From assembly GCA_963849585.1 (NCBI GenBank), contig CAWKHZ010000009.1, forward strand, positions 96,771 through 160,770: 64,000 bases of DNA, written 5' to 3'. The notes beneath the pieces were generated by a model. It saw only the letters and a program-made list of their open reading frames with translations, was not told the origin of the DNA and ran no database searches. Of the stretch, positions 1-64,000 are shown in pieces (within the stretch, counting starts at the first letter, position 1; each line of letters opens with the position of its first letter). The position numbers were made by a program, and so were the translations under genes. Origin of the DNA: an uncultured Acidobacteriota bacterium. GTDB taxonomy: Bacteria; Acidobacteriota; Blastocatellia; Pyrinomonadales; Pyrinomonadaceae.

Positions 1-254
1 CAGTTGCGATTGCCCCAGTAGATCGGCAGCGATGGTCCATTCGTGCGCAGTTCTTCCTTCAGTGCGGCGATGAGATTTCGATTCTGTTGATTGATCGGAC
101 TGACGCCGCCGAACATCTCATAATGCTGCGCCACACCGAGCAGCCGTTCGCGCGGCACATTGCGACCACGCACGACGTTTTCGAGGAATGGCATGACGTC
201 GTCCATTCCCTCAGGTCCACCAAACGACACCACTAGTAACGCATCGTAATTCAT
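1..254 (-). CDS. hemH: ferrochelatase, N-terminal part (gene continues beyond window start)
   Basis: Reverse-complement translation from ATG (254-252) reads [59 protein letters not shown], a typical actinobacterial-type ferrochelatase N-terminus. Its ATG overlaps the hemE stop (ATGA). Absent from the ORF track because it is open-ended. Confidence 0.8.
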
Positions 255-1333
255 CTCAGGCTCATCTCGTGGACCATCTCAACCAACGCAATCACATTCT
301 CAACTGGTGTCTGCGGCAGAATTCCATGACCGAGATTAAATACGTGTCCCGGTCGGCCGCCGGCTTGTTCAAGAATTCGTTTCGCCTGCGATCGCAGCAC
401 ATCCTTCGAAGCGAACAGCGTAACCGGATCGAGGTTACCCATCACAGCTACATCGTGTCCGACTCGCTGCCAGGCTTCGTCGAGCCGCACACGCCAGTCG
501 AGTCCGATTACGTCGCCACCCGCTGCGCGCATCAACTCCAGCAGGGCCGCGGTCCCCGTACCAAAGTGAAGAACGGGAACGCCTGGCTTGACTGCTTCGA
601 TCACCGCCCGCGAATGCGGTAACACAAACTCGCGGTAATCATCAGGACCCAAACACCCAACCCACGAATCAAACAACTGCACCGCCTGCGCGCCTGCATC
701 AATCTGCGCGTTCAAATACTTTACTAACGCTCGCGCGATTAGCGACATCATCGCGTGCCACGCGCCCCTGTCGTCGTACATCAACCGTTTCGCATGAACG
801 TAGTTCTTCGACCCACCGCCCTCGATCATGTACGAAGCGAGCGTGAACGGCGCGCCTGAAAACCCAATCAACGGAAGATCCGGTTTCAACTCGCGACGCG
901 TCAAAGCAATCGCCTCGTAAACAAAACTCAGCGCACCTGCATCCTCGACTTCACGCAGTCGCTGCACATCGGTCGCGTTTCGTACCGGGTTGTGAATTAC
1001 CGGTCCTTCACCTTCCGCAAACTCCAGATCGATCCCCATCGGCTCGAGAATGAGCAGAATGTCCGCAAAAATGATCGCCGCATCCACTCCGAGTCGCTCG
1101 GCCGCCGTAACTGTTACTTCCGCGGCGAGTGATGGTGTCTTGCAAAGCTCCAAAAAAGTGGTTTTCGCGCGCACTTCCCGGTATTCGCGCATGTAGCGTC
1201 CGGCCTGCCGCATCAGCCAGATCGGCGTATGAGGCACGGCTTCGCGTCGGCACGCCCGCATGAAAGGACTGTCGTGTAGTTGTTGGGTCAAGAGGCCGAT
1301 TATACAACCGACTCTCGAAATCAAGAGCGCCAC
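251..1333 (-). CDS. hemE: uroporphyrinogen decarboxylase
   Basis: 360-aa ORF with URO-D signatures [19 protein letters not shown] and [17 protein letters not shown]. Confidence 0.95.
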
Positions 1334-1351
1334 GCTGGCGGAGTGGTGAGG

Positions 1352-2131
1352 TTACTCGTCAGCCTTCTTTCGTCTTTTCTTCAAGACGCCGGTCATGAGT
1401 CCCAGGCCTGAGACCAGCAATGCGACTGTGGCCGGTTCGGGAACTTCATTTATCGCCCATGCACGGGTGCTGAGTCTGGCAAAGATCGTGTTTTCCACGC
1501 CGGCCTCAAGTCTAACTGTGCCCGACATTGGGTGTGACCCAGGTAAGTCAAGGAATCTGTTTGGTCCAACGGTAGGACTCAACAAGTCGATTTGGAAAGA
1601 GAACACGGGTGAGCCATTCACAAACAGGTCGAATACTACCTCCGATTCTCCGAATATCCCGAACTGGTCGAGTTCTACGTGTCTCAGGTGCTCCGCCAGC
1701 GCGGAAATGTTCACGTCAACCATACCTTCGGTGCCAACGATGACCAGCGTGCCTGTGAAGGTGCTTATTGAGAAAGAGGACGCTGAACAGGAACAACCAC
1801 TAACATTGGCCGACGTGGATCCGCTCAGGGAATTGGTGGTTGCATTTGTTGTCCCTACGGCGCTGGCAAAGGTCACAGTTGCGGTGGATTGAGCAATAGG
1901 AAACGCATTCGAGATGTTCTGGGTATTTTCACCGAGAGTGTTGTCAGCGCTGGTACGAGCGGTCGTGTTTGTTATTGTGAACTGAGCCGTTCCCGTCGCC
2001 GGAGTGAACTGGAAATTGCTCATACTGAGAGAACTGATCACCAGGGCGTCTGCATAAGTTGTTGACGCGGCCCCAAGAACCACCCCGAGCACGAGCACTC
2101 GAATAATAACTTTCAGCGAATTAACTCTCAT
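1352..2131 (-). CDS. PEP-CTERM sorting-domain secreted protein
   Basis: N-terminal signal peptide (MRVNSLKVIIRVLVLGVVLGAASTTYA) and a Thr/Ser-rich body. The C-terminus VPEPATVALLVSGLGLMTGVLKKRRKK has the PEP motif, a TM helix and a basic tail. Confidence 0.85.
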   Translation of the reverse strand: MRVNSLKVIIRVLVLGVVLGAASTTYADALVISSLSMSNFQFTPATGTAQFTITNTTARTSADNTLGENTQNISNAFPIAQSTATVTFASAVGTTNATTNSLSGSTSANVSGCSCSASSFSISTFTGTLVIVGTEGMVDVNISALAEHLRHVELDQFGIFGESEVVFDLFVNGSPVFSFQIDLLSPTVGPNRFLDLPGSHPMSGTVRLEAGVENTIFARLSTRAWAINEVPEPATVALLVSGLGLMTGVLKKRRKKADE

Positions 2132-2367
2132 TACAACTCCTCATTTTCTGGGCACGACAGTTGGCGCTGACGACAACTACTGTCGCAAGAGGGGGTGAAA
2201 CAGAGAAAACCATTAACAAACTGGGTAGGGGAAGCAAAGCTGGAGAGAGACTGGTGGGAGTTTAGGGTTTCGGGCTTTTTGGATCAAGTAGAAAAGCGAG
2301 CAAAATTCATGTAGTTTTCGTCACAGCCGCTGGGGGTTTTTGACAACATCGCTTTAACCACCTTCCG

Positions 2368-2393
2368 GGAACTTAATCTCGAACTTTCCGTCT
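2368..2393 (+). promoter_or_regulatory. candidate ECF-sigma-type promoter (GGAAC-N16-CGTCT)
   Basis: GGAAC (2368-2372), a 16-nt spacer, then CGTCTAA (2389-2395), about 210 nt upstream of the ECF sigma gene. ECF sigma operons are commonly autoregulated from GGAAC/CGT promoters. Motif match only. Confidence 0.35.
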
Positions 2394-2602
2394 AAGAGCT
2401 ACGTTCAACGCAACGTCGGGCCCCCGAACGACACATACTAACGATTACCGCTCCAACAGTTTCAAAAGTGGCTGTTTCATATTGGTGCAAAACGGGCTAA
2501 GGGTCTACAATAACACCGCCTAAACGCCGTAAAAGTGTCCGTACTGACAAAGATGTCACAAGTCAGTAACTTGCGGTGTTTGCACTGTTGAGAGAGCGGT
2601 GA

Positions 2603-3184
2603 TTGATGAACGGACAAGCTAGAGCTTTGATCGAGTCCATGCCTAACGACATCGAGACTCAAGCGGTTGCTCCGCTTAGTTTCGACGAAGCGTTTACCCT
2701 CCATCACCGCGCCGTTTTTAGAACGGCAAGGGCGGTCGTTCGTGACTCAGCCCTCGCCGAAGACGTGACGCAGGAAGTATTTCTAAGACTGTATCGCAAC
2801 CTCCATGCTACCCCGGGCGAGGATCTGCTCAGGGCGTGGCTACTGCGTGTGACACTCAATGTCGCGCGAAACACCTTGCGGGGACAGAGCCGCTCGATGG
2901 TTCGCGACAACGAGTATCACAAGACGGCGACGGCAGACGGCTCCGTCGCGGCTGAAGCACCGGCTGAAGACTACGAACGCCGCATGGCGATCGAAGAAGC
3001 ACGCCGGGCTTTGGAGAAAATCAAGGAGCCGATGAGAAGTTGCCTGTTGCTCAAACAGCAGGGACTCTCATATCGCGAGATCGCCACGAGTTTGCAGCTC
3101 AAGGAGACAAACATTGGCAGTCTGGTGGCTCGCGGCCGGAAGGAGTTTGCGAGGGTGTACGGTAAGATCGGAGGCAGACGATGA
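2603..3184 (+). CDS. ECF-family RNA polymerase sigma factor
   Basis: 193 aa. Sigma-70 region 2 (DVTQEVFLRLYRN) and region 4 HTH (LSYREIATSLQLKETNIGSLVARGRKEF). Confidence 0.9.
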   Translation: MMNGQARALIESMPNDIETQAVAPLSFDEAFTLHHRAVFRTARAVVRDSALAEDVTQEVFLRLYRNLHATPGEDLLRAWLLRVTLNVARNTLRGQSRSMVRDNEYHKTATADGSVAAEAPAEDYERRMAIEEARRALEKIKEPMRSCLLLKQQGLSYREIATSLQLKETNIGSLVARGRKEFARVYGKIGGRR

Positions 3185-4053
3185 CAAGGTGTTTGGACGA
3201 GGCAACGCTGCAAAGCTATTTCGACGGCGAGCTTTCCGCGAATTTGATGGAAAGAGCGTCGTCACATTTGGCTTCGTGCGTGACATGTGCCGCGGCGGCG
3301 CGAGAGCTGGCGGAAGAAACGGCCCTTTTGACGTCCGCGCTGGCAGTAGAATTTGAAGCGGGTGTTCCAACACAAGCGCTGCGTGAGCGCATTGACGCCG
3401 CCGTGCTCGGCGAGCGTGTCGCGAATGCCGGTCGTGTAGAAAAAGCCGGCTTGTTTGCCTCTCTTGCGAACGTCTTCAGTTTCAACTCTCAACGTAATCT
3501 GGGATATGCGAGTCTCGTTGTCGTGCTTGCGTTTGGTGCAATCATCGGCGTGGTGAAGTTCCGGCAGGGACAGGTACAGCCACCGACCACAGGTTCTCAG
3601 GTGAATGTAACTTCAACCCCAGTTCCACCACAGACGCCTGAAGTTGGATCTCGTGAGGGTCAACAACTCGCGTCGAACGTAGGTGAATCTGTGACTCCGC
3701 CCTCGCGTCCGGTGGTTAAGCCGAGCGTTGGACGTCGTCCTACTACTCCGAAAGCCAACACCGCTACTAACCACGTAGAACTCATCCCAGGCGAACGCTC
3801 TTACCTGCAAGCCATCGCGCGACTCGATTCGTCGATCAAGCAGAACAAGAACTCGATGCGACCCTCGTTGCAAGTCGAATACGAGCGCAACCTCGCGGTT
3901 GTCGATCGCGCTATCGCGGCCACGCGTAATGCGGCGAAGAGCAATCCAAGCGATCCCGATGCGGCCGATTTCATGTTTGCTGCCTATCAAAGCAAGGTCG
4001 ATCTTCTCAACACGATCGCCGATGCCCGTCTGAGTGGAGGTCGTTCTCACTGA
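3181..4053 (+). CDS. anti-sigma factor (zf-HC2 type, single-pass membrane)
   Basis: 4-nt overlap (ATGA) with the sigma gene. N-terminal zf-HC2-like motif HLASCVTCAAAARE and a central TM helix YASLVVVLAFGAIIGVV. Confidence 0.8.
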   Translation: MTRCLDEATLQSYFDGELSANLMERASSHLASCVTCAAAARELAEETALLTSALAVEFEAGVPTQALRERIDAAVLGERVANAGRVEKAGLFASLANVFSFNSQRNLGYASLVVVLAFGAIIGVVKFRQGQVQPPTTGSQVNVTSTPVPPQTPEVGSREGQQLASNVGESVTPPSRPVVKPSVGRRPTTPKANTATNHVELIPGERSYLQAIARLDSSIKQNKNSMRPSLQVEYERNLAVVDRAIAATRNAAKSNPSDPDAADFMFAAYQSKVDLLNTIADARLSGGRSH

Positions 4054-4075
4054 AAGGCCCGGGTCTAAGTTGACA

Positions 4076-5266
4076 ATGAAGTTGTTGGTAGTTTCGGCGG
4101 TAGCCGGCCTTATCTTCTCTCTCGCAGGTACGACATCCGCTCACAAAGCAAAAACAGAATCTCAACCACGTGAAAGTCCGGGCCAAAAGATCGAGAAGTC
4201 GATCGCCGTCAGCCCGGAACTGACCGTAACGCTCTGTGTGGCTTCGGGCACGTTGAGAGTACGCGGTTGGGACAAAAACGAGCTGCGCGTCAGATCCGCC
4301 GACGCCAGCCAAATCGAACTCCGAAGACTCGACAAAGCAAAAGATCTTTCCACTCCTGCATGGCGCATCGACGTCATGGTCGTCGATACGAGCTCCAGAA
4401 TTAATGCCCGACGTGATTGCCAGGCACTTGCCGACGTCGAGATGGAAGTACCTACGGGCGCGACTGTCCAGGTGCAGACGCGCGATGGCGACATCACGAT
4501 TACGGGTGTTTCAGCGGCTTATGCGGGTTCGCAAAACGGAAACATAACGATCGAGCGCGTGAGGAAGATCGTCGAGGCAGGCAGCGTCGGCGGCAGTATT
4601 TCGTTGAAAGACTCGAGTGGCCGCGTGAATTTGAGTTCCGCGGGTGGAATTGTCGTCGTGGCGAACGTCAAACCGTCCAATGATGAAGACACGATTGAAG
4701 TCGGAACGGTGAGTGGTGACATTCAACTGGATCGGGTCAGCAATCCCAGGGTGATGGCGAAGACCGTCAACGGCAATGTGACGATGAATGGTCCTTTGGC
4801 GCGTTCCGGTCATTATTCTTTCACTAACATGTCCGGCGACGTGATACTCGGGCTCCCGCACGATGCGTCGTTTCAGTTGAACGCAAAGGTGTCTGAAAAG
4901 CGCGACATCGTTTCAGATTTCGCATTGAAGTACGTCGAATCGCCGCCACCACCCCCGTCGCCAGCAACGATGCCGAAACCTGGAGCGGCGGCACCCGTGC
5001 CGAATCCAGGACCGGATTCAAAGCCTGCACCGGCGGCGAAAGCGGGAACTCCGACGAATACGACTCCACCCACAACGCCCAAACCTTCCGCGGCCAAAGG
5101 CCACCCACCACACAAGACGGGTCCAATCGTCCAGCCGGTCATTGTTGAGCGCCCGATCACGGTTCAGCCGTATACTTTGCGTCGTTTGACGGCCATCTGC
5201 GGTACTGGCGATGCAATGATCTCGGTCGCTTCCTTCGGCGGCACTGTTCGTTTGAAAAAGATCTAA
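4076..5266 (+). CDS. DUF4097-like beta-strand repeat (putative adhesin) protein with Pro-rich linker
   Basis: ORF 4034..5266. The ATG at 4076 gives signal peptide MKLLVVSAVAGLIFSLAGTTSA. Repeated G-D/N-I/V-T/S strand pattern (DGDITITG, NGNITIE, GGSISL, SGDIQL, NGNVTM, SGDVIL) and a Pro-rich stretch PPPPPSPATMPKPGAAAPVPNPGP. Start is uncertain (4034 GTG is the alternative). Confidence 0.7.
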   Translation: MKLLVVSAVAGLIFSLAGTTSAHKAKTESQPRESPGQKIEKSIAVSPELTVTLCVASGTLRVRGWDKNELRVRSADASQIELRRLDKAKDLSTPAWRIDVMVVDTSSRINARRDCQALADVEMEVPTGATVQVQTRDGDITITGVSAAYAGSQNGNITIERVRKIVEAGSVGGSISLKDSSGRVNLSSAGGIVVVANVKPSNDEDTIEVGTVSGDIQLDRVSNPRVMAKTVNGNVTMNGPLARSGHYSFTNMSGDVILGLPHDASFQLNAKVSEKRDIVSDFALKYVESPPPPPSPATMPKPGAAAPVPNPGPDSKPAPAAKAGTPTNTTPPTTPKPSAAKGHPPHKTGPIVQPVIVERPITVQPYTLRRLTAICGTGDAMISVASFGGTVRLKKI

Positions 5267-5282
5267 ATAGTGCTTTTTCTTA

Positions 5283-5330
5283 GTACTTTGTGCCTGGTTT
5301 TCAAGAGTCCGGGCCAAAGTACTGTTTTTA
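5283..5330 (+). terminator. candidate rho-independent terminator after the DUF4097 gene
   Basis: GTACTTTGTGCC (5283-5294) pairs with GGCCAAAGTAC (5312-5322): 11 bp with one bulge, followed by TGTTTTTA. Confidence 0.45.
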
Positions 5331-5499
5331 GGTAATTGCAAAGTACAAAGAACAAAATACAAAGACCGAAAATTTTTGTTGTCACAAGGTTCCGGTGTCT
5401 GGTGTTCTCAATACAGAGCAACGCAGAAGGGCCGAGGGTAGTTGGTCACGGTTTTACACAACTGACTGCTCTCGGCCTTAAACTAAGGGGTCCCAGGAA

Positions 5500-6138
5500 A
5501 TGAACAGCGTGGGTCAAAGCGGCGACCGGAAGTCCTACCGAGTTATTCTGCTATTAGTAGTCGGTCTGACAGCATTCTCCAGCGCCATGAAAGAGTTGAA
5601 TCTGTTGCGGGAGTTTAGTCGCGACACGAGCGATCTCGTTGCGAGCTGGTCGAAGGCCGTAATGCCGGAAGCACCGCAGGCGCCCGTAGCGCCGGAAGCG
5701 GTTGTTCCCGTTCCAGTCCCGCAGGTCGTTGAAGAAGTTGAAGTGTGTGACAATAGTCATTCGTTAAAAGAGACCGAACCGGTGGATCATCTTCAGTTGG
5801 GGGGCGGTGTTGCTCAAGCGGAAGTGAAGATCAAGGACGTGGGAAAAACTTTTGTCGCAGAGCGATCGAAGCGTCGTAACATACCGGCGGTGGCAACGTT
5901 GCGAAGCGATCGCTCTGTAGACATTGAGCTCATTGAGCTGCGGAATCAGGTACGTCGCGTTGCTGACCTCAAAGTCATGATCATGGCCGATAGTGACGGC
6001 GAGGCCCGAATAGCTATTCCTTCCAACTTAGAGTTCAAGGTGCCGAAGGCGAAAACCTACCGGCATGTTTTGAAACCGGAGGAACGCGAGATTTTGAAAA
6101 CTCTGAACCGTAGCTTTAATCTACGCAGCGCAGGCTGA
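5500..6138 (+). CDS. hypothetical membrane-anchored protein
   Basis: 212-aa ORF with N-terminal TM helix (YRVILLLVVGLTAFSSA). It sits between two DUF4097 genes on the same strand. No family recognised. Confidence 0.5.
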   Translation: MNSVGQSGDRKSYRVILLLVVGLTAFSSAMKELNLLREFSRDTSDLVASWSKAVMPEAPQAPVAPEAVVPVPVPQVVEEVEVCDNSHSLKETEPVDHLQLGGGVAQAEVKIKDVGKTFVAERSKRRNIPAVATLRSDRSVDIELIELRNQVRRVADLKVMIMADSDGEARIAIPSNLEFKVPKAKTYRHVLKPEEREILKTLNRSFNLRSAG

Positions 6139-6164
6139 CGACTTTCTGTAAGGAACCGAAAACG

Positions 6165-8111
6165 ATGTCCACGAAACGCCTCATCACACTAGTTATTCTC
6201 CTGCTCGCGTTGGTGAGCGCTGGAACGGGCCTGGTTGCAACTAAAGCCGCGACCGGTTTGTTTGGTCAGGATCGTCGCCCGGTTCCGTCCGTACCTTCGA
6301 CTGAGAATTGCACGGCCGTTCCAGCCGAACCCTCGCAGGAATTACGCGAAGAATTTCATCAAACTTATCCACTATCAGCGACTGGTCGAGTAAGTCTCGA
6401 AAATATTAACGGCGGAGTGCAGATCAAGGTTTGGGATCGAGCCGCACTCCAACTCGACGCGATCAAAAAAGCCTACCGAAAAGACCGTTTGGACGAAGCG
6501 AAGATTGACGTTACATCTACTGAAGAGAACATCAGAATCAAGACCGAGTATCCATCAGGTAACCAGACGTTCCGCAGTGGAGAAGGTCGCTACAACAATC
6601 CCGCCACCGTCGAATACATATTGACAGTTCCGCGCAAGGCCATGCTCGAAACGATCGAGCTCGTCAACGGGTCGCTTGATATCGACGGAGTCGAAGGCGA
6701 CGTCAAAGCGTCGTCAATCAACGGCAAGGTGGTCGCGCGAGGCCTGATGGGTGAGGCGAAACTCTCGACCATCAACGGTCAACTGCATGCGATCTTCGTT
6801 AAGCTCGATGACGCGAAGCCGATTTCGCTCAACTCCGTGAACGGCAGCGTTAACCTGATTATTCCGTCTGATGCGAATGCCGCGATCCGCGCGTCAACCG
6901 TGCATGGCGGCATCTCAAATGATTTTGGTTTGCAGGTGCGGCATGGTGACTATGTGGGCCATAACCTCGATGGTCAGATTGGAAACGGTGGTCCACGAAT
7001 CAAACTCGAGAACGTAAACGGGTCGATCAAGATCACCCACGCTCAGGATGGACGAGCGATTAGCCCGGCCACTTCCGTCGTTACCGATCGGCGTCAGTTC
7101 CGTCAGGAACTGAATGAGCTGGAGGCTGATGCCGCCGCGCAGCGCGTTGAACAAGCGAAAGCGGTTGCTGAAGCGGCACGCGTTAGTATCGAAACGTCAC
7201 GTATGACACGTGAAGCTCAGCTTGAAGCGCAACGCCGCGTGGATGCCGCGTTGCGTCAGGCGCTGCGCGACGTCGAACGCGCGCAAAGAGCAGTCGAACG
7301 GCAACAGCAGCTGCAGCTTCGCAACGACGTCAGGGTAATCAGGAAAGTCAAACCGGTGCATCCTGTCGGTCCGGCTCAAAGTGTCGGTAACAGCAGGCTT
7401 ACCGCGCAGGCACAGGAGACGAAGTCGTTTCAAGTTAGCGGCTCACCGCGTGTGAGCATCAACACATTTGACGGTGAAGTGATTGTGCGTGGTTGGGACA
7501 AATCCGAAGTTCAGTATAAAGCGACCTCGCGCGCAGAGAATGAAGAAGCGCTCAAGCAGCTCGATATCATTACCGAACAACACGGCGAGATGGTGAGCAT
7601 CACTGCGCGGAATGAACACCAGCGTCACGCAAGTGTTGCTTTTGAGGTATTCGTGCCGCGTCAAACGACCGTGCATGTGTCGTCTGGTGACGGCTCCGTT
7701 TCGCTCGATGGCGTTTCCGGAGAGATTACGCTTCGTTCCGGCGACGGTGCGATCGCAGTTTCAAACAGTGGCGGCTTGCTTCATGTCAACACCGGCGACG
7801 GCACAATTCAGATTTCGAAGTTTGATGGCCAGGTAGACGCTCGCACTGGCGATGGCGCGATTGCGCTCGACGGTATTTTCAAGGCCCTTTCAGCAAGAAC
7901 CGGTGACGGCGAGATTTCGCTAACCGTGCCGGCCGGCTCCAGCTTCACGATTGAAACCAACCTGCCCGATGAGATCAGCAATGAGGGCTTCACCGTGTCG
8001 GAAGATATCACCCGTTCCCCTCGTCTAAAGCGATGGAAGATTGGCAACGGCGGGCAGATCTTCGTTCTCCGCACAGGAGACGGAAAAATTCTTCTTCGTC
8101 CGCGTAACTAA
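6165..8111 (+). CDS. double DUF4097-like repeat protein with central coiled coil
   Basis: 648 aa with a signal/TM N-terminus. Two blocks of the GxVxV strand repeat (NGGVQI, NGSLDI, NGKVVA, NGSVNL, NGSIKI and GDGSVSL, GDGAIAV, GDGTIQI, GDGAIAL, GDGEISL, GDGKILL) are separated by an Ala/Gln/Arg-rich helical segment. Confidence 0.7.
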   Translation: MSTKRLITLVILLLALVSAGTGLVATKAATGLFGQDRRPVPSVPSTENCTAVPAEPSQELREEFHQTYPLSATGRVSLENINGGVQIKVWDRAALQLDAIKKAYRKDRLDEAKIDVTSTEENIRIKTEYPSGNQTFRSGEGRYNNPATVEYILTVPRKAMLETIELVNGSLDIDGVEGDVKASSINGKVVARGLMGEAKLSTINGQLHAIFVKLDDAKPISLNSVNGSVNLIIPSDANAAIRASTVHGGISNDFGLQVRHGDYVGHNLDGQIGNGGPRIKLENVNGSIKITHAQDGRAISPATSVVTDRRQFRQELNELEADAAAQRVEQAKAVAEAARVSIETSRMTREAQLEAQRRVDAALRQALRDVERAQRAVERQQQLQLRNDVRVIRKVKPVHPVGPAQSVGNSRLTAQAQETKSFQVSGSPRVSINTFDGEVIVRGWDKSEVQYKATSRAENEEALKQLDIITEQHGEMVSITARNEHQRHASVAFEVFVPRQTTVHVSSGDGSVSLDGVSGEITLRSGDGAIAVSNSGGLLHVNTGDGTIQISKFDGQVDARTGDGAIALDGIFKALSARTGDGEISLTVPAGSSFTIETNLPDEISNEGFTVSEDITRSPRLKRWKIGNGGQIFVLRTGDGKILLRPRN

Positions 8112-8168
8112 TTCTGAGTTCCAAATCACTCGGGAACACAGATCCCCCAAGTTTGTACGCTCGCGCTA

Positions 8169-10835
8169 ATGAAAATAGTTTCTTTCTGCGTGTGGTTCCT
8201 GATGGTCGTAGGCTGCGCCAGCGGCGTTAACGCGCAGACGACCGTAAAACCAAACGCAGTGGCCGCGTCTACTCCCGCACCAGCCGCGTCCGCAACTCCC
8301 GCTTCAAGTCCAGGTCCCGCGCCGTCCGCTGCCGCAAAGGGCAGTTTTGTCTTACCTCCCGAAAAATCGCAGCCGGTGGCAGTTCCAAAATTCGAAACGC
8401 CACCGGTCATCGATGGCAAGCTCAACGAAGAAATCTGGCAGAAGGCAGTGGTCTTAAAAGACTTCTACCAGATTCAACCAGGCGACAACACACCTCCTTC
8501 GAAACCAACTGAAGTATTACTCGGTTTCGATCCGAAGTTTCTTTACATCGCGTTCAAGGCCACTGACGAACCCGACAAGATCCGCTCCACAGTCGCCAAA
8601 CGCGACAATATTTTTCAGGACGATTACGTCGGTTTCTTTCTCGACACTTTCAACGACAAGCGAAAGGCATTTGAGGCTTTCTTTAATCCGGTTGGAATTC
8701 AGGCCGACGGTATTTTGACGGAAGGCAGCGGTGAAGATTTCAGTGTCGACTTGCTGATGGAGTCAAAAGGAACGATTCACGAGGCCGGATACATCGTCGA
8801 GATCGCGATCCCGTTCAAGTCGCTTCGTTTCGAAGCCGGCAAAGGCAAGCTCTGGGGCGCGCACTTTTTCCGTCGCATCAAACGTTTTGAAAACGAGCTT
8901 GATTCGTGGATGCCGTTTTCGCGCAGTATCGACAGCAACATGAGTCAGGCGGGACATCTGACCGGACTCGAAGGCATCTCGGTCGAACGGACCATCGAAC
9001 TGATTCCGAGTTTGACTGTCTCACAGAACACGCGGTTCGTTGGTTCTTTTCCGCCGATACCGGCGACTGGTGATCCGGGACGCCTCGTCCATGAACCTGT
9101 TGGACTTGATCCCGGATTAACGGCGAAGTTCATTCCGAGTTCCGCCGTCACCGTCGATCTCGCGATCAATCCTGACTTCGCGCAGGTTGAAGCGGATCAG
9201 CTCGTAGTGACCGCGAACCAGCGTTTTCCGATCTTCTTTTCAGAGAAACGACCATTCTTTCTCGAAGGAATTGAAATCTTCCGAACGCCGATCACTGCGG
9301 TCCATACGCGCTCGATCGTAGATCCCGATATAGCCGTGAAAACGACCGGCAAAATCGGACGCAATACATTCGGAATAATGGCGGCCAGTGACAATGGACC
9401 AGGGAACTTGAGCGCCGACGAGCGTGGCTCTTTAGTCTCCTGTATCGAACGGCGCGCGCTCAAGCCGAATGAAGTTTGTAACGCTGAACGGTTCGTCGAT
9501 AAGAATGCGTACATCGGTGTGCTCCGTCTGAAACGTGACGTCGGTAAGGAAAACTCGATCGGAATGATCGCGACGAGTTATAACTTCATCGAGAAACACA
9601 ATCAGACGTTCGGCTTGGACGGCCGTTTCCGTCTCGACAAACAAACGACGGTCGGCGTTCAGCTACTCGGCACTACGTCAAGAAACTTCTTCTTCGATCC
9701 CGACGACGGCGTCAACCGCTACCGGACCGGCAACGGTTTCGGCTACATCGGAAACTACAACGTCTCCGGTCGAAACTGGGGTTATGAGTTCTACGCCGAA
9801 GGATTCACGCAGGACTATCGCGCGGACGTTGGTTTCATTCAACGCACTAATTCAAATTTCAATTACGGGTTCATTCGCTACAACTCCGATCCGAATCCGA
9901 AGAAGAAGATCATCTCGTTCCACTATCACACGCTCGCGCACGTCCAGTACAACTGGCAGGCTCAGATGTACACCTGGGAAAAGGAGAGCCTGGTCGAGCT
10001 ACAGTTGCCGCGCAACAGTTGGGCGGGCATGTGGTGGGAACCGGGTTACGAGCGGTTGTTCGATCGCGAGTTCGGCGCCACGCGAGAAGCGAAGCCGTGC
10101 GATCCGGCTGGTCAGGATTTTCATCTACCTAAAGATCAACGACGTCCGGCGTGTACGTTCTTTGGACCAAGCAACGAACGCGCGTCAAGCAAGCAGCACC
10201 TCTCGTTCTATGCCGGGTCGAACCTAAGCAAGACGATTCAATTCAACGGGCAAGTTACACATCGCTGGGGACACATGGATCTCGACTTTGGCAGCGGCAG
10301 TAGCAAGTATCCGCGCGTCAGTCCATTTGCGCTCGACCTGGCGGCTCGGAAAGCCGCGGCGGAAGCGGCGGGACAGTGTGACCCGTTGGACGAGAATCGC
10401 CCGGCGGTTTGCACCGCATCAGCTCCACTCGATCCGGGACGCGGGAACCTGCTTCAGTTGAACGCGAACATCACTTATCAACCGACAAACGAGCTGCGTA
10501 CACAGTTCAGCCTCAACAGCCAGAAACTTAAGCGCTACGATACTGATCGCTACGCTTTCAAAGTGCACATCATGACGCTGCGAGGAACGTACCAGTTCAC
10601 GAAAGCGACGTTCGCCAGAGTGATCCTCGACTACAACACACTCAACTCACGCTTGCGTTCACAGGCTCTGTTTGGCTGGACGCCGAGTCCCGGCACCGCC
10701 TTCTACGCCGGTTACAACGACGATCTGAATTACGACAGTCCTCATCCATTTACGCGGAGCCTCGTGCCCGGCTTTCGCCGCAATTCGAGGACGATTTTTA
10801 TCAAAATGTCTTACCTGATCCGACGCGGCTTTTGA
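8169..10835 (+). CDS. outer-membrane protein, CBM9-like N-domain + DUF5916-like barrel
   Basis: 888 aa. Signal peptide, Ala/Pro-rich linker, N-terminal PPVIDGKLNEEIWQKA motif as in CBM9-like/DUF5916 proteins, and a C-terminal aromatic residue (…LIRRGF) typical of beta-barrel OMPs. Family call is from memory of this architecture. Confidence 0.65.
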   Translation: MKIVSFCVWFLMVVGCASGVNAQTTVKPNAVAASTPAPAASATPASSPGPAPSAAAKGSFVLPPEKSQPVAVPKFETPPVIDGKLNEEIWQKAVVLKDFYQIQPGDNTPPSKPTEVLLGFDPKFLYIAFKATDEPDKIRSTVAKRDNIFQDDYVGFFLDTFNDKRKAFEAFFNPVGIQADGILTEGSGEDFSVDLLMESKGTIHEAGYIVEIAIPFKSLRFEAGKGKLWGAHFFRRIKRFENELDSWMPFSRSIDSNMSQAGHLTGLEGISVERTIELIPSLTVSQNTRFVGSFPPIPATGDPGRLVHEPVGLDPGLTAKFIPSSAVTVDLAINPDFAQVEADQLVVTANQRFPIFFSEKRPFFLEGIEIFRTPITAVHTRSIVDPDIAVKTTGKIGRNTFGIMAASDNGPGNLSADERGSLVSCIERRALKPNEVCNAERFVDKNAYIGVLRLKRDVGKENSIGMIATSYNFIEKHNQTFGLDGRFRLDKQTTVGVQLLGTTSRNFFFDPDDGVNRYRTGNGFGYIGNYNVSGRNWGYEFYAEGFTQDYRADVGFIQRTNSNFNYGFIRYNSDPNPKKKIISFHYHTLAHVQYNWQAQMYTWEKESLVELQLPRNSWAGMWWEPGYERLFDREFGATREAKPCDPAGQDFHLPKDQRRPACTFFGPSNERASSKQHLSFYAGSNLSKTIQFNGQVTHRWGHMDLDFGSGSSKYPRVSPFALDLAARKAAAEAAGQCDPLDENRPAVCTASAPLDPGRGNLLQLNANITYQPTNELRTQFSLNSQKLKRYDTDRYAFKVHIMTLRGTYQFTKATFARVILDYNTLNSRLRSQALFGWTPSPGTAFYAGYNDDLNYDSPHPFTRSLVPGFRRNSRTIFIKMSYLIRRGF

Positions 10836-10867
10836 GCTCCAGATTAGAAATGTAAAGTAATGTAAAG

Positions 10868-12139
10868 TTGGATCGACGGGCTCTAAGTTTAACTCGCCTG
10901 CGTGCTAAACTGCTGCCGAATGTTCCAGACCAGGATTTATTTTTAGCGGTGCCGCTCTTGCTGGCGGCTTTCTTTTTCACCTCCTGCAAGAGCGACTATC
11001 AGGCGCAACAGCGTCAGGGTCAGGGAGCGGGCCGTCCAGGACAAGCGGCTGCCCGGCAAGTCAGAACTACCGCCGTCGCGGAAACTCCTTTTGGCGAAAC
11101 AGTCACCGCCACCGGTACACTCGCGGCCTACGATCAGACAACAGTTAGCGTAAAAGTTCCGGGTCGCGTGCGCGTGATTTCAGTTGACCTCGGATCGGTT
11201 GTTTCGCGTGGACAAGTCATCGCGAATGTCGATTCCGAAGATTACCGGCTGCGCGTGCAACAGGCAGAGGCTTCGTTGGCCCAGGCACGTGCGCGATTGG
11301 GGCTGACGCCGGAGGGCACCGACGACCGCGTCGATCCGGAACAAACAGCGACAGTACGACAGGCGCGCGCCGTGCTCGACGAAGCGCGGTTCAATCGCGA
11401 TCGCGCGGCACGGCTGGTCGAGCAGGGCATCATTGCCAAAGCTGAATTCGACTCCGCGACTTCGGTATACAAAGTCGCCGAAGGTCGATACCAGGACGCC
11501 TACGAAGAGATCCGCAACCGTCAAGGCGTGTTGGCCCAACGAAGATCCGAACTCGCGCTCGCACGACAGCAACTAAAAGACACCAACATCGTTGCGCCAA
11601 TTGACGGCATCGTTCAGGAGAAGATAACGAGCGTTGGCGAGTTTCTCGCCGCGGGCGCACCGGTTGTCAACATCGTTCGTATGGATCCTTTACGTCTGCG
11701 CGCGCAGATACCTGAACGTGAATCGCAGACGATTCGCACAGGTCAGGACGTTCGTGTCACCGTCGAGGGCGACCCCATTGTTTACCTCGGCAAGATCATG
11801 CGCCTGAGTCCGGTGATTGCCGAACAAAACCGTATGCTGATGGTTGAAGCGGACGTTCGGAATAATGGAAAACTCCGGCCGGGATCTTTTGCGCACGCTG
11901 AGATTGTGACGAACGATGCGAAGATGGCTGTCACAGTTCCAAACAGTGCGATTGTTACGTTCGCGGGCATCGAAAAAGTGATTGTCGTTCAAAATGGCAA
12001 AGCGCTCGAAAAACCGATCACTACCGGCCGGCGAAATGCGGAATTTACGGAGATCGTTGCGGGAATTAGTGTTGGTGAGAAAGTGATTGTCGATCCGGGC
12101 AACCTCCAATCGGGACAGGCTGTCGAAGTAGTTGAGTAA
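10868..12139 (+). CDS. efflux RND transporter periplasmic adaptor (HlyD/MFP family)
   Basis: 423 aa. Lipoprotein-like N-terminus (…FFFTSC), lipoyl-like hairpin motifs (GRVRVISVDLGSVVSRGQVIANVD and IVAPIDGIVQEK) and a coiled-coil middle. Directly upstream of the RND pump. Start codon is uncertain (TTG at 10868). Confidence 0.9.
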   Translation: MDRRALSLTRLRAKLLPNVPDQDLFLAVPLLLAAFFFTSCKSDYQAQQRQGQGAGRPGQAAARQVRTTAVAETPFGETVTATGTLAAYDQTTVSVKVPGRVRVISVDLGSVVSRGQVIANVDSEDYRLRVQQAEASLAQARARLGLTPEGTDDRVDPEQTATVRQARAVLDEARFNRDRAARLVEQGIIAKAEFDSATSVYKVAEGRYQDAYEEIRNRQGVLAQRRSELALARQQLKDTNIVAPIDGIVQEKITSVGEFLAAGAPVVNIVRMDPLRLRAQIPERESQTIRTGQDVRVTVEGDPIVYLGKIMRLSPVIAEQNRMLMVEADVRNNGKLRPGSFAHAEIVTNDAKMAVTVPNSAIVTFAGIEKVIVVQNGKALEKPITTGRRNAEFTEIVAGISVGEKVIVDPGNLQSGQAVEVVE

Positions 12140-12221
12140 TGGTCAGTTGTCAGTGGTCAGTTGTCAGTGGCAATAGCATTAACCGGCAGGTACCACGGAC
12201 TACTGACCACTGACCACGGAC
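12140..12221. repeat. intercistronic hairpin with tandem-heptamer arms (GTCAGTG/GTCAGTT)
   Basis: Left arm TGGTCAGTTGTCAGTGGTCAGTTGTCAGTGG (12140-12170). Right arm CCACGGACTACTGACCACTGACCACGGAC (12193-12221) is its imperfect reverse complement. It fills the MFP-RND spacer. Confidence 0.8.
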
Positions 12222-12231
12222 AAATCCTTAA

Positions 12232-15200
12232 ATGCAAAAACTAGCTGAAATATGTATTCGCCGACCTGTCTTCGCGACGATGATCGTGTTGTCGCTGGTG
12301 GTCGTAGGCGCGGCTGGTTTCTTTAGACTCGGCGTCGATCGTTTTCCTGCTGTCGATCTTCCTACAGTTAATGTTCGCATCGGACTTCCGGGCGGCGCGC
12401 CCGAGGAAGTCGAATCGTTAATCACTCAGCAAGTTGAAGAGGTAATCAACACCGTCGACGGCATCAGCGAGTTGCGCTCTGTTTCCGGACAAGGCACGTC
12501 GATGGTGATCGCGACTTTCAACCTCGATCGCGATCTGGAATCCGCCGCTCAGGACGTACGCGATCGCGTCAACACTTTAGGCCGTCGTCTTCCGGAAGAT
12601 TCCACACCACCAGTTGTTCAGAAATTCGACAACGACAGCACGCCGGTCCTGACCATCGCACTCACCGGCGATCGATCAATACGAGAACTCACCGAACTCG
12701 CAGACAAAACTGCGCGACCAATGCTCGAACGCATTGGCGGAGTCGGCGAGGTGCGGGTCGTCGGTGGTCTCGATCGCGCGATCAACGTTTGGATCGACGC
12801 GGACCGACTGGCCGCATACCAAATCTCAATCGCCGCCATCCGGCAGGCACTCGAACGTCAGAACACCGACGTGCCCGGTGGAAATGTAAACACCGGGAAA
12901 GAGGAATTAACCCTCCGCACCCTCGGAAGATTCACGGACCCGCGACAGTTTGCCGATCTCGTCATCGCGAATGTAAACGGTGCGCCTGTCAGGCTCCGCG
13001 ACGTGGGCCGCGTTGAAGACGGTACGAAAGAGCAGCGCTCGTTTTCACGACTCAATGGCGTCCCCACCGTCTCGCTCGACATTCGCCGGCAATCGGGTGC
13101 GAACACAGTCGAAGTCATTCACGGTCTGAAAGAAGCACTGCCGCGCGTCAGTTCTCAACTGCCGAATGACGTCAAGCTCGAAATCATTCGCGATCAGTCG
13201 CGTTATATCGAAGCAGCGCTTCACGAAATCCAGATCCACCTTGTGCTCGGGAGTATTCTCGCCAGCCTGGTCGTGCTGGTGTTTATGCGCTCGTGGCGCT
13301 CCACTTTGATCGCCGCAGTCGCGATTCCGTGCTCCGTCATCTCGACCTTTGGCATGATGAAAGCACTCGACTTCACACTCAACAGCGTCACCATGCTGGC
13401 GCTTGTGCTGATGGTGGGCGTGGTGATCGACGACGCGATTGTCGTACTGGAGAACATCTTCCGCTTCATTGAAGAGAAGCGAATCGAAGCAAAAGAAGCG
13501 GCGCGTGAAGCGACAAAAGACATTGGTCTGGCGGTTCTGGCTACCACTCTGTCTCTGGTCGTAATCTTCCTGCCCGTATCGTTCATGTCGTCGATATCGG
13601 GTCGGTTCCTTTACCAGTTTGGCATCACAGCGGCGGTCGCGATCATGGTGAGCTTGCTGGTCTCGTTCACGCTAACACCAATGATGAGCTCGCGGTTGAT
13701 TCGCGTCAGCGACGCCAAGGGTGGGCATGACGGTCCGTCTTCACGCCGGGGCTTCTATCGTTACATCGATTCGTCTTACTCGTGGTTGTTGGCGTTTGCA
13801 ATGCGGCACCGCATGGCGGTCGCCTTGCTTGCACTCGGAGTGGTCCTAACGAGCATCCCTCTTTATCGCGCAGTCAAACAGGAGTTCATTCCGACAAACG
13901 TCGACGAGGCGGAGTTTGAAATTGGCGTGAATGGTCCAGAAGGCACGAACCTCGCGGTAATGAACGAAACGATGAGCGCGATCGAGAAAGACCTGCTCGA
14001 CACGCCCGGCGTGGAGATGGTGATGTCGTCAGCGGGCGGCGGGTTCCTCGGCGGCGTGAACCAGGGCGACGCGTACGTGCGCATCAAGCCACACGAGGAA
14101 CGCACGTTGTCGTTCAGCAAGTTGTGGCACGAGACCAGGAAGGGAAATCCGCTTAACGCATTTCGCGGAAACTACACGCAACAGGACGTGATGCAGGAGG
14201 CCCGGCGGCGGCTGCGGAAGTACGCGCCGATGCGCACCAGCGTCCGCAACGGGCGCTCGTTCAATTTCGGTACCGGTGGCCGTTCTGACATCGACTTCGT
14301 GTTTCGTGGTCCAGACATCGTGACCCTTGCTGGTTTCGCCGACGAACTGGTCGAGCGCTCAGAAAAGCTTGGCGGCATTGTCGATGCCGACACGACTTTA
14401 AAACTCAACAAGCCGGAGCTGCGCGTCCGCATCGACCGCGAGCGTGCTGCGGATCTCGGCGTCGATACTTCCGATATCGCAACGAGCCTGCGCCTGATGG
14501 TTGGTGGAGAAGAGGAGGCGTCGCGCTTTAGAGACGAACAGATCAACGAAGACTATGACGTGCAATTGCGTCTGACCGAACAGGATCGCAGCGACGCGGG
14601 TACGATCAGTCGACTCTGGGTTCCTTCTTCACGAGGTGGCCCTGGGGGCGGTGCCGGACTGGTGCGGCTCGATAATTTCGTGAAGATCACACGCGATACG
14701 AGCCCGTCGCGAATCGATCGACTCGATCGCGAACGACAGGTTTCCGTGCGCGCTTCGGTAGCGCCCGGTTACGCGCTTGCGGATCGCATCCAGGCATTGC
14801 GCGGCGCAGTCGGCGAGATGAATCTGCCGATCGCTTACACGACCACTGTTTCCGGTCGCGCACGCGAACTCGAGAAGACGTTCACCGAGTTTATCTGGGC
14901 GTTCATCCTGTCAGTGATTTTCATGTACATGATTCTCGCTTCGCAGTTCGAGAGTACTGTGCACCCGCTGACGATCCTGTTGAGCTTGCCGCTTTCGGTG
15001 CCGTTTGCGTTGCTGTCGTTGTGGGGAACTGGAGACACGCTGAATCTCTATTCCGCGCTCGGTGTGCTGGTCTTGTTTGGCGTGGTGAAGAAGAACGCGA
15101 TTCTCCAGATCGATCACATGAACAACCTGCGCGCGAAAGGGATGGAACGTTACGAAGCGATCATGCAGGGCAATCGCGATCGTTTGCGTCCGATTCTGAT

Positions 15201-15504
15201 GACGACCCTCGCGCTCGTTGCAGGTATGTTGCCGCTTGCGCTTGGCACTGGTCCGGGTGCTGAGGAACGACGTTCGATCGCTATCGTCGTCATTGGTGGT
15301 CAGACGCTTTCGCTGTTGCTTACGTTGATCGCTACGCCGGTGGTCTATTCACTGATCGATGATGTGAAAGCAACATCGCGCTGGCGCCGGTTTGCTGAAA
15401 CAATGGGCAGCGCATGGCAAGGTGCTCGTGAAAGACTGAAGGCCCGGCGGCGCAAACCCGCGCCGGAAGAAGTTCCCGCAGAGCGCACAACCTCCGGCGA
15501 CTAA
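12232..15504 (+). CDS. efflux RND transporter permease (AcrB/HAE family)
   Basis: 1090 aa with the canonical N-terminus (CIRRPVFATMIVLSLVVVG) and 12-TM/two-large-loop organisation. It follows the adaptor gene. Confidence 0.95.
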   Translation: MQKLAEICIRRPVFATMIVLSLVVVGAAGFFRLGVDRFPAVDLPTVNVRIGLPGGAPEEVESLITQQVEEVINTVDGISELRSVSGQGTSMVIATFNLDRDLESAAQDVRDRVNTLGRRLPEDSTPPVVQKFDNDSTPVLTIALTGDRSIRELTELADKTARPMLERIGGVGEVRVVGGLDRAINVWIDADRLAAYQISIAAIRQALERQNTDVPGGNVNTGKEELTLRTLGRFTDPRQFADLVIANVNGAPVRLRDVGRVEDGTKEQRSFSRLNGVPTVSLDIRRQSGANTVEVIHGLKEALPRVSSQLPNDVKLEIIRDQSRYIEAALHEIQIHLVLGSILASLVVLVFMRSWRSTLIAAVAIPCSVISTFGMMKALDFTLNSVTMLALVLMVGVVIDDAIVVLENIFRFIEEKRIEAKEAAREATKDIGLAVLATTLSLVVIFLPVSFMSSISGRFLYQFGITAAVAIMVSLLVSFTLTPMMSSRLIRVSDAKGGHDGPSSRRGFYRYIDSSYSWLLAFAMRHRMAVALLALGVVLTSIPLYRAVKQEFIPTNVDEAEFEIGVNGPEGTNLAVMNETMSAIEKDLLDTPGVEMVMSSAGGGFLGGVNQGDAYVRIKPHEERTLSFSKLWHETRKGNPLNAFRGNYTQQDVMQEARRRLRKYAPMRTSVRNGRSFNFGTGGRSDIDFVFRGPDIVTLAGFADELVERSEKLGGIVDADTTLKLNKPELRVRIDRERAADLGVDTSDIATSLRLMVGGEEEASRFRDEQINEDYDVQLRLTEQDRSDAGTISRLWVPSSRGGPGGGAGLVRLDNFVKITRDTSPSRIDRLDRERQVSVRASVAPGYALADRIQALRGAVGEMNLPIAYTTTVSGRARELEKTFTEFIWAFILSVIFMYMILASQFESTVHPLTILLSLPLSVPFALLSLWGTGDTLNLYSALGVLVLFGVVKKNAILQIDHMNNLRAKGMERYEAIMQGNRDRLRPILMTTLALVAGMLPLALGTGPGAEERRSIAIVVIGGQTLSLLLTLIATPVVYSLIDDVKATSRWRRFAETMGSAWQGARERLKARRRKPAPEEVPAERTTSGD

Positions 15505-15599
15505 GAATTGCGAATTTCGAAATGCGAATTTCGGATTTGAAAACTAAGAAGTTGCTGGTCTAACTGACTCCTTTTTGCTCCTTTTGTGCCTTTTTGTGG

Positions 15600-17027
15600 C
15601 TAAGGTTGTTTTAAAACCTGCTGCCAACCGGAATTATCAATCTTCATCCGCGTCACTAACTCATCGCGCAACCTTCGCAACTTGTCACTCAGGACATGGG
15701 GATAATTCTTAATATCCCCGAATCGTCTGCGCTGCTCCTCGACAAACACTTTCTGTTTCTCGATTGACGGAATCGCCGAGTGCTGTCCGTTCTCCCAAAA
15801 CGGCACCAGCAATCGTTCGACTTTTGCCGCACCGGGTATATTCACGTCTTCATCATCAAGACCGATCACGTCGCCGACATAGTTTCCGTCCTCGTCGCTG
15901 CCGCGAAACAACTGCAACTTGCCCGGCAGCGTGATCTTCTCTTCAGAGTTTGACGCCTTCAGCGTTGGCCGATCTTTCATCAAACATTGCTTGAAGATTA
16001 CACCCGCAACCGCCGGTACTTCGCTCGACAACTTCGTGCCGATACCAAAACCTGCGACTTGCGGAAATGCCGCCACAATCCCTCTCACTTTTTCGACATC
16101 GAGATCGCCAGTCAGGTTCGGCCTCAGACCCGAAAAACCGTTTGCTTCAAAAAACCGCAAACACCAGTGGCCCAACTCAGCGAGATCACCGGAGTCAACC
16201 CGGAAACCTTTGAACGCACGCCGCCGCGATTCGGTTGAAGTCGCTGCCATCGTTGCATGGACCGCGCCCATGTAAACGTCGATCGTGTCGAGTAACAGCG
16301 TAGTGCCGTTTGGATTCGCGTCAAGCCAGCGTTCGAAAGCGACCTGTTCGAAATGCTTCGGTTTACCGGTACGGGGCTCGATTTCCGGATCGTCCAAAAA
16401 CTCGATGTAGGCCTGTTGCCAGTAATGAGCTTCAGTACCGACCGCGGGGATGTCGAGACGATGAGCGGCTTCCATGTTTGACGTGTCGTTAAAGCCGCCG
16501 ATAAACGCATAGACCGCGATATCGACGGCTCGTTCGATGTCGCCGTTGCGTCGCAGCGAGAAGTCGGAGAGCCAGCGATGATCGCCCGCAGCCATGCGAA
16601 ACTGCATCGCCGTGCTGGCGGTGGTCATCGGCAAATCGAACGCGTGCTCAAACTTGATCTCCTGAGCTTGCGTTAGCCCGAAGGCGCCGCGAATGTCGGC
16701 AAACGGTTCCTGTGCGAAGACGATCGTGCCCGGTCGTACCGCGCGGATCGCGCCGACGAACTGAATGTCCTCGATTGCCTGGGCGAAGTTGTGCAGACCG
16801 CCGCGGTCCTGCTCGAGGAAGCGAAGACGCGGGCGATCGATCTGGCTGTCGACGAGCAGACGGACGAGACGTTCGTGGCCTAGGCAGGGAGCGAAGGGCA
16901 ATTTTCGTTGGGTGACGTAGAAGGTGGCTTCCGCGTCGCTGAGGCGTTCGTTTCGCAACCGGGTCACGTCCTTGAACGACGCGTCGCCCATGGCGGCGTG
17001 ATATCGATCGATGTTCAGGGTTCCCAT
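15600..17027 (-). CDS. pncB: nicotinate phosphoribosyltransferase
   Basis: 475 aa with NAPRTase-type motifs (FRVDSGDL, GFGIGTKL). 1-nt overlap with the upstream nicotinamidase gene. Confidence 0.85.
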   Translation of the reverse strand: MGTLNIDRYHAAMGDASFKDVTRLRNERLSDAEATFYVTQRKLPFAPCLGHERLVRLLVDSQIDRPRLRFLEQDRGGLHNFAQAIEDIQFVGAIRAVRPGTIVFAQEPFADIRGAFGLTQAQEIKFEHAFDLPMTTASTAMQFRMAAGDHRWLSDFSLRRNGDIERAVDIAVYAFIGGFNDTSNMEAAHRLDIPAVGTEAHYWQQAYIEFLDDPEIEPRTGKPKHFEQVAFERWLDANPNGTTLLLDTIDVYMGAVHATMAATSTESRRRAFKGFRVDSGDLAELGHWCLRFFEANGFSGLRPNLTGDLDVEKVRGIVAAFPQVAGFGIGTKLSSEVPAVAGVIFKQCLMKDRPTLKASNSEEKITLPGKLQLFRGSDEDGNYVGDVIGLDDEDVNIPGAAKVERLLVPFWENGQHSAIPSIEKQKVFVEEQRRRFGDIKNYPHVLSDKLRRLRDELVTRMKIDNSGWQQVLKQP

Positions 17028-17593
17028 CAGTTATCGCCGTTGACGATCTGGGCTCCTGCTGCTTTCATTTCCTGAATCGCGCGTTCGCCGTCTCCTGGGT
17101 TTACATCGACGGCGCGCATGGCATTCTTCAACGCCTTTACTTTGAAGCCTTCATTTAATCCCGCGAGAACGGTCGCTTTCACACAGTAGTCAGTGGCCAA
17201 TCCACCGACGACAAGTTCTTCAACACCCTGTTCGTGGAGCTGCGACGCGAGATCGGTTTCGTCGAAAGCTGAATAACAATCAGTATCGCCGAGACCTTTC
17301 GAGATGACGCGGATGCGCGGGTCGTTCCGTAACTGCGGGTGAAACTCGGCGCCCTTCGTGTTCTGCACACAATGAATGGGCCACGTGCCGCCGTATGCCT
17401 GGAAGTGTTTCGTTTTCGGCGGATGCCAGTCGCGGCTTTTGTAAACGGGATCGCCACGCTCAAGAAACTGGTCGATCAACTCATTCAATGGCGCGACCAC
17501 TTCGTCGCCTTCAGCGACGGCCAACGCCCCACCCGGACAAAAGTCGTTTTGCACATCGACAACGATTAATGCTTGTTTCGATTGTGTTGACAT
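17027..17593 (-). CDS. pncA: nicotinamidase/pyrazinamidase (isochorismatase family)
   Basis: 188 aa. ALIVVDVQNDFCPGGALAV, catalytic Cys context GLATDYCV and metal-site WPIHCV. Confidence 0.9.
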   Translation of the reverse strand: MSTQSKQALIVVDVQNDFCPGGALAVAEGDEVVAPLNELIDQFLERGDPVYKSRDWHPPKTKHFQAYGGTWPIHCVQNTKGAEFHPQLRNDPRIRVISKGLGDTDCYSAFDETDLASQLHEQGVEELVVGGLATDYCVKATVLAGLNEGFKVKALKNAMRAVDVNPGDGERAIQEMKAAGAQIVNGDN

Positions 17594-17663
17594 CGTGAAT
17601 TCGGCCCCTTGTTTCCGGAGACGATGTTACACTGCTTCTTCCCACTGTAAAAAGGCAGCGTCC

Positions 17664-17758
17664 GTCTTTGCGCCTTTGCGTCTTTGCGGGAAACCAATTC
17701 TGAAAGAAGTGCTCTGCTGTTGCGAGAATGGCTCCCGCAAAGGCGCAAAGACGCAAAG
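17664..17758. repeat. inverted pair of the CCCGCAAAGGCGCAAAGACGCAAAG module
   Basis: GTCTTTGCGCCTTTGCGTCTTTGCGGG (17664-17690), a 43-nt spacer, then CCCGCAAAGGCGCAAAGACGCAAAG (17734-17758). It lies in the divergent pncA/pgi intergenic region. The same module occurs at 26943-27052 and 28957-29036. Confidence 0.85.
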
Positions 17759-17774
17759 AGTAAGGCCAGACATC

Positions 17775-19385
17775 ATGAAGCGCATGGAATTCCATCTCGG
17801 ACCACTCGCGGACCAATTGAGCAGCGCCATCCGCGACGCTGAACAAGCCTCCGTCGTCAAACGCCTATGGCGGAAAGACGCGTCACTCTGGAAAACAGAC
17901 GAAGCCAGTCAGAAACAGATTGGCAATTCGCTCGGTTGGCTCGCTGTTGCGGATGAAATGATCGGCGTCGCCGGCGAGTTGATCGAGTTTGCTGAAAAGA
18001 TTCGTGCGCGTGGCTTTCGACACGTGATGGTGTGTGGCATGGGTGGCTCGTCCTTGTGTCCTGAAGTTTTGGCGCGAACGTTTGGCCCACAGTCGGGATT
18101 TCCTGAGTTGCTAGTGCTGGATTCCACTGATCCGGACGTCATTGCTCATTTGCGCGATCAGATTGACGTCGAACACTGCCTCTTTGTCGTCGCTTCAAAG
18201 TCAGGAACGACTACAGAGCCCACAGTCTTTTACAAATACTGGTATGACGAAGTCGGTAAACGACGCGAGAACCCGGGCGAGAACTTCATTGCCATCACCG
18301 ATCCGGGTTCACCACTTGTTGATACTGCGGCCGAACTCGGTTTTCAGCGAACGTTTCTTAATCAGTCGGACATTGGCGGACGTTACTCGGCGCTTTCGTA
18401 TTTCGGGATGGTACCTGCGGCGTTGATGGGAATCGACATACGTAAGTTTCTCGAACGCGCGAGGGAAACAAATGACGCGCTGAAGCTGGGAACGATCATT
18501 GGCGAGTGCGCGAATGCCGGACGCGATAAGCTCACACTCATCCTTGATCCACGGATTGAAACCCTCGGGTTATGGATCGAACAACTCATTGCCGAGAGCA
18601 CCGGCAAAGAAGGAAAAGGAATACTGCCCGTCAGCGGTGAACCGCTCGGTGGACCATCAGTCTACGGCGACGATCGCGTGTTCGTATCAATATCAATTGG
18701 CCCAACCATCGCAGACACTCAAGCTTCATTGCTTGCTCTATCTGCCGCGGGCCATCCCGTCATTCAACGCGAGCTAAGTGACGTCTACGATCTAGGTGCG
18801 GAGTTTTTCATCTGGGAGTTTGCAACAGCCTGCGCCGGTTGGCGTCTCGGCATCAACCCGTTCGATCAGCCCAACGTGCAGGAAGCAAAAGATGCGACGC
18901 GAGAACTTCTGAGCGAGTTTTCGAAGTCCGGCAGTCTGCCTGACGATCAAAAACTCGCGGACGACGACGCGATACGCGCACAGGTAAAGTCGATCGCTCC
19001 TGGCGATTACGTCGCGTTTCTCAACTACATCGAAGAGCTCCCGGCGATCGATCGCAAACTTCAGGAGATCAGAACCGACGCACGCGACCGTACAAAGTGC
19101 GCGACGACGATCGGTTATGGACCACGATTCCTGCACTCCACCGGACAGCTTCACAAAGGTGGACCAAACACCGGCGTCTTTTTCCAGATCGAAGCCAGGG
19201 ACAAGATCGACTTTCCCGTCCCCGGCGAGCCTTACAGCTTCAGCATCCTGAAACAGGCCCAGGCGCTCGGCGACTTCCGCGCGCTTATCAGTCGCGACCG
19301 CCGCGTACTCCGAATAAACCTCGGCGACGACCTGCTCAGCTCCCTAGACCACCTCCACCAAGTCATCCTGAATGCTTTGAAGTAG
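17775..19385 (+). CDS. pgi: glucose-6-phosphate isomerase (SIS-domain PGI)
   Basis: ORF 17595..19385. The first 60 codons are encoded by the repeat element, so the start is placed at ATG 17775 (MKRMEFHLGPL). Motifs VMVCGMGGSSLCPEV, VVASKSGTTTEP, GGRYSALS. Confidence 0.9.
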   Translation: MKRMEFHLGPLADQLSSAIRDAEQASVVKRLWRKDASLWKTDEASQKQIGNSLGWLAVADEMIGVAGELIEFAEKIRARGFRHVMVCGMGGSSLCPEVLARTFGPQSGFPELLVLDSTDPDVIAHLRDQIDVEHCLFVVASKSGTTTEPTVFYKYWYDEVGKRRENPGENFIAITDPGSPLVDTAAELGFQRTFLNQSDIGGRYSALSYFGMVPAALMGIDIRKFLERARETNDALKLGTIIGECANAGRDKLTLILDPRIETLGLWIEQLIAESTGKEGKGILPVSGEPLGGPSVYGDDRVFVSISIGPTIADTQASLLALSAAGHPVIQRELSDVYDLGAEFFIWEFATACAGWRLGINPFDQPNVQEAKDATRELLSEFSKSGSLPDDQKLADDDAIRAQVKSIAPGDYVAFLNYIEELPAIDRKLQEIRTDARDRTKCATTIGYGPRFLHSTGQLHKGGPNTGVFFQIEARDKIDFPVPGEPYSFSILKQAQALGDFRALISRDRRVLRINLGDDLLSSLDHLHQVILNALK

Positions 19386-19573
19386 TACGTTTCGACCCTG
19401 CTTCCGCACATTTGTAGTACGACCCTGGAAACAACGGTGTAATAACTATTTGTTAGATCCAAAGGACATCCCCCAGGTGCATTTCACTCTTTCGTTGAGG
19501 CATACGACTTGCCGTTCGGAAGCTAAATTACTCGCTTCCTAGGACCCTGCCATTATTGGAGGAGGAGCCGTTC

Positions 19574-20647
19574 GCCATGAAGTTCATCGAGAAGTTTTTT
19601 AGAAGCGGACTCGCTATAGACCTGGGTACTGTCAACACCCTCATCTATCATCCGAGTCGAGGCCTACTCGTCAATCAGCCATCTGTGGTAGCAATCGATC
19701 GCTACGACGGCGAGGTGGTTTCAGTGGGCCATAAGGCGGCACGACTCCTGGGCCGTGAGCCGCGCGGGATCGAGGTCCATCGACCAATCCGCTGCGGCAC
19801 GATCTTCAATTTCGAAGTCACGCAGAAGATGCTTCGCTCGTTCGTAGGGAGCGTCACCGAGGGTTATCGACGCAGCCATTACGTCGTGGGGATTCCTGGT
19901 TCGGCAACTGCTGTCGAGCAGCGTTCGGTGCGTGATGCAGCTCGCGATGCCGGCGGCAGTCGCATTGACCTTGTCGACGAGGGATTGGCTGCCGGACTTG
20001 GCGCCGGTCTTTCGTTGGACGACGAACGCGCGCATCTGGTGGTTGATATCGGTGGCGGCACGACGAATATCGCGATTATCGCGTCAGGCGGAGTTGTTTC
20101 GTCCGTGAGTTTAACGGCTGCGGGAAACGCGATGGACGAAAGCATTCGCGACTACGTTCGTTCAAATTATTGCTTACAAATCGGCGAGTACACTGCGGAA
20201 GCGCTCAAGAAAGAACTCGGCGCGTTGAGCAACGACGAGATTCGCGACGATCAACAAAAAGTGCAGATCGTCGGCAAGCAATTGAGCGACGGTTCGGCCT
20301 GCGCCGTTGACATAACTGCCGACGAAGTACGAGAAGCGTTGGAGCCGGTGCTTGCTGAGATCGTGGCGGGAATCAGGAGAGTGCTGGAAGATGCACAACC
20401 GGAAGCCGTTGCTGACATCTTCTACTCCGGCTTGATTCTCACTGGTGGCGGATCGTTGTTAAAGGGAATCAGGGAGCGACTGCAAAGCGAATTGAAACTG
20501 CGTGTGACAATGACTGATGATCCGATCACAACGGTGGTGATGGGCGCCGGTCTGTTGTTGACCGAACCCGATCACCTGTATCGCTGTGCGATTCGTCAGA
20601 ACCTTCCTGTCTGGCAGGAGGCGGAAGAGCTTGTTGTTAGCTGGTAA
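19574..20647 (+). CDS. MreB/Mbl-family actin-like ATPase (no mreC/mreD nearby)
   Basis: ORF 19556..20647. ATG 19574 is preceded by GGAGGAGGAG. Motifs GLAIDLGTVNTLIY (phosphate 1), RPIRCGTIFNFEVTQKML, VVDIGGGTTNIAI (phosphate 2), LTGGGSLLKGI. Confidence 0.75.
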   Translation, partial: AMKFIEKFFRSGLAIDLGTVNTLIYHPSRGLLVNQPSVVAIDRYDGEVVSVGHKAARLLGREPRGIEVHRPIRCGTIFNFEVTQKMLRSFVGSVTEGYRRSHYVVGIPGSATAVEQRSVRDAARDAGGSRIDLVDEGLAAGLGAGLSLDDERAHLVVDIGGGTTNIAIIASGGVVSSVSLTAAGNAMDESIRDYVRSNYCLQIGEYTAEALKKELGALSNDEIRDDQQKVQIVGKQLSDGSACAVDITADEVREALEPVLAEIVAGIRRVLEDAQPEAVADIFYSGLILTGGGSLLKGIRERLQSELKLRVTMTDDPITTVVMGAGLLLTEPDHLYRCAIRQNLPVWQEAEELVVSW

Positions 20648-20656
20648 TTCGGCGGC

Positions 20657-20779
20657 TCAACAATTCACGTAGCCGAGTAACCAGAATACGAGAATGAAAA
20701 TCAGGATGGTGGAGATACATCCGCCGCCAAACTTCCACGCCGCGGCGCCTGCAAGTATTCCTCTAAGTGGTCCTTCCAT
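20657..20779 (-). CDS. small hydrophobic protein (40 aa)
   Basis: Reverse strand GGAGGG-N6-ATG, then MEGPLRGILAGAAAWKFGGGCISTILIFILVFWLLGYVNC and a stop. Below the ORF-track size cut-off. One TM helix. Confidence 0.45.
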   Translation of the reverse strand: MEGPLRGILAGAAAWKFGGGCISTILIFILVFWLLGYVNC

Positions 20780-20859
20780 GTAAAACCCTCCGTTGCTCGA
20801 TATCAGAACAGCAAAACTCGTTCACGATTGGTTTCGGCAATATGAGTGCCAATCCGTGT

Positions 20860-21867
20860 TCATCCGCGTTTGAGAAACCGAAGCAGCGCGCGTTCGGCTT
20901 TGTGCAAGCCATAGCCGCGATAGGAAATGAGGCTTTCCAGACTGCTCGAACAGTGATTGATCATTTGTCCCTTTTCGTACGAAAGAATGATCTCGGGACA
21001 GACGTACGAACTGCGACATACGGCCGGTGTGTTGCCGAGTACTTCCGCGGTCTCCTTGATTGCGGCGACGATCTTCTTTTTCACGGCAGTAGCACTTGCC
21101 GGCGTCTCCTGTCCGTTACGCGCTAGCGCACACGCACAAACCAACGTTCCGGCCCACGTGCGAAAGTCCTTCGCACTGAAACTCTCGCCCATCACTTCCT
21201 TGATGTAATCGTTAATGTGCTGGCGCGTCACCGCCACCGGCTGACCGTTTCCATTCTCAAACTTGAAGACATTGAAACCCGGAAGCTTCAAGGTCGCGCG
21301 AATCACTCGCGCCACTTGCCGATCGCGCAGTTGTCGTTGTTGCCGCACTCCCGACTTGCCGGGAAAGTCAAACTCAATGAGATCGCCTTTTACCGTCACA
21401 TGTTTACGACGCAAAGTCGCGATGCCGTAACTGCCGTGCTCACTCGCGTAGACCTCACTGCCAGGTCGCATGTAGCAGGTCGAGAGAACCCGCAGCACAG
21501 CCGCGAGCACTCGTTCACGCCCGAGACCCGGTTGCCGCAAGTGACGTCTGATCGTGGCCCGCATCTTCGGCAGGGCCAAAGCAAACTTCGTTATGCGCTT
21601 GAACTTTCGTAGGTCTTGAACACGTGTATGATCTTCGTGATACAGGTACTGCCAACGCCCGGCCGCATCGCGACCAACTGCCTGCACTCTTCCTTTCGCG
21701 GCCGGGTTGATCGCCACATCGACCCAGGCTGGCGGGATTTTTAGTCTCTCGATTCTTTCGAAGTCTGCTTTCTTGAGACGGCCGTTCTGCGATTCGTAAC
21801 GGAAGCCGCGCTTCGGGCTACCGAGTCGTCGTATGCCGATATTTTGCAAACGTTCGAGTTTTGTCAT
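20860..21867 (-). CDS. DNA topoisomerase IB (poxvirus-like bacterial type)
   Basis: 335 aa. N-terminal GFRY…IPPAW pattern and C-terminal active-site tyrosine context CRSSYVCPEI (compare S-Y-I-H-P in bacterial TopIB). The size fits the bacterial TopIB family. Confidence 0.8.
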   Translation of the reverse strand: MTKLERLQNIGIRRLGSPKRGFRYESQNGRLKKADFERIERLKIPPAWVDVAINPAAKGRVQAVGRDAAGRWQYLYHEDHTRVQDLRKFKRITKFALALPKMRATIRRHLRQPGLGRERVLAAVLRVLSTCYMRPGSEVYASEHGSYGIATLRRKHVTVKGDLIEFDFPGKSGVRQQRQLRDRQVARVIRATLKLPGFNVFKFENGNGQPVAVTRQHINDYIKEVMGESFSAKDFRTWAGTLVCACALARNGQETPASATAVKKKIVAAIKETAEVLGNTPAVCRSSYVCPEIILSYEKGQMINHCSSSLESLISYRGYGLHKAERALLRFLKRG

Positions 21868-21960
21868 GTGAATGGTCGAGTTTCTTAATCCCGGAACGAG
21901 ATTTGTTTATGCATTGGGTTGTGTGTGGATTTTGGTCAGTAAGGAACAGTCGGGAAGATT

Positions 21961-22164
21961 ATGTTGAGTAATAGAAATAACCGGTTGGACAAGGCGCGAT
22001 TTAATCGCAACGTCGTTTGCTCGTGGTGCGGCGCAATCATCAGGTCGAACGCCGAGGAAAACGAAGAGCAGATGTGTTTGATTTGTCATGCGCGAATGCT
22101 CAACGACTATTTTCAAAAGATAAAAAGAGTGAGCGACGAGAGGCGCGCCCCCCGCCGCTTCTAA
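21961..22164 (+). CDS. possible small zinc-ribbon protein
   Basis: 67 aa with two CxxC pairs (CSWC…CLIC). Weak RBS. The overlapping antisense ORF 21907..22188 looks non-protein-like. Confidence 0.35.
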   Translation: MLSNRNNRLDKARFNRNVVCSWCGAIIRSNAEENEEQMCLICHARMLNDYFQKIKRVSDERRAPRRF

Positions 22165-22184
22165 CCAATTCCAACGAGTTTTCC

Positions 22185-22376
22185 TCATTCCGTGTCGCCA
22201 CGATCACCTTGTCCTGGCGGCACTTTCGTCTTCGCATGTTGTTTGGTGTCGTTTGCGATCGAGCGACCGACGTCGACGACTTTCTCGAATTCGCCCTTCT
22301 CGTCGCGTCTCACAAAACGTTTGTCATTGCCGGTATCAATTAGTTCACGATGGCTCTTTGTCGCCTTTTTAGGCAT
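22185..22376 (-). CDS. small hydrophilic Lys/Glu/Asp-rich protein (63 aa), stress-protein-like
   Basis: Strong RBS GGAGGA 8 nt upstream of the ATG on the reverse strand. Charged, low-hydrophobicity sequence MPKKATKSHRELIDTGNDKRF…. Confidence 0.55.
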   Translation of the reverse strand: MPKKATKSHRELIDTGNDKRFVRRDEKGEFEKVVDVGRSIANDTKQHAKTKVPPGQGDRGDTE

Positions 22377-22781
22377 TGTCGTATTCCTCCTAAAGTGTAG
22401 GTTTCCTATACAGCGAACTGCCTCGGGTTGTTTAGTTCCGAAGCATATGCACCGCTGTATCCAACACGCTTGTACTTAAGCGCAAGCGTGATGCCACCGC
22501 TAATTGCTAGTGAGAATTGCCTTTGCTCTGTGTCGGACCGATGGCCCAATCGTTGTGGGACGCAATTTGCTCAATCGTGTCAAGGAGGAGTCGAATAATG
22601 CAAGATACAGAAACGCAGAGCTGAAACACAGAAGAGATAAGACAAAGTCTCGAAGAAGGAAGGCGGCGGGAAGAAAAGGCAGCGGTCGCGGCAAGGAACG
22701 TAGGTGTCGCGAAAGGGAAAGAAGGTAGAAGTAAACCGATTCAGGAGCAATAATGGCGGAATTAGGAAACTTAAACAGCCG

Positions 22782-23633
22782 ATGTCTCCGATGCCGCCGC
22801 AACATCAGCCCAAGCCGGGCGTTGAAGCGGAGCTCGAGCCGCGGCCGAACTATCTTGCGCCACACTACAAAGGCGCGGAAAAACTAAAAGAGAAAGTCGC
22901 ACTAATCACTGGTGGCGATTCCGGTATCGGACGCGCGGTCGCGGTGTTGTTCGCACGCGAGGGCGCTGACGTCGCGTTCACGTATCTCAAAGAAGAGAAG
23001 CGTGACGCGGATGAGACAAAGCGCGCCGTTGAAGCCGAAGGACAGCGCGCGATCGCAGTTGAAGCTGATTTAACCGATCCAAAAGTTTGTAAGAAAGTCG
23101 TCGAACAAACGGTTGAAGAGTTGGGCAAGCTGGACATTCTCGTCAACAACGCCGCCTTCCAACAGCATCAGGAAGGTCTCGAAGACGTTTCCGAAGAGCA
23201 GTGGGACCACACGTTCAAGACAAATATCTACGCCTACTTCTACATGGCGAAAGCAGCATTGCCGCACCTGCGTGAAGGCAGTGCGATCGTCAACACCGGA
23301 TCGATCACCGGTCTTGAAGGCAGCAAGGAACTACTCGATTACTCCGCAACCAAAGGGGCGATAAACGCATTTACGAAATCGTTGGCCCAGAACCTGGTCG
23401 AGAAGGGCATTCGCGTGAACTGCGTTGCGCCTGGACCAGTCTGGACGCCGCTGAATCCTTCGGACAAAGACGCTGAAGACGTCGCGAAGTTTGGCGCCGA
23501 CACGCCGATGAAGCGTCCGGCGCAGCCCGAAGAGATTGCGCCTGCGTTTGTTTATTTCGCGTCGGAGATCGACTCGAGTTATGTGACCGGAGAAGTTTTG
23601 ACTTTGCTCGGCGGTGAAACGACTGCTGCGTAA
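22782..23633 (+). CDS. SDR-family oxidoreductase (YdaD/YhxC general-stress-like)
   Basis: ORF 22704..23633. Start placed at ATG 22782 (MSPMPPQHQPKPGVE), as homologues begin just before PPQHQ. Motifs ALITGGDSGIGRA, NNAA, YSATKGA. Confidence 0.9.
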   Translation: MSPMPPQHQPKPGVEAELEPRPNYLAPHYKGAEKLKEKVALITGGDSGIGRAVAVLFAREGADVAFTYLKEEKRDADETKRAVEAEGQRAIAVEADLTDPKVCKKVVEQTVEELGKLDILVNNAAFQQHQEGLEDVSEEQWDHTFKTNIYAYFYMAKAALPHLREGSAIVNTGSITGLEGSKELLDYSATKGAINAFTKSLAQNLVEKGIRVNCVAPGPVWTPLNPSDKDAEDVAKFGADTPMKRPAQPEEIAPAFVYFASEIDSSYVTGEVLTLLGGETTAA

Positions 23634-23675
23634 CGTTTTTTTGAATTCTTTATTTAATCAAAGTGGAGGAAAAAC

Positions 23676-23834
23676 ATGGCAGACAATGGTAGTGGAAGCA
23701 CTGGAGTGGTGGCAGTACTTGTGATTTTCGTAATCATCGTCGTCGCTGCGTTGTTCGTGTTCGGCGGCCGGTGGTTTGGCGGTAAGAAGGAAATAGACGT
23801 CAATATTCAAGCTCCTGCGGCCCCATCGAAGTAG
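23676..23834 (+). CDS. small single-TM protein (52 aa)
   Basis: GGAGGA 6-7 nt upstream, then [52 protein letters not shown]. Below the ORF-track cut-off. Confidence 0.5.
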
Positions 23835-23841
23835 TCTTTAC

Positions 23842-25371
23842 ATGGTTCGCATGAAAGACGATTCGCAAGCAAATAACTCACTCTGGATGGCGACGGCAGA
23901 CACGCCGTCGCAGTCTCGACTACAGGAAAACATTCGCACTGACGTGTGCATCATCGGCGCCGGAATCGCTGGGCTGACGACTGCGTATTTGCTTGCGCAG
24001 GAAGGCCGATCGGTTGTGGTTCTCGATGATGGCCCGATCGGTGGCGGCATGACCGGTCGCACCACGGCGCATCTTACAAACGCGTTCGACGATCGCTTTT
24101 TCGAAATCGAGAAACTGCACGGCGAAGAAGGCGCACGGCTAACAGCCCAGAGTCACACTGCGGCGATCGACAAAGTCGAGGAGATTGTTCGCAAAGAGCA
24201 GATCGACTGCGATTTCGCGCGCGTTGACGGCTTTCTGTTTGCGCCGCCACCCGACGATGAGGGACTGCTTGACAAAGAGTTGAAGGCAACGCATCGAGCG
24301 GGATTGGTGGACGTTGAAAAAGTCGCGCGAGCTCCGATTGAGTCGTTCGATACTGGCGCGGCGCTTCGATTTCCGCGCCAGGCTCAGTTTCATCCGCTTA
24401 CGTATCTGAGCGGACTCACGCGCGCGATCCGCCGCGACGGTGGCCGTTTGTTCAATCAAACACACGCCACGACAATCGAAGGTGGCGAGAACGCGTACGT
24501 CGAAAGTAGCCATGGTCCGGTCGTTACTTGCGACGTGATCGTCGTCGCAACGAATACGCCCGTTAACGATCGCGTCGCGATTCACACCAAGCAGGCGCCG
24601 TACGTTACTTATGTAATCGGCGCCGCCGTCGCCAAAGGATCGATCACGCAAGCGTTGTACTGGGACACAATCGTTCCGTATCACTACCTGCGGCTTCAGA
24701 GCCTTAAGGACCACGACGTGCTGATCGTCGGTGGTGAGGACCACAAGACGGGCCAGGCCGACGACTGCGCCGATCGTTATGCGCGCCTCGAGCAATGGAC
24801 ACGCGAACGTTTTCCGCAGGCGGGCGCGATTGAGTTTCGCTGGTCCGGTCAGGTGATGGAGCCGGCCGACTATCTCGCCTTCATCGGTCGCAATCCGCTC
24901 GATTCTGATAACGTCTTCATTGCCACTGGTGATTCCGGCCAGGGCATAACGCATGGGACCATCGCCGGTATTCTGCTTACGGATCTGATCCAGGGACGTA
25001 AGAACGCCTGGGAAGAGATTTACAATCCATCACGCGTCACACTACGCGCTGCGAAAGAGTACGCCGGCGAGAACATCAACGTTGCCGGGCAGTTTGCGGA
25101 CTACGTCACTGCCGGCGATATAAAATCAGTCGATGAGTTGAAGCCGGGGCAGGGCGCCATCATGCGCGAAGGTCTCTCGAAGATCGCGGTGTATTGCGAT
25201 GATCGCGGATCAATTCACAGACGATCAGCCGTCTGCCCGCATCTTGGCTGCGTTGTTTCGTGGAACGCATGTGAACGGACGTGGGATTGTCCGTGTCACG
25301 GTTCGAAGTTTACGGCTGAGGGCCGGGTCTATAACGGCCCGGCCAACTCAGATCTTGCCGAAGTAGATTGA
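23842..25371 (+). CDS. FAD-dependent oxidoreductase fused to a C-terminal Rieske [2Fe-2S] domain (YhfW-like)
   Basis: 509 aa. Dinucleotide fold DVCIIGAGIAGLTTAYLLAQEG and Rieske ligands CPHLGC…CPCHGS at the C-terminus. Confidence 0.9.
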   Translation: MVRMKDDSQANNSLWMATADTPSQSRLQENIRTDVCIIGAGIAGLTTAYLLAQEGRSVVVLDDGPIGGGMTGRTTAHLTNAFDDRFFEIEKLHGEEGARLTAQSHTAAIDKVEEIVRKEQIDCDFARVDGFLFAPPPDDEGLLDKELKATHRAGLVDVEKVARAPIESFDTGAALRFPRQAQFHPLTYLSGLTRAIRRDGGRLFNQTHATTIEGGENAYVESSHGPVVTCDVIVVATNTPVNDRVAIHTKQAPYVTYVIGAAVAKGSITQALYWDTIVPYHYLRLQSLKDHDVLIVGGEDHKTGQADDCADRYARLEQWTRERFPQAGAIEFRWSGQVMEPADYLAFIGRNPLDSDNVFIATGDSGQGITHGTIAGILLTDLIQGRKNAWEEIYNPSRVTLRAAKEYAGENINVAGQFADYVTAGDIKSVDELKPGQGAIMREGLSKIAVYCDDRGSIHRRSAVCPHLGCVVSWNACERTWDCPCHGSKFTAEGRVYNGPANSDLAEVD

Positions 25372-25379
25372 TCGTTGGA

Positions 25380-25526
25380 CTAAACTGCTCTGCGGCCGGT
25401 AACCAGGTTAATAATCAGCACCACCACCGCAACAACTAAAAGCAGGTGAATCAGGCTTCCGCCGACATTCGAGAGCAAGCCGATAAGCCACAAGACCAAA
25501 AGGATTACCAAAATTGTCCACAGCAT
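25380..25526 (-). CDS. lmo0937-like small membrane protein (48 aa)
   Basis: Reverse strand GGAGA-N7-ATG, then MLWTILVILLVLWLIGLLSNVGGSLIHLLLVVAVVVLIINLVTGRRAV. Two TM helices. Below the ORF-track cut-off. Confidence 0.6.
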   Translation of the reverse strand: MLWTILVILLVLWLIGLLSNVGGSLIHLLLVVAVVVLIINLVTGRRAV

Positions 25527-25776
25527 GGTCGGAATCTCCTTCTTTGTTTTCTCTTATACAGCGGAGCAACGTTCATGCCAGCACACAAAACGGCAAAATG
25601 GCCGCCGCGGGTGCATCACAACAATCCGATTTTAGGAGTCGGCCCTAAGGACTGTTTGAATTCAAGGCACAGACGAACGAATGCCCTCGAAAGCTTGTCC
25701 AGATTGCGCCAACTGATTATCATCTTTGGGCGAGTATTCGATCCAGTCTTTCCGGTAACCCACGCAGGCAAAACAT

Positions 25777-26595
25777 ATGAGTCGTGAAGTCGAACAACCC
25801 TCTCTCGAGCCGGTGCCCGAGGGCAAGTATGTCTACTGCATCATCGAAACCGATGAACCGCGTTCATTCGGCCCGATGGGTATTGGTGGGCGCGGCGATG
25901 ATATTTACACGGTGCGTCACAAGGGCCTTGCCGCCGTCGTCTCAAACACGCCCCTCGTGGTTTACGACCCCACTCGTGAGAACGTCTTCGCGCACGAGCA
26001 GGTAAACGAGACGGTCATGCGCGAGTTCACCGTGTTGCCGATGGCGTTCGGCGCATTGTTCAAGACGGAAGACGACATCGTCGAGCTGATTCGTGGAACT
26101 TACGACGCGCTCCGCGATGTGCTGGCCAAGATGGAAGGCAAGGTTGAGTTCGGACTGAAGGTGAACTGGGATCGCGACAAAGTTACAGCGGAGCTGGAAG
26201 AGAAAGACGACGAGATCCGTCACCTCAAGGAACAGATCACCACGCGCACGACAGGTTCGACCTATTTCGCACGTATGCAACTGGGTCGCTTGATCGAAAC
26301 GGCGTTGACGGACCAGGCAGATTCGTACATTCGCGAGATCTATTCGCACCTGCGCGACGTGGCCGTCGCCTCCCGCGCCAATAAACCGATTGGCGATCGC
26401 ATGATCATGAACGCGGCGTTTCTGATCGAGCGCGATCGTGAAACTGAGTTCGACCAGAGGGTGAAAGAGATCGCCTCGAAATACGAAGGCAAGCTCTCGT
26501 TCAAGTACAGCGGTCCGTGGCCGCCCTACAACTTCGTCCACATTCGTTTGAAACTGGAGCGCGGCGAAGGCACCACCGAAGCAGTAGCAAGCTAA
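25777..26595 (+). CDS. gvpF: gas vesicle protein, GvpL/GvpF family (paralogue 1)
   Basis: 272 aa. N-terminal KYVYCIIE…, AAVVS…, FTVLPMAFGALF, and C-terminal SGPWPPYNFV, characteristic of GvpF/L. Confidence 0.9.
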   Translation: MSREVEQPSLEPVPEGKYVYCIIETDEPRSFGPMGIGGRGDDIYTVRHKGLAAVVSNTPLVVYDPTRENVFAHEQVNETVMREFTVLPMAFGALFKTEDDIVELIRGTYDALRDVLAKMEGKVEFGLKVNWDRDKVTAELEEKDDEIRHLKEQITTRTTGSTYFARMQLGRLIETALTDQADSYIREIYSHLRDVAVASRANKPIGDRMIMNAAFLIERDRETEFDQRVKEIASKYEGKLSFKYSGPWPPYNFVHIRLKLERGEGTTEAVAS

Positions 26596-26599
26596 GCAA

Positions 26600-26926
26600 A
26601 TGTTTCTGATTGACGATTTACTGCTCGCGCCGGTAAACGGGTTCAAGTTCATCCTGGGCCAGATTCAAAAGATGGCCGATCAGGAGTTGAACGACGACAC
26701 TGTGATCAAGGAGCAGTTGCTCGAGCTGCAAATGCGCAAAGAGCTCGACGAGATCTCCGACGAGGATTTTGCAGAGCAGGAGGCGGAACTGTTTGCTCGG
26801 CTGCGTGCGATCAAGATGCGACAGCTCGACCTGATGCACCAGGTGGTCCATACGAAAGACTCGTCGAGCCTGGTCATCGAAGTCGGTGGTGACTATCAAG
26901 GTGACGAACGGCACGAGCGAGGGTGA
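26600..26926 (+). CDS. gvpG: gas vesicle protein G
   Basis: 108 aa. MFLIDDLLLAPVNGFKFILGQI… followed by an acidic helical tail (ELDEISDEDFAEQEAELFARL), the typical GvpG pattern. Confidence 0.85.
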   Translation: MFLIDDLLLAPVNGFKFILGQIQKMADQELNDDTVIKEQLLELQMRKELDEISDEDFAEQEAELFARLRAIKMRQLDLMHQVVHTKDSSSLVIEVGGDYQGDERHERG

Positions 26927-26942
26927 ACGAGCCATGGGTCTT

Positions 26943-27052
26943 TCCCGCAAAGGCGCAACGACGCAAAGTAAAAATTCCGGGTTCGTTCTTGTAATGCGCT
27001 CTTGTGAGATAGCTCCAGGCCGACTCCTTCGCGTCTTTGCGCCTTTGCGGGA
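26943..27052. repeat. inverted-repeat module (TCCCGCAAAGGCGCAA… / …TTGCGCCTTTGCGGGA) upstream of the ATPase pair
   Basis: Left arm 26943-26968 and right arm 27027-27052 are reverse complements with a few mismatches, separated by a 58-nt loop. It lies between gvpG and the first ArsA-like gene. Confidence 0.85.
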
Positions 27053-27079
27053 GAAACTTCTTGAATCACGTGAGCGAGG

Positions 27080-28024
27080 GTGAAGGCACGTTACCTTTTC
27101 TTCGGCGGCAAAGGTGGGGTCGGTAAGACCACCGCCGCCTCAGCAACCGCACTCTTCCTCCTTCAAGACTCAAAACGAAGCGATTCCATCCTCCTCTTTT
27201 CAACCGATCCCGCACATTCGTTATCCGATAGTCTCGACGTGAAAGTCGGCAATCGTCTCGTTGAGGTGAAACAACTTCGCGGGCGGGGGAAGTTGTTTGC
27301 GTACGAGATGGACGCGAGTCTCGCGCTCGAGCGGTTTCGAACTGCGCATGGCGAAGTACTCGCTGAGATCGCGGAACGCGGAACACTGCTGGACGAAGAC
27401 GATATCAACCAGTTGCTGAATCTTTCGTTGCCGGGGTTGGACGAAGTTATGTCGCTATTTGAGTTGAGTGAAGTCGATCGCGCGGGGAAGTACACGCGCA
27501 TCGTCGTCGACACGGCGCCTTCCGGACATACGTCTCGGCTGTTGCGTTTGCCGGAGGTGTTTGAGCGTATTGTGCGGACGCTGGATTTGATGGGTGAGAA
27601 GCATCGTTACATGATCGAGCAGTTTGCACGGCGCCGGGCGCCACTCGATAAGGTTGAGTTGTTCCTGCGCGATTTGAACGAGAGGATTGCGTCCGTGCGC
27701 AAGTTACTCTACGACACTGATCAGACCAGTTTTTCCCTCGTCACAATTCCGGAGGCGATGAGTGTTCGCGAAACCGAGCGCTATCTCGAGTTGCTGAAAG
27801 AGCAGGGCGTGCCCGTGCGTGATCTGATCGTCAATCGTGTCGAGCAGGAACATGATGATTGTGAATACTGTCATGCGCGTGTTTTGGGTCAGAAGAAGTG
27901 GCTGAAGGAGATCTCGCGGGCGTTTCGCGGGTTGGATTTTCACTATATCCCCTTACAGGCGCAGGAAGTTCGAGGGTTCAAGGCGTTGAATAAGGTCGGG
28001 AAGGTTATATGGAATTCCCATTAA
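27080..28024 (+). CDS. ArsA/Get3(TRC40)-family P-loop ATPase 1
   Basis: 314 aa, GTG start. Deviant Walker A GGKGGVGKTT, STDPAHSLSDSL, switch II DTAPSGHTSRLLRLPE, and CEYCHARVLGQKKWL (CxxC…Q-K-K-W-L, Get3-like zinc motif region). Confidence 0.9.
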   Translation: MKARYLFFGGKGGVGKTTAASATALFLLQDSKRSDSILLFSTDPAHSLSDSLDVKVGNRLVEVKQLRGRGKLFAYEMDASLALERFRTAHGEVLAEIAERGTLLDEDDINQLLNLSLPGLDEVMSLFELSEVDRAGKYTRIVVDTAPSGHTSRLLRLPEVFERIVRTLDLMGEKHRYMIEQFARRRAPLDKVELFLRDLNERIASVRKLLYDTDQTSFSLVTIPEAMSVRETERYLELLKEQGVPVRDLIVNRVEQEHDDCEYCHARVLGQKKWLKEISRAFRGLDFHYIPLQAQEVRGFKALNKVGKVIWNSH

Positions 28025-29007
28025 CCGTAAAGCCGATTGTGATTTTTGGCGGGAAGGGTGGTGTCGGAAAGACCACTGCGGCGGCCGCCTACGCACTGTC
28101 GCTCGCCCACGCTGAACCAAAAAAGAAGTTGCTGATCTTTTCAACCGATCCGGCGCATTCGCTGTCTGACAGTTTTGGTGAGGAGATTGGTCGCGAAAAG
28201 AAAAGCGTCGCCGGCAATACGAACCTCGATGCGATGGAGATCGATCCGGGAGAGTGGTTTGAAGAACTCAAAACACGTTATCGAACGTGGACCGACGAGC
28301 TTTTTGATTCATTGACCGGCGCCTCGCGAATGGAGATCAAATTCGATCGAGAAGCGATGCGTGAACTGGTTGAACTGACGCCCCCAGGCATTGACGAGAT
28401 TGCGGCGTTGGGCGCGATCAGCGATCTGCTCGACGAGAATCGATATCACTCAATCATTCTCGACACAGCTCCGACGGGCCATTTAATCCGGTTTTTGGAG
28501 TTACCGCAGGTCGCGCTCTCATGGATACGAACGTTCATGAAGCTGCTGTTAAAGTATCAGAACGTCGTGAAGGCGACGCAGGTCGCGGAAGAGTTGGTGG
28601 CGTTGTCGAAGAGTATTAAGGGAGTTCTCGCTTTGCTTACTGACGCGAAGCGTTGCGAGTTTGTCGGTGTGGCGATTCCGGAGCGGATGAGTTTGGAAGA
28701 AACGCAGGACCTCGCGAAGGCGCTCGACAAGCTCCAAGTGCCAATGGAGAAGCTTTTGATCAATGGGATGGTCCCCAAAAACAAATGTGATTTCTGTAAA
28801 TCGAGGCGGAAGATGCAGGACGAGGTAGTTGTGAACTTTCGGAAGCGGTTTCGTTCGGTCCAATTGTTTACTGCCCCTCAACAACCGCACGAAATCACCG
28901 GCGCCAAGGATTTACTGAACCATTTTCAGAGTTGGCGAGGGTTGAGAGTGGAAGTTTCCCGCAAAGGCGCAAAGGCGCAAAAAGAACGGTCCAGCGAGGA
29001 GGCTTAA
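28009..29007 (+). CDS. ArsA/Get3(TRC40)-family P-loop ATPase 2
   Basis: 332 aa, overlapping ATPase 1 by 16 nt. Motifs GGKGGVGKTT, STDPAHSLSDSF, DTAPTGHLIRFLELPQ, CDFCKSRRKMQDE. The last ~15 codons (SRKGAKAQKERSSEEA) are encoded by the repeat module. Confidence 0.9.
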   Translation: MEFPLTVKPIVIFGGKGGVGKTTAAAAYALSLAHAEPKKKLLIFSTDPAHSLSDSFGEEIGREKKSVAGNTNLDAMEIDPGEWFEELKTRYRTWTDELFDSLTGASRMEIKFDREAMRELVELTPPGIDEIAALGAISDLLDENRYHSIILDTAPTGHLIRFLELPQVALSWIRTFMKLLLKYQNVVKATQVAEELVALSKSIKGVLALLTDAKRCEFVGVAIPERMSLEETQDLAKALDKLQVPMEKLLINGMVPKNKCDFCKSRRKMQDEVVVNFRKRFRSVQLFTAPQQPHEITGAKDLLNHFQSWRGLRVEVSRKGAKAQKERSSEEA

Positions 29008-29036
29008 TTTCCTTTGCGTCTTTGCGCCTTTGCGGA
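28957..29036. repeat. inverted-repeat module downstream of the ATPase pair
   Basis: TCCCGCAAAGGCGCAAAGGCGCAAAAAG (28957-28984), a 26-nt loop containing the ATPase-2 stop codon, then CCTTTGCGTCTTTGCGCCTTTGCGGA (29011-29036). Confidence 0.85.
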
Positions 29037-29072
29037 AAACTGTAATGAGTGTAAAACACTCTGGACAAACAG

Positions 29073-29876
29073 ATGAACCTGGCCTTCTACGTCTACTGTA
29101 TCGCCGAAAGTTCGGCAGCCGCCGAACTTGCGGCGGGTTCGCTGCCGTCGGCGATTGAAGAAGATTCGAAACTCGAATGGCTCTCGAGCGGCGAACTGGC
29201 GGCACTGATTAGCGAGGTGCCTTTAGCCAGTTATAGTGAAGAAAGCCTTGCTGAACACCTGTCCGATCCGAGTTGGACCGCGGTTCGCGCGATGCGTCAT
29301 GAAACGATCGCGGAGCATGTTGCCAAACGAGCCGCGGTGGTGCCGCTCCGTTTTGGGACTATTTACCTCGAGCGCGCCAAAATCGAACGGATGTTGTCGG
29401 AAAAGAGAAGAGAGCTTCGCGAAATCCTTGAACGCCTGCGCGGGCGTGAAGAGTGGGGCGTGAACATTTTTTGCGATCAGTCCGTGTTGATGTCGAGCAT
29501 CACTTCAGTCAGCCCGGTGTTGCGCGAATTATCGGAGCGTGCGGCCCAGGCCTCGCCCGGCCAGTCGTACCTGATGCAAAAGAAGATCGACGCGTTGAAG
29601 GTCGACGAAGCGCGTGCTGCTCTGAATCGAATTGTCGAACAAGTTGAACAGACACTCGGCGAGCAGAGCGTTGATGCAAAACGTCTGCGTGTGTTAAAGG
29701 TCGAAGCGACTGAGCATGGTGAACTTAAAGCGAAGTTTGCTTTTCTTGTGACGAAGTCGGAGTTTGACGCTTTTCGCGATGCCGCTGAACGGTTGGCACA
29801 GGAACATCAGAGCGCCGGTGTACGTCTTGAACTTACGGGACCCTGGCCCGCATATAATTTTACCCAAATTGAATAA
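29073..29876 (+). CDS. gvpL: gas vesicle protein, GvpL/GvpF family (paralogue 2)
   Basis: 267 aa. FYVYCIAE…, VVPLRFGTIY, C-terminal TGPWPAYNF. Confidence 0.88.
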   Translation: MNLAFYVYCIAESSAAAELAAGSLPSAIEEDSKLEWLSSGELAALISEVPLASYSEESLAEHLSDPSWTAVRAMRHETIAEHVAKRAAVVPLRFGTIYLERAKIERMLSEKRRELREILERLRGREEWGVNIFCDQSVLMSSITSVSPVLRELSERAAQASPGQSYLMQKKIDALKVDEARAALNRIVEQVEQTLGEQSVDAKRLRVLKVEATEHGELKAKFAFLVTKSEFDAFRDAAERLAQEHQSAGVRLELTGPWPAYNFTQIE

Positions 29877-30083
29877 ATGAGTGAGCAATTGGAACAGTTA
29901 GATATTCTGGAGCAGTCTGATGTCTCGTTGCTCGAAACTCTCGATCACGTGCTCAACCGCGGCCTCGTGATCGCGGGCGAAATCACTATCTCCGTCGCCG
30001 ACATCGACTTGATCTTTATCGGCTTGAACGTCCTCGTCAGTTCGGTCGAGACTGCCAACGAAGTCGTACGCAAACGTGAATGA
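29877..30083 (+). CDS. small GvpA-family gas vesicle protein (GvpS/GvpM-like)
   Basis: 68 aa. LLETLDHVLNRGLVIAGEITISVADIDLIFIGLNVLVSSVETA matches the GvpA/J/M/S core. Its start abuts the upstream stop. Confidence 0.85.
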   Translation: MSEQLEQLDILEQSDVSLLETLDHVLNRGLVIAGEITISVADIDLIFIGLNVLVSSVETANEVVRKRE

Positions 30084-30817
30084 AGTTATATGTCTACTGC
30101 CTCGCCGAGAAGCCAGCCGTGAAGCCCGCCGTGAAGTTCGCCGCGCTGGCAGCGCCAGTCGTGGGCATTTCAGGCGTGAACGTCGAGGTCATCGAGGTAG
30201 AAGGTCTTTCCTTGCTGGTGAGCCGATATGAAGGCGATTCAGCGCTGGTAACTCGTGAAAATGTCCTTACTCACGATAGTGTTGTTCGCAGCGTGCTCAA
30301 TGAAACAACGCCGTTACCCTTTCGGTTCGGATCTGTGGTAACGGAACAACAGCTCGCCAGTTATATACGGACTCACCGAAAGAATTTGGAAATGAAACTA
30401 GGTCAGGTCCGCGGCTGTCTCGAGATGAGCGTAAAGATCATCTGGGACACGGATGAGACCGAATCAGGATCAAAGAGGGATGATCTAGGCCCAGGAGCGG
30501 CATTTCTCCTCCAAAAACAGCGCGAAATCATGGGCGGGGAACATCGCGCTGAGAAAGCAAAGCAAGTGTCCTCATGGCTCAGCGAACAGGTTGAGGGGCT
30601 GGTGAAGCAGGAAGAAGTTAGTCTTTGCCCGACAGAAAAGCTGATCGTGGCCGCAGCTCATCTGGTTAGCCGCCAGAAAGTTGCGGAATACCGCGAGAGC
30701 CTCGCCGAAGCCCGTAAAACACGGCCGGAACTCCACTTTTTGGTAAGCGGACCGTGGCCGCCGTATACTTTTTCCAACATAGAGCTTGAAGTCAAAACGC
30801 GGTTCGGAGTAAGCTGA
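30080..30817 (+). CDS. gas vesicle protein, GvpL/GvpF family (paralogue 3)
   Basis: 245 aa. LYVYCLAE…, PLPFRFGSVV, C-terminal SGPWPPYTF. ATGA overlap with the upstream gene. Confidence 0.85.
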   Translation: MKLYVYCLAEKPAVKPAVKFAALAAPVVGISGVNVEVIEVEGLSLLVSRYEGDSALVTRENVLTHDSVVRSVLNETTPLPFRFGSVVTEQQLASYIRTHRKNLEMKLGQVRGCLEMSVKIIWDTDETESGSKRDDLGPGAAFLLQKQREIMGGEHRAEKAKQVSSWLSEQVEGLVKQEEVSLCPTEKLIVAAAHLVSRQKVAEYRESLAEARKTRPELHFLVSGPWPPYTFSNIELEVKTRFGVS

Positions 30818-31182
30818 TGGAGCTTTCCCCCGAAAAATCCCCTACGGCTGAGCCGGAGATCGAAACCTCGCACGTTGATGAGTTTGTAGAGCAATTGAGT
30901 TGCGTCACAAACTCTTTACCGTCGCGAATTAATATCGACGCGCAAAGCGTCGAACAGGGTCTCGCGAAGCTGGTTCTTACTTTGATCGAGTTCATCCGTC
31001 GTCTGCTCGAAAAGCAGGCGGTCCGCCGCATGGAAGGCGGGGATCTCTCACCTGAACAAATCGAAGAACTCGGGTTGGCGCTTATGAAGTTAGAAGGGAA
31101 GCTTCAAGAACTAAAAGAACAATTTGGGTTAACGGATGAAGATCTCAATCTCGATCTCGGTCCTGTGGGACGTCTGATTTAA
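30817..31182 (+). CDS. gvpK: gas vesicle protein K
   Basis: 121 aa. GLAKLVLTLIEFIRRLLEKQAVRRME is the conserved GvpK core. 1-nt overlap with the upstream gene. Confidence 0.88.
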   Translation: MELSPEKSPTAEPEIETSHVDEFVEQLSCVTNSLPSRINIDAQSVEQGLAKLVLTLIEFIRRLLEKQAVRRMEGGDLSPEQIEELGLALMKLEGKLQELKEQFGLTDEDLNLDLGPVGRLI

Positions 31183-31273
31183 CTGAAGTAAGTCTTTCCC
31201 CGGCATTGCATACGACGGTGGCGGCCACCTGAGCTTTTTGAGTTAAGCCGCCTCCTGAGAGTGGAGGACGAAA

Positions 31274-31651
31274 GTGTCCAGTGAGCGGTCTACCCTTATA
31301 ACTGCCCGTCCCCCGGGCTTAGTTGATGTTCTCGATCGCATTCTTGACAAGGGGTTGGTCATAGCCGGCGACATCAAAGTGTCGCTCGCCAACGTAGAAC
31401 TACTCACCTTGCAGATTCGACTACTCGTGTGTTCGATCGACAAGGCAGAGCAAATTGGCCTGAACTGGTGGCGCTACGACACGAACCTGACGACAAGGGC
31501 CGCGCGCGCCGAGGCCGAGAACGTCGAATTGCGGGAGCGACTCTCGCAGCTGGAGCTGGAGATCCGAAAGCTTGGAGCGAGCGGCACCGTAACCGAGGTC
31601 ACGCGAACAGAGATCAAAAAGAATATTAAGAGCAAAGGGCGGCGTCGTTAA
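31274..31651 (+). CDS. gvpJ: gas vesicle protein J (GvpA family)
   Basis: 125 aa, GTG start preceded by GGAGGA. LVDVLDRILDKGLVIAGDIKVSLANVELLTLQIRLLVCSIDKAEQIGLNWW plus a charged helical tail. Confidence 0.88.
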   Translation: MSSERSTLITARPPGLVDVLDRILDKGLVIAGDIKVSLANVELLTLQIRLLVCSIDKAEQIGLNWWRYDTNLTTRAARAEAENVELRERLSQLELEIRKLGASGTVTEVTRTEIKKNIKSKGRRR

Positions 31652-31701
31652 CGCTGGGCTAATGCTGGCTTTCACAACTTTGGATAAAGGAACCTAAGCA
31701 A

Positions 31702-31983
31702 ATGGCTGTCGAAAGAGCACCAGGCGGAACTAGTCTAATAGACGTCCTTGATCGCGTACTCGACAAGGGTATCGTCATCGACGCCTGGGTCCGTATCTCA
31801 CTGGTGGGAATAGACCTGATCACCATCGAAGCTCGTGTGGTTGTTGCTTCAATTGACACTTACCTCAAGTACGCTGAAGCCGTAGGTCTGACGCCGGCCG
31901 TTTCCCGCCCGGCTTTGACCCCCGGAGCAGAAACTGTGGAAACTGAAACTCGTCGCCGAGTCACAGTTGAAGAGAAAAAATAA
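31702..31983 (+). CDS. gvpA: major gas vesicle structural protein GvpA
   Basis: 93 aa. [53 protein letters not shown] is near-canonical GvpA. It has an extra charged C-terminal tail of about 20 aa. Confidence 0.95.
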
Positions 31984-31984
31984 C

Positions 31985-32033
31985 ACACGGTGTAGTCCGT
32001 GTTTTGATGTGTGCGGCAAACACAAATTTTTAG
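31985..32033 (+). terminator. weak terminator candidates after gvpA
   Basis: ACACGG-TGTAGT-CCGTGT followed by TTT (31985-32005), and a second short hairpin TGTGTG…AACACA followed by AATTTTT. Both stems are short. Confidence 0.3.
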
Positions 32034-32036
32034 AAA

Positions 32037-35000
32037 ATGGGTGAAGTCCCCACAGAGTTAGCCTTTGCCACGGTCCCGCCGATCTCAGATAACGAACGGA
32101 TCGGTTCCTACCTGCGCCAGTATGAAGTGTTCGTGGAGACCACGACGCAGATGCTGGCGACACCTCGGGTGAATGAACGACTCCTGCTCGCGCTGGAAGG
32201 CATTGCCAACATCTTCGGACACCGGCAGGCCGCCGTTGCCATCATCAATGAAAGAGATGCCGAGTTGCGCATCCGCGCGGCCGTCGGTTTTGACGCTGAG
32301 CAACCGGCACGAGCGGAGATGCCGCTGGATTCCAGCGCTGCGTGTGTACGCGTGATTCACGACGCCGTTCCGTTGTGGATCTCTATGAAGGAAGACGTCG
32401 CCTCACGAACTCTCTTCGACAAAATGCACTGGCAGAACGACATCCTCGCGTTGCCGTTGTTTGGAATCTCCGAGATCTCTCCGACTCGAACCCGCGATTC
32501 ACGAAGCGGTTCGCGACTTCCCGGTCAATTCTGGACTTTCGAACCAGGCTCGCGACTCGGCGTTCTTTACGTCGGCGCCGATCGAGAAACAATCGACCCG
32601 CTTTCTCTTAATCTATTGAAACGCTTCGCCGATCGCGTAGGCATCATCACGTCGCTCGCGACTCACCAGGAGAAGCTCGTCACTACCGTTACGAAACTAC
32701 AGCGGGAACGGCAGTGGATCGAGTCGATCATGAAGTCGGTCGCCGATCCGATAGTGCTCACCGATCTCGACAACGAAATCCTGCTGCAGAATCGACGCGC
32801 CGAGGAATTGTTCAGCGGATCGGCAAACGCCGGCGAAGGAAAACGCCGCGCGCTCAAGATGAACGACCTGCTGTTCTCGGCTTATCTGTCGAGCGCGACC
32901 GTTTCGTCTTCGAATTTAATCCAGCGAGACATCACGCTCGTCGACCCGATTGAAGGTTCGGACATCCACTTCGAAGTAATCTCGACACCCGCCGCAAACT
33001 CGCGTGGCGAACCGCTCGGTCTCGTCTCGATCTTTCGCGACGTGACCGATCTGCGCGAAGCGAACGAAGAGCTCGCGCGCAACTTCATCAAGTTGCAACA
33101 CGCCGAATCCGATGCGCTCGTGAACGCGATCGTCTCGACCTGATCATCGAAAACGTGGGCCATCCGATCGTCGTCTGCGATTCGGCGGGCAACTACATTC
33201 TGTTCAACCGCCGCGCGGAGTTGTTGTTCGAAGAGAAGTCGTCGTTTCGTGCAGCCGCGGCTGGCGCCGTTCGGACCAACGCAGTGAAGCTCACGTCGTT
33301 CATCTCAGGCCTGGCGTCGGCATCGGAAACCGGCAGGCAGGCGGAGATCGAGTTGATCGATCCTGAGAGTGGCCGATTTTTGCCGATGGAGATCACGGCG
33401 CGCGAGGTTTTGGATCCAACGGGCCAGGTCACAGCGGTAGTTTCGATTCTTCACGACCTGACCGAGATTCGCGAGCTCGAGCGACGCCGCGTCGAACAAC
33501 AGTTGTTTGAGTCAGAGAAACTCGCCGCGGTCGGCCGTCTCGCCGCGTCGATCGCTCACGAAGTCAACAATCCGCTGGAAGCTATCAAGAACGCGCTTTA
33601 CCTGATGCAATCGGGATCCGAATGAGAACAAGAACTCCCGCTTCCTCGAGATCGCGCGAAAGGAAACCGAACGCGTTTCACACATCATTCGCCAGATGCT
33701 TGGTTTCGCGCGCCGTCCCGGCGAGGTCGATTGGGTTGACGTGAATCAATTGCTCGAAGAGACGCTCGTGCTGCTGGAAAAGAAATTGCGCCAGCAGCGC
33801 ATCCGCGTGAACGGGATTTGATCGAGACGCTGCCGCAGATTCGCGCGCGCGCCGACCAATTGCGCCAGGTGTTTCTCAATCTGATTCATCAACGCGCAGC
33901 AGGCAATCAAGGCGGCGGTGAGATCAACATCTCACGTCGCGCTACGAACAGGCATTGCAGCCGTCGATCATCGTCCAAATCAGCGACAGCGGCGTCGGTA
34001 TCGCGAAGACGATTTGCGCGCATCTTCGATCCGTTTTTCTCCACCGGCAAGAAAGGAACTGGCCTCGGCTTGTGGGTGACGCAGGACATCGTCAGACAAC
34101 ACGGCGGCCGCATCGAAGTGAGCAGCGAACTAGGCCGCGGCACTGTTTTCAGCATCGTACTGCAGGTTGATTCCCCGATTTTCGAAGCAAGAAACCGGAA
34201 CGGTAACGACAAAATGAGCCACAGATTGGACCATACCGATAAGGACCTGGCAGTAGATGACGGAAACGGCATGCCGTCGCTTATACATGACGGACGATTG
34301 CTGGTGGTCGATGATGAAGAGAATCTGCGCATCACCACCGCTGCAATTCTCGAAAAGGAGGGTTACACGGTTGACACCGCGTCCAGCGGCGACGAAGCGA
34401 TCGCCCTGCTCGGCAGAAACTGATTACGATCTCGTGCTCACCGACCTGCACATGGAAGGCGGCGAAGGACTGGCGGTACTCAACGAGATCCGCCGTCACG
34501 CACCGTTGACGATCTCCGTCGTCCTGACTGGGTTTGCTTCGGTCGAATCGGCCATCTCCGCGCTGCAGGAAGGCGCGTACGACTATCTCGTCAAGCCGTG
34601 TGACATCGAGAGCGATGAAACACACGATTCGCCGCGGCGTCGATCACCGTCGTCTCATGCTCGCCGAACAGAAGGCGCGCACTGATCTGGAGCAGCTCAA
34701 TCTCGATCTCGAACAGAGAATCGTCGAACGCACGGCCGAGTTGACTCGCCTGAACGCCGAGCTCGCCGAAGCGAATCGCGCGAAAGACGTTTTTCTCGCG
34801 ACGCTTTCCCACGAATTGCGCACGCCGCTTACGCCCGTCGTGGGCTGGATCAAACTATTGCGCAGCGGGAATCTCGACAAGAAGAGCGTGGCGCAGGCGC
34901 TGGACGCGATCGAACGAAACGCCTGGCTGCAGGCGCGACTGATCGACGATCTGCTCGACACTTCGCGCATTGCCACCGGCAAGTTGCAGTTCGAACCGCG

Positions 35001-35902
35001 GCCCATGGACTTGAACTTGGCCGTCAAAGCCGCGCTCGACACAGTGCTCGCGTCTGCCGCTTCGCGCAATATCGAACTGTCCGTCAATCTGTCGCCTTCA
35101 ACGCTTGTCGTCATGGGTGAGCCGGTGCGACTCCAGCAGATCGCCTGGAACCTTGCTTTCAAATGCCATCAAGTTCACTGAACCCGGCGGGAAGGTGACT
35201 GTCTCGACACTGAGGTCGACGGCCGCAAGCGCGTCTCGTCGTGATCGGACACAGGAATCGGCATCGACCCGGATTTCCTGCCGCACGTCTTCGATCGTTT
35301 CCGGCAGGCAGACGGCTCGACGTCGCGTCGCCATGGCGGCTTGGGACTCGGCCTCGCGATCGCCGATGCGCTGGCAAAGATGCACGGCGGGCGGTTCGAG
35401 GCGCAGTCGGAAGGCGCACGGAAAAGGCTCAACTTTCATGTTCCGCATATGGCACTGGCAGCGGAACACGTAATCCCCGAGGAACCGGTCGAGCAAGAGT
35501 CATTCGTTGAAAGATCTTGGAGGTGTTGATTGTCGAAGACTCGGAAGACACGCTGACGCTGCTGAGCGCGATGTTCTCGCGTGAAGGTGCGAACGTGATC
35601 ACCGCGACTTCCGCCGCCTACGCTTTGGAGCGGGCGAGCACAAACCAGCCCGACATCGTGATTTCCGACATCGGCATGCCGGACGTCGATGGTTACGAGC
35701 TGCTCGAACAACTCAAGCAGATTCCCCGGAATGAACAGCATTCCGGCGATTGCGATCTCCGGATACGCCAGTGACGAGGACCGGCGCAAAGCGCATCAGC
35801 GTCGGCTACCTCGCGCTCATCCCAAAACCGATCGACGTTGACGCCCTTTTCGAGTTCATTCACGACCTAAAACTCCCGAAAATGTCGCCGGCGAATAAGT
35901 AA
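32037..35902 (+). pseudogene. GAF/PAS hybrid sensor histidine kinase-response regulator locus with two kinase cores; multiply frameshifted as given
   Basis: Fragments:
- 32037..33143: GAF + PAS.
- 33155..33625: PAS + H-box AASIAHEVNNPL.
- 33818..34423: G-box GTGLGLWVTQDIVRQHGGRI, then REC LLVVDDEENL.
- 34257..34685: REC DLVLTDLHMEGGEG…LVKPCDIE.
- 34534..35181: coiled coil + second H-box FLATLSHELRTPL.
- 35105..35529: NAIKFTEPGG and GLGLAIADALAKMHGG.
- 35517..35774: second REC VLIVEDSEDTL…DIGMPDVDGYELL.
The tail reads to TAA at 35900-35902. It could be one or two genes; the frame breaks prevent a decision. Confidence 0.75.
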
Positions 35903-35952
35903 TCCACCGTCGTAAATGGCCGAAACGGACTCGAACTCTTTTTCATCAATAG

Positions 35953-35988
35953 TTGACAAAATCGAAATTGTAACTATAATGGTTACAA
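35953..35988 (+). promoter_or_regulatory. consensus sigma-70 promoter with overlapping palindromic operator upstream of the Rrf2 gene
   Basis: TTGACA (35953-35958), a 16-nt spacer, then TATAAT (35975-35980). The inverted repeat TTGTAAC (35968-35974) / GTTACAA (35982-35988) straddles the -10 box. It lies about 40 nt upstream of the Rrf2 start. Confidence 0.6.
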
Positions 35989-36026
35989 AATTGAGATGCC
36001 CGAGTTGTCCCGGATTGTTTTGAAAT

Positions 36027-36608
36027 ATGTCGACTAACAGCCGCTTCGCCGTAGCGGTGCATGTCTTGAGTTTGATGGCTTGGTCGGGCGAAGAACCCCT
36101 TAAATCCGAACAAGTTGCGGAAAGCGTGAACACCAATCCGGTAGTGATCCGCCGGATGTTGCTCGACCTGGCGCAGGCCGGGCTGGTGGTTTCGCAGACT
36201 GGTTCGATGGGCGGTTCCCGGCTGGCTACTGACCCGGCGAAAACAACGCTTTTGGACGTTTACCAGGCACTCGAGTGCGGCGGTGTTTTCTCATTGCACC
36301 GGCAGCCGCCCAGCCGCGATTGTCCGGTCGGCGTCAATATTGAAACAGTGCTGGGCGAAGTTTTACAGGAAGTTGATTCCGCCGTCGAGCAGGTGTTGAA
36401 AAACATCACCATCGACGACGTCGTACAACGATTAAAGCCTTGCGGAACTCTCACAAACAGACAGCCCACGCATGTAACAGCCGCAACGGCAACGGGAAAA
36501 CGAATAGCAAAACTAACGGACGTAATGGCAACGGCCGAAAGCAATCTCCCAGGGCAGATAGTGCAAGTGCGAACGGAGAGGGTCGCAAAAATACTTCGAA
36601 CTGCCTAA
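36027..36608 (+). CDS. Rrf2-family transcriptional regulator
   Basis: 193 aa. Typical Rrf2 N-terminus SRFAVAVHVLSLMAW… with a winged HTH, three Cys (ALECGG, SRDCPVG, KPCG) and an unusually long C-terminal extension. Confidence 0.85.
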   Translation: MSTNSRFAVAVHVLSLMAWSGEEPLKSEQVAESVNTNPVVIRRMLLDLAQAGLVVSQTGSMGGSRLATDPAKTTLLDVYQALECGGVFSLHRQPPSRDCPVGVNIETVLGEVLQEVDSAVEQVLKNITIDDVVQRLKPCGTLTNRQPTHVTAATATGKRIAKLTDVMATAESNLPGQIVQVRTERVAKILRTA

Positions 36609-36629
36609 AGCGAGAAAGGAATAGCTAAT

Positions 36630-38349
36630 TTGTCCAGGCTGGAAAAAGATCAAACCGGTATCGAGCTCATGAACTCGGTTAAAGGCGATTTCGCCAACCT
36701 CAGTGAGGAGCTAACCGACGATGCCGTGTCGATAGAAGATATCGACGAAGTACTACAAACGCTGGAACGAGCCACCAGCAGTGAAACAGAGATCGAGGAA
36801 CCCTTGATTGAAGAGTCTTCGTCTGCCGTGGAGTCAGATGAAGCAATGAGTGAAGAGGTCGAGTTGGATCTCTCGGCCGGCGAGATGGACAAGACTTCCG
36901 ATCCCATTCGCGTTTACATGCGCGAAATGGGCGTCGTGCCTTTGCTGACGCGCGAACAGGAAGTGTCTATCGCCAAGCGAATCGAACGTGGTCAGAAACG
37001 AGCCGAGAAAGCGATCGCGCGTTCGCCGATCGCCGTCGTCGAACTCTTCCGAATCGGCGATGAGCTCGCCGCAGGAGCAGCTCAACATTCGCGACGTCGT
37101 CGCGTTCTCGGATCAGATGGAGACCGAGGAACACGAGGATCGCAGCGAAGAGTATTTGCAGTGGACGATCGAGGGGCTAAACAACATCAAGCAGCTCTAC
37201 AAACGCGGGTTGAAAGAGTTTGAGAAGTTTGCCGACGAGCAGAAAGATCTCGCGCGGCAAGCGCTCGAAGAAGTTGCTGCGTTACCGTCGCAAACTCGCC
37301 CGCACGCGGCTGGAGATCGCGCAGGAAATCCGTGGTCTGCACATGAAGGAAGCCGCCCGCCAGCGGCTGATCGCCGCCATCGGCGTCGTGCACAGGGAAG
37401 TCCGCACACTCGAACGCGAAATCGACGCGTAAACGAGAAACTCAAGCGCAAGGGACTGAAGCCCGACAAGCAAAAGGAATATCGCAAGCAGGTCGCGACC
37501 GCGAAGAAGCGTCTCAAAGAGATCGAAGTCGAGCATCACCTGTCGCCGCTGGAGATCAAGCGTTCGCACCAGATGATCGCCATCAGCGAAGCACAGACGG
37601 CCCAGGCGAAGCACGAGTTGACCGAAGCGAACCTGCGTCTGGTGGTTTCGATCGCGAAGAAATATCAGAACCGTGGTTTGCAGTTTCTGGACCTGATTCA
37701 GGAAGGCAATCTCGGTTTGATGAAGGGCGTCGACAAGTTTGACTGGCGCCGTGGTTACAAGTTCTCCACGTACGCAACGTGGTGGATTCGCCAGGCAATC
37801 ACCCGCGCCATCGCCGACCAGGCGCGCACGATCCGCATTCCGGTACACATGATCGAAGTGATCAATAAACTCAAGAACACTTCGCGTGAACTGGTGCGCG
37901 AACTCGGACGCGAACCAACGACCGAGGAGATCGCCAAGAAGATGGACACCTCGGTTGACAAGGTGCGCAAAGCGCGCAAGTTGATGCAGGATCCGATCTC
38001 GCTCGAAACACCAATCGGCGAGAACGGCGATTCGCAGCTCGGCGACTTGATCGAAGACAAGTCGAGCGAGAGCCCGGCCGCGCGCGTGATCACTTCAAAC
38101 TTGCGCGAGATCGCCGGCGACGTGCTGCAAACTTTGAGTCCGCGTGAAGAGCGAGTCATTCGTTTGCGGTTTGGTTTGGATAACGGCGGTCACGAACGAA
38201 CGCTCGAAGAGGTCGGTCAGAATTTCAACGTAACCCGCGAACGCATTCGCCAGATCGAGGCCAAAGCGCTGCGCAAACTCCGCCACCCATCGCGTGCGCG
38301 GCTACTGAAGAACTTCCTCGAAGGCGAGGGCAATAATTTCGAGGGTTAA
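36630..38349 (+). pseudogene. rpoD: primary RNA polymerase sigma factor RpoD, interrupted by at least three frame changes as given
   Basis: Fragments:
- 36630..37223: acidic region 1.1 and DPIRVYMREMG (region 1.2).
- 37220..37432: [25 protein letters not shown].
- 36988..38349: regions 2-4 with [93 protein letters not shown].
Frame breaks are near 37070, 37270 and 37438. Confidence 0.9.
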
Positions 38350-38387
38350 CGATTTGAAAGATCAAAGCAGATTAGGAGCGAACGAAG

Positions 38388-38737
38388 ATGAGTGAAATTG
38401 TAAAAGAAGTAAGCGATAGCTCGTTTGAGAAAGACGTATTGGGATCCGGCAAGCCCGTGCTGGTGGATTTTTGGGCGGAATGGTGTGCCCCCTGCCGGAT
38501 GCTGGCGCCGACGGTTGCGGCCGTTGCCGAGCAATATGGCGATACCGCGAGCGTCGTGAAGTTGAACGTCGACGACAATCCTTCGACCGCGCAGCGTTAT
38601 GGCATCAAGGGCATTCCCACGTTGATTCTGTTCCGCGAAGGTAAGGAAGTTGAGCGCGTGGTCGGCGCGACGAGCAAAGAGTCGATCACGCGCATGATCG
38701 AGAAGTACGTCAACTGCCGCAGCGTAACAGCGGCTAA
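38388..38737 (+). CDS. trxA: thioredoxin (in-frame stop missing in the given sequence)
   Basis: RBS AGGAG, then MSEIVKEVSDSSFEKDVL…VDFWAEWCAPCRMLAP…GIKGIPTLILF. The domain is complete by about 38711. The given frame then reads through the terminator hairpin into ubiX. Stops occur at 38725 and 38735 in the other two frames, so a terminal indel is likely. The end coordinate is approximate. Confidence 0.85.
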
Positions 38738-38761
38738 CCGCTGGATGATTACGAATTTGAA

Positions 38762-38806
38762 AGGCCGGACGAGTGGAGTTCACACGTCCGGCCTTTTTGT
38801 TTTTGT
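38762..38806 (+). terminator. rho-independent terminator of trxA
   Basis: AGGCCGGACG (38762-38771) pairs with CGTCCGGCCT (38785-38794) and is followed by TTTTGTTTTTG. Confidence 0.7.
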
Positions 38807-38834
38807 GAAAATCCGTGGGACAATGCGGCCACGT

Positions 38835-39435
38835 ATGGAACACACGAAACCTCAGCGACTGATTGTCGGTATTACTGGCGCCACTGGTACTATCTTCGGC
38901 GTGCGTCTCTTACAGATGCTGCACGGCTCGGGCGTCGAGACTCATCTCGTCGTCAGCAAGTGGGCGGCGCGCACGCTCACGCATGAGACCCAATACGCAC
39001 TCAAAGACGTACAAAGCCTGGCCACGCACAATTACGGCGAGCGGCGATCAGGGCGCGGCGATCTCCAGCGGCTCTTTTGTTACTCTCGGCATGGTGATCG
39101 CGCCCTGCAGCATGCGCACCGTCGCGGCAATCGCGCACGGTCTCGGCGACAACCTGATTCATCGCGCGGCCGACGTCGTGCTGAAAGAGCGACGCAAACT
39201 GGTTCTCGTCGTACGCGAGTCGCCGTTCAGCGAAATACATCTCGAAAACATGTTGAAGCTGGCGCGGATGGGCGTCGTGATTCTGCCGCCCGTGCCCGCG
39301 TTTTATAACCACCCTCAGAACCTCGACGACATGATCAATCACATCACGATGCGCGTGATCGATCAGTTTGACATTCACCTCGACGTAATGAATCGTTGGG
39401 ACGGCGTGTTGCGCACGCAAATGGAAAAGGAGTAG
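38835..39435 (+). pseudogene. ubiX: flavin prenyltransferase UbiX, one frame change as given
   Basis: [26 protein letters not shown]… lies in the frame of ORF 38388..39308. It continues in ORF 38863..39435 ([26 protein letters not shown]…[17 protein letters not shown]…). The break is near 39040-39060. Confidence 0.85.
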
Positions 39436-39444
39436 AGCGAAGTC

Positions 39445-40164
39445 ATGGGAGAGCTGGTCGAGTTCAAAGCAACGGTACGAACGGGCAACGGATATCTCGC
39501 GATTCCAAAGCCGGGCAGTGGTCCAGGCGTGATCGTGATCCAGGAGTGGTGGGGACTCGTCGATCACATCAAAGACGTTTGCGAACGCTTTGCCGCAGCA
39601 GGTTTCGTCGCGCTCGCTCCCGATCTCTATCACGGCAAAACAACGAAGTCGCCTGACGAAGCAGGCAAGATGATGATGGCGCTGCGCATCGACGAAGCTG
39701 AGAAAGAACTCGGCGGCGCCGTCAAGTATCTGTTGAACCACGAGGCGTGACGAGCGAGAAGATCGGCGTCGTCGGTTTCTGCATGGGCGGTGCGTTGTCG
39801 CTTTACACCGCGACGAAGAATCGCGAACATCGGCGCTTGCGTCGTTTTTTATGGCATTCATCCGAACGTGAAACCCGATCTTCCGAATCTGCACGCGCCG
39901 GTGCTTGGGTCTCTACGCTGAGAGCGACGGTTTCGTCACGCCCGATTCAGTGCGACGAGTTGGAGCAGCAAGTTGAAAGCGCTGGGCAAGCAGATCGAGG
40001 TAGTCATTTATCCAGGGGCGGACCACGCTTTCTTCAACGACACGCGTCCCGAGGTTTATAACGCTGAAGCCGCTGCCGACGCGTGGCAGCGCACTATTGA
40101 TTTCCTGCATACGATCGGTGAAGAGTTGGTAAAACACGTGATCTGCCTGATCCGTGCGTTCTAA
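39445..40164 (+). pseudogene. dienelactone hydrolase family protein, frameshifted as given
   Basis: Fragments 39445..39750 (GVIVIQEWWGL…ALAPDLYHG), 39747..40061 (IGVVGFCMGGALS nucleophile elbow) and 39973..40164 (VVIYPGADHAFFN). Confidence 0.8.
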
Positions 40165-40199
40165 GCGGCTCAATACACAACTAAAAAGGAAACCCCTTT

Positions 40200-43100
40200 A
40201 TGACTATGTCTACGTGCGCCCGTGTATTGTTCTCGTTCATTGTTAGTTGTTTGTCTGGTTACGTTGCGGCACAACAGCCGCCGCCGCAGCCATCGCCGTC
40301 CGGTTGCCGCGTCGCCGCAGTCCGAGTGCGACAGCCGACACCCGACGCTTCGCCAACACCGCGCGATCCGATGTCGACGCCGACGTTCAACGGTCTGCGC
40401 CTGCGCTCGATTGGCCCAGCATTCACTTCCGGACGCATCATCGGCTTCGCGGTCGATCCGAACAATCCCGCGCGTTATTTCGTCGCGCGTCGCATCCGGC
40501 GGCGTGTGGAAGACAATCAACGCCGGCATAACCTGGACGCCCGATCTTCGATAACGAAGCCTCCTACTCGATCGGCGCTATCGCAGCTCGATCCGAAGAA
40601 TCCTCTAGTCGTCTGGGTCGGCACCGGCGAGAACAACAGCCAGCGCAGCGTCTCGTACGGCAACGGCCTTTACAAATCGGAAGACGGCGGCCGCACCTGG
40701 CGCAACGTCGGTCTCAGAACTTCCGAACACATCGGACGCATCGCGATCGATCCGAAAGACTCGAACATCGTTTACGTCGCTTCGCAGGGACCACTGTGGG
40801 GGCCGGGCGGCGAACGCGGTCTTTTCAAAACCACCGACGGCGGCAAAACCTGGAAGAACATCCTCAACATCAGCGAGCACACCGGCGTCACCGACGTCGT
40901 GATCGATCAGAACGATCCGAACACGATCTACTGCGCTGTCGTATCAACGCCGCCGCCACATGTGGACGCTGATCAACGGTGGTCCGGAAAGCGCGATCTA
41001 CAAATCAACTGACGCGGGCGCGACGTGGAACAAATTGCGCGCCGGATTGCCGACCGTCGAACTCGGCCGCATCGGACTGGCGATTTCTCCGGTCGATTCG
41101 AACGTGATCTACGCGACCGTCGAAGCCGCGGATCGCCGCGGCGGCATCTTTCGCTCGAGCGATCGCGGCAGCAGTTGGGAACGCCGCAACGAGTTTGATT
41201 CGACCGCGATGTACTACTCGCGCATCGTCGCCGATCCGAAAGAGGTCGATCGCATCTACGTGATGAACGTGTTTTCTGATGGTCTCCGACGACGGCGGCC
41301 GCACAATGCGCCGGCTCGGCGAACGAAACAAGCACGTCGACAATCACGACATCTGGATCAATCCGAACAACACCGATCATTATCTCGTCGGCGGCGACGG
41401 CGGCATTTACGAGAGTTTCGATCGCGGCGCGAACTGGGAGTTCAAGGCAAACCTGCCGGTTACCGCAGTTCTACGACATCACCACTGACAACGCGAAGCC
41501 GTTCTACAACGTTTACGGCGGCACGCAGGACAACTTCAGTTTCGGTGGTCCATCGCGCACGCGCAGCGCTTCCGGAATCACGAACGCCGATTGGTTTGTC
41601 ACCAACGGCGGCGACGGTTTTCGTTCGCAGGTCGATCCGGAAGATCCGAACATCATCTACGCGACGTCGCAGAACGGCGTGATCGTTCGTTTCGACAAAC
41701 GCACTGGGGAACGCATCGGCATTCAACCGCAAGCCAGGCCGCAGCGAAGATCCGATGCGTTGGAACTGGGACTCGCCGTTCATCATCAGTCCACACTCGC
41801 GCACGCGCCTCTACTTTGCCGCCGACAAGCTCTTCCGCAGCGACGATCGCGGCGACAGTTGGACTGTTAATCAGCGGCCAGCTCTCGCGCAATCTCGATC
41901 GCGACAAGTTGCCGGTGATGGGCAAAGTCTGGGGCATCGATGCCGTCGCCAAGAACGCCTCAACGGCATTCTTCGGCAATGCGTCCGGCGCTTGCCGAGT
42001 CGCCGAAGAAAGAAGGGCTGATCTACGTCGGCACTGACGACGGGCTGGTCCAGGTCACGGAAGACGGCGGCAAAAACTGGCGCAAGATCGAGAAGTTTCC
42101 CGGCGTCGGCTGACATGGCGTACGTCAGCCGCATCATCGCTTCGAATCACGATGCAAACACCGCTTTCGTCAGTTTCAACAATCATCAGAACAACGACTT
42201 CAAGCCATATCTCTTGAAGACGACCGACGCCGGCCGAACGTGGACTTCGTTGAGCGCGAACCTGCCGAAGAATGGACCGGTTTGGGCGATCGCGGAAGAT
42301 CACGTCAATCCGAATCTGCTTATTTGCCGGCACTGAATTTGGTGTTTGTTCTCGATCGACGGCGGCGCAGAAATGGGTTCAACTGAAAGGCGGAATGCCG
42401 ACGATTGCCGTTCGCGATCTCAACATTCAGAAACGCGAGAACGATCTGGTCGTCGGTACGTTCGGACGCGGCATTTACATCCTCGACGACTACACGCCGT
42501 TGCGTTTGCTCAAACCGGAAATGCTGCGGCAGGAAGCGGCTGTGTTTCCGATGAAGGATGCGTTGATGTACATCCAGTCGCAGCCACTCGGCGGCCGCGG
42601 CAAGAGTTTTCAGGGCGAGGCGTTACTACACTGCGGATAACCCGCCGTTCGGCGCCAGTGGTCACGTGGTATTTAAAAGACGCGATCAGGACGCGCAAGG
42701 AGAGACGCCAGGAGGCGGAGCGCGAAGCGGACCGCCGCGGCGGGCCCGTCGGTTGGCCCACGCGCGAACAATTGCGCGCGGAGGAAGAAGAAGAAGCGGC
42801 GGCGATCGTGGTCACGATTACCGACTCCGGCGATCGCGTCATCCGCCGGTTGACTGGTCCGGTCGAGCGCGGGCATGCAGCGGCTCACTTGGGATCTGCG
42901 TTATCCGGCCGCGAACCTTTCCGCGCCGCCGCCACCCGACGCGGATCCTGATTTCGAACCGCCGTCAGGTCCACTCGTCATGCCGGGAACTTATAAAGCG
43001 ACAGTGTCGAAGCGAGTTGACGGCGTGATGACGCAGTTGGGCCAGCCGCAGGAGTTTCAGATGGTGGTTGAAGGACAGGAAAGCATGTCCGTTACGGATC

Positions 43101-43576
43101 GCACTGCCCTGGTTGAGTTTCAACAGAAAGCCGTGCGTTTGCAGCGCGCGGTCAGCGGCGCAACGCAGGCCGCGAACGCGTTGCGGCCGCGGCTGACAGC
43201 GATCAAACGCGCGATTTCGGAGACGCCGTCGTTGCCGCATCGTCTCTATGAAGACGCGATGGCGGTCGAGAAACGAAACAACGAGTCTCATTCGCGCGCT
43301 TTCGGGCGATTCGGAGGCCCGGCGACGCAACATGAACACGCCGCCGTCGATCAGCGATCGCGTCGGTTACGTCGGTGGGCGCGCAACGCATGTCTACTGC
43401 GCGTCCGACGCAGACGCAGCAGAATCAATACGACGGTCGCAGCGCAGGACTTCGAAACAGTGTTGGCCCAATTGCGCCAATTGATCGAAGTGGATGTGGC
43501 GCGATTGGAGAAACAGTTGGAGGCGGCGGGCGCGCCCTGGACACCTGGCCGCATTCCCGAGTGGCGCGACCAGTAA
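40200..43576 (+). pseudogene. secreted BNR/Asp-box repeat protein (sortilin/VPS10-like, often annotated as glycosyl hydrolase), many frame changes as given
   Basis: Signal peptide MTMSTCARVLFSFIVSCLSGYVAAQ. Asp-box motifs are spread over fragments 40200..41012, 40960..41682, 41279..41488, 41755..42021, 42115..42336, 42272..42640 and 42875..43576: SEDGGRTWRNV, TTDGGKTWKNI, STDAGATWNKL, SSDRGSSWERR, TEDGGKNWRKI, TTDAGRTWTSL. Confidence 0.75.
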
Positions 43577-43585
43577 GGAGCCAAT

Positions 43586-46048
43586 ATGAAACGTTTCCTG
43601 TTGCTGTTATCCCTGTTCTTGTTGTGTGTCTCAACGCAGGCACAAACGATCTCCGACAAGGTGAAAGGCATGGAGAAGTTTTCCGGCTTCTTCACTTTTT
43701 ACTGGGACGCGAAAGCCGGAAAGATCTGGCTGGAGATCGACAAGTGGAACACTGAGTTTCTCTACGTCGAATCTTTGCCGGCCGGCATTGGCTCAAACGA
43801 CATCGGGCTCGATCGTGGTCAACTCGGCGACAGTTCGATTGTGCGTTTCGATCGCAGTGGCCCACGCGTGCTGCTCGTCGCGCCGAATTATCGCCTTTCG
43901 CGCCACCAGCAACAACGCCGACGAACGGCTCGCGGTAAAAGACGCGTTTGCGGAGTCAACATTCTGGGGGTTCGAAGTCGCGGCTGAGGAAGGTGGACGC
44001 GTGCTCGTTGACGCGACCAATTTCTATCTGCGCGACGTTCATCAGGTCACCAACACTCTCCAGCGCGGACAGCAAGGCACATATCGACTCGAGCCGAGTC
44101 GCAGCGCGTTCTATCTTCCGAACACAAAAAACTTTCCGCAAAACACGGAGGTCGAAACCACGCTGACGTTTACCGGCGAACCCGCGGGACGGTTCGTCCG
44201 GCAAGTCGTGCCCGTTCCTGAAGCGATCACCGTTCGCGAGCGGCACTCTTTCGTGCAATTGCCGCCCGCCGGTTACAAGCCGCGCGTGCTCGATCCGCGT
44301 GCCGGTTATTTCGGAATCGACTACATGGACTTCGCGACGCCGATCGAAGAGCCAATCACGAAACGCTTCATCGCCCGTCATCGCTTGCAGAAGAAGGATC
44401 CAACGGCGCGCGTGAGCGAAGCGGTTGATCCGATCGTTTATTACGTCGATCGCGGCGCGCCGGAGCCGGTGCGTTCCGCGTTGCTCGACGGCGCGCGTTG
44501 GTGGAACCAGGCGTTTGAAGCGATCGGTTACAAAGATGCGTTTCGCGTCGAAGTGATGCCGGAACAAGTCGATCCGATGGACGTGCGTTACAACGTCATT
44601 CAATGGGTCCATCGCTCGACGCGTGGTTGGTCTTACGGCAATTCGCTGACCGATCCACGCACGGGCGAGATCATTCAGGGCCGCGTTTCACTCGGCTCGT
44701 TTCGCGATCGCCAGGATTTTTTGATCGCCGAAGGATTGATCGCGCCGTACAACAACACGAACACAGCTTCGCCGAAATTGCTCGAGATGGTGCTGGCGCG
44801 TTTGCGTCAACTGTCCGCGCACGAGGTGGGCCACACGTTGGGACTGCAACACAATTACGCCGCGAGTCCCCGTCAATCGAGCGTCGGTGATGGATTATCC
44901 CGCGCCGTCGTGCAAAGCTTGGCGCTGATGGTCTGCCCGATCTTTCCGAAGCTTATCGACAGGGATTGGCGAATGGGACAAGGTCGCGATCGCCTACGGT
45001 TATCAGGATTTCCTCCGGGTACGGACGAAGCACGAGCACTCGACACGACGCTGAGCGCCGCGTTCGCGCGCGGGATTGATGTATTTGACCGATCAGGATG
45101 CGCGTCCGCCGGGAAGCTCCAGTTCGGTGGCCCATCTTTGGGACAACGGCACAAACGCCATCGACGAACTCGGCAACGTCATGAAGGTGCGCGCTGCTGC
45201 GTTGCGGCGATTTGGCGAGAACAACATTCGCGAAGGCGCGCCCCTCGCGACGATCGAAGAGGTGCTGGTGCCGATCTACATGTATCACCGTTACCAGGTC
45301 GAAGCGGCGGCGAAAGTGATCGGCGGGCAGGATTACACGTTTAGTTTGAAAGGCAAAGGCGATCGGAATCCGCAGATCGTTCCGCCGGAAGAACAGCGAC
45401 GCGCGCTTGCGGCAGTGCTCGACACGATCAAACCGGAAGCGTTGTCGGTGCCGGAGCCGTTGTTGCGTTTGATTCCGCCGCGACCATCCGGTTATCCGCG
45501 CAATGCGCGAAGTGTTTCGCACTCGCACTCAGCCGGTGTTCGACGCACTCGCGCCGGCGGAAGCCGTTACCGATCACGTCAGCGAGTTTCTGTTGAACCA
45601 GGAACGGGCCGCGCGCCTGGTCCAATTTCACGCGCGCGACGCGCGCAATCCCGGTCTCGCGGAAGTGATCGGAAAGGTTCTGGCCGCAACGTGGAAAGCG
45701 CCGGCCGCGACTGGTTACTCCGGCGAGATCCAACACACCGTGAACATCCGTCATGCTCACGGATCTGATGTCGTTGGCCGCAAACGAACGCGCGTCAAAC
45801 CAGGTGCGTGCGATCGCTTCGTGGGAGATCGAGCAGTTAAAGAAGTGGGTGGAACGCAACGCCGTTTGGCAGCCGACGAAAATCGTCGCGCGTTTCTTTA
45901 TTACAGTCTCGAACAGATCAAACGTTTCCAGGACGATCCGAAGAAAATGAATTTAACGCAGCCTCAAGCGCCACCCGATGGACAGCCGATTGGAATGTTC
46001 ATGGGGTCGGACGATTGTGGATGTGTGTATCTCCCATGTTTGCGGTAG
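43586..46048 (+). pseudogene. zinc-dependent metalloprotease (DUF5117/DUF4953-type), frameshifted as given
   Basis: Signal peptide MKRFLLLLSLFLLCVSTQA, then FSGFFTFYWDAKAGKIWLEIDKW, typical of this family. HEXXH site SAHEVGHTLGLQHNY. Fragments 43586..43987, 43788..45344, 45076..45768, 45503..46048. Confidence 0.75.
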
Positions 46049-46064
46049 CTTGAACAAGGAGTGG

Positions 46065-46273
46065 TTGCCAACGGCTTCGCCGCCCGATGTGCGGCGAGGC
46101 TGTGCCTTGCCGTGCGCGCTTTACTTCCGATGGGGCTTTGCCCCTCGTTCGGCCTTTGGCCTGGAACCGTTAGGGCGAGCCCGAACCAGGGGCGAAGCCC
46201 ATTATTTCGAGTGCATGCTTACGGCGAGGCATAGCCTCCGCCGCACATCAGGCGGCGAAGCCGCAACGGTCAA
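46065..46273. repeat. about 210-bp imperfect nested palindrome (MITE-like or structured-RNA candidate)
   Basis: Left arm TTGCCAACGGCTTCGCCGCCCGATGTGCGGCGAGGCT…GGGGCTTTGCCCCTCGTTCGG pairs with right arm CCGAACCAGGGGCGAAGCCC…AGCCTCCGCCGCACATCAGGCGGCGAAGCCGCAACGGTCAA. Each arm also holds its own local hairpin (CGCCGC-N7-GCGGCG). It lies between the protease stop (46048) and the kinase start (46324). Confidence 0.75.
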
Positions 46274-46323
46274 CTCAAGATAAGTTTTGGCAGCAAAGCC
46301 ATTTGCGGTAGCATTGGTGTTTT

Positions 46324-48336
46324 ATGCAAGGACCCGAACAATACCTCGGCGAAATTCTTGACGACAAATACCGCCTCGAAAGACTCCTCGGACACGGCGG
46401 TATGGGCGCCGTCTATCTTGCCACTCACCTCGGCACCGAACGATACGTCGCATTCAAACTGATCTCGCCGCAGTTCATGCGCAATCGCGAGTTTGTCGAG
46501 CGTTTCAGGCGCGAGGCGCGCGCCGCCGGCAGGTTGCGCCACCCGAACGTAGTCGACGTTACCGACTTCGGTTTCGCCGAGGTGAAACAAGGCAATGTGG
46601 CGTATCTCGTGATGGAGTATCTCGACGGTTGCACGCTCGGCGACGTACTTGCGGAAGAGAAGCGTTTGCCGCTCGAGTGGGTCGCGGATATTCTCGAACA
46701 GGTGTGCTCGGCAGTTCATGAGGCGCACGAGCAAGGAATTATTCACCGCGATCTGAAACCCGATAACATCTGGCTCGAACCCAATCGACTCGGCGGTTAT
46801 CGCGTCAAAGTTCTCGACTTCGGTATCGCGAAAGTCGGTGCCGCCGCCACGCCGCCAGTTGACGAAGACTCGACGGCAACCATCATAGATAACGTTTCCG
46901 CCGAGCGCGCAGCTTCAGCCACGACCAATCTTCCGGCAGCGCATCTCGAAACAGACACGTTGTTGCGACCCGCGGCTGCCGACGCGGTCGGCACTCTGTT
47001 ACAGAACGAAAAACTCACGCAGCCTTTTGCTCCCGGTGATCATCCGGACGCTGAAGACGAGGCACGTTGCTGTTCGATCCGAGCACGCATTCAGCCGGTC
47101 GACAAACCGAGCACATCGGGACTTCCGCTCAGGGACCAGCATTGACGCGCGTCGGCGCGATCATGGGAACGCCGCTCTACATGTCGCCCGAACAGTGCGG
47201 CGGCGGATACGTTGACACGAGATCGGACATTTACAGTCTCGGGGTCATTGCTTACCAAATGCTCGCCGGGGAACCGCCGTTTGCGGGTAACACGTCGACA
47301 GTGATGCGCGCGCATCGCGAGCAGGTGCCGCCTGATTTGCGGGAACGATCGGAGAAGAAAATTCCGAAGCGCGTAGCGGGCGTTGTGATGTCGGCGTTGT
47401 CGAAGAATCCTGCGGAGCGTCCGGCAACTGCATTTGCGTTTGCGGGTGCGTTGCGCGGGCAAAGTGAGGGTATTGGCGCCCTCTATCGTCGCGCGTTTTC
47501 GTTGTACAGCGAATACTTTCCGAAGTTTGTCAAGCTAAGTATTCTCGCGCACATCCCGGTGATTGTCACGACGTTTTTGATGATCGGGTTGTTTGTTGCC
47601 ACTGAAGTAATGCCGCGCGGAGAGTTTGACGCAAAAAATCGTGATGGTCTGCGTGTCAGTGCTGGTCGGCCTTTTGCAGTTTGTTGCGTTACATGTTGCG
47701 GGTGCGGTGATCTCGGGAGTGACCGCGGTCATTATCACGCAACTCAGTGCCGCGCCGTTGCGACCCGTGCAGCTTCGCGTTGCATTTCGTGTGTTGAGCG
47801 AAAGGTGGCGTCCGTTTTTGAAGACGGTGCTGCTGGTCACATGGCGCATATTGCTGGGGCTTGTTTTATTGATCATCCCCGGCATCATCATGATGGTCCG
47901 TTACTCGTTTTATGCGCCGGTGGTGCTGATCGAAGGACTGGAGAAGAAAGCTGCGATGCAACGTGCGCGCGAGTTGGCGTCGCGTTCATGGCGCACGATC
48001 ATCATCGTCACGATACTTCAGCTTCTTATCCCGAGCATAATTAATGGGTTTTTGAGTGCGTTTGTGGGCGCCAGTTTCGGTTCGAAGAGCGGGAGTCTTC
48101 CGCGGCAAATCGTTAGCCAACTCATCAGCCTCAACCAGATCTTCGTAGTGCCGTTGATGTCGATCGTGCCGGCGTTGCTGTATACATAAAGATGCGCCAG
48201 TTGGGTGGCGAACAGCTGAAAGTGCGCTGGCGCAGATTGACGAAGGAATGTCGAGCGCAGCGAGTGGCAACAGCGCATGCGCACGCGCCTGAGTCTGGCC
48301 ACACCGACGAGTCAGAAGACCACCACTGGCGGTTAG
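46324..48336 (+). pseudogene. Ser/Thr protein kinase with C-terminal multi-TM domain, frameshifted as given
   Basis: Hanks kinase motifs GHGGMGAVYLA, AFK, HRDLKPDNIWL, DFGIAK (46324..47145) and GTPLYMSPEQ (47067..48044). TM-rich tail in 47626..48189. The probable last segment (…SEWQQRMRTRLS…) is in another frame, reaching about 48336. Confidence 0.8.
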
Positions 48337-48755
48337 CTAGTCTTGCCGATGAGTGCAGTGTCTGAAGAAGTATCTGCAGAAGCGGGTCGCTTGCGGCGGC
48401 GCGGCGTTTCGAACATCGTTCGATGCACGAATTGCCGTCACGTCCAATTTCTCGTACACAGGCTTAACTCTACCGTAAACGCGGTTTCGAAAGTGGGATT
48501 CGACGAGTCCCGCAAGCGAAACGATCTTGCTGCTTTTTTCGAACTCGATCCGAATTTACGGCTAAAATCCCAATAAACCGCCGATTTAACTATTTTCACC
48601 CGCTGGCACGGGCTTTGAATTGTGCCAACGCGGAGAACTGTATAGTTGCGTGTGAATTTGTAGCTAGCTGGCTCCGTAATCAGCTTCGCGCGCAATCGCC
48701 GCTCTCTCAACTGGCTTTACAGCTCTCCACAAATTTTGAAGAAGTACTGAGTTCC

Positions 48756-50013
48756 ATGGACATAAAGCGACCCCCTAAATCGAAGATAAAGAAGCGGATT
48801 CGGACGGCGATCCTGATCGTGGTCGGTGTCGCGGCCGTCGGCGGCATAACCTATGGTCTCGCGAAACTAAAACCCGCCGCGCCAACGATCGACCAGTCCA
48901 CCGCCGTGATCGAAACCGTCAAACGCGGTGAGATGGTGCGCGATGTCCGTGGCAACGGGACCCTCGTGCCGGAAGTAACCCGCTGGGTTCCGGCACCTGC
49001 CGAGGGACGAGTGGAAAAGATAAATCTCCAGGCCGGCGTCGAAGTCGATGCCTCGACAGTACTCGTCGAACTCTCGAACCCGCAAATGCAGCAACAGGCG
49101 ATCGACGCCGAGTTTCAGGTGAAAGCAGCCGAAGCTGACGAAGAGAACCTGCGCGTGCGTCTCGAAAGCGACACGATGACGCAGAAGGCCACGATCGCGA
49201 CGATCAACTCGCAGTACAGCCAGGCAAAACTGCAACTCGACGCCGACGAAGTCCTTTATACGCAGAAATTGGTCGCTGAACTCCGGATCAAGATCTCGCG
49301 CGTCGCCGTGCAGGATCTCGCCAACCGGTTGAAGGTTGAACAGGAACGACTCGCGGTAACGGCCAGATCAACACGCGCTCAGCTCAACGCCGCGTCTTCG
49401 CGACTGCAACAGTTGCGCGCGATGGCGCAACTGCGCCGGACGGAAGTCGAGAATTTGAAAGTGCGCGCCGGAACAGCCGGCGTGCTGCAAGAGGTTCGGT
49501 GTCCAGGTCGGACAACAGGTTGAACCCGGATTCAACATCGCGCGCGTCGCCGATCCGGCATCGTTGAAAGCTGTGTTGAGAGTTGCGGAGACGCAGATCA
49601 CAGACGTGCGCATTGGTCAGCCGGTGCTGGTCGATACGCGCAACGGCATGATTCAGGGAAGAGTTTCGCGCATCGATCCGGCCGCTCGCGAAGGCACGTT
49701 CGAGGTCGACGCCTCGTTGATCGGACCGTTGCCGGCGAGCGCGCGTCCCGATTTGAGCGTTGACGGCACGATCGAACTCGAGCGATTAAAAGACGTGTTG
49801 AAGGTCGGCCGGCCGGCGTTTGGCCAGGCGAATCAGACGATCGGGATGTTTGTGCTGACGCCTGACGGCAGTGAAGCGCAGCATCGCACGGTGAGACTCG
49901 GCGCGAACTCGGTCAGCACGATCGAGATACTCGAAGGGCTGAAGGAAGGAGATCAGGTAATCATCTCCGACACTTCGGCATTGGACAGTTATAACCGGAT
50001 CCGCATCCGGTAA
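48756..50013 (+). pseudogene. MacA-like HlyD-family periplasmic adaptor, one frame change as given
   Basis: ORF 48615..49523 from MDIKRPPKSKIKKRIRTAILIVVGV (TM anchor), with a lipoyl motif and coiled coil. It continues in 49564..50013 (…VRIGQPVLVDT…GRVSRIDPAA…). The break is near 49500-49520. Confidence 0.8.
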
Positions 50014-50114
50014 GTGCCAGATGCCATAAGGTTTCAGACCCGTTTGTCATGGAAATCGGGTTTGCGGTGTTCACTTTTTAAGATCGTAGTACACAAACAA
50101 TCAAGGAGTGACTG

Positions 50115-50873
50115 ATGAGTTCATCCGAGCCCCTAATCCACCTCGCTGACGTCAAGAAAGTCTTCGACACAGACGAAGTGGAGACCCACGCGCTCTCCGG
50201 TATTCACCTCGACATCAAACAAGGTGAGTACGTTTCCATTGCCGGTCCTTCGGGCTGCGGCAAGTCTACCCTTCTGTCGATTCTCGGCCTGCTCGATACG
50301 CCGACTGACGGTGAGTATGTCCTCAACGATCATCCCGGTCGAAAACTTTCGCTGTCCGAGCGCGCGCGCATCCGTAATCGCGAAGTCGGTTTCATTTTTC
50401 AGAGCTTCAACCTGATCGGCGATCTCACCGTTTACGAAAACGTCGAACTGCCGCTGACTTATCGCGGCATGAGCTCGGCCGAACGAAAGAAACGTACCAC
50501 TGAAGCGCTCGAACGCGTCGGCATGGCCCATCGCGCGAAACACTTGCCGAGCCAGCTCTCCGGCGGTCAACAGCAACGCGTCGCGGTCGCCCGCGCAGTC
50601 GGCGGACAGCCGAGCATCCTGCTCGCAGACGAGCCGACTGGAAACCTCGACTCAACCAACGGCGAAGCCGTGATGGAACTGATGCGCGAACTGCATCGCG
50701 GCGGCGCCACGATCTGCATGGTGACGCACGATCCGCGTTACGCGCAGCACGCCGATCGCATCGTCCACTTGTTCGACGGCCAGATCGTCGAAGAAGAGGC
50801 CGGCGCCGATCGACGCGAGATTCGGGAGGCCAAGCGCGAGTTGAAAGAAAGCGGATTCGGAGCCATTTCATGA
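50115..50873 (+). CDS. ABC transporter ATP-binding protein (MacB/LolD-type)
   Basis: 252 aa. Walker A GPSGCGKST, signature LSGGQQQRVAVARA, Walker B ILLADEPTGNLD. Confidence 0.93.
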   Translation: MSSSEPLIHLADVKKVFDTDEVETHALSGIHLDIKQGEYVSIAGPSGCGKSTLLSILGLLDTPTDGEYVLNDHPGRKLSLSERARIRNREVGFIFQSFNLIGDLTVYENVELPLTYRGMSSAERKKRTTEALERVGMAHRAKHLPSQLSGGQQQRVAVARAVGGQPSILLADEPTGNLDSTNGEAVMELMRELHRGGATICMVTHDPRYAQHADRIVHLFDGQIVEEEAGADRREIREAKRELKESGFGAIS

Positions 50874-51538
50874 TCAGTCTGCGGGGAGTCGAAAAAGCTT
50901 TCCCCCACGGTCCGACGAAGACTTACGTGCTTCGCCGGATCAATCTCGACATCAAGCCGGGTGAGTTTGTTTCGATCATGGGCCCGTCCGGGGCCGGGAA
51001 GTCGACACTGCTCCACATCCTGGGAATGCACGACCAATCGTGGACCGGCGAGTATTACTTCGACGACGTGCCGGTCCAACAGCTCGAGCGAAAGAAACGC
51101 GCGGCGCTGCGCAATCGAAACATCGGGTTCGTTTTTCAGAGTTATCACCTGCTGGACGATCAAACGGTTTTCGAAAACCTCGAGCTGCCGCTGTCTTATC
51201 GCGACGTCAGCAAGAAAGATCGGCAGTCGATCGTTTGCGACACGCTCGATCGTTTTCAGATGGTGGGAAAGAAGGATCTTTTCCCGACGCAGTTGTCAGG
51301 CGGTCAACAACAGCTCGTCGGCATCGCGCGCGCAGTGGTTGCGAGTCCGCGAATCATCCTGGCTGACGAGCCGACCGGAAATCTGCATTCGGCCCAGGGC
51401 AAAGAGATCATGGACATGTTCAAGCGCCTGAATGACGAAGGCACGACGATCATTCAGGTGACGCACTCCGAAATAAACGCCGCTTATGGCAACCGGATCG
51501 TGCAGCTCGAAGATGGCTGGATCGTTAATGGCCAGTAA
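50870..51538 (+). CDS. ABC transporter ATP-binding protein (second, MacB/LolD-type)
   Basis: 222 aa with ATGA overlap with the previous gene. Motifs GPSGAGKST, LSGGQQQLVGIARA, IILADEPTGNLH. Confidence 0.93.
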   Translation: MISLRGVEKAFPHGPTKTYVLRRINLDIKPGEFVSIMGPSGAGKSTLLHILGMHDQSWTGEYYFDDVPVQQLERKKRAALRNRNIGFVFQSYHLLDDQTVFENLELPLSYRDVSKKDRQSIVCDTLDRFQMVGKKDLFPTQLSGGQQQLVGIARAVVASPRIILADEPTGNLHSAQGKEIMDMFKRLNDEGTTIIQVTHSEINAAYGNRIVQLEDGWIVNGQ

Positions 51539-51715
51539 CATTCTGAACCTGTAGATTGCTCAAACCCTGCAATCCTGGAACCAGTCAGGGCGATCGATCT
51601 GCTCGATCGTTGACGTCACTCGTGTGCTTAGTTGGTGTCCGCGTCGCTCCGCGCCTCTGCTTGCCATGCTTCTGACGCAGAGAGCACTGCGTGCGGAGAC
51701 CGCAAGGGAGAAACT

Positions 51716-54154
51716 ATGGACGCCTTCCTGAACGACATCCGTTACGCCATCCGCAACCTCATCAAGCGCCCGGCTTTCACTCTCGTCGCCGCGATCACGC
51801 TCAGCCCTCGGCATCGGCGCCAACACCGCGATCTTCAGCTCCGTTTACGCCCTCCTGCTCAAGCCGCTGCCGTTTCCCGAACTCGATCGCGTCGTCGCCG
51901 TTTGGGACACATACCCAGCAACGGTCGTGTCCACGAACGAAGTGGCGATGGCCAACTACCTCGACTGGCGAGCGCAGAACCAATCGTTCGAACAGCTCGC
52001 GCTTTATAGCTGGTGGAGCGCAAACCTGACGGGCGTCGATCCTCCCGAACGCATTCAGGGGATGGTGGTCACCGCGAATTTTTTCGACTGCGCTCGGCGT
52101 CAAGCCCATCATGGGCCGGAGCTTCACGGAAGAGGAGAACCAACCCGGCAAAGACGGAGTCGCCATCCTCACCCACAGTCTGTGGCAACGACGCTTCGGC
52201 GGCGATCCAAACATCCTCGGCAAGACGATCACGCTCAACGGCATCGCGCGCACCGTCGTCGGCGTGATGCCGGAAAAATTCGACTACCCAAAGGGCGCCG
52301 AGGTTTATAGCTCCGATCGCGATCACGCCCGAGATCGGCGGGCAATCGCCAGTATCACTCGCTACTACGTGGTCGGAGGCTTGAAACCCGGCGTGTCGGT
52401 CCAGAGCGCGCAGGCGGAAATCGACAACATAACGGCGCGACTCGAGCAACAGTATCCCGAAACCAACACCGGTGCGCGGGCGACAGTCTTTCCGATCGTT
52501 GCCGACACGGTGCGCAAGTACGACACCGCGATATGGATGGGGATGGCGGCCGTCGGTTTCGTTTTGCTGATTGCGTGCGCGAACGTCGCAAACCTGATGC
52601 TCGCGCGCGCGAGTGGACGGCAAAAAGAGATCGCGTTGCGCGCCGCTTTGGGCGCGAGCCGCTGGCGCATCATTCGCCAACTGCTAACCGAGAGTTCGAT
52701 CGTCGCGTTGATTGGCGGCGCGCTCGGAATTCTGGTCGCGGTCTGGGGCATCGATGCGTTGCGCATGCGAATCCCGGTGACGCAGCGAAGTTTGCGCCCG
52801 GTTGGCACCAACTCGGAATCAACGTCACCGTGCTGATCTTTACGATTGCGCTTTCACTGCTCAGCGGTCTGCTGTTCGGTCTCGCGCCGGCGCTGCAGGT
52901 TTCGAAACCGAATCTCAACGACGCGCTGAAGGAAAGCGGCCGGCAGTCGTCCGGCAGCTCGCATCGGTTGCGAAGTTCGCTCGTCGTGTTTGAAGTCGCG
53001 CTGTCGCTGGTGCTGCTCGTCGGCGCCGGTTTGTCTTTCGTAGTTTTCTTACGTTGTTCAAGACCGATCCCGGTTTCAATCCTGACAACGTGTTGACGAT
53101 GAATCTTATCGTTGCCGCGGCGAAGTATCAGGAAGAGCCACAGCGCGTTGCTTTTTACGCCGACCTGGTCCAACGCGTGAAAGCGAAGCCGGGTGTCGAA
53201 TCGGCGGCGGTAGTGAACTTTCTCCCGCTCGGCGGCTCGAATTCGTCGGACGTCTATTTGGTTGAAGGCGAACCCGAGCCCGCGCCGGGTCACGAAAACA
53301 TCGGCCGGTATCGCGTTGCTACTCCCGATTACTTCACGACGATGCAGATTCCCGATCGTCAAGGGACGCTGCATTTACGGAACAGGACAAAGCCGGTGCG
53401 CCACCAGGTCGTAATCGTGAACGAAACACTCGCGCGAAAACACTGGCCGGGGCAGGAGCAATCGGCAAACGCATTCGCTTTTATGCTCCACTCGGATCAG
53501 AGCGCCGTGGATGGAGGTTGTCGGCGTGTCAAAGACGTCAAGCACGAACTCACGTTTCCGGTCACGCCCGAATACTACTTGCCTTACGCACAGGATGCTG
53601 GAGGTCGATGATGCTCGTGGCCAGAACGAAAGTTGATCCCGCCTCGCTCGCCGGTTCGATCCGGCAGCAGGTATGGGCCATCGACAAGGACCAGCCGGTG
53701 TTTGACGTGCGGACGATGAAGGAAGTGCGGTCGATGGCAGCGTCGATGTACTCGTTCAAGTCCGTGATGATTGGAATTTTCGCGGTCGTGGCGTTGTTGC
53801 TGGCGTCGCTCGGGATTTACGGCGTGATGGCTTTTGCCGTGACGCAACGAACGCAGGAGATCGGGATTCGCATGGCGCTCGGCGCGCGCGACGCCGGAAG
53901 TGTATGAAGCTCGTGTCGTAAAAACGGGATGAGACTGGCGTCTCGGTTTGGGAATCGGATTGGTTTGGTCGGTGCGTGGGGGTTGACACGCTTCATGTCA
54001 AGGCGCTGCTCGTCGGAGTGCAGCCGACTGATCCGTTGACGTTCAGCGTCGGTGCTCCGGCTGTGTTTGTTGGCTCGCGGCGTTTCTCGCGTGTTACCTG
54101 CCTGCGCGTCGCGCAACGAAAGTCGATCCATTGGAAGCGCTACGTTACGAGTAA
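51716..54154 (+). pseudogene. ADOP-type MacB/FtsX-family ABC permease 1, many frame changes as given
   Basis: RBS AGGGAG, then MDAFLNDIRYAIRNLIKRPAFTLVAAITL. The conserved [12 protein letters not shown] motif is broken by an indel at about 51803-51807. Later fragments are 51927..52310, 52111..52836, 53054..53611, 53518..53907 and 53976..54164. It ends …[11 protein letters not shown], stop at 54152-54154. Confidence 0.8.
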
Positions 54155-54163
54155 TCGAATGTG

Positions 54164-56695
54164 ATGGAAACTTTAATTAAAGATCATAGTTACGGATTTC
54201 GCGGACTGCTCAAACGAAAAGGCTTCGCGGCCATCGCGGTGTTGACACTCGCGCTGGGCATCGGCGCGAACACGGCGATCTTCACACTCGTGAACGCCGT
54301 GATGCTGAAGACACTTCCGGTCAGCAACCCAAGAACTCGTTCTTTTCAGCGACATGACCGGTGAAGGAACTTCGGTCGAAGACACCCCGCGCAGCGGTAA
54401 GTGGAAGCGTTTCTCATACGCCTCGTACAAGTACTTTCGCGATCACAACGATTCGTTTCCAGGACATCACTGCACTGCGCAGCGGCGTGACGCCGTTTGA
54501 GCGTGCGGCGAACTGATGCGCAGGCGATGCGGCCGCGCGTTCGTCGGGTCAACTCGTTTCCGGTAATTACTTTTCTCTGCTCGGCGTGCAGGCGATGCGC
54601 GGCCGCGTGCTGACGCCCGAAGACGACAAAGCCAGGCGCAGCACCAGCCGCGGTGATGAATCATCGCTACTGGGAAGAAAGAGTTGAACAGCGATCCGTC
54701 AGTCGTTGGCCAAACGCTTCATCATCAACGGGACAAACTTCACCATCGTCGGCATGACGCCGCCGGAGTTTTTCGGCGAGCGCGTCCGGCGTCCACCTGA
54801 TTTCTGGTTGCCGCTCGCGTTTCAGCCGCAGATCGAACTACGCAACTCGTTTCTCGAAACAAACAGGCCTACTGGCTGATGGTGATGGGCCGTCTCAAGC
54901 CGGGCGTCACGATGGCGCAGGCGCAGGGTAGCGTTAACTTGCAGTTGCAACAGTTCCTGACCGAACAAGCGGGCAGCCAATTAACCGACGAACGAAGCGC
55001 CGTATTCAAAACACGTACGTCAGAGCTCGTCGAAGGCAAAGGCGGCATCTCGGGACTGCGCAGTGCTTTACTCGAAACCGTTGCACATGCTGATGGCGAT
55101 CGTCGGCATGGTGCTGTTGATCGCGTGCGCGAACGTCGGCAGTCTGCTGCTGTCGCGCGCCGCTGCGCGCAAAGCTGAGATCTCTTTGCGCATGGCGTTC
55201 GGCGCGACACGCTGGCGGATCGTTCGCCAACTGCTCACCGAGAGCATGTTGCTCGCGCTGATCGGCGGAGTTTGCGGTGTGCTGTTGGCCCAGTGGGGCG
55301 TGACCGTGCTCGTTAATCTCGTCGCGAGCCAGGTCCCGCTCGACACAACAGCCGACGCGGGCGTGCTCGCGTTCACCGTTGGAGTTTCAATTCTTGCCGG
55401 ACTGTTGTTTGGCCTCGTTCCCGCGATTCGAGCCAGCAGGACCGATCTGGCGTCCGCGATGAAAGAGAAGACCCGCACCGGCAGCCGGTTTTGGCGCGTC
55501 AATCTTTCGTCGGCGATGGTCGTGTTACAGGTCGGACTCTCGATGGTCCTGTTGACCGGCGCCGGTTTGTTCGCGCGCAGTCTCGCGAAATCTGCAAAGC
55601 GAGAACGTCGGTTTCGATCGCTCGAACATGCTGCTCGTCGGCATCGATCCACGACTCGCCGGATACAAGCCCGCCGAACTCGCCACGCTCTACCAGCAGG
55701 TACTCGAGCGCGTTGGGTACGTCTTCCCAACGTCCAGTCAGTCTCGATGGCGACTTATTCACCGATGAGCGGCTCGCAGCGAAGCAGCAGCATCGCGTCC
55801 CCGGTTACACACCGCAGCCGGGCGAGGACCCGGTCGTTGAAGATATTTTGATTGGTCCAAAGTACGCGCGAGACACTCGGCATTCCGTTGTTGCGCGGAC
55901 GCGAGATCGAGATTCGCGACACGGCTTCCGGTCCACGAGTAGCCGTCGTCAACGAAACCTTCGTCAAGAAATACTTCAAAGATCAAAACCCGATCGGCCG
56001 CACGTTCACGTTCGACGATGAGACTGACGATGGCGCGCCGCTCGAGATCATCGGCGTAATCGCCGACGTCAAATCGGCAGACGCGCGCGAGAACCCGCAA
56101 TCCCGGCGGTTTATCCGCCCGATTCTCCAGATCCAGGATCAGGCGGCATACACCGTCAACATTCAAATGCGCACCAACGGCGATCGCGAGCGTCGTTCGC
56201 TGGTCCAGTGCGGCAAATGATCAATCAGATCGACGACAAGCTTCCGATCTTCGGCGTGACGACGATCGAAGAACAGGTGCAGGAAAGCATGAACCAGGAT
56301 CGCCTGATCGCGCAGCTCGTGAGTTTCTTCGGCGCGCTGGCGCTGATTCTCGCGTGCATCGGTTTGTACGGCGTGATGGCCCATGGCGTTGCGCGTCGCA
56401 CGAATGAGATCGGCATCCGCATGGCGCTCGGCGCGCAAGGGCGGCAACATCGCGTGGATGGTTTTGCGAGAAACGCTCGTGTTGGTCGTGATCGGGTTGG
56501 TGATCGGCGTGCCGGCAGCATTGCTGTTGCGGCGCGTTTGATCTCGACGCAATTATTTGGATTCAGTCCGACAGATCCCGCGGCGTTGATCGGCGCGGCG
56601 GTAGTTTTGACGGTTGTTGCTTTGCTCGCGGGTTACGTCCCGGCGCGTCGCGCGTCGCGCGTCGAATCCATTAACTGCGCTTGAGGTACGAGTGA
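54164..56695 (+). pseudogene. ADOP-type MacB/FtsX-family ABC permease 2, many frame changes as given
   Basis: [53 protein letters not shown] (54161..54364). Fragments 54879..55178, 55063..55851, 55852..56220, 56208..56684. The terminal …LTAL-YE reaches TGA at 56693-56695. Confidence 0.8.
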
Positions 56696-56709
56696 AAGGA
56701 GTAACGCAC

Positions 56710-59135
56710 ATGGAAACGTTGTTTCGAGACATACGTTACGGATTTCGTGGGTTGCTGAAGCGGCCCGGTTTCACCGTTATCGCGCTGGTTGCACTGGCGC
56801 TCGGGATCGGCGCGAACACTGCGATCTTCAGTCTCGTCAATGCAGTCATGCTGCGGCCGCTTCCTTACCCGAACCGGATCGACTCGTTTGGGTTTGCGGA
56901 AATTTCCCTGGCGGCAATCGCGCCAGTGTCTCGCCGCCCGACTATCTCGACTTCCGCAACCAGAACAAGACTTTCGAACAGTTTGCCGCGATCGTATCGC
57001 GATGCCGCGTCCCGCCACGATCACCGGCGGCGGTGAGCCTGAACGTCTGCAGGCGTCCGTCGTTAGCGGCAACTACTTCCAGACGTTCGGCGTGATGCCG
57101 GCGTTGGGTCGCGGATTTTCACTCGACAACGAAAAGCCCGGAAACGATCAGGTTGCTGATACTCAGCCACGAACTCTGGCAGAGACGTTTCGCCGGCGAT
57201 CCGTCGAATCGTCAGTCAACGAATCGTCCTCAACGGCAAGAGCTTTCGAAGTGATCGGCGTGATGCCGAGAGGGCGTCACGTTTTCCGCAGACTGCGGAC
57301 CTTTGGGTGCCGATGAACTTCGATGCTGATCCGGGGATGAAAATACGTTACGCTCACTTCCTGCGGCCGATCGGCCGATTCAAGCCGGGCGTCACCGTGG
57401 CCCAGGCCCAAGCTGACACCGACATGATCGCCGCGCAACTCGAACAACAGTTTCCTGAGACCAATACCGGGTGGAGTCTGCGCCTCGTACCACTGCGAGA
57501 ACAACTCATCGGCAGCAGCCGACCACGTTCGTTCATTCTCTTCGGCGCGGTGGCGTTTGTGTTGCTGATCGCCTGCGCCAACGTCGCGAACCTGCTGTTG
57601 GTCCGGGCTGCTGCGAGGCAGAAAGAGATTGCGTTGCGCACCGCTCTCGGCGCGAGCCGTAGGAGGATCGTTCGGCAGATGATCACTGAGAGTTTGTTGC
57701 TGGCGTTCTTCGGCGGCGCACTCGGAGCGTTGCTCGCAGCGTGGGGCGTGCAACTGCTGGTGAATTGAGCGGCGAACAGTATTCCTCCGACAGTGCAAAC
57801 GTGAAGATCGATGCAACGGTGCTGGCATTTACGTTTGCTGATTTCACTGCTCACTGGCGTGCTGTTTGGCCTTGCCCGCGTTTCGCACCGCGAAGGTGAA
57901 CTTATCGATGCGCTCAAAGAAGGAATGGACGAAGGTCGGAGCGCACGTTCAAAAATCGCACGCGCAGTTTGCTGGTCATATTTGAGAGCGCGATCGCCGT
58001 GGTCCTGTTGATTGGCGCCGGTTTGCTGATTAGAAGTCTCATCGCGCTGCAGAATGTCAATCCCGGATTCGACGCCAACAACGTTCTGACAATGCGCGTC
58101 GATCTGTCGCGTTGCAAATACGACACGCCCGAGAAGTCGGCGGCTTTTTTTCAGGAACTGGAGACACGTCTCAGTGCATTGCCGGGAGTTGAAGGCGGTC
58201 GGCATGATGAGCGGATTGCCACTCAGCGGTCACACGTAACGACACGCCATTCGTCGGTTGAAGGACGTCCACCGGTTACACCAGGCGACCAAAGTTACCG
58301 CTGATTTCCGTTCCGTGTTAATCACAACTACTTTCAGAGCGATGCGAATTCCTTTGCTGCGCGGCCGGAATTTCACCGAGCAGGAAGTGCGTGAAAGCGC
58401 GAAAGTGATAATGGTCAGCGAGCAACTCGTCAACACGGTGTTCCCCAACGAAGAGGCGCTGGGCAAACGACTGCATCATGGGAATCAACGACGAGCCATA
58501 CGAGATCGTCGGCATCGTCGGCGACATTACGCGATCGCGCTGTCGAGTTCCAACCATACCGGACGATGTACTTCCCGATGCGGCAATGGGGCCGGATCAA
58601 CGTCGTTGCTTCGCACGCAAGGGTGATCCGATGGGTCTGTGCCGGCGCATGCGAAAAGAAGTGCAGGCCATCGATCCCGAACAGCCGGTCGCCGCGATGA
58701 GGACCAAGGACGAGTGGGTCGATTCAGGTCACGGCGACGCCGCGCTATCGCACCACACTGCTCGGCTCTTTGCTGCGCTCGCGATGATCCTGGCGGCGAC
58801 GGGAATCTACGGCGTGATGTCTTACTCAGTGGCCGCAACGAACTCACGAGATCGGTGTGCGCATGGCTTTAGGTGCGCGGCGATGGCGACGTTTTGAGGC
58901 TGGTGGTGGGGCAGGGAATGTTGCTGGTCGTTGATCGGATGTGGTCATCGGGCTGCTGGCCGCGTTCGGGTTGACGCGATTGATGGCGAGTTTGCTTTTC
59001 GGCGTGACGGCGAAAGATCCGCTTACTTTCGTTGCCGTTGCGGGCTTGTTGACAGCGGTGGCGTTCATTGCCTGTTACATTCCGGCGCGCCGAGCGACGA
59101 AGGTCGATCCACTGATTGCGCTGCGTTACGAGTGA
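56710..59135 (+). pseudogene. ADOP-type MacB/FtsX-family ABC permease 3, many frame changes as given
   Basis: RBS AAGGAG, then [54 protein letters not shown]. Fragments 57307..57768, 57969..58304, 58258..58626, 58478..58897. It ends [15 protein letters not shown] (58941..59135). Confidence 0.8.
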
Positions 59136-59148
59136 TCGGACCACGAAC

Positions 59149-61590
59149 ATGGATACTTCGTTTTAAAAGACATTCGCTACGGGTGGCGTGGGTTAACAAA
59201 GCGTCCCGGTTTTACCGCAATTGTGGTCGTCACGCTTGCGCTGGGCATCGGCGCGAGCACAGCGATCTTCAGCGTCGTCAACAGCGTCATGCTGCGACGG
59301 CTGCCGTATCCAAACGCCGGATCGCATTGTCGCCATTCAGGAGTTGAATCCTGAAGGGACAACGGTCAGGTAACCGGCCCCAACTTTCTCGACTGGCGTG
59401 CGCAGAACACGGTCTTCGAACATCTCGCCGCGATCAAGAGAACCAACGTCAACCTGACTCTCGCGGATCAGGCTGAACGCATCGATTTGGCCCAAACGTC
59501 AGCCAACTTCTTCGACGTGTTTGGTGTTGGACCACAACACGGACGTCTGTTTGTCGCGGGTGACGAACAGGCCGGACATGCTCCCGTAGTAATTCTGAGT
59601 GACGTCCTGTGGCGGCGCCGGTTCGCTGCTAATCCCGGACTGATCGGCCAGCAGGTCAGTCTCGACGGCAACAGTACACGGTCGATCGGCATTGCGCCCG
59701 CCGGGTTTCAATATCCGGAGAAGACAGAGGCATGGTTGCCGCCACTGAAACTCGCGCCGGAATTGAACGAACGCGATTGAGCCGACCGAGCGACGCGGCA
59801 TGGGTTATCTGAACGCATCGCGTTGCTGAAGCCCGGCGTCACTGTGGCGCAGGCGCGCAGCGAGATGGAGACGATCACCAGCCGCCTGCGGCAGCAGTAT
59901 CCCGAGACTCAACAATCGCCGCTTCAACCGCGTCCTCTCGCTCGCACGATCAGCTGATTGGTGATTCTCGCAAGATGCTCTGGTTGTTGTTTGGTGCGGT
60001 GATGTTTGTGTTGCTGATTGCCTGTGCAAACGTCGCGAATCTTGCTGCTTGCGAGCGCTGCCGCGCGCCAGAAAGAGATGGCGATTCGCATCCGCGCTCG
60101 GCGCTTCGCGTCTGGCGTGTCATCCGGCAACTGTTGACTGAAAGCGCGATATGGCACTCGCAGGCGGTGCGCTCGGACTGATGCTCTCCGTATGGGGTGT
60201 ACGCGATCACGAAGCTCTTGCCGCAGGAGTTCCCGCGCCTGCACGAGATCGGGATGGACTGGCGCGTGCTGGCCTTCACACTCGGCGCTTCGATACTCAC
60301 CGGATTGCTTTTCGGATTTGCGCCGGCGCTGCACGCGTCGAAGTCAGACGTTCAGGAGGCGATGAAGGAAAGTAGCCGCGGCTCGTCGGGCAGTTTGCGT
60401 CATAAGTCGTTTGCGTCACGCGTTGATCGTCGCCGAAGTGGCGTTGTCGGTGGTTTTACTGGCGGGCGCGGGTTTGCTGTTTCGCAGTTTTATGCGTTTG
60501 CAGGAAGTCGATGCAGGTTTTAGTTCCCATCAGGTTTTGACTGCGAGGCTTACACCTTCGGGCGACAACTTCCGCGATGACGTCGACTACATCAACTTTT
60601 ATGACAAGGTCTTGCAGCGAGCTTAACGCCGTACCGGGCGTGCAGCACACCGGTCTAATCAACACCCTCCCGCTCGCGAAGGGGCCAACGACCGGATTCA
60701 GAGTCGACGGGCGGCCAATTCTGCCAAGAGACCAATGGATCGGAACCAACTTCCGCAGCGTGAGCGATGATTACTTCACCGCGATGAGCATTCCGGTGTC
60801 GCAGGGACGCGGCTTCAACGATCGCGACACGCAGACGTCGGCTCCGGTAATTGTGATCAATCAGGTGCTGGCCCAGAACGACTTTGCCGGTGAGAACCCG
60901 ATCGGGAAACGCATCACTTTCGGCGGCGTCAACCCTCAGCAACAACCAGTCTGGTTTGAAATTGTCGGGGTGACGGCGAACGTCAGAAGCATGGAGCTGC
61001 GTGAAGCGCCTGAAGCGGAACTCTATTTCTCCGCGCGTCAGAATCCATTTGAAAACATGTCGGTCGTGGTTCGCTCAAGCGTTGAGCCGACGAGTCTCGC
61101 CGGGAGTCTGCGTCAGATCGTGCAGGAGGTAGATAAGACGGTGCCAGTGTCTGACGTAAAGACGATGGACCATATCGTTAGCGAGTCGGTCACGCAGCCG
61201 CGGTTCAATCTGTTTCTACTCGGCTTGTTCAGTGCCGTCGCGTTGTTGTTATCAGTGGCGGGAATCTATGGAGTCACTGCTTACACGGTAACGCAACGAA
61301 CGCACGAACTCGGCATTCGCATCGCGCTCGGCGCGCAAGTGAGCGACGTGTTGCGAATGATTCTGGGGCAGGGAATGGCCGTGATCGGCATCGGCATCGT
61401 GATTGGACTAGTGGCCGCGTTTGGTCTGATGCGCTTGATGAACAGTTTGCTCTTCGGTGTGAGCGCGACTGATCCGTTTACTTTTGCGGCAATAACCGCA
61501 GTGCTCATCGGCGCTGGATTGCTTGCGTGTTATGTCCCGGCGCGACGCGCCACGAAAGTCGATCCGTTGGAGGCTCTGAGATACGAGTGA
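59149..61590 (+). pseudogene. ADOP-type MacB/FtsX-family ABC permease 4, frame changes in the first ~1.4 kb as given
   Basis: ATG 59149 gives MDTSF, followed by an immediate frame break, then [51 protein letters not shown]. Fragments 59487..59780, 59975..60181, 60197..60523, 60411..60626. The C-terminal 337 aa are intact (60577..61590) and end [15 protein letters not shown]. Confidence 0.8.
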
Positions 61591-61597
61591 GTGTAGA

Positions 61598-61730
61598 GCT
61601 TTGTGCTTAGTGCTTTGTCAGTAGTCAGTAGTCAGTAGTCAGTGGTTAGTGGTTAGTTGTCAGTAACTCTAGCGAACCACGGACAACTGACCACGGACAA
61701 CTGACAATGCACTAAGTTCAAAGCACAAAG
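61598..61730. repeat. intercistronic hairpin with tandem-heptamer arms (CAGTAGT/CAGTGGT/TAGTGGT) and CTTTGTGC ends
   Basis: Left arm GCTTTGTGCTTAGTGCTTTGTCAGTAGTCAGTAGTCAGTAGTCAGTGGTTAGTGGTTAGTTGTCAGT (61598-61664). Right arm ACCACGGACAACTGACCACGGACAACTGACAATGCACTAAGTTCAAAGCACAAAG (61677-61730). It lies between permeases 4 and 5 and is the same type as 12140-12221. Confidence 0.8.
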
Positions 61731-61734
61731 AACG

Positions 61735-64000
61735 ATGAACACATTCTTTAAAAACGTACGCTACGCTTTCCGGACGCTGTTGCGGCAACCCGTCTTTACA
61801 CTTGTTGCGGTGATCACCCTCGCGTTGGGCATCGGCGCAAACACCGCCATCTTCACTTTGGTTAACGCCGTTCTGCTTCGCGCTTTGCCATTTCAGAAAC
61901 CCGAGCAACTGGTGTCGGTTGGCAGAGTCCCGGGGCAGGGTGGCATGCCGGGACTCGCAGGCTTCCAGTATCTGGCCTGGAAAGAGAAGAGCAATTCTTT
62001 CGACGGCATCGCTGCTTATACCGACAACAACTTCAATCTGATCGGAAACGGCGAACCCGAACGCATCTCGTGCGCGCAGGTTACCGCCAGCCTGTTCCCA
62101 ACACTTGGCGTGCAACCGATCGTGGGCCGCACGTTTCTGCCGGAAGAAGATCGCCGCGGAAACAATCAAGTCGCTATCGTCAGCGAAGGCTTTTGGCAGC
62201 GTCGCTACGGGCGTGAGCCGTCTCTTGTCGGCAGCACTATTCAGCTTGACGACAAGAACTACACCGTAGTCGGCATCATGCCGTCGAGCTTTCGTTTTCC
62301 GGGTGACTTTGAGATCTGGTTACCGCTTGCGCTCGATCCTGTCAGGGAGACGCAGGGCGATTTCTTCAGTCTGGTTGAAGTCGTCGGTCGCTTGAAGCCG
62401 GACGTGATGGTCCAACAGGCGCAGATCAGAGCTGAATCTCATCTCTCAGCAAGCGTCGACTGAACTCAAAGATCCGGTGCAGCCCGCGAATCTCCAGATT
62501 CACGCACTTCACCAACAACTTGTCGTCGGTGTTCGTCTCACGTTGTTCGTGTTATGGGGCGCAGTTGGTTTGGTGATGTTGTTGGCCTGCGTGAACGTTG
62601 CGAATCTCATGTTGGCGCGAACAGTGGGCCGGCAACGTGAGATGGCAGTACGCGCCGCGGTTGGCGCTCGACGTTGGCAACTGATTCGACAGCTACTCGG
62701 CGAAAGCATCATCCTCGGAATCATTGGCGGTGCTCTTGGGCTGCTGTTGGCTTTCTGGTTTACGAGTGCCATCGCCTCGATCGTGCCTGAAGGATTCGCG
62801 AGTTCGATTCACGATTTGAAAGCGATTGGCCTTGATTGGCGAGTGTTTTGTTTCACACTCGGCTTGTCACTGCTGACCGGAGTGATATTCGGAATCGTCC
62901 CGGCACTCACCGGGTCGCGGCCCGACTTGCTCAGAGTGTTACGCGAGAGTGCGAGTCGCAATCTGATGAGCTTTGGCTTGCGCAGCATGCGTGGCTGGCT
63001 CGTCGTTACTGAACTCGCGCTCGCGTTGATCCTGCTTTTGGGTGCGGGGCTGCTCGTCAGAAGTTTCCGGGAATTAAACGCGGTCGATCTCGGATTCAAT
63101 CGAGAGAACGTATTGACAGCGCGCATCGGTCTGCCGCGCTCGGTATATCGCACTCCCGCTCAAACAACCGCCTTCAATCAGCAACTGCTCGATCGGATCA
63201 AGGCGCTTCCCGGCGTTGAATCGACAGGCACGATCAATCACACACCGCTGACTGGTTTCGGCATCATTGCTTTCACGGGGATTGAAGGTCAACCACCTCC
63301 TGATCGAGAAAAAGACGCAGCGCTCGGCATCGGCGCGGTTACTCCCGATTACTTTCGAACGTTGCAGATTCCGCTTATCAGTGGCCGCGGTTACGACGAG
63401 CGCGACCGTGCTGAAGCACCCAAGGTAGCGATCGTTAACCAGGCGTTTGCGCAGCGTTACTTTCCCAACGGCGATGTTTTAGGCAAGCGAATCGGATTCG
63501 GTTGCGAACCGGGCCTTTGCACGACGATCGTCGGCGTGGTTGGGAATGTTAAGCAGGAAAGCATCACTGCCGGTGTTGCGCCTGAGATCTATGTTCCGTT
63601 TAGTCAGATGCCGATGAACGGCATGACAGTGTTTGTCCGCAGTAAAGGCGACCCCGCCGATCTCGCGCGAGCACTGCGCAGCGAAGTGTTTGCGATAGAC
63701 AAGAACCAGCCTGTTTACGATGTGAAGACACTGGATCAGCGCGTGGTCCAAACCATCGCCGCTTCGCGATCGCTGATGCTCTTGTTTTCAGGATTTGCCG
63801 TGCTGGCCCTGGTGCTGGCGTCGGTTGGTATTTACGGAATCGTTTCGTACGCGGTCAGCCAGCGGACAAGGGAGATCGGGATTCGCATGGCGCTCGGCGC
63901 ACGCGGTGTCGATGTGTTGCGAATGGTCCTAAAGAACGGAATGACTTTAGTCGTGGCAGGCGTCGCGATTGGCGTGGCTGGAGCTTTGGCTCTCACGCGC
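61735..64000 (+). pseudogene. ADOP-type MacB/FtsX-family ABC permease 5 (one frame change near 62430-62460; runs off window end)
   Basis: [53 protein letters not shown] (61735..62463). From about 62430 another frame reads ELNLISQQASTELKDP…[30 protein letters not shown]… without a stop to position 64000. Confidence 0.8.

Follow-up and report, generated by a model that had tools for sequence, protein, structure and literature searches.

Positions 25777-31983 of the window (the whole 64 kb stretch of DNA that was analysed) probably harbour a functional "minimal" gas-vesicle (gvp) operon of a Pyrinomonadaceae-like acidobacterium, in which two ATPases, apparently translationally coupled and acting as one unit, would most likely serve hydrophobic Gvp proteins as a chaperone or delivery factor, working as a heterodimer that is bridged by zinc and driven by ATP. 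The gene cluster is genuine and well conserved, and comes from a soil acidobacterium. It comprises ten intact genes on the + strand, encoding three GvpF/L, GvpG, GvpK, three GvpA-family proteins and two ArsA/Get3-family ATPases, with the coordinates, strand and order that had originally been predicted:

25695-25723, + strand: weak sigma-70-like promoter match (TTGTCC-17-TATCAT, 9/12 matches), 54 nt upstream of the first gene
25777-26595, + strand: GvpF/L-1, 272 aa (PF06386, 264 bits)
26600-26926, + strand: GvpG, 108 aa (PF05120, 73 bits)
26938-27057, no strand: REP/MITE-like palindromic element (inverted repeat I2) in the gvpG/ATPase-1 spacer
27080-28024, + strand: ATPase-1, 314 aa, Get3/TRC40-like, N-domain orthologue (PF02374, 243 bits; TIGR00345, 229.5 bits)
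27107-27130, + strand: ATPase-1 P-loop GKGGVGKT, aa 10-17, read from the translation
27860-27871, + strand: ATPase-1 CxxC, C261-E-Y-C264, aligned with the CxxC of 3zq6 and 3ug6
28009-29007, + strand: ATPase-2, 332 aa, Get3/TRC40-like, C-domain orthologue (PF02374, 230 bits; TIGR00345, 234.8 bits)
28051-28074, + strand: ATPase-2 P-loop GKGGVGKT, aa 15-22, read from the translation
28786-28797, + strand: ATPase-2 CxxC, C260-D-F-C263, aligned with the CxxC of 3ug6 and 3zq6
28953-29041, no strand: second REP/MITE-like palindrome (inverted repeat I3)
29073-29876, + strand: GvpF/L-2, 267 aa (PF06386, 184 bits)
29877-30083, + strand: small GvpA-family protein (GvpS/M-like), 68 aa (PF00741, 55.7 bits)
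30080-30817, + strand: GvpF/L-3, 245 aa (PF06386, 148 bits)
30817-31182, + strand: GvpK, 121 aa (PF05121, 116.5 bits)
31274-31651, + strand: GvpJ-like GvpA-family protein, 125 aa (PF00741, 61.8 bits)
31702-31983, + strand: GvpA, major shell protein, 93 aa, with a C-terminal extension (NF006874, 118.8 bits)
31985-32002, no strand: terminator-like hairpin directly 3' of the gvpA stop, T-runs on both strands, consensus match only

The identification as a gvp operon is borne out by Pfam and NCBIfam profiles, the ten proteins matching the GvpL_GvpF, GvpG, GvpK, Gas_vesicle and ArsA_ATPase families; the Gas_vesicle domain (PF00741) is found in three of them, and the last one exceeds the 100-bit cut-off of the GvpA subfamily NF006874. 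This amounts to eight gvp genes (three gvpF/L, gvpG, gvpK, one gvpS/M-like, one gvpJ-like and gvpA) plus one two-gene ATPase unit. A relative has an identical 10-gene order, with identical flanking genes, on a contig of 821 kb, and purifying selection acts on each of the ten (dN/dS 0.015-0.28), including GvpF/L-1 (98% aa identity to the relative L001, dN/dS 0.024), GvpA (99% identity to L001, dN/dS 0.015, dS 0.64), ATPase-1 (0.08) and ATPase-2 (0.09). The promoter match at 25695-25723 is a lead only, given that promoter-like sites are no more numerous in this region than expected from shuffling. Downstream of the operon, two sensor-kinase genes are frameshifted in this genome. Two details of the original prediction are to be corrected: the start codon of ATPase-1 is GTG, and the 153-nt gap upstream of it is a repeat-element insertion, I2 (RNA hairpin of -56.6 kcal/mol, z -4.6), which is missing at the equivalent site of L001 and has an arm match at the equivalent position of the relative L006. 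The second element, I3 (-50.9 kcal/mol, z -6.4), runs over the end of the ATPase-2 gene (about 18 codons plus the stop) and over the spacer before gvpF/L-2, which in L001 measures only 9 nt.

On sequence and modelled structure, the two ATPases look like Get3/TRC40 and not like the arsenite-pump ArsA, as had been proposed from the letters of the DNA. Each carries an intact P-loop, switch I and switch II, and the translations contain the motifs claimed for them, namely GGKGGVGKTT and DPAHSLSD in both, DTAPSGH in ATPase-1 and DTAPTGH in ATPase-2. Furthermore, each has a CxxC at the site of the zinc-binding CxxC of the Get3 dimer hinge (CEYCHARVLGQKKWL, aa 261-275 of ATPase-1; CDFCKSRRKMQDE, aa 260-272 of ATPase-2), which aligns column for column with those of 3zq6 and 3ug6 (phmmer) and is invariant in 30 homologues of ATPase-1 and 32 of ATPase-2. 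Both proteins pass the 135-bit cut-off of TIGR00345, whereas with the ArsA model TIGR04291 they score 112 and 120 bits against a cut-off of 650. Among PDB entries, archaeal Get3 ranks before eukaryotic Get3 and this before E. coli ArsA, the best single-domain match of ATPase-1 being 3zq6 (E 4e-46) and those of ATPase-2 being 3ug6 and 3zq6 (E about 1e-42). With AF2 models of moderate (ATPase-1, pLDDT 67) and somewhat higher confidence (ATPase-2, pLDDT 77), the top 50 Foldseek matches listed for each were all Get3/TRC40. The metalloid cysteines of ArsA (Cys113/172/422) are missing from both ATPases, which possess a helical segment after switch II that ArsA lacks. In NJ trees, the halves of true ArsA form a separate group (61/100 bootstraps), outside which the window pair falls, together with gvp-linked Blastocatellia domains (100/100). 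The absence of ars genes from the window also stood up to scrutiny, as tblastn with ArsR, ArsD, ArsB, ArsC and ACR3 found none at E<0.01 in the 64 kb.

Judging by its sequence relationships, the pair represents a fused two-domain ATPase that has been split in this lineage. In fused Blastocatellia proteins, the N domain corresponds to ATPase-1 and the C domain to ATPase-2, with reciprocal best matches to the respective halves and 100/100 bootstraps for each grouping; the interdomain linker has been lost, and a 16-nt overlap of the ATPase-1 stop with the ATPase-2 start is found instead. In further support of a split, protein clusters of about 315-330 aa number more than 200. Because close relatives have the two ATPases joined as domains of one fused protein, a heterodimer, as originally suggested, is the natural reading.

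The proposed novelty, on the other hand, does not hold. The original prediction had named an arrangement already common and described as grounds for its own refutation, and this is what was found: in 2010 Castillo and Saier (PMC2963123) reported gvp clusters from four phyla that contain ArsA homologues, and a neighbourhood survey of the nearest 80 homologues in GTDB species genomes placed 67/80 in gvp clusters, from more than 10 phyla and mostly with GvpN. The link between ATPase and gvp genes is thus neither rare nor undescribed, but widespread. The two-domain type lies directly downstream of gvpG in 33/38 non-edge loci, and a single-domain type lies between Hsp20 and Cdc48-like AAA+ genes, a chaperone neighbourhood, in 17-18 loci. 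The 2010 proteins (clusters 4 and 6, with Aba1 of Acidobacteria bacterium Ellin345, 634 aa, and Nostoc/Anabaena members) resemble the window pair in lying inside a gvp cluster with neither ars genes nor ArsA cysteines. The two window ATPases have their orthologues in the N and C domains of fused proteins of this type; unlike these, they are split into two overlapping genes and have no linker. For the Ellin345 cluster, L/F, J, K and M genes were listed but no N, and energising "a biogenic step" was the role proposed for these homologues, without mention of a Get3-type CxxC (PMC2963123). Nearly all non-cyanobacterial members, the window pair included, retain the CxxC in both halves, whereas cyanobacterial members lack it.

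Among known systems, archaeal Get3 (M. thermautotrophicus 3zq6, M. jannaschii 3ug6) and eukaryotic Get3 are the best matches in sequence and structure, sharing with the pair the P-loop, the switch motifs, the CxxC and the helical subdomain. Get3, a homodimer encoded by a single gene, hands tail-anchored membrane proteins over to a receptor in the membrane. Unlike it, the window has two diverged subunits in a gvp context; no Get1/2-like receptor gene is evident, and a hydrophobicity scan found no classical tail anchor in any operon protein. E. coli R773 ArsA (1f48) belongs to the same superfamily, with the DTAPTGH switch II motif and two homologous nucleotide-binding halves as a pseudo-dimer; it differs in its metalloid-binding cysteines and ars partners and in lacking the extra helical segment and the CxxC. 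BagA and BagB make up a heterodimer. These Get3-like proteins of Mycobacterium tuberculosis (Rv3679/Rv3680) are two different, adjacently encoded subunits (PDB 6bs3; PMC10597346), but they are tied to glycerol and nitric-oxide stress, not to gas-vesicle genes, and the similarity is distant (47-72 bits against cut-offs of 400-521).

As originally noted, GvpN, GvpC and GvpO are missing from the window. With tblastn, GvpN (from three phyla), GvpO, GvpC (two), GvpH and GvpI gave only noise at E>0.03 over the 64 kb, and HMMs of GvpN (31 sequences from many phyla), GvpO, Hsp20 and Cdc48-like AAA+ had no match at E<=1 in window ORFs of at least 45 aa. A minimal GvpN-less cluster of the same type is present in 13 species (Blastocatellia, Terriglobia, Vicinamibacterales, Methylomirabilota, Myxococcota and one "deltaproteobacterial" MAG), and within 3-9 kb either side of these 13 complete clusters GvpN, GvpO, GvpC, Hsp20 and Cdc48-like AAA+ were not found either. 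The core genes A, F/L, G, J/M/S and K are common to the window, the canonical clusters (Halobacterium, Anabaena, B. megaterium, Serratia) and Streptomyces, whose gvpOAFG-JLSK also lacks N and C (PMC9501494). The operon differs from this set of clusters in having no N, C or O, in having gvpA as its last gene and in carrying a Get3-like ATPase pair between gvpG and the second gvpF/L.

Given that reviews hold GvpN to be universal in gvp clusters and required for elongation (PMC10903477; PMC11445434), a replacement of GvpN by the pair is possible. A classical Walker A occurs in only four window ORFs of at least 60 aa, the two ATPases and two ABC-transporter ATPases (50115-51538), so that the pair, as the sole NTPase of the operon, could be the only energy source in GvpN-less clusters and drive the conversion of bicones into full vesicles. 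We consider this unlikely. As a general role it fails, because most of the ATPase-bearing gvp clusters sampled carry both proteins, which are therefore not simple alternatives, and the ATPase would have a role of its own. Moreover, the mechanisms of SIMIBI and AAA+ ATPases differ, a gvpN gene may lie in the genome beyond the 64 kb window, Streptomyces-type clusters have neither GvpN nor such an ATPase (Table 1, PMC9501494), and small bicones alone might be the product of GvpN-less clusters.

Less probable still is a cryptic cluster, conserved for some other role of its proteins, with no buoyancy organelles in these soil bacteria. Such a question has long been debated for actinomycete gvp clusters. 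The origin of the relatives (MAGs from soil or dryland), the frameshifted sensor-kinase genes and the lack of any report of gas vesicles in Acidobacteriota in the literature searched are compatible with it, but the near-identity of GvpA despite a dS of 0.64, the complete nucleation and shell gene set and the conservation of this cluster type in several phyla argue against it. It is very improbable that the pair, which belongs to the MinD/ParA-related SIMIBI class, serves to space or segregate gas vesicles in the cell and has no part in assembly: the Walker A motif is deviant and the CbiA, ParA and MinD models match weakly, but at or under their curated cut-offs, while the Get3 model scores far above its own, and the Get3-specific CxxC and helical subdomain, the Get3 identity of all top 50 structural matches listed per model and the chaperone-like neighbours of the single-domain type point elsewhere. 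An arsenite-efflux ArsA that happens to sit in a gvp operon, as the Pfam ArsA_ATPase match and source annotations such as "arsenite-transporting ATPase" could imply, is refuted by the membership tests above (TIGR04291 scores, missing cysteines and ars genes, tree position) and by the conserved gvp context.

The Get3-like chaperone or delivery factor thus remains the preferred reading, and the idea is plausible from homology. ATPase-1 and ATPase-2 would form a heterodimer resembling the Get3 homodimer, bridged by one zinc ion held by four cysteines, whose helical subdomain would open and close with ATP binding and hydrolysis and so capture and release a hydrophobic Gvp segment. A candidate for this segment is the core of GvpA/J/S, close to the C-terminus of very short proteins; in the GvpS/M-like protein it spans aa 36-54 and ends 14 residues before the C-terminus. 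According to the established GvpA structure, this core is a beta-hairpin segment and not a transmembrane helix. An alternative candidate is the N-terminal hydrophobic helix of GvpG, whose most hydrophobic 19-mer is aa 1-19. GvpA is very hydrophobic and aggregation-prone, with GvpF and GvpG as its proposed chaperones (PMC11445434). The ATPase is not universally required, because well-studied gvp clusters are listed without such a gene (Table 1, PMC9501494). Further points against this reading are the lack of a classical tail anchor and of an evident Get1/2-like receptor, the moderate confidence of the ATPase-1 model and the absence of gas-vesicle reports for Acidobacteriota from the literature searched. 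Where present, through its capture and release cycle the ATPase would therefore act alongside GvpF/L and GvpG, serving post-translationally as a chaperone or delivery factor while the vesicle nucleates and grows.

Ten open reading frames (ORFs) on the + strand fill 25777-31983 of the window, separated by short spacers or overlapping, and profile searches with Pfam and NCBIfam agree with the original prediction that they form a gas-vesicle (gvp) operon. The main features of the region are the following:

25777-31983, + strand: ten genes in 6.2 kb, in the order GvpF/L (272 aa), GvpG (108 aa), two ATPases (314 and 332 aa), GvpF/L (267 aa), a GvpA-family protein (68 aa), GvpF/L (245 aa), GvpK (121 aa), GvpJ-like (125 aa) and GvpA (93 aa)
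27080-28024, + strand: ATPase-1
28009-29007, + strand: ATPase-2
29877-30083, + strand: a GvpS/M-like protein (GvpS below), the GvpA-family protein of 68 aa
31702-31983, + strand: GvpA
54 nt 5' of the first gene: promoter-like site, a weak consensus match
3' of the gvpA stop: hairpin with T-runs, a weak consensus match

GvpA exceeds the cut-off of its subfamily model (NF006874, 118.8 bits vs 100) and is also matched by PF00741, while every one of the GvpF/L, GvpG, GvpK and GvpJ/M/S paralogues lies above the Pfam gathering score. The scan for promoters and terminators did not rise clearly above chance, and the two sites listed are leads only. Among named relatives, Pyrinomonadaceae MAGs (Acidobacteriota, Blastocatellia) are the nearest. 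No exact match to ATPase-1 was found in public assemblies, and the window was compared instead with an 821-kb contig of a relative (L001) that is 88% identical over ATPase-1. This contig has all ten genes arranged as in the window, and its flanks agree as well, with a FAD/Rieske oxidoreductase on the upstream side and, downstream, a PAS histidine kinase, a hybrid kinase, Rrf2 and a sigma-70 factor. Between both copies, dS ranges from 0.24 to 1.9 and dN/dS from 0.015 to 0.28 over the ten genes (0.08 and 0.09 for ATPase-1 and ATPase-2, respectively). Because genes and flanks are shared and dN/dS is low across all ten genes, the operon can be taken as real and kept by selection.

Some observations on the surroundings can be added. 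GvpA has a C-terminal extension of about 25 aa that is kept in L001, as is, upstream of the cluster, a type IB topoisomerase (Topoisom_I and Top1B_N_bact; 20860-21867, - strand, in the window). Just 3' of gvpA (32037-35726) lie two genes, for a PAS histidine kinase and a hybrid response-regulator/kinase, that are intact in L001 (729 and 546 aa), and in the window both are broken by several isolated 1-nt indels (33117, 33627, 33811, 34412, 34614 and 35151, among others), of which there are none in the ten genes of the cluster. This reflects either the decay of likely regulators or a local assembly error.

The identity of the two ATPases is central, given that Get3 and the arsenite-pump ATPase ArsA share a family. 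Both proteins contain the P-loop GKGGVGKT, the switch I motif DPAHS and the switch II motif DTAPxGH, and both score far above the cut-off of TIGR00345 (229.5 and 234.8 bits vs 135), a model that also covers ArsA and therefore cannot, alone, tell one from the other. The ArsA equivalog TIGR04291, in turn, gives only 112 and 119.6 bits against a cut-off of 650, and the BagA/BagB equivalogs (NF053622 and NF053621) give 41-72 bits against 400 and 521. When solved structures are ranked by single-domain match, archaeal Get3 comes first (3zq6 and 3ug6, E ~1e-42 to 1e-46), followed by eukaryotic Get3 and, last, by E. coli ArsA, whose match spans the N-terminal half of ATPase-1 and around three quarters of ATPase-2. 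In each ATPase a CxxC aligns with that of 3zq6, 3ug6 and archaeal homologues and is followed by the same R-x-x-x-Q; this putative zinc site at the hinge is invariant among close homologues of both. Unlike ArsA, neither has a cysteine at the positions aligned with the metalloid-binding Cys113, Cys172 and Cys422 (Salmonella ArsA alignment), both have a helical segment after switch II where Salmonella ArsA shows a gap, and the genomic link of ArsA to arsB/acr3, arsD and arsR is missing from the window. AlphaFold models (pLDDT of 67 for ATPase-1 and 77 for ATPase-2) predict long helices in the segment after switch II, and the top 50 PDB matches found by Foldseek for each model are Get3/TRC40 chains only, with archaeal Get3 first and client-bound forms included. 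Alignment and models thus place the helical client-binding subdomain of Get3 in both ATPases, and the assignment as Get3/TRC40-like rather than ArsA, already made in the original prediction, is supported; the pair is not an arsenite pump. There are, nonetheless, differences from Get3 itself: Get3 is a homodimer of one gene product, whereas the window has two genes that have diverged to 31% mutual identity, and the clients of Get3 are tail-anchored, whereas no protein of the operon has a C-terminal transmembrane helix. No candidate for a Get1/2-type receptor was seen.

Of the genes first reported as absent, GvpN, GvpO and the ars genes are indeed missing from the 64 kb window, and GvpC is probably missing too. 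The tblastn queries GvpN (of Halobacterium, Nostoc and Methylocella), GvpO, GvpH and GvpI returned only noise over the 64 kb, and HMMs for GvpN (from 31 sequences), GvpO, Hsp20 and a Cdc48-like AAA+ protein, all four built from proteins of related loci, gave no match at E<=1. Nostoc and Halobacterium GvpC queries had no tblastn match in the window either; GvpC is poorly conserved and a diverged copy outside the operon could escape. Within the operon, Pfam places all ORFs in other families. No match to ArsR, ArsD, ArsB, ArsC or ACR3 was found in the window. A classical Walker A occurs in only four of its ORFs, namely ATPase-1, ATPase-2 and a pair of ABC-transporter ATPases (50115-51538), which leaves no other P-loop ORF in the window as a GvpN candidate and the Get3-like pair as the sole NTPase of the operon.

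How widespread is this arrangement? One genome per GTDB species was surveyed with an ATPase-1 alignment as query, and the 80 best loci were kept and annotated with gvp queries. A gvp cluster surrounds the ATPase in 67 of these 80 best loci, which, the survey being seeded with the ATPase, is the share of ATPase loci lying in gvp clusters and not that of gvp clusters carrying the ATPase. They belong to Acidobacteriota (several classes), Bacteroidota, Desulfobacterota and other "delta" lineages, Chloroflexota, Nitrospirota, Planctomycetota, Cyanobacteria, Myxococcota, Methylomirabilota, Bacillota, Spirochaetota, Cloacimonadota, MAGs labelled as Patescibacteria and an archaeon. By this survey and a report from 2010 (PMC2963123), the arrangement is common and had been described before. 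Three architectures can be distinguished:

(i) as in the window: GvpF/L-GvpG-ATPase-GvpF/L-GvpS-GvpF/L-GvpK, with GvpJ and GvpA before or after, and nothing more
(ii) mainly Bacteroidota: GvpA-GvpN-GvpJ-Hsp20-ATPase (single domain, ~312 aa)-Cdc48-like AAA+-GvpF/L-GvpF/L-GvpF/L-GvpG-GvpF/L-GvpS-GvpF/L-GvpK
(iii) GvpN plus a fused ATPase, either after gvpG (Desulfobacterota, Terriglobia) or at the cluster edge (cyanobacteria)

In 33 of the 38 loci with a visible upstream gene, gvpG is the immediate 5' neighbour of the fused ATPase, and the single-domain form (~312 aa, with CxxC) lies between Hsp20 and a Cdc48/p97-like AAA+ protein in 17-18 loci. In 13 species representatives the type (i) cluster is complete and has 3.2 kb or more of flank on either side, and none of those clusters and flanks contains GvpN, GvpO, Hsp20 or AAA+ genes. 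The CxxC is present in both halves nearly throughout, with or without GvpN, cyanobacteria being the exception.

Several loci deserve a comment of their own. The trio of Hsp20, Get3-like ATPase and Cdc48-like protein (a double-ring AAA+ of ~720 aa, with GvpN in the same clusters) looks like a proteostasis module within a gas-vesicle cluster (L024, L028, L029, L031-L036, L045, L048 and others; e.g., L029 at 9444-13124). The cyanobacterial fused homologues lacking CxxC in both halves are those of L043, L052, L075, L078, L083 and L084, and likewise of the Nostoc loci L065-L067, L071, L072 and L076; several non-heterocystous cyanobacterial homologues have no gvp gene within 10 kb. Given this lack of gvp neighbours and the loss of CxxC, the cyanobacterial subclade may serve a different or broader role. 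In an Acidobacteriota MAG (L027, contig of 2.57 Mb, 8400-15200), a cluster of the same type has the ATPase in three pieces and the GvpF/L proteins in eight, as a result of either pseudogenisation or an error-rich assembly.

The division of the ATPase into two genes is what the window itself adds. In close relatives (L007, with 77% identity, and L009-L018) it is a fused single protein of 625-751 aa (ORF length counted from the first possible start codon) with two P-loops, two CxxC and a variable linker of about 30 aa. That linker is missing in the window, L001, L006 and L008, where the stop of the first gene overlaps the start of the second (by 16 nt in the window, ATGGAATTCCCATTAA). In neighbour-joining trees, ATPase-1 falls among the N domains of the fused Blastocatellia proteins and ATPase-2 among their C domains (100/100 bootstraps each), and the fused Nostoc protein shows the same reciprocal matching. 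A frameshift artefact could produce such a split, and it was ruled out: the split is common to L001, L005, L006 and L008, with dN/dS of ~0.08-0.09 for both genes. Moreover, since well over a hundred independent protein clusters (~315-330 aa) carry the split form, it is an inherited state and not an assembly error. Deeper in the tree, neither a single ancient duplication yielding all N and all C domains (24/100 bootstraps) nor the monophyly of the N-less cluster types, i.e., those with the Get3-like ATPase and no GvpN (8-19/100 bootstraps), is supported, the orthology at the level of Blastocatellia alone being solid. A Brocadiaceae MAG (L050, 9474-11574) has a two-domain ATPase split as 310 + 359 aa (ORF lengths counted from the first possible start codon) with a spacer of 88 nt and GvpN in the cluster; this split is apparently independent of that in the window.

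The ATPase pair is also flanked by repeats. A REP/MITE-like palindrome whose arms approximate CCGCAAAGGCGCAAAGRCGCAAA occurs three times in the window, with none expected by chance:

17667-17757: first copy
26938-27057: second copy, RNA hairpin of -57 kcal/mol (z -4.6)
28953-29041: third copy, RNA hairpin of -51 kcal/mol (z -6.4)

The last two bracket the ATPase pair exactly, and the 3' end of ATPase-2 (about 18 codons and the stop) comes from the third. L001 lacks both at these sites, and L006 has a match to the palindrome arm in the same spacer between gvpG and ATPase-1. They could make mRNA stability differ between segments of the operon.

ArsA homologues inside gvp clusters were described by Castillo & Saier in 2010 for Bacteroidetes/Chlorobi, Geobacter, Anabaena/Nostoc and Acidobacteria bacterium Ellin345, whose cluster is listed with two L/F genes and single J, K and M genes but without N, and the ATPase was proposed to "energise a biogenic step" other than that of GvpN (PMC2963123). 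Those homologues, like the window ATPases, are encoded inside the gvp cluster, and they differ in being one two-domain polypeptide of ~600-650 aa, instead of 314 + 332 aa. An annotated Nostoc sphaeroides plasmid likewise has gvpA-A-C-N-J-K-F... followed by an "ArsA family ATPase" (634 aa) and an AAA ATPase. Current reviews leave Get3-like ATPases unmentioned and name GvpN as the universal ATPase: this AAA+ protein is said to be present in all gvp clusters (PMC10903477, PMC9501494), and a 2022 review gives gvpA, gvpC and gvpFGKLN as conserved in all of them, while its own table includes Streptomyces gvpOAFG-JLSK (PMC9501494). This Streptomyces cluster is used here as the GvpN-less actinomycete example; a Rhodococcus plasmid was set aside, as the annotated cluster is only partial. 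According to the proposal of a 2024 interaction study, which does not mention ArsA, the chaperones of GvpA are GvpF and GvpG (PMC11445434). Full-text searches found no literature pairing "gas vesicle" with "Get3" and nothing relevant joining gvpN with ArsA-type product names, and gas vesicles in Acidobacteriota are not documented in the literature searched. The gas-vesicle literature after 2010 has ignored this class, which was noted then from genome context. The window is best described as a new split-gene member of it, and its own addition to the association published then is only the split-gene version.

What, then, would the pair do? The survey shows a tight and ancient link of Get3-like ATPases to gvp genes, and to gvpG above all, and the two subunits keep the catalytic motifs and the hinge cysteines. 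By analogy with the Get3 dimer, or with the fused pseudo-dimer of the relatives, ATPase-1 and ATPase-2 would form a zinc-bridged heterodimer, whose helical subdomains, closing and opening under the drive of ATP, would catch a hydrophobic Gvp segment and then let it go. The hydrophobic core of GvpS (aa 36-54, mean Kyte-Doolittle of 2.0) is followed by 14 residues up to the C-terminus, which resembles the layout of a tail anchor, and because GvpA-family proteins are so short, their core leaves the ribosome only around termination. Get3 solves the same logistical problem for tail-anchored proteins. GvpG, with an N-terminal hydrophobic helix and its conserved adjacency, would be the other candidate client or partner.

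Because GvpN coexists with the ATPase in most clusters, the latter is regarded as a distinct assembly factor and not as a replacement of GvpN, which is not borne out as a general role. It is conceivable, but rather improbable, that in the minimal clusters the ATPase also covers the role of GvpN. A ParA-like role in positioning is unlikely. Taking the ATPase as an assembly factor, a more far-reaching reading, which we consider only tentatively and would not bet on, is that in N-less clusters (the window and at least 13 species from several phyla) no assembly factor other than the zinc-bridged Get3-like ATPase would consume energy. A machine for targeting tail-anchored proteins would then have been recruited to deliver GvpA-family proteins to a lipid-free protein shell, with GvpN dispensed with. 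To our knowledge, the Get3 machine is known only for putting tail-anchored proteins into lipid membranes.

A small GvpN-free cluster would also be of interest for the engineering of gas vesicles into acoustic reporters. As for the biology of gas vesicles, the system bears on how the extremely hydrophobic GvpA stays soluble and enters the growing shell, and on what ATP hydrolysis is used for. Get3-like ATPases have been neglected, yet gvp clusters of over 10 phyla conserve them, and the window, with ten genes under strong purifying selection and the Get3-like pair as the sole NTPase, offers a compact test case.
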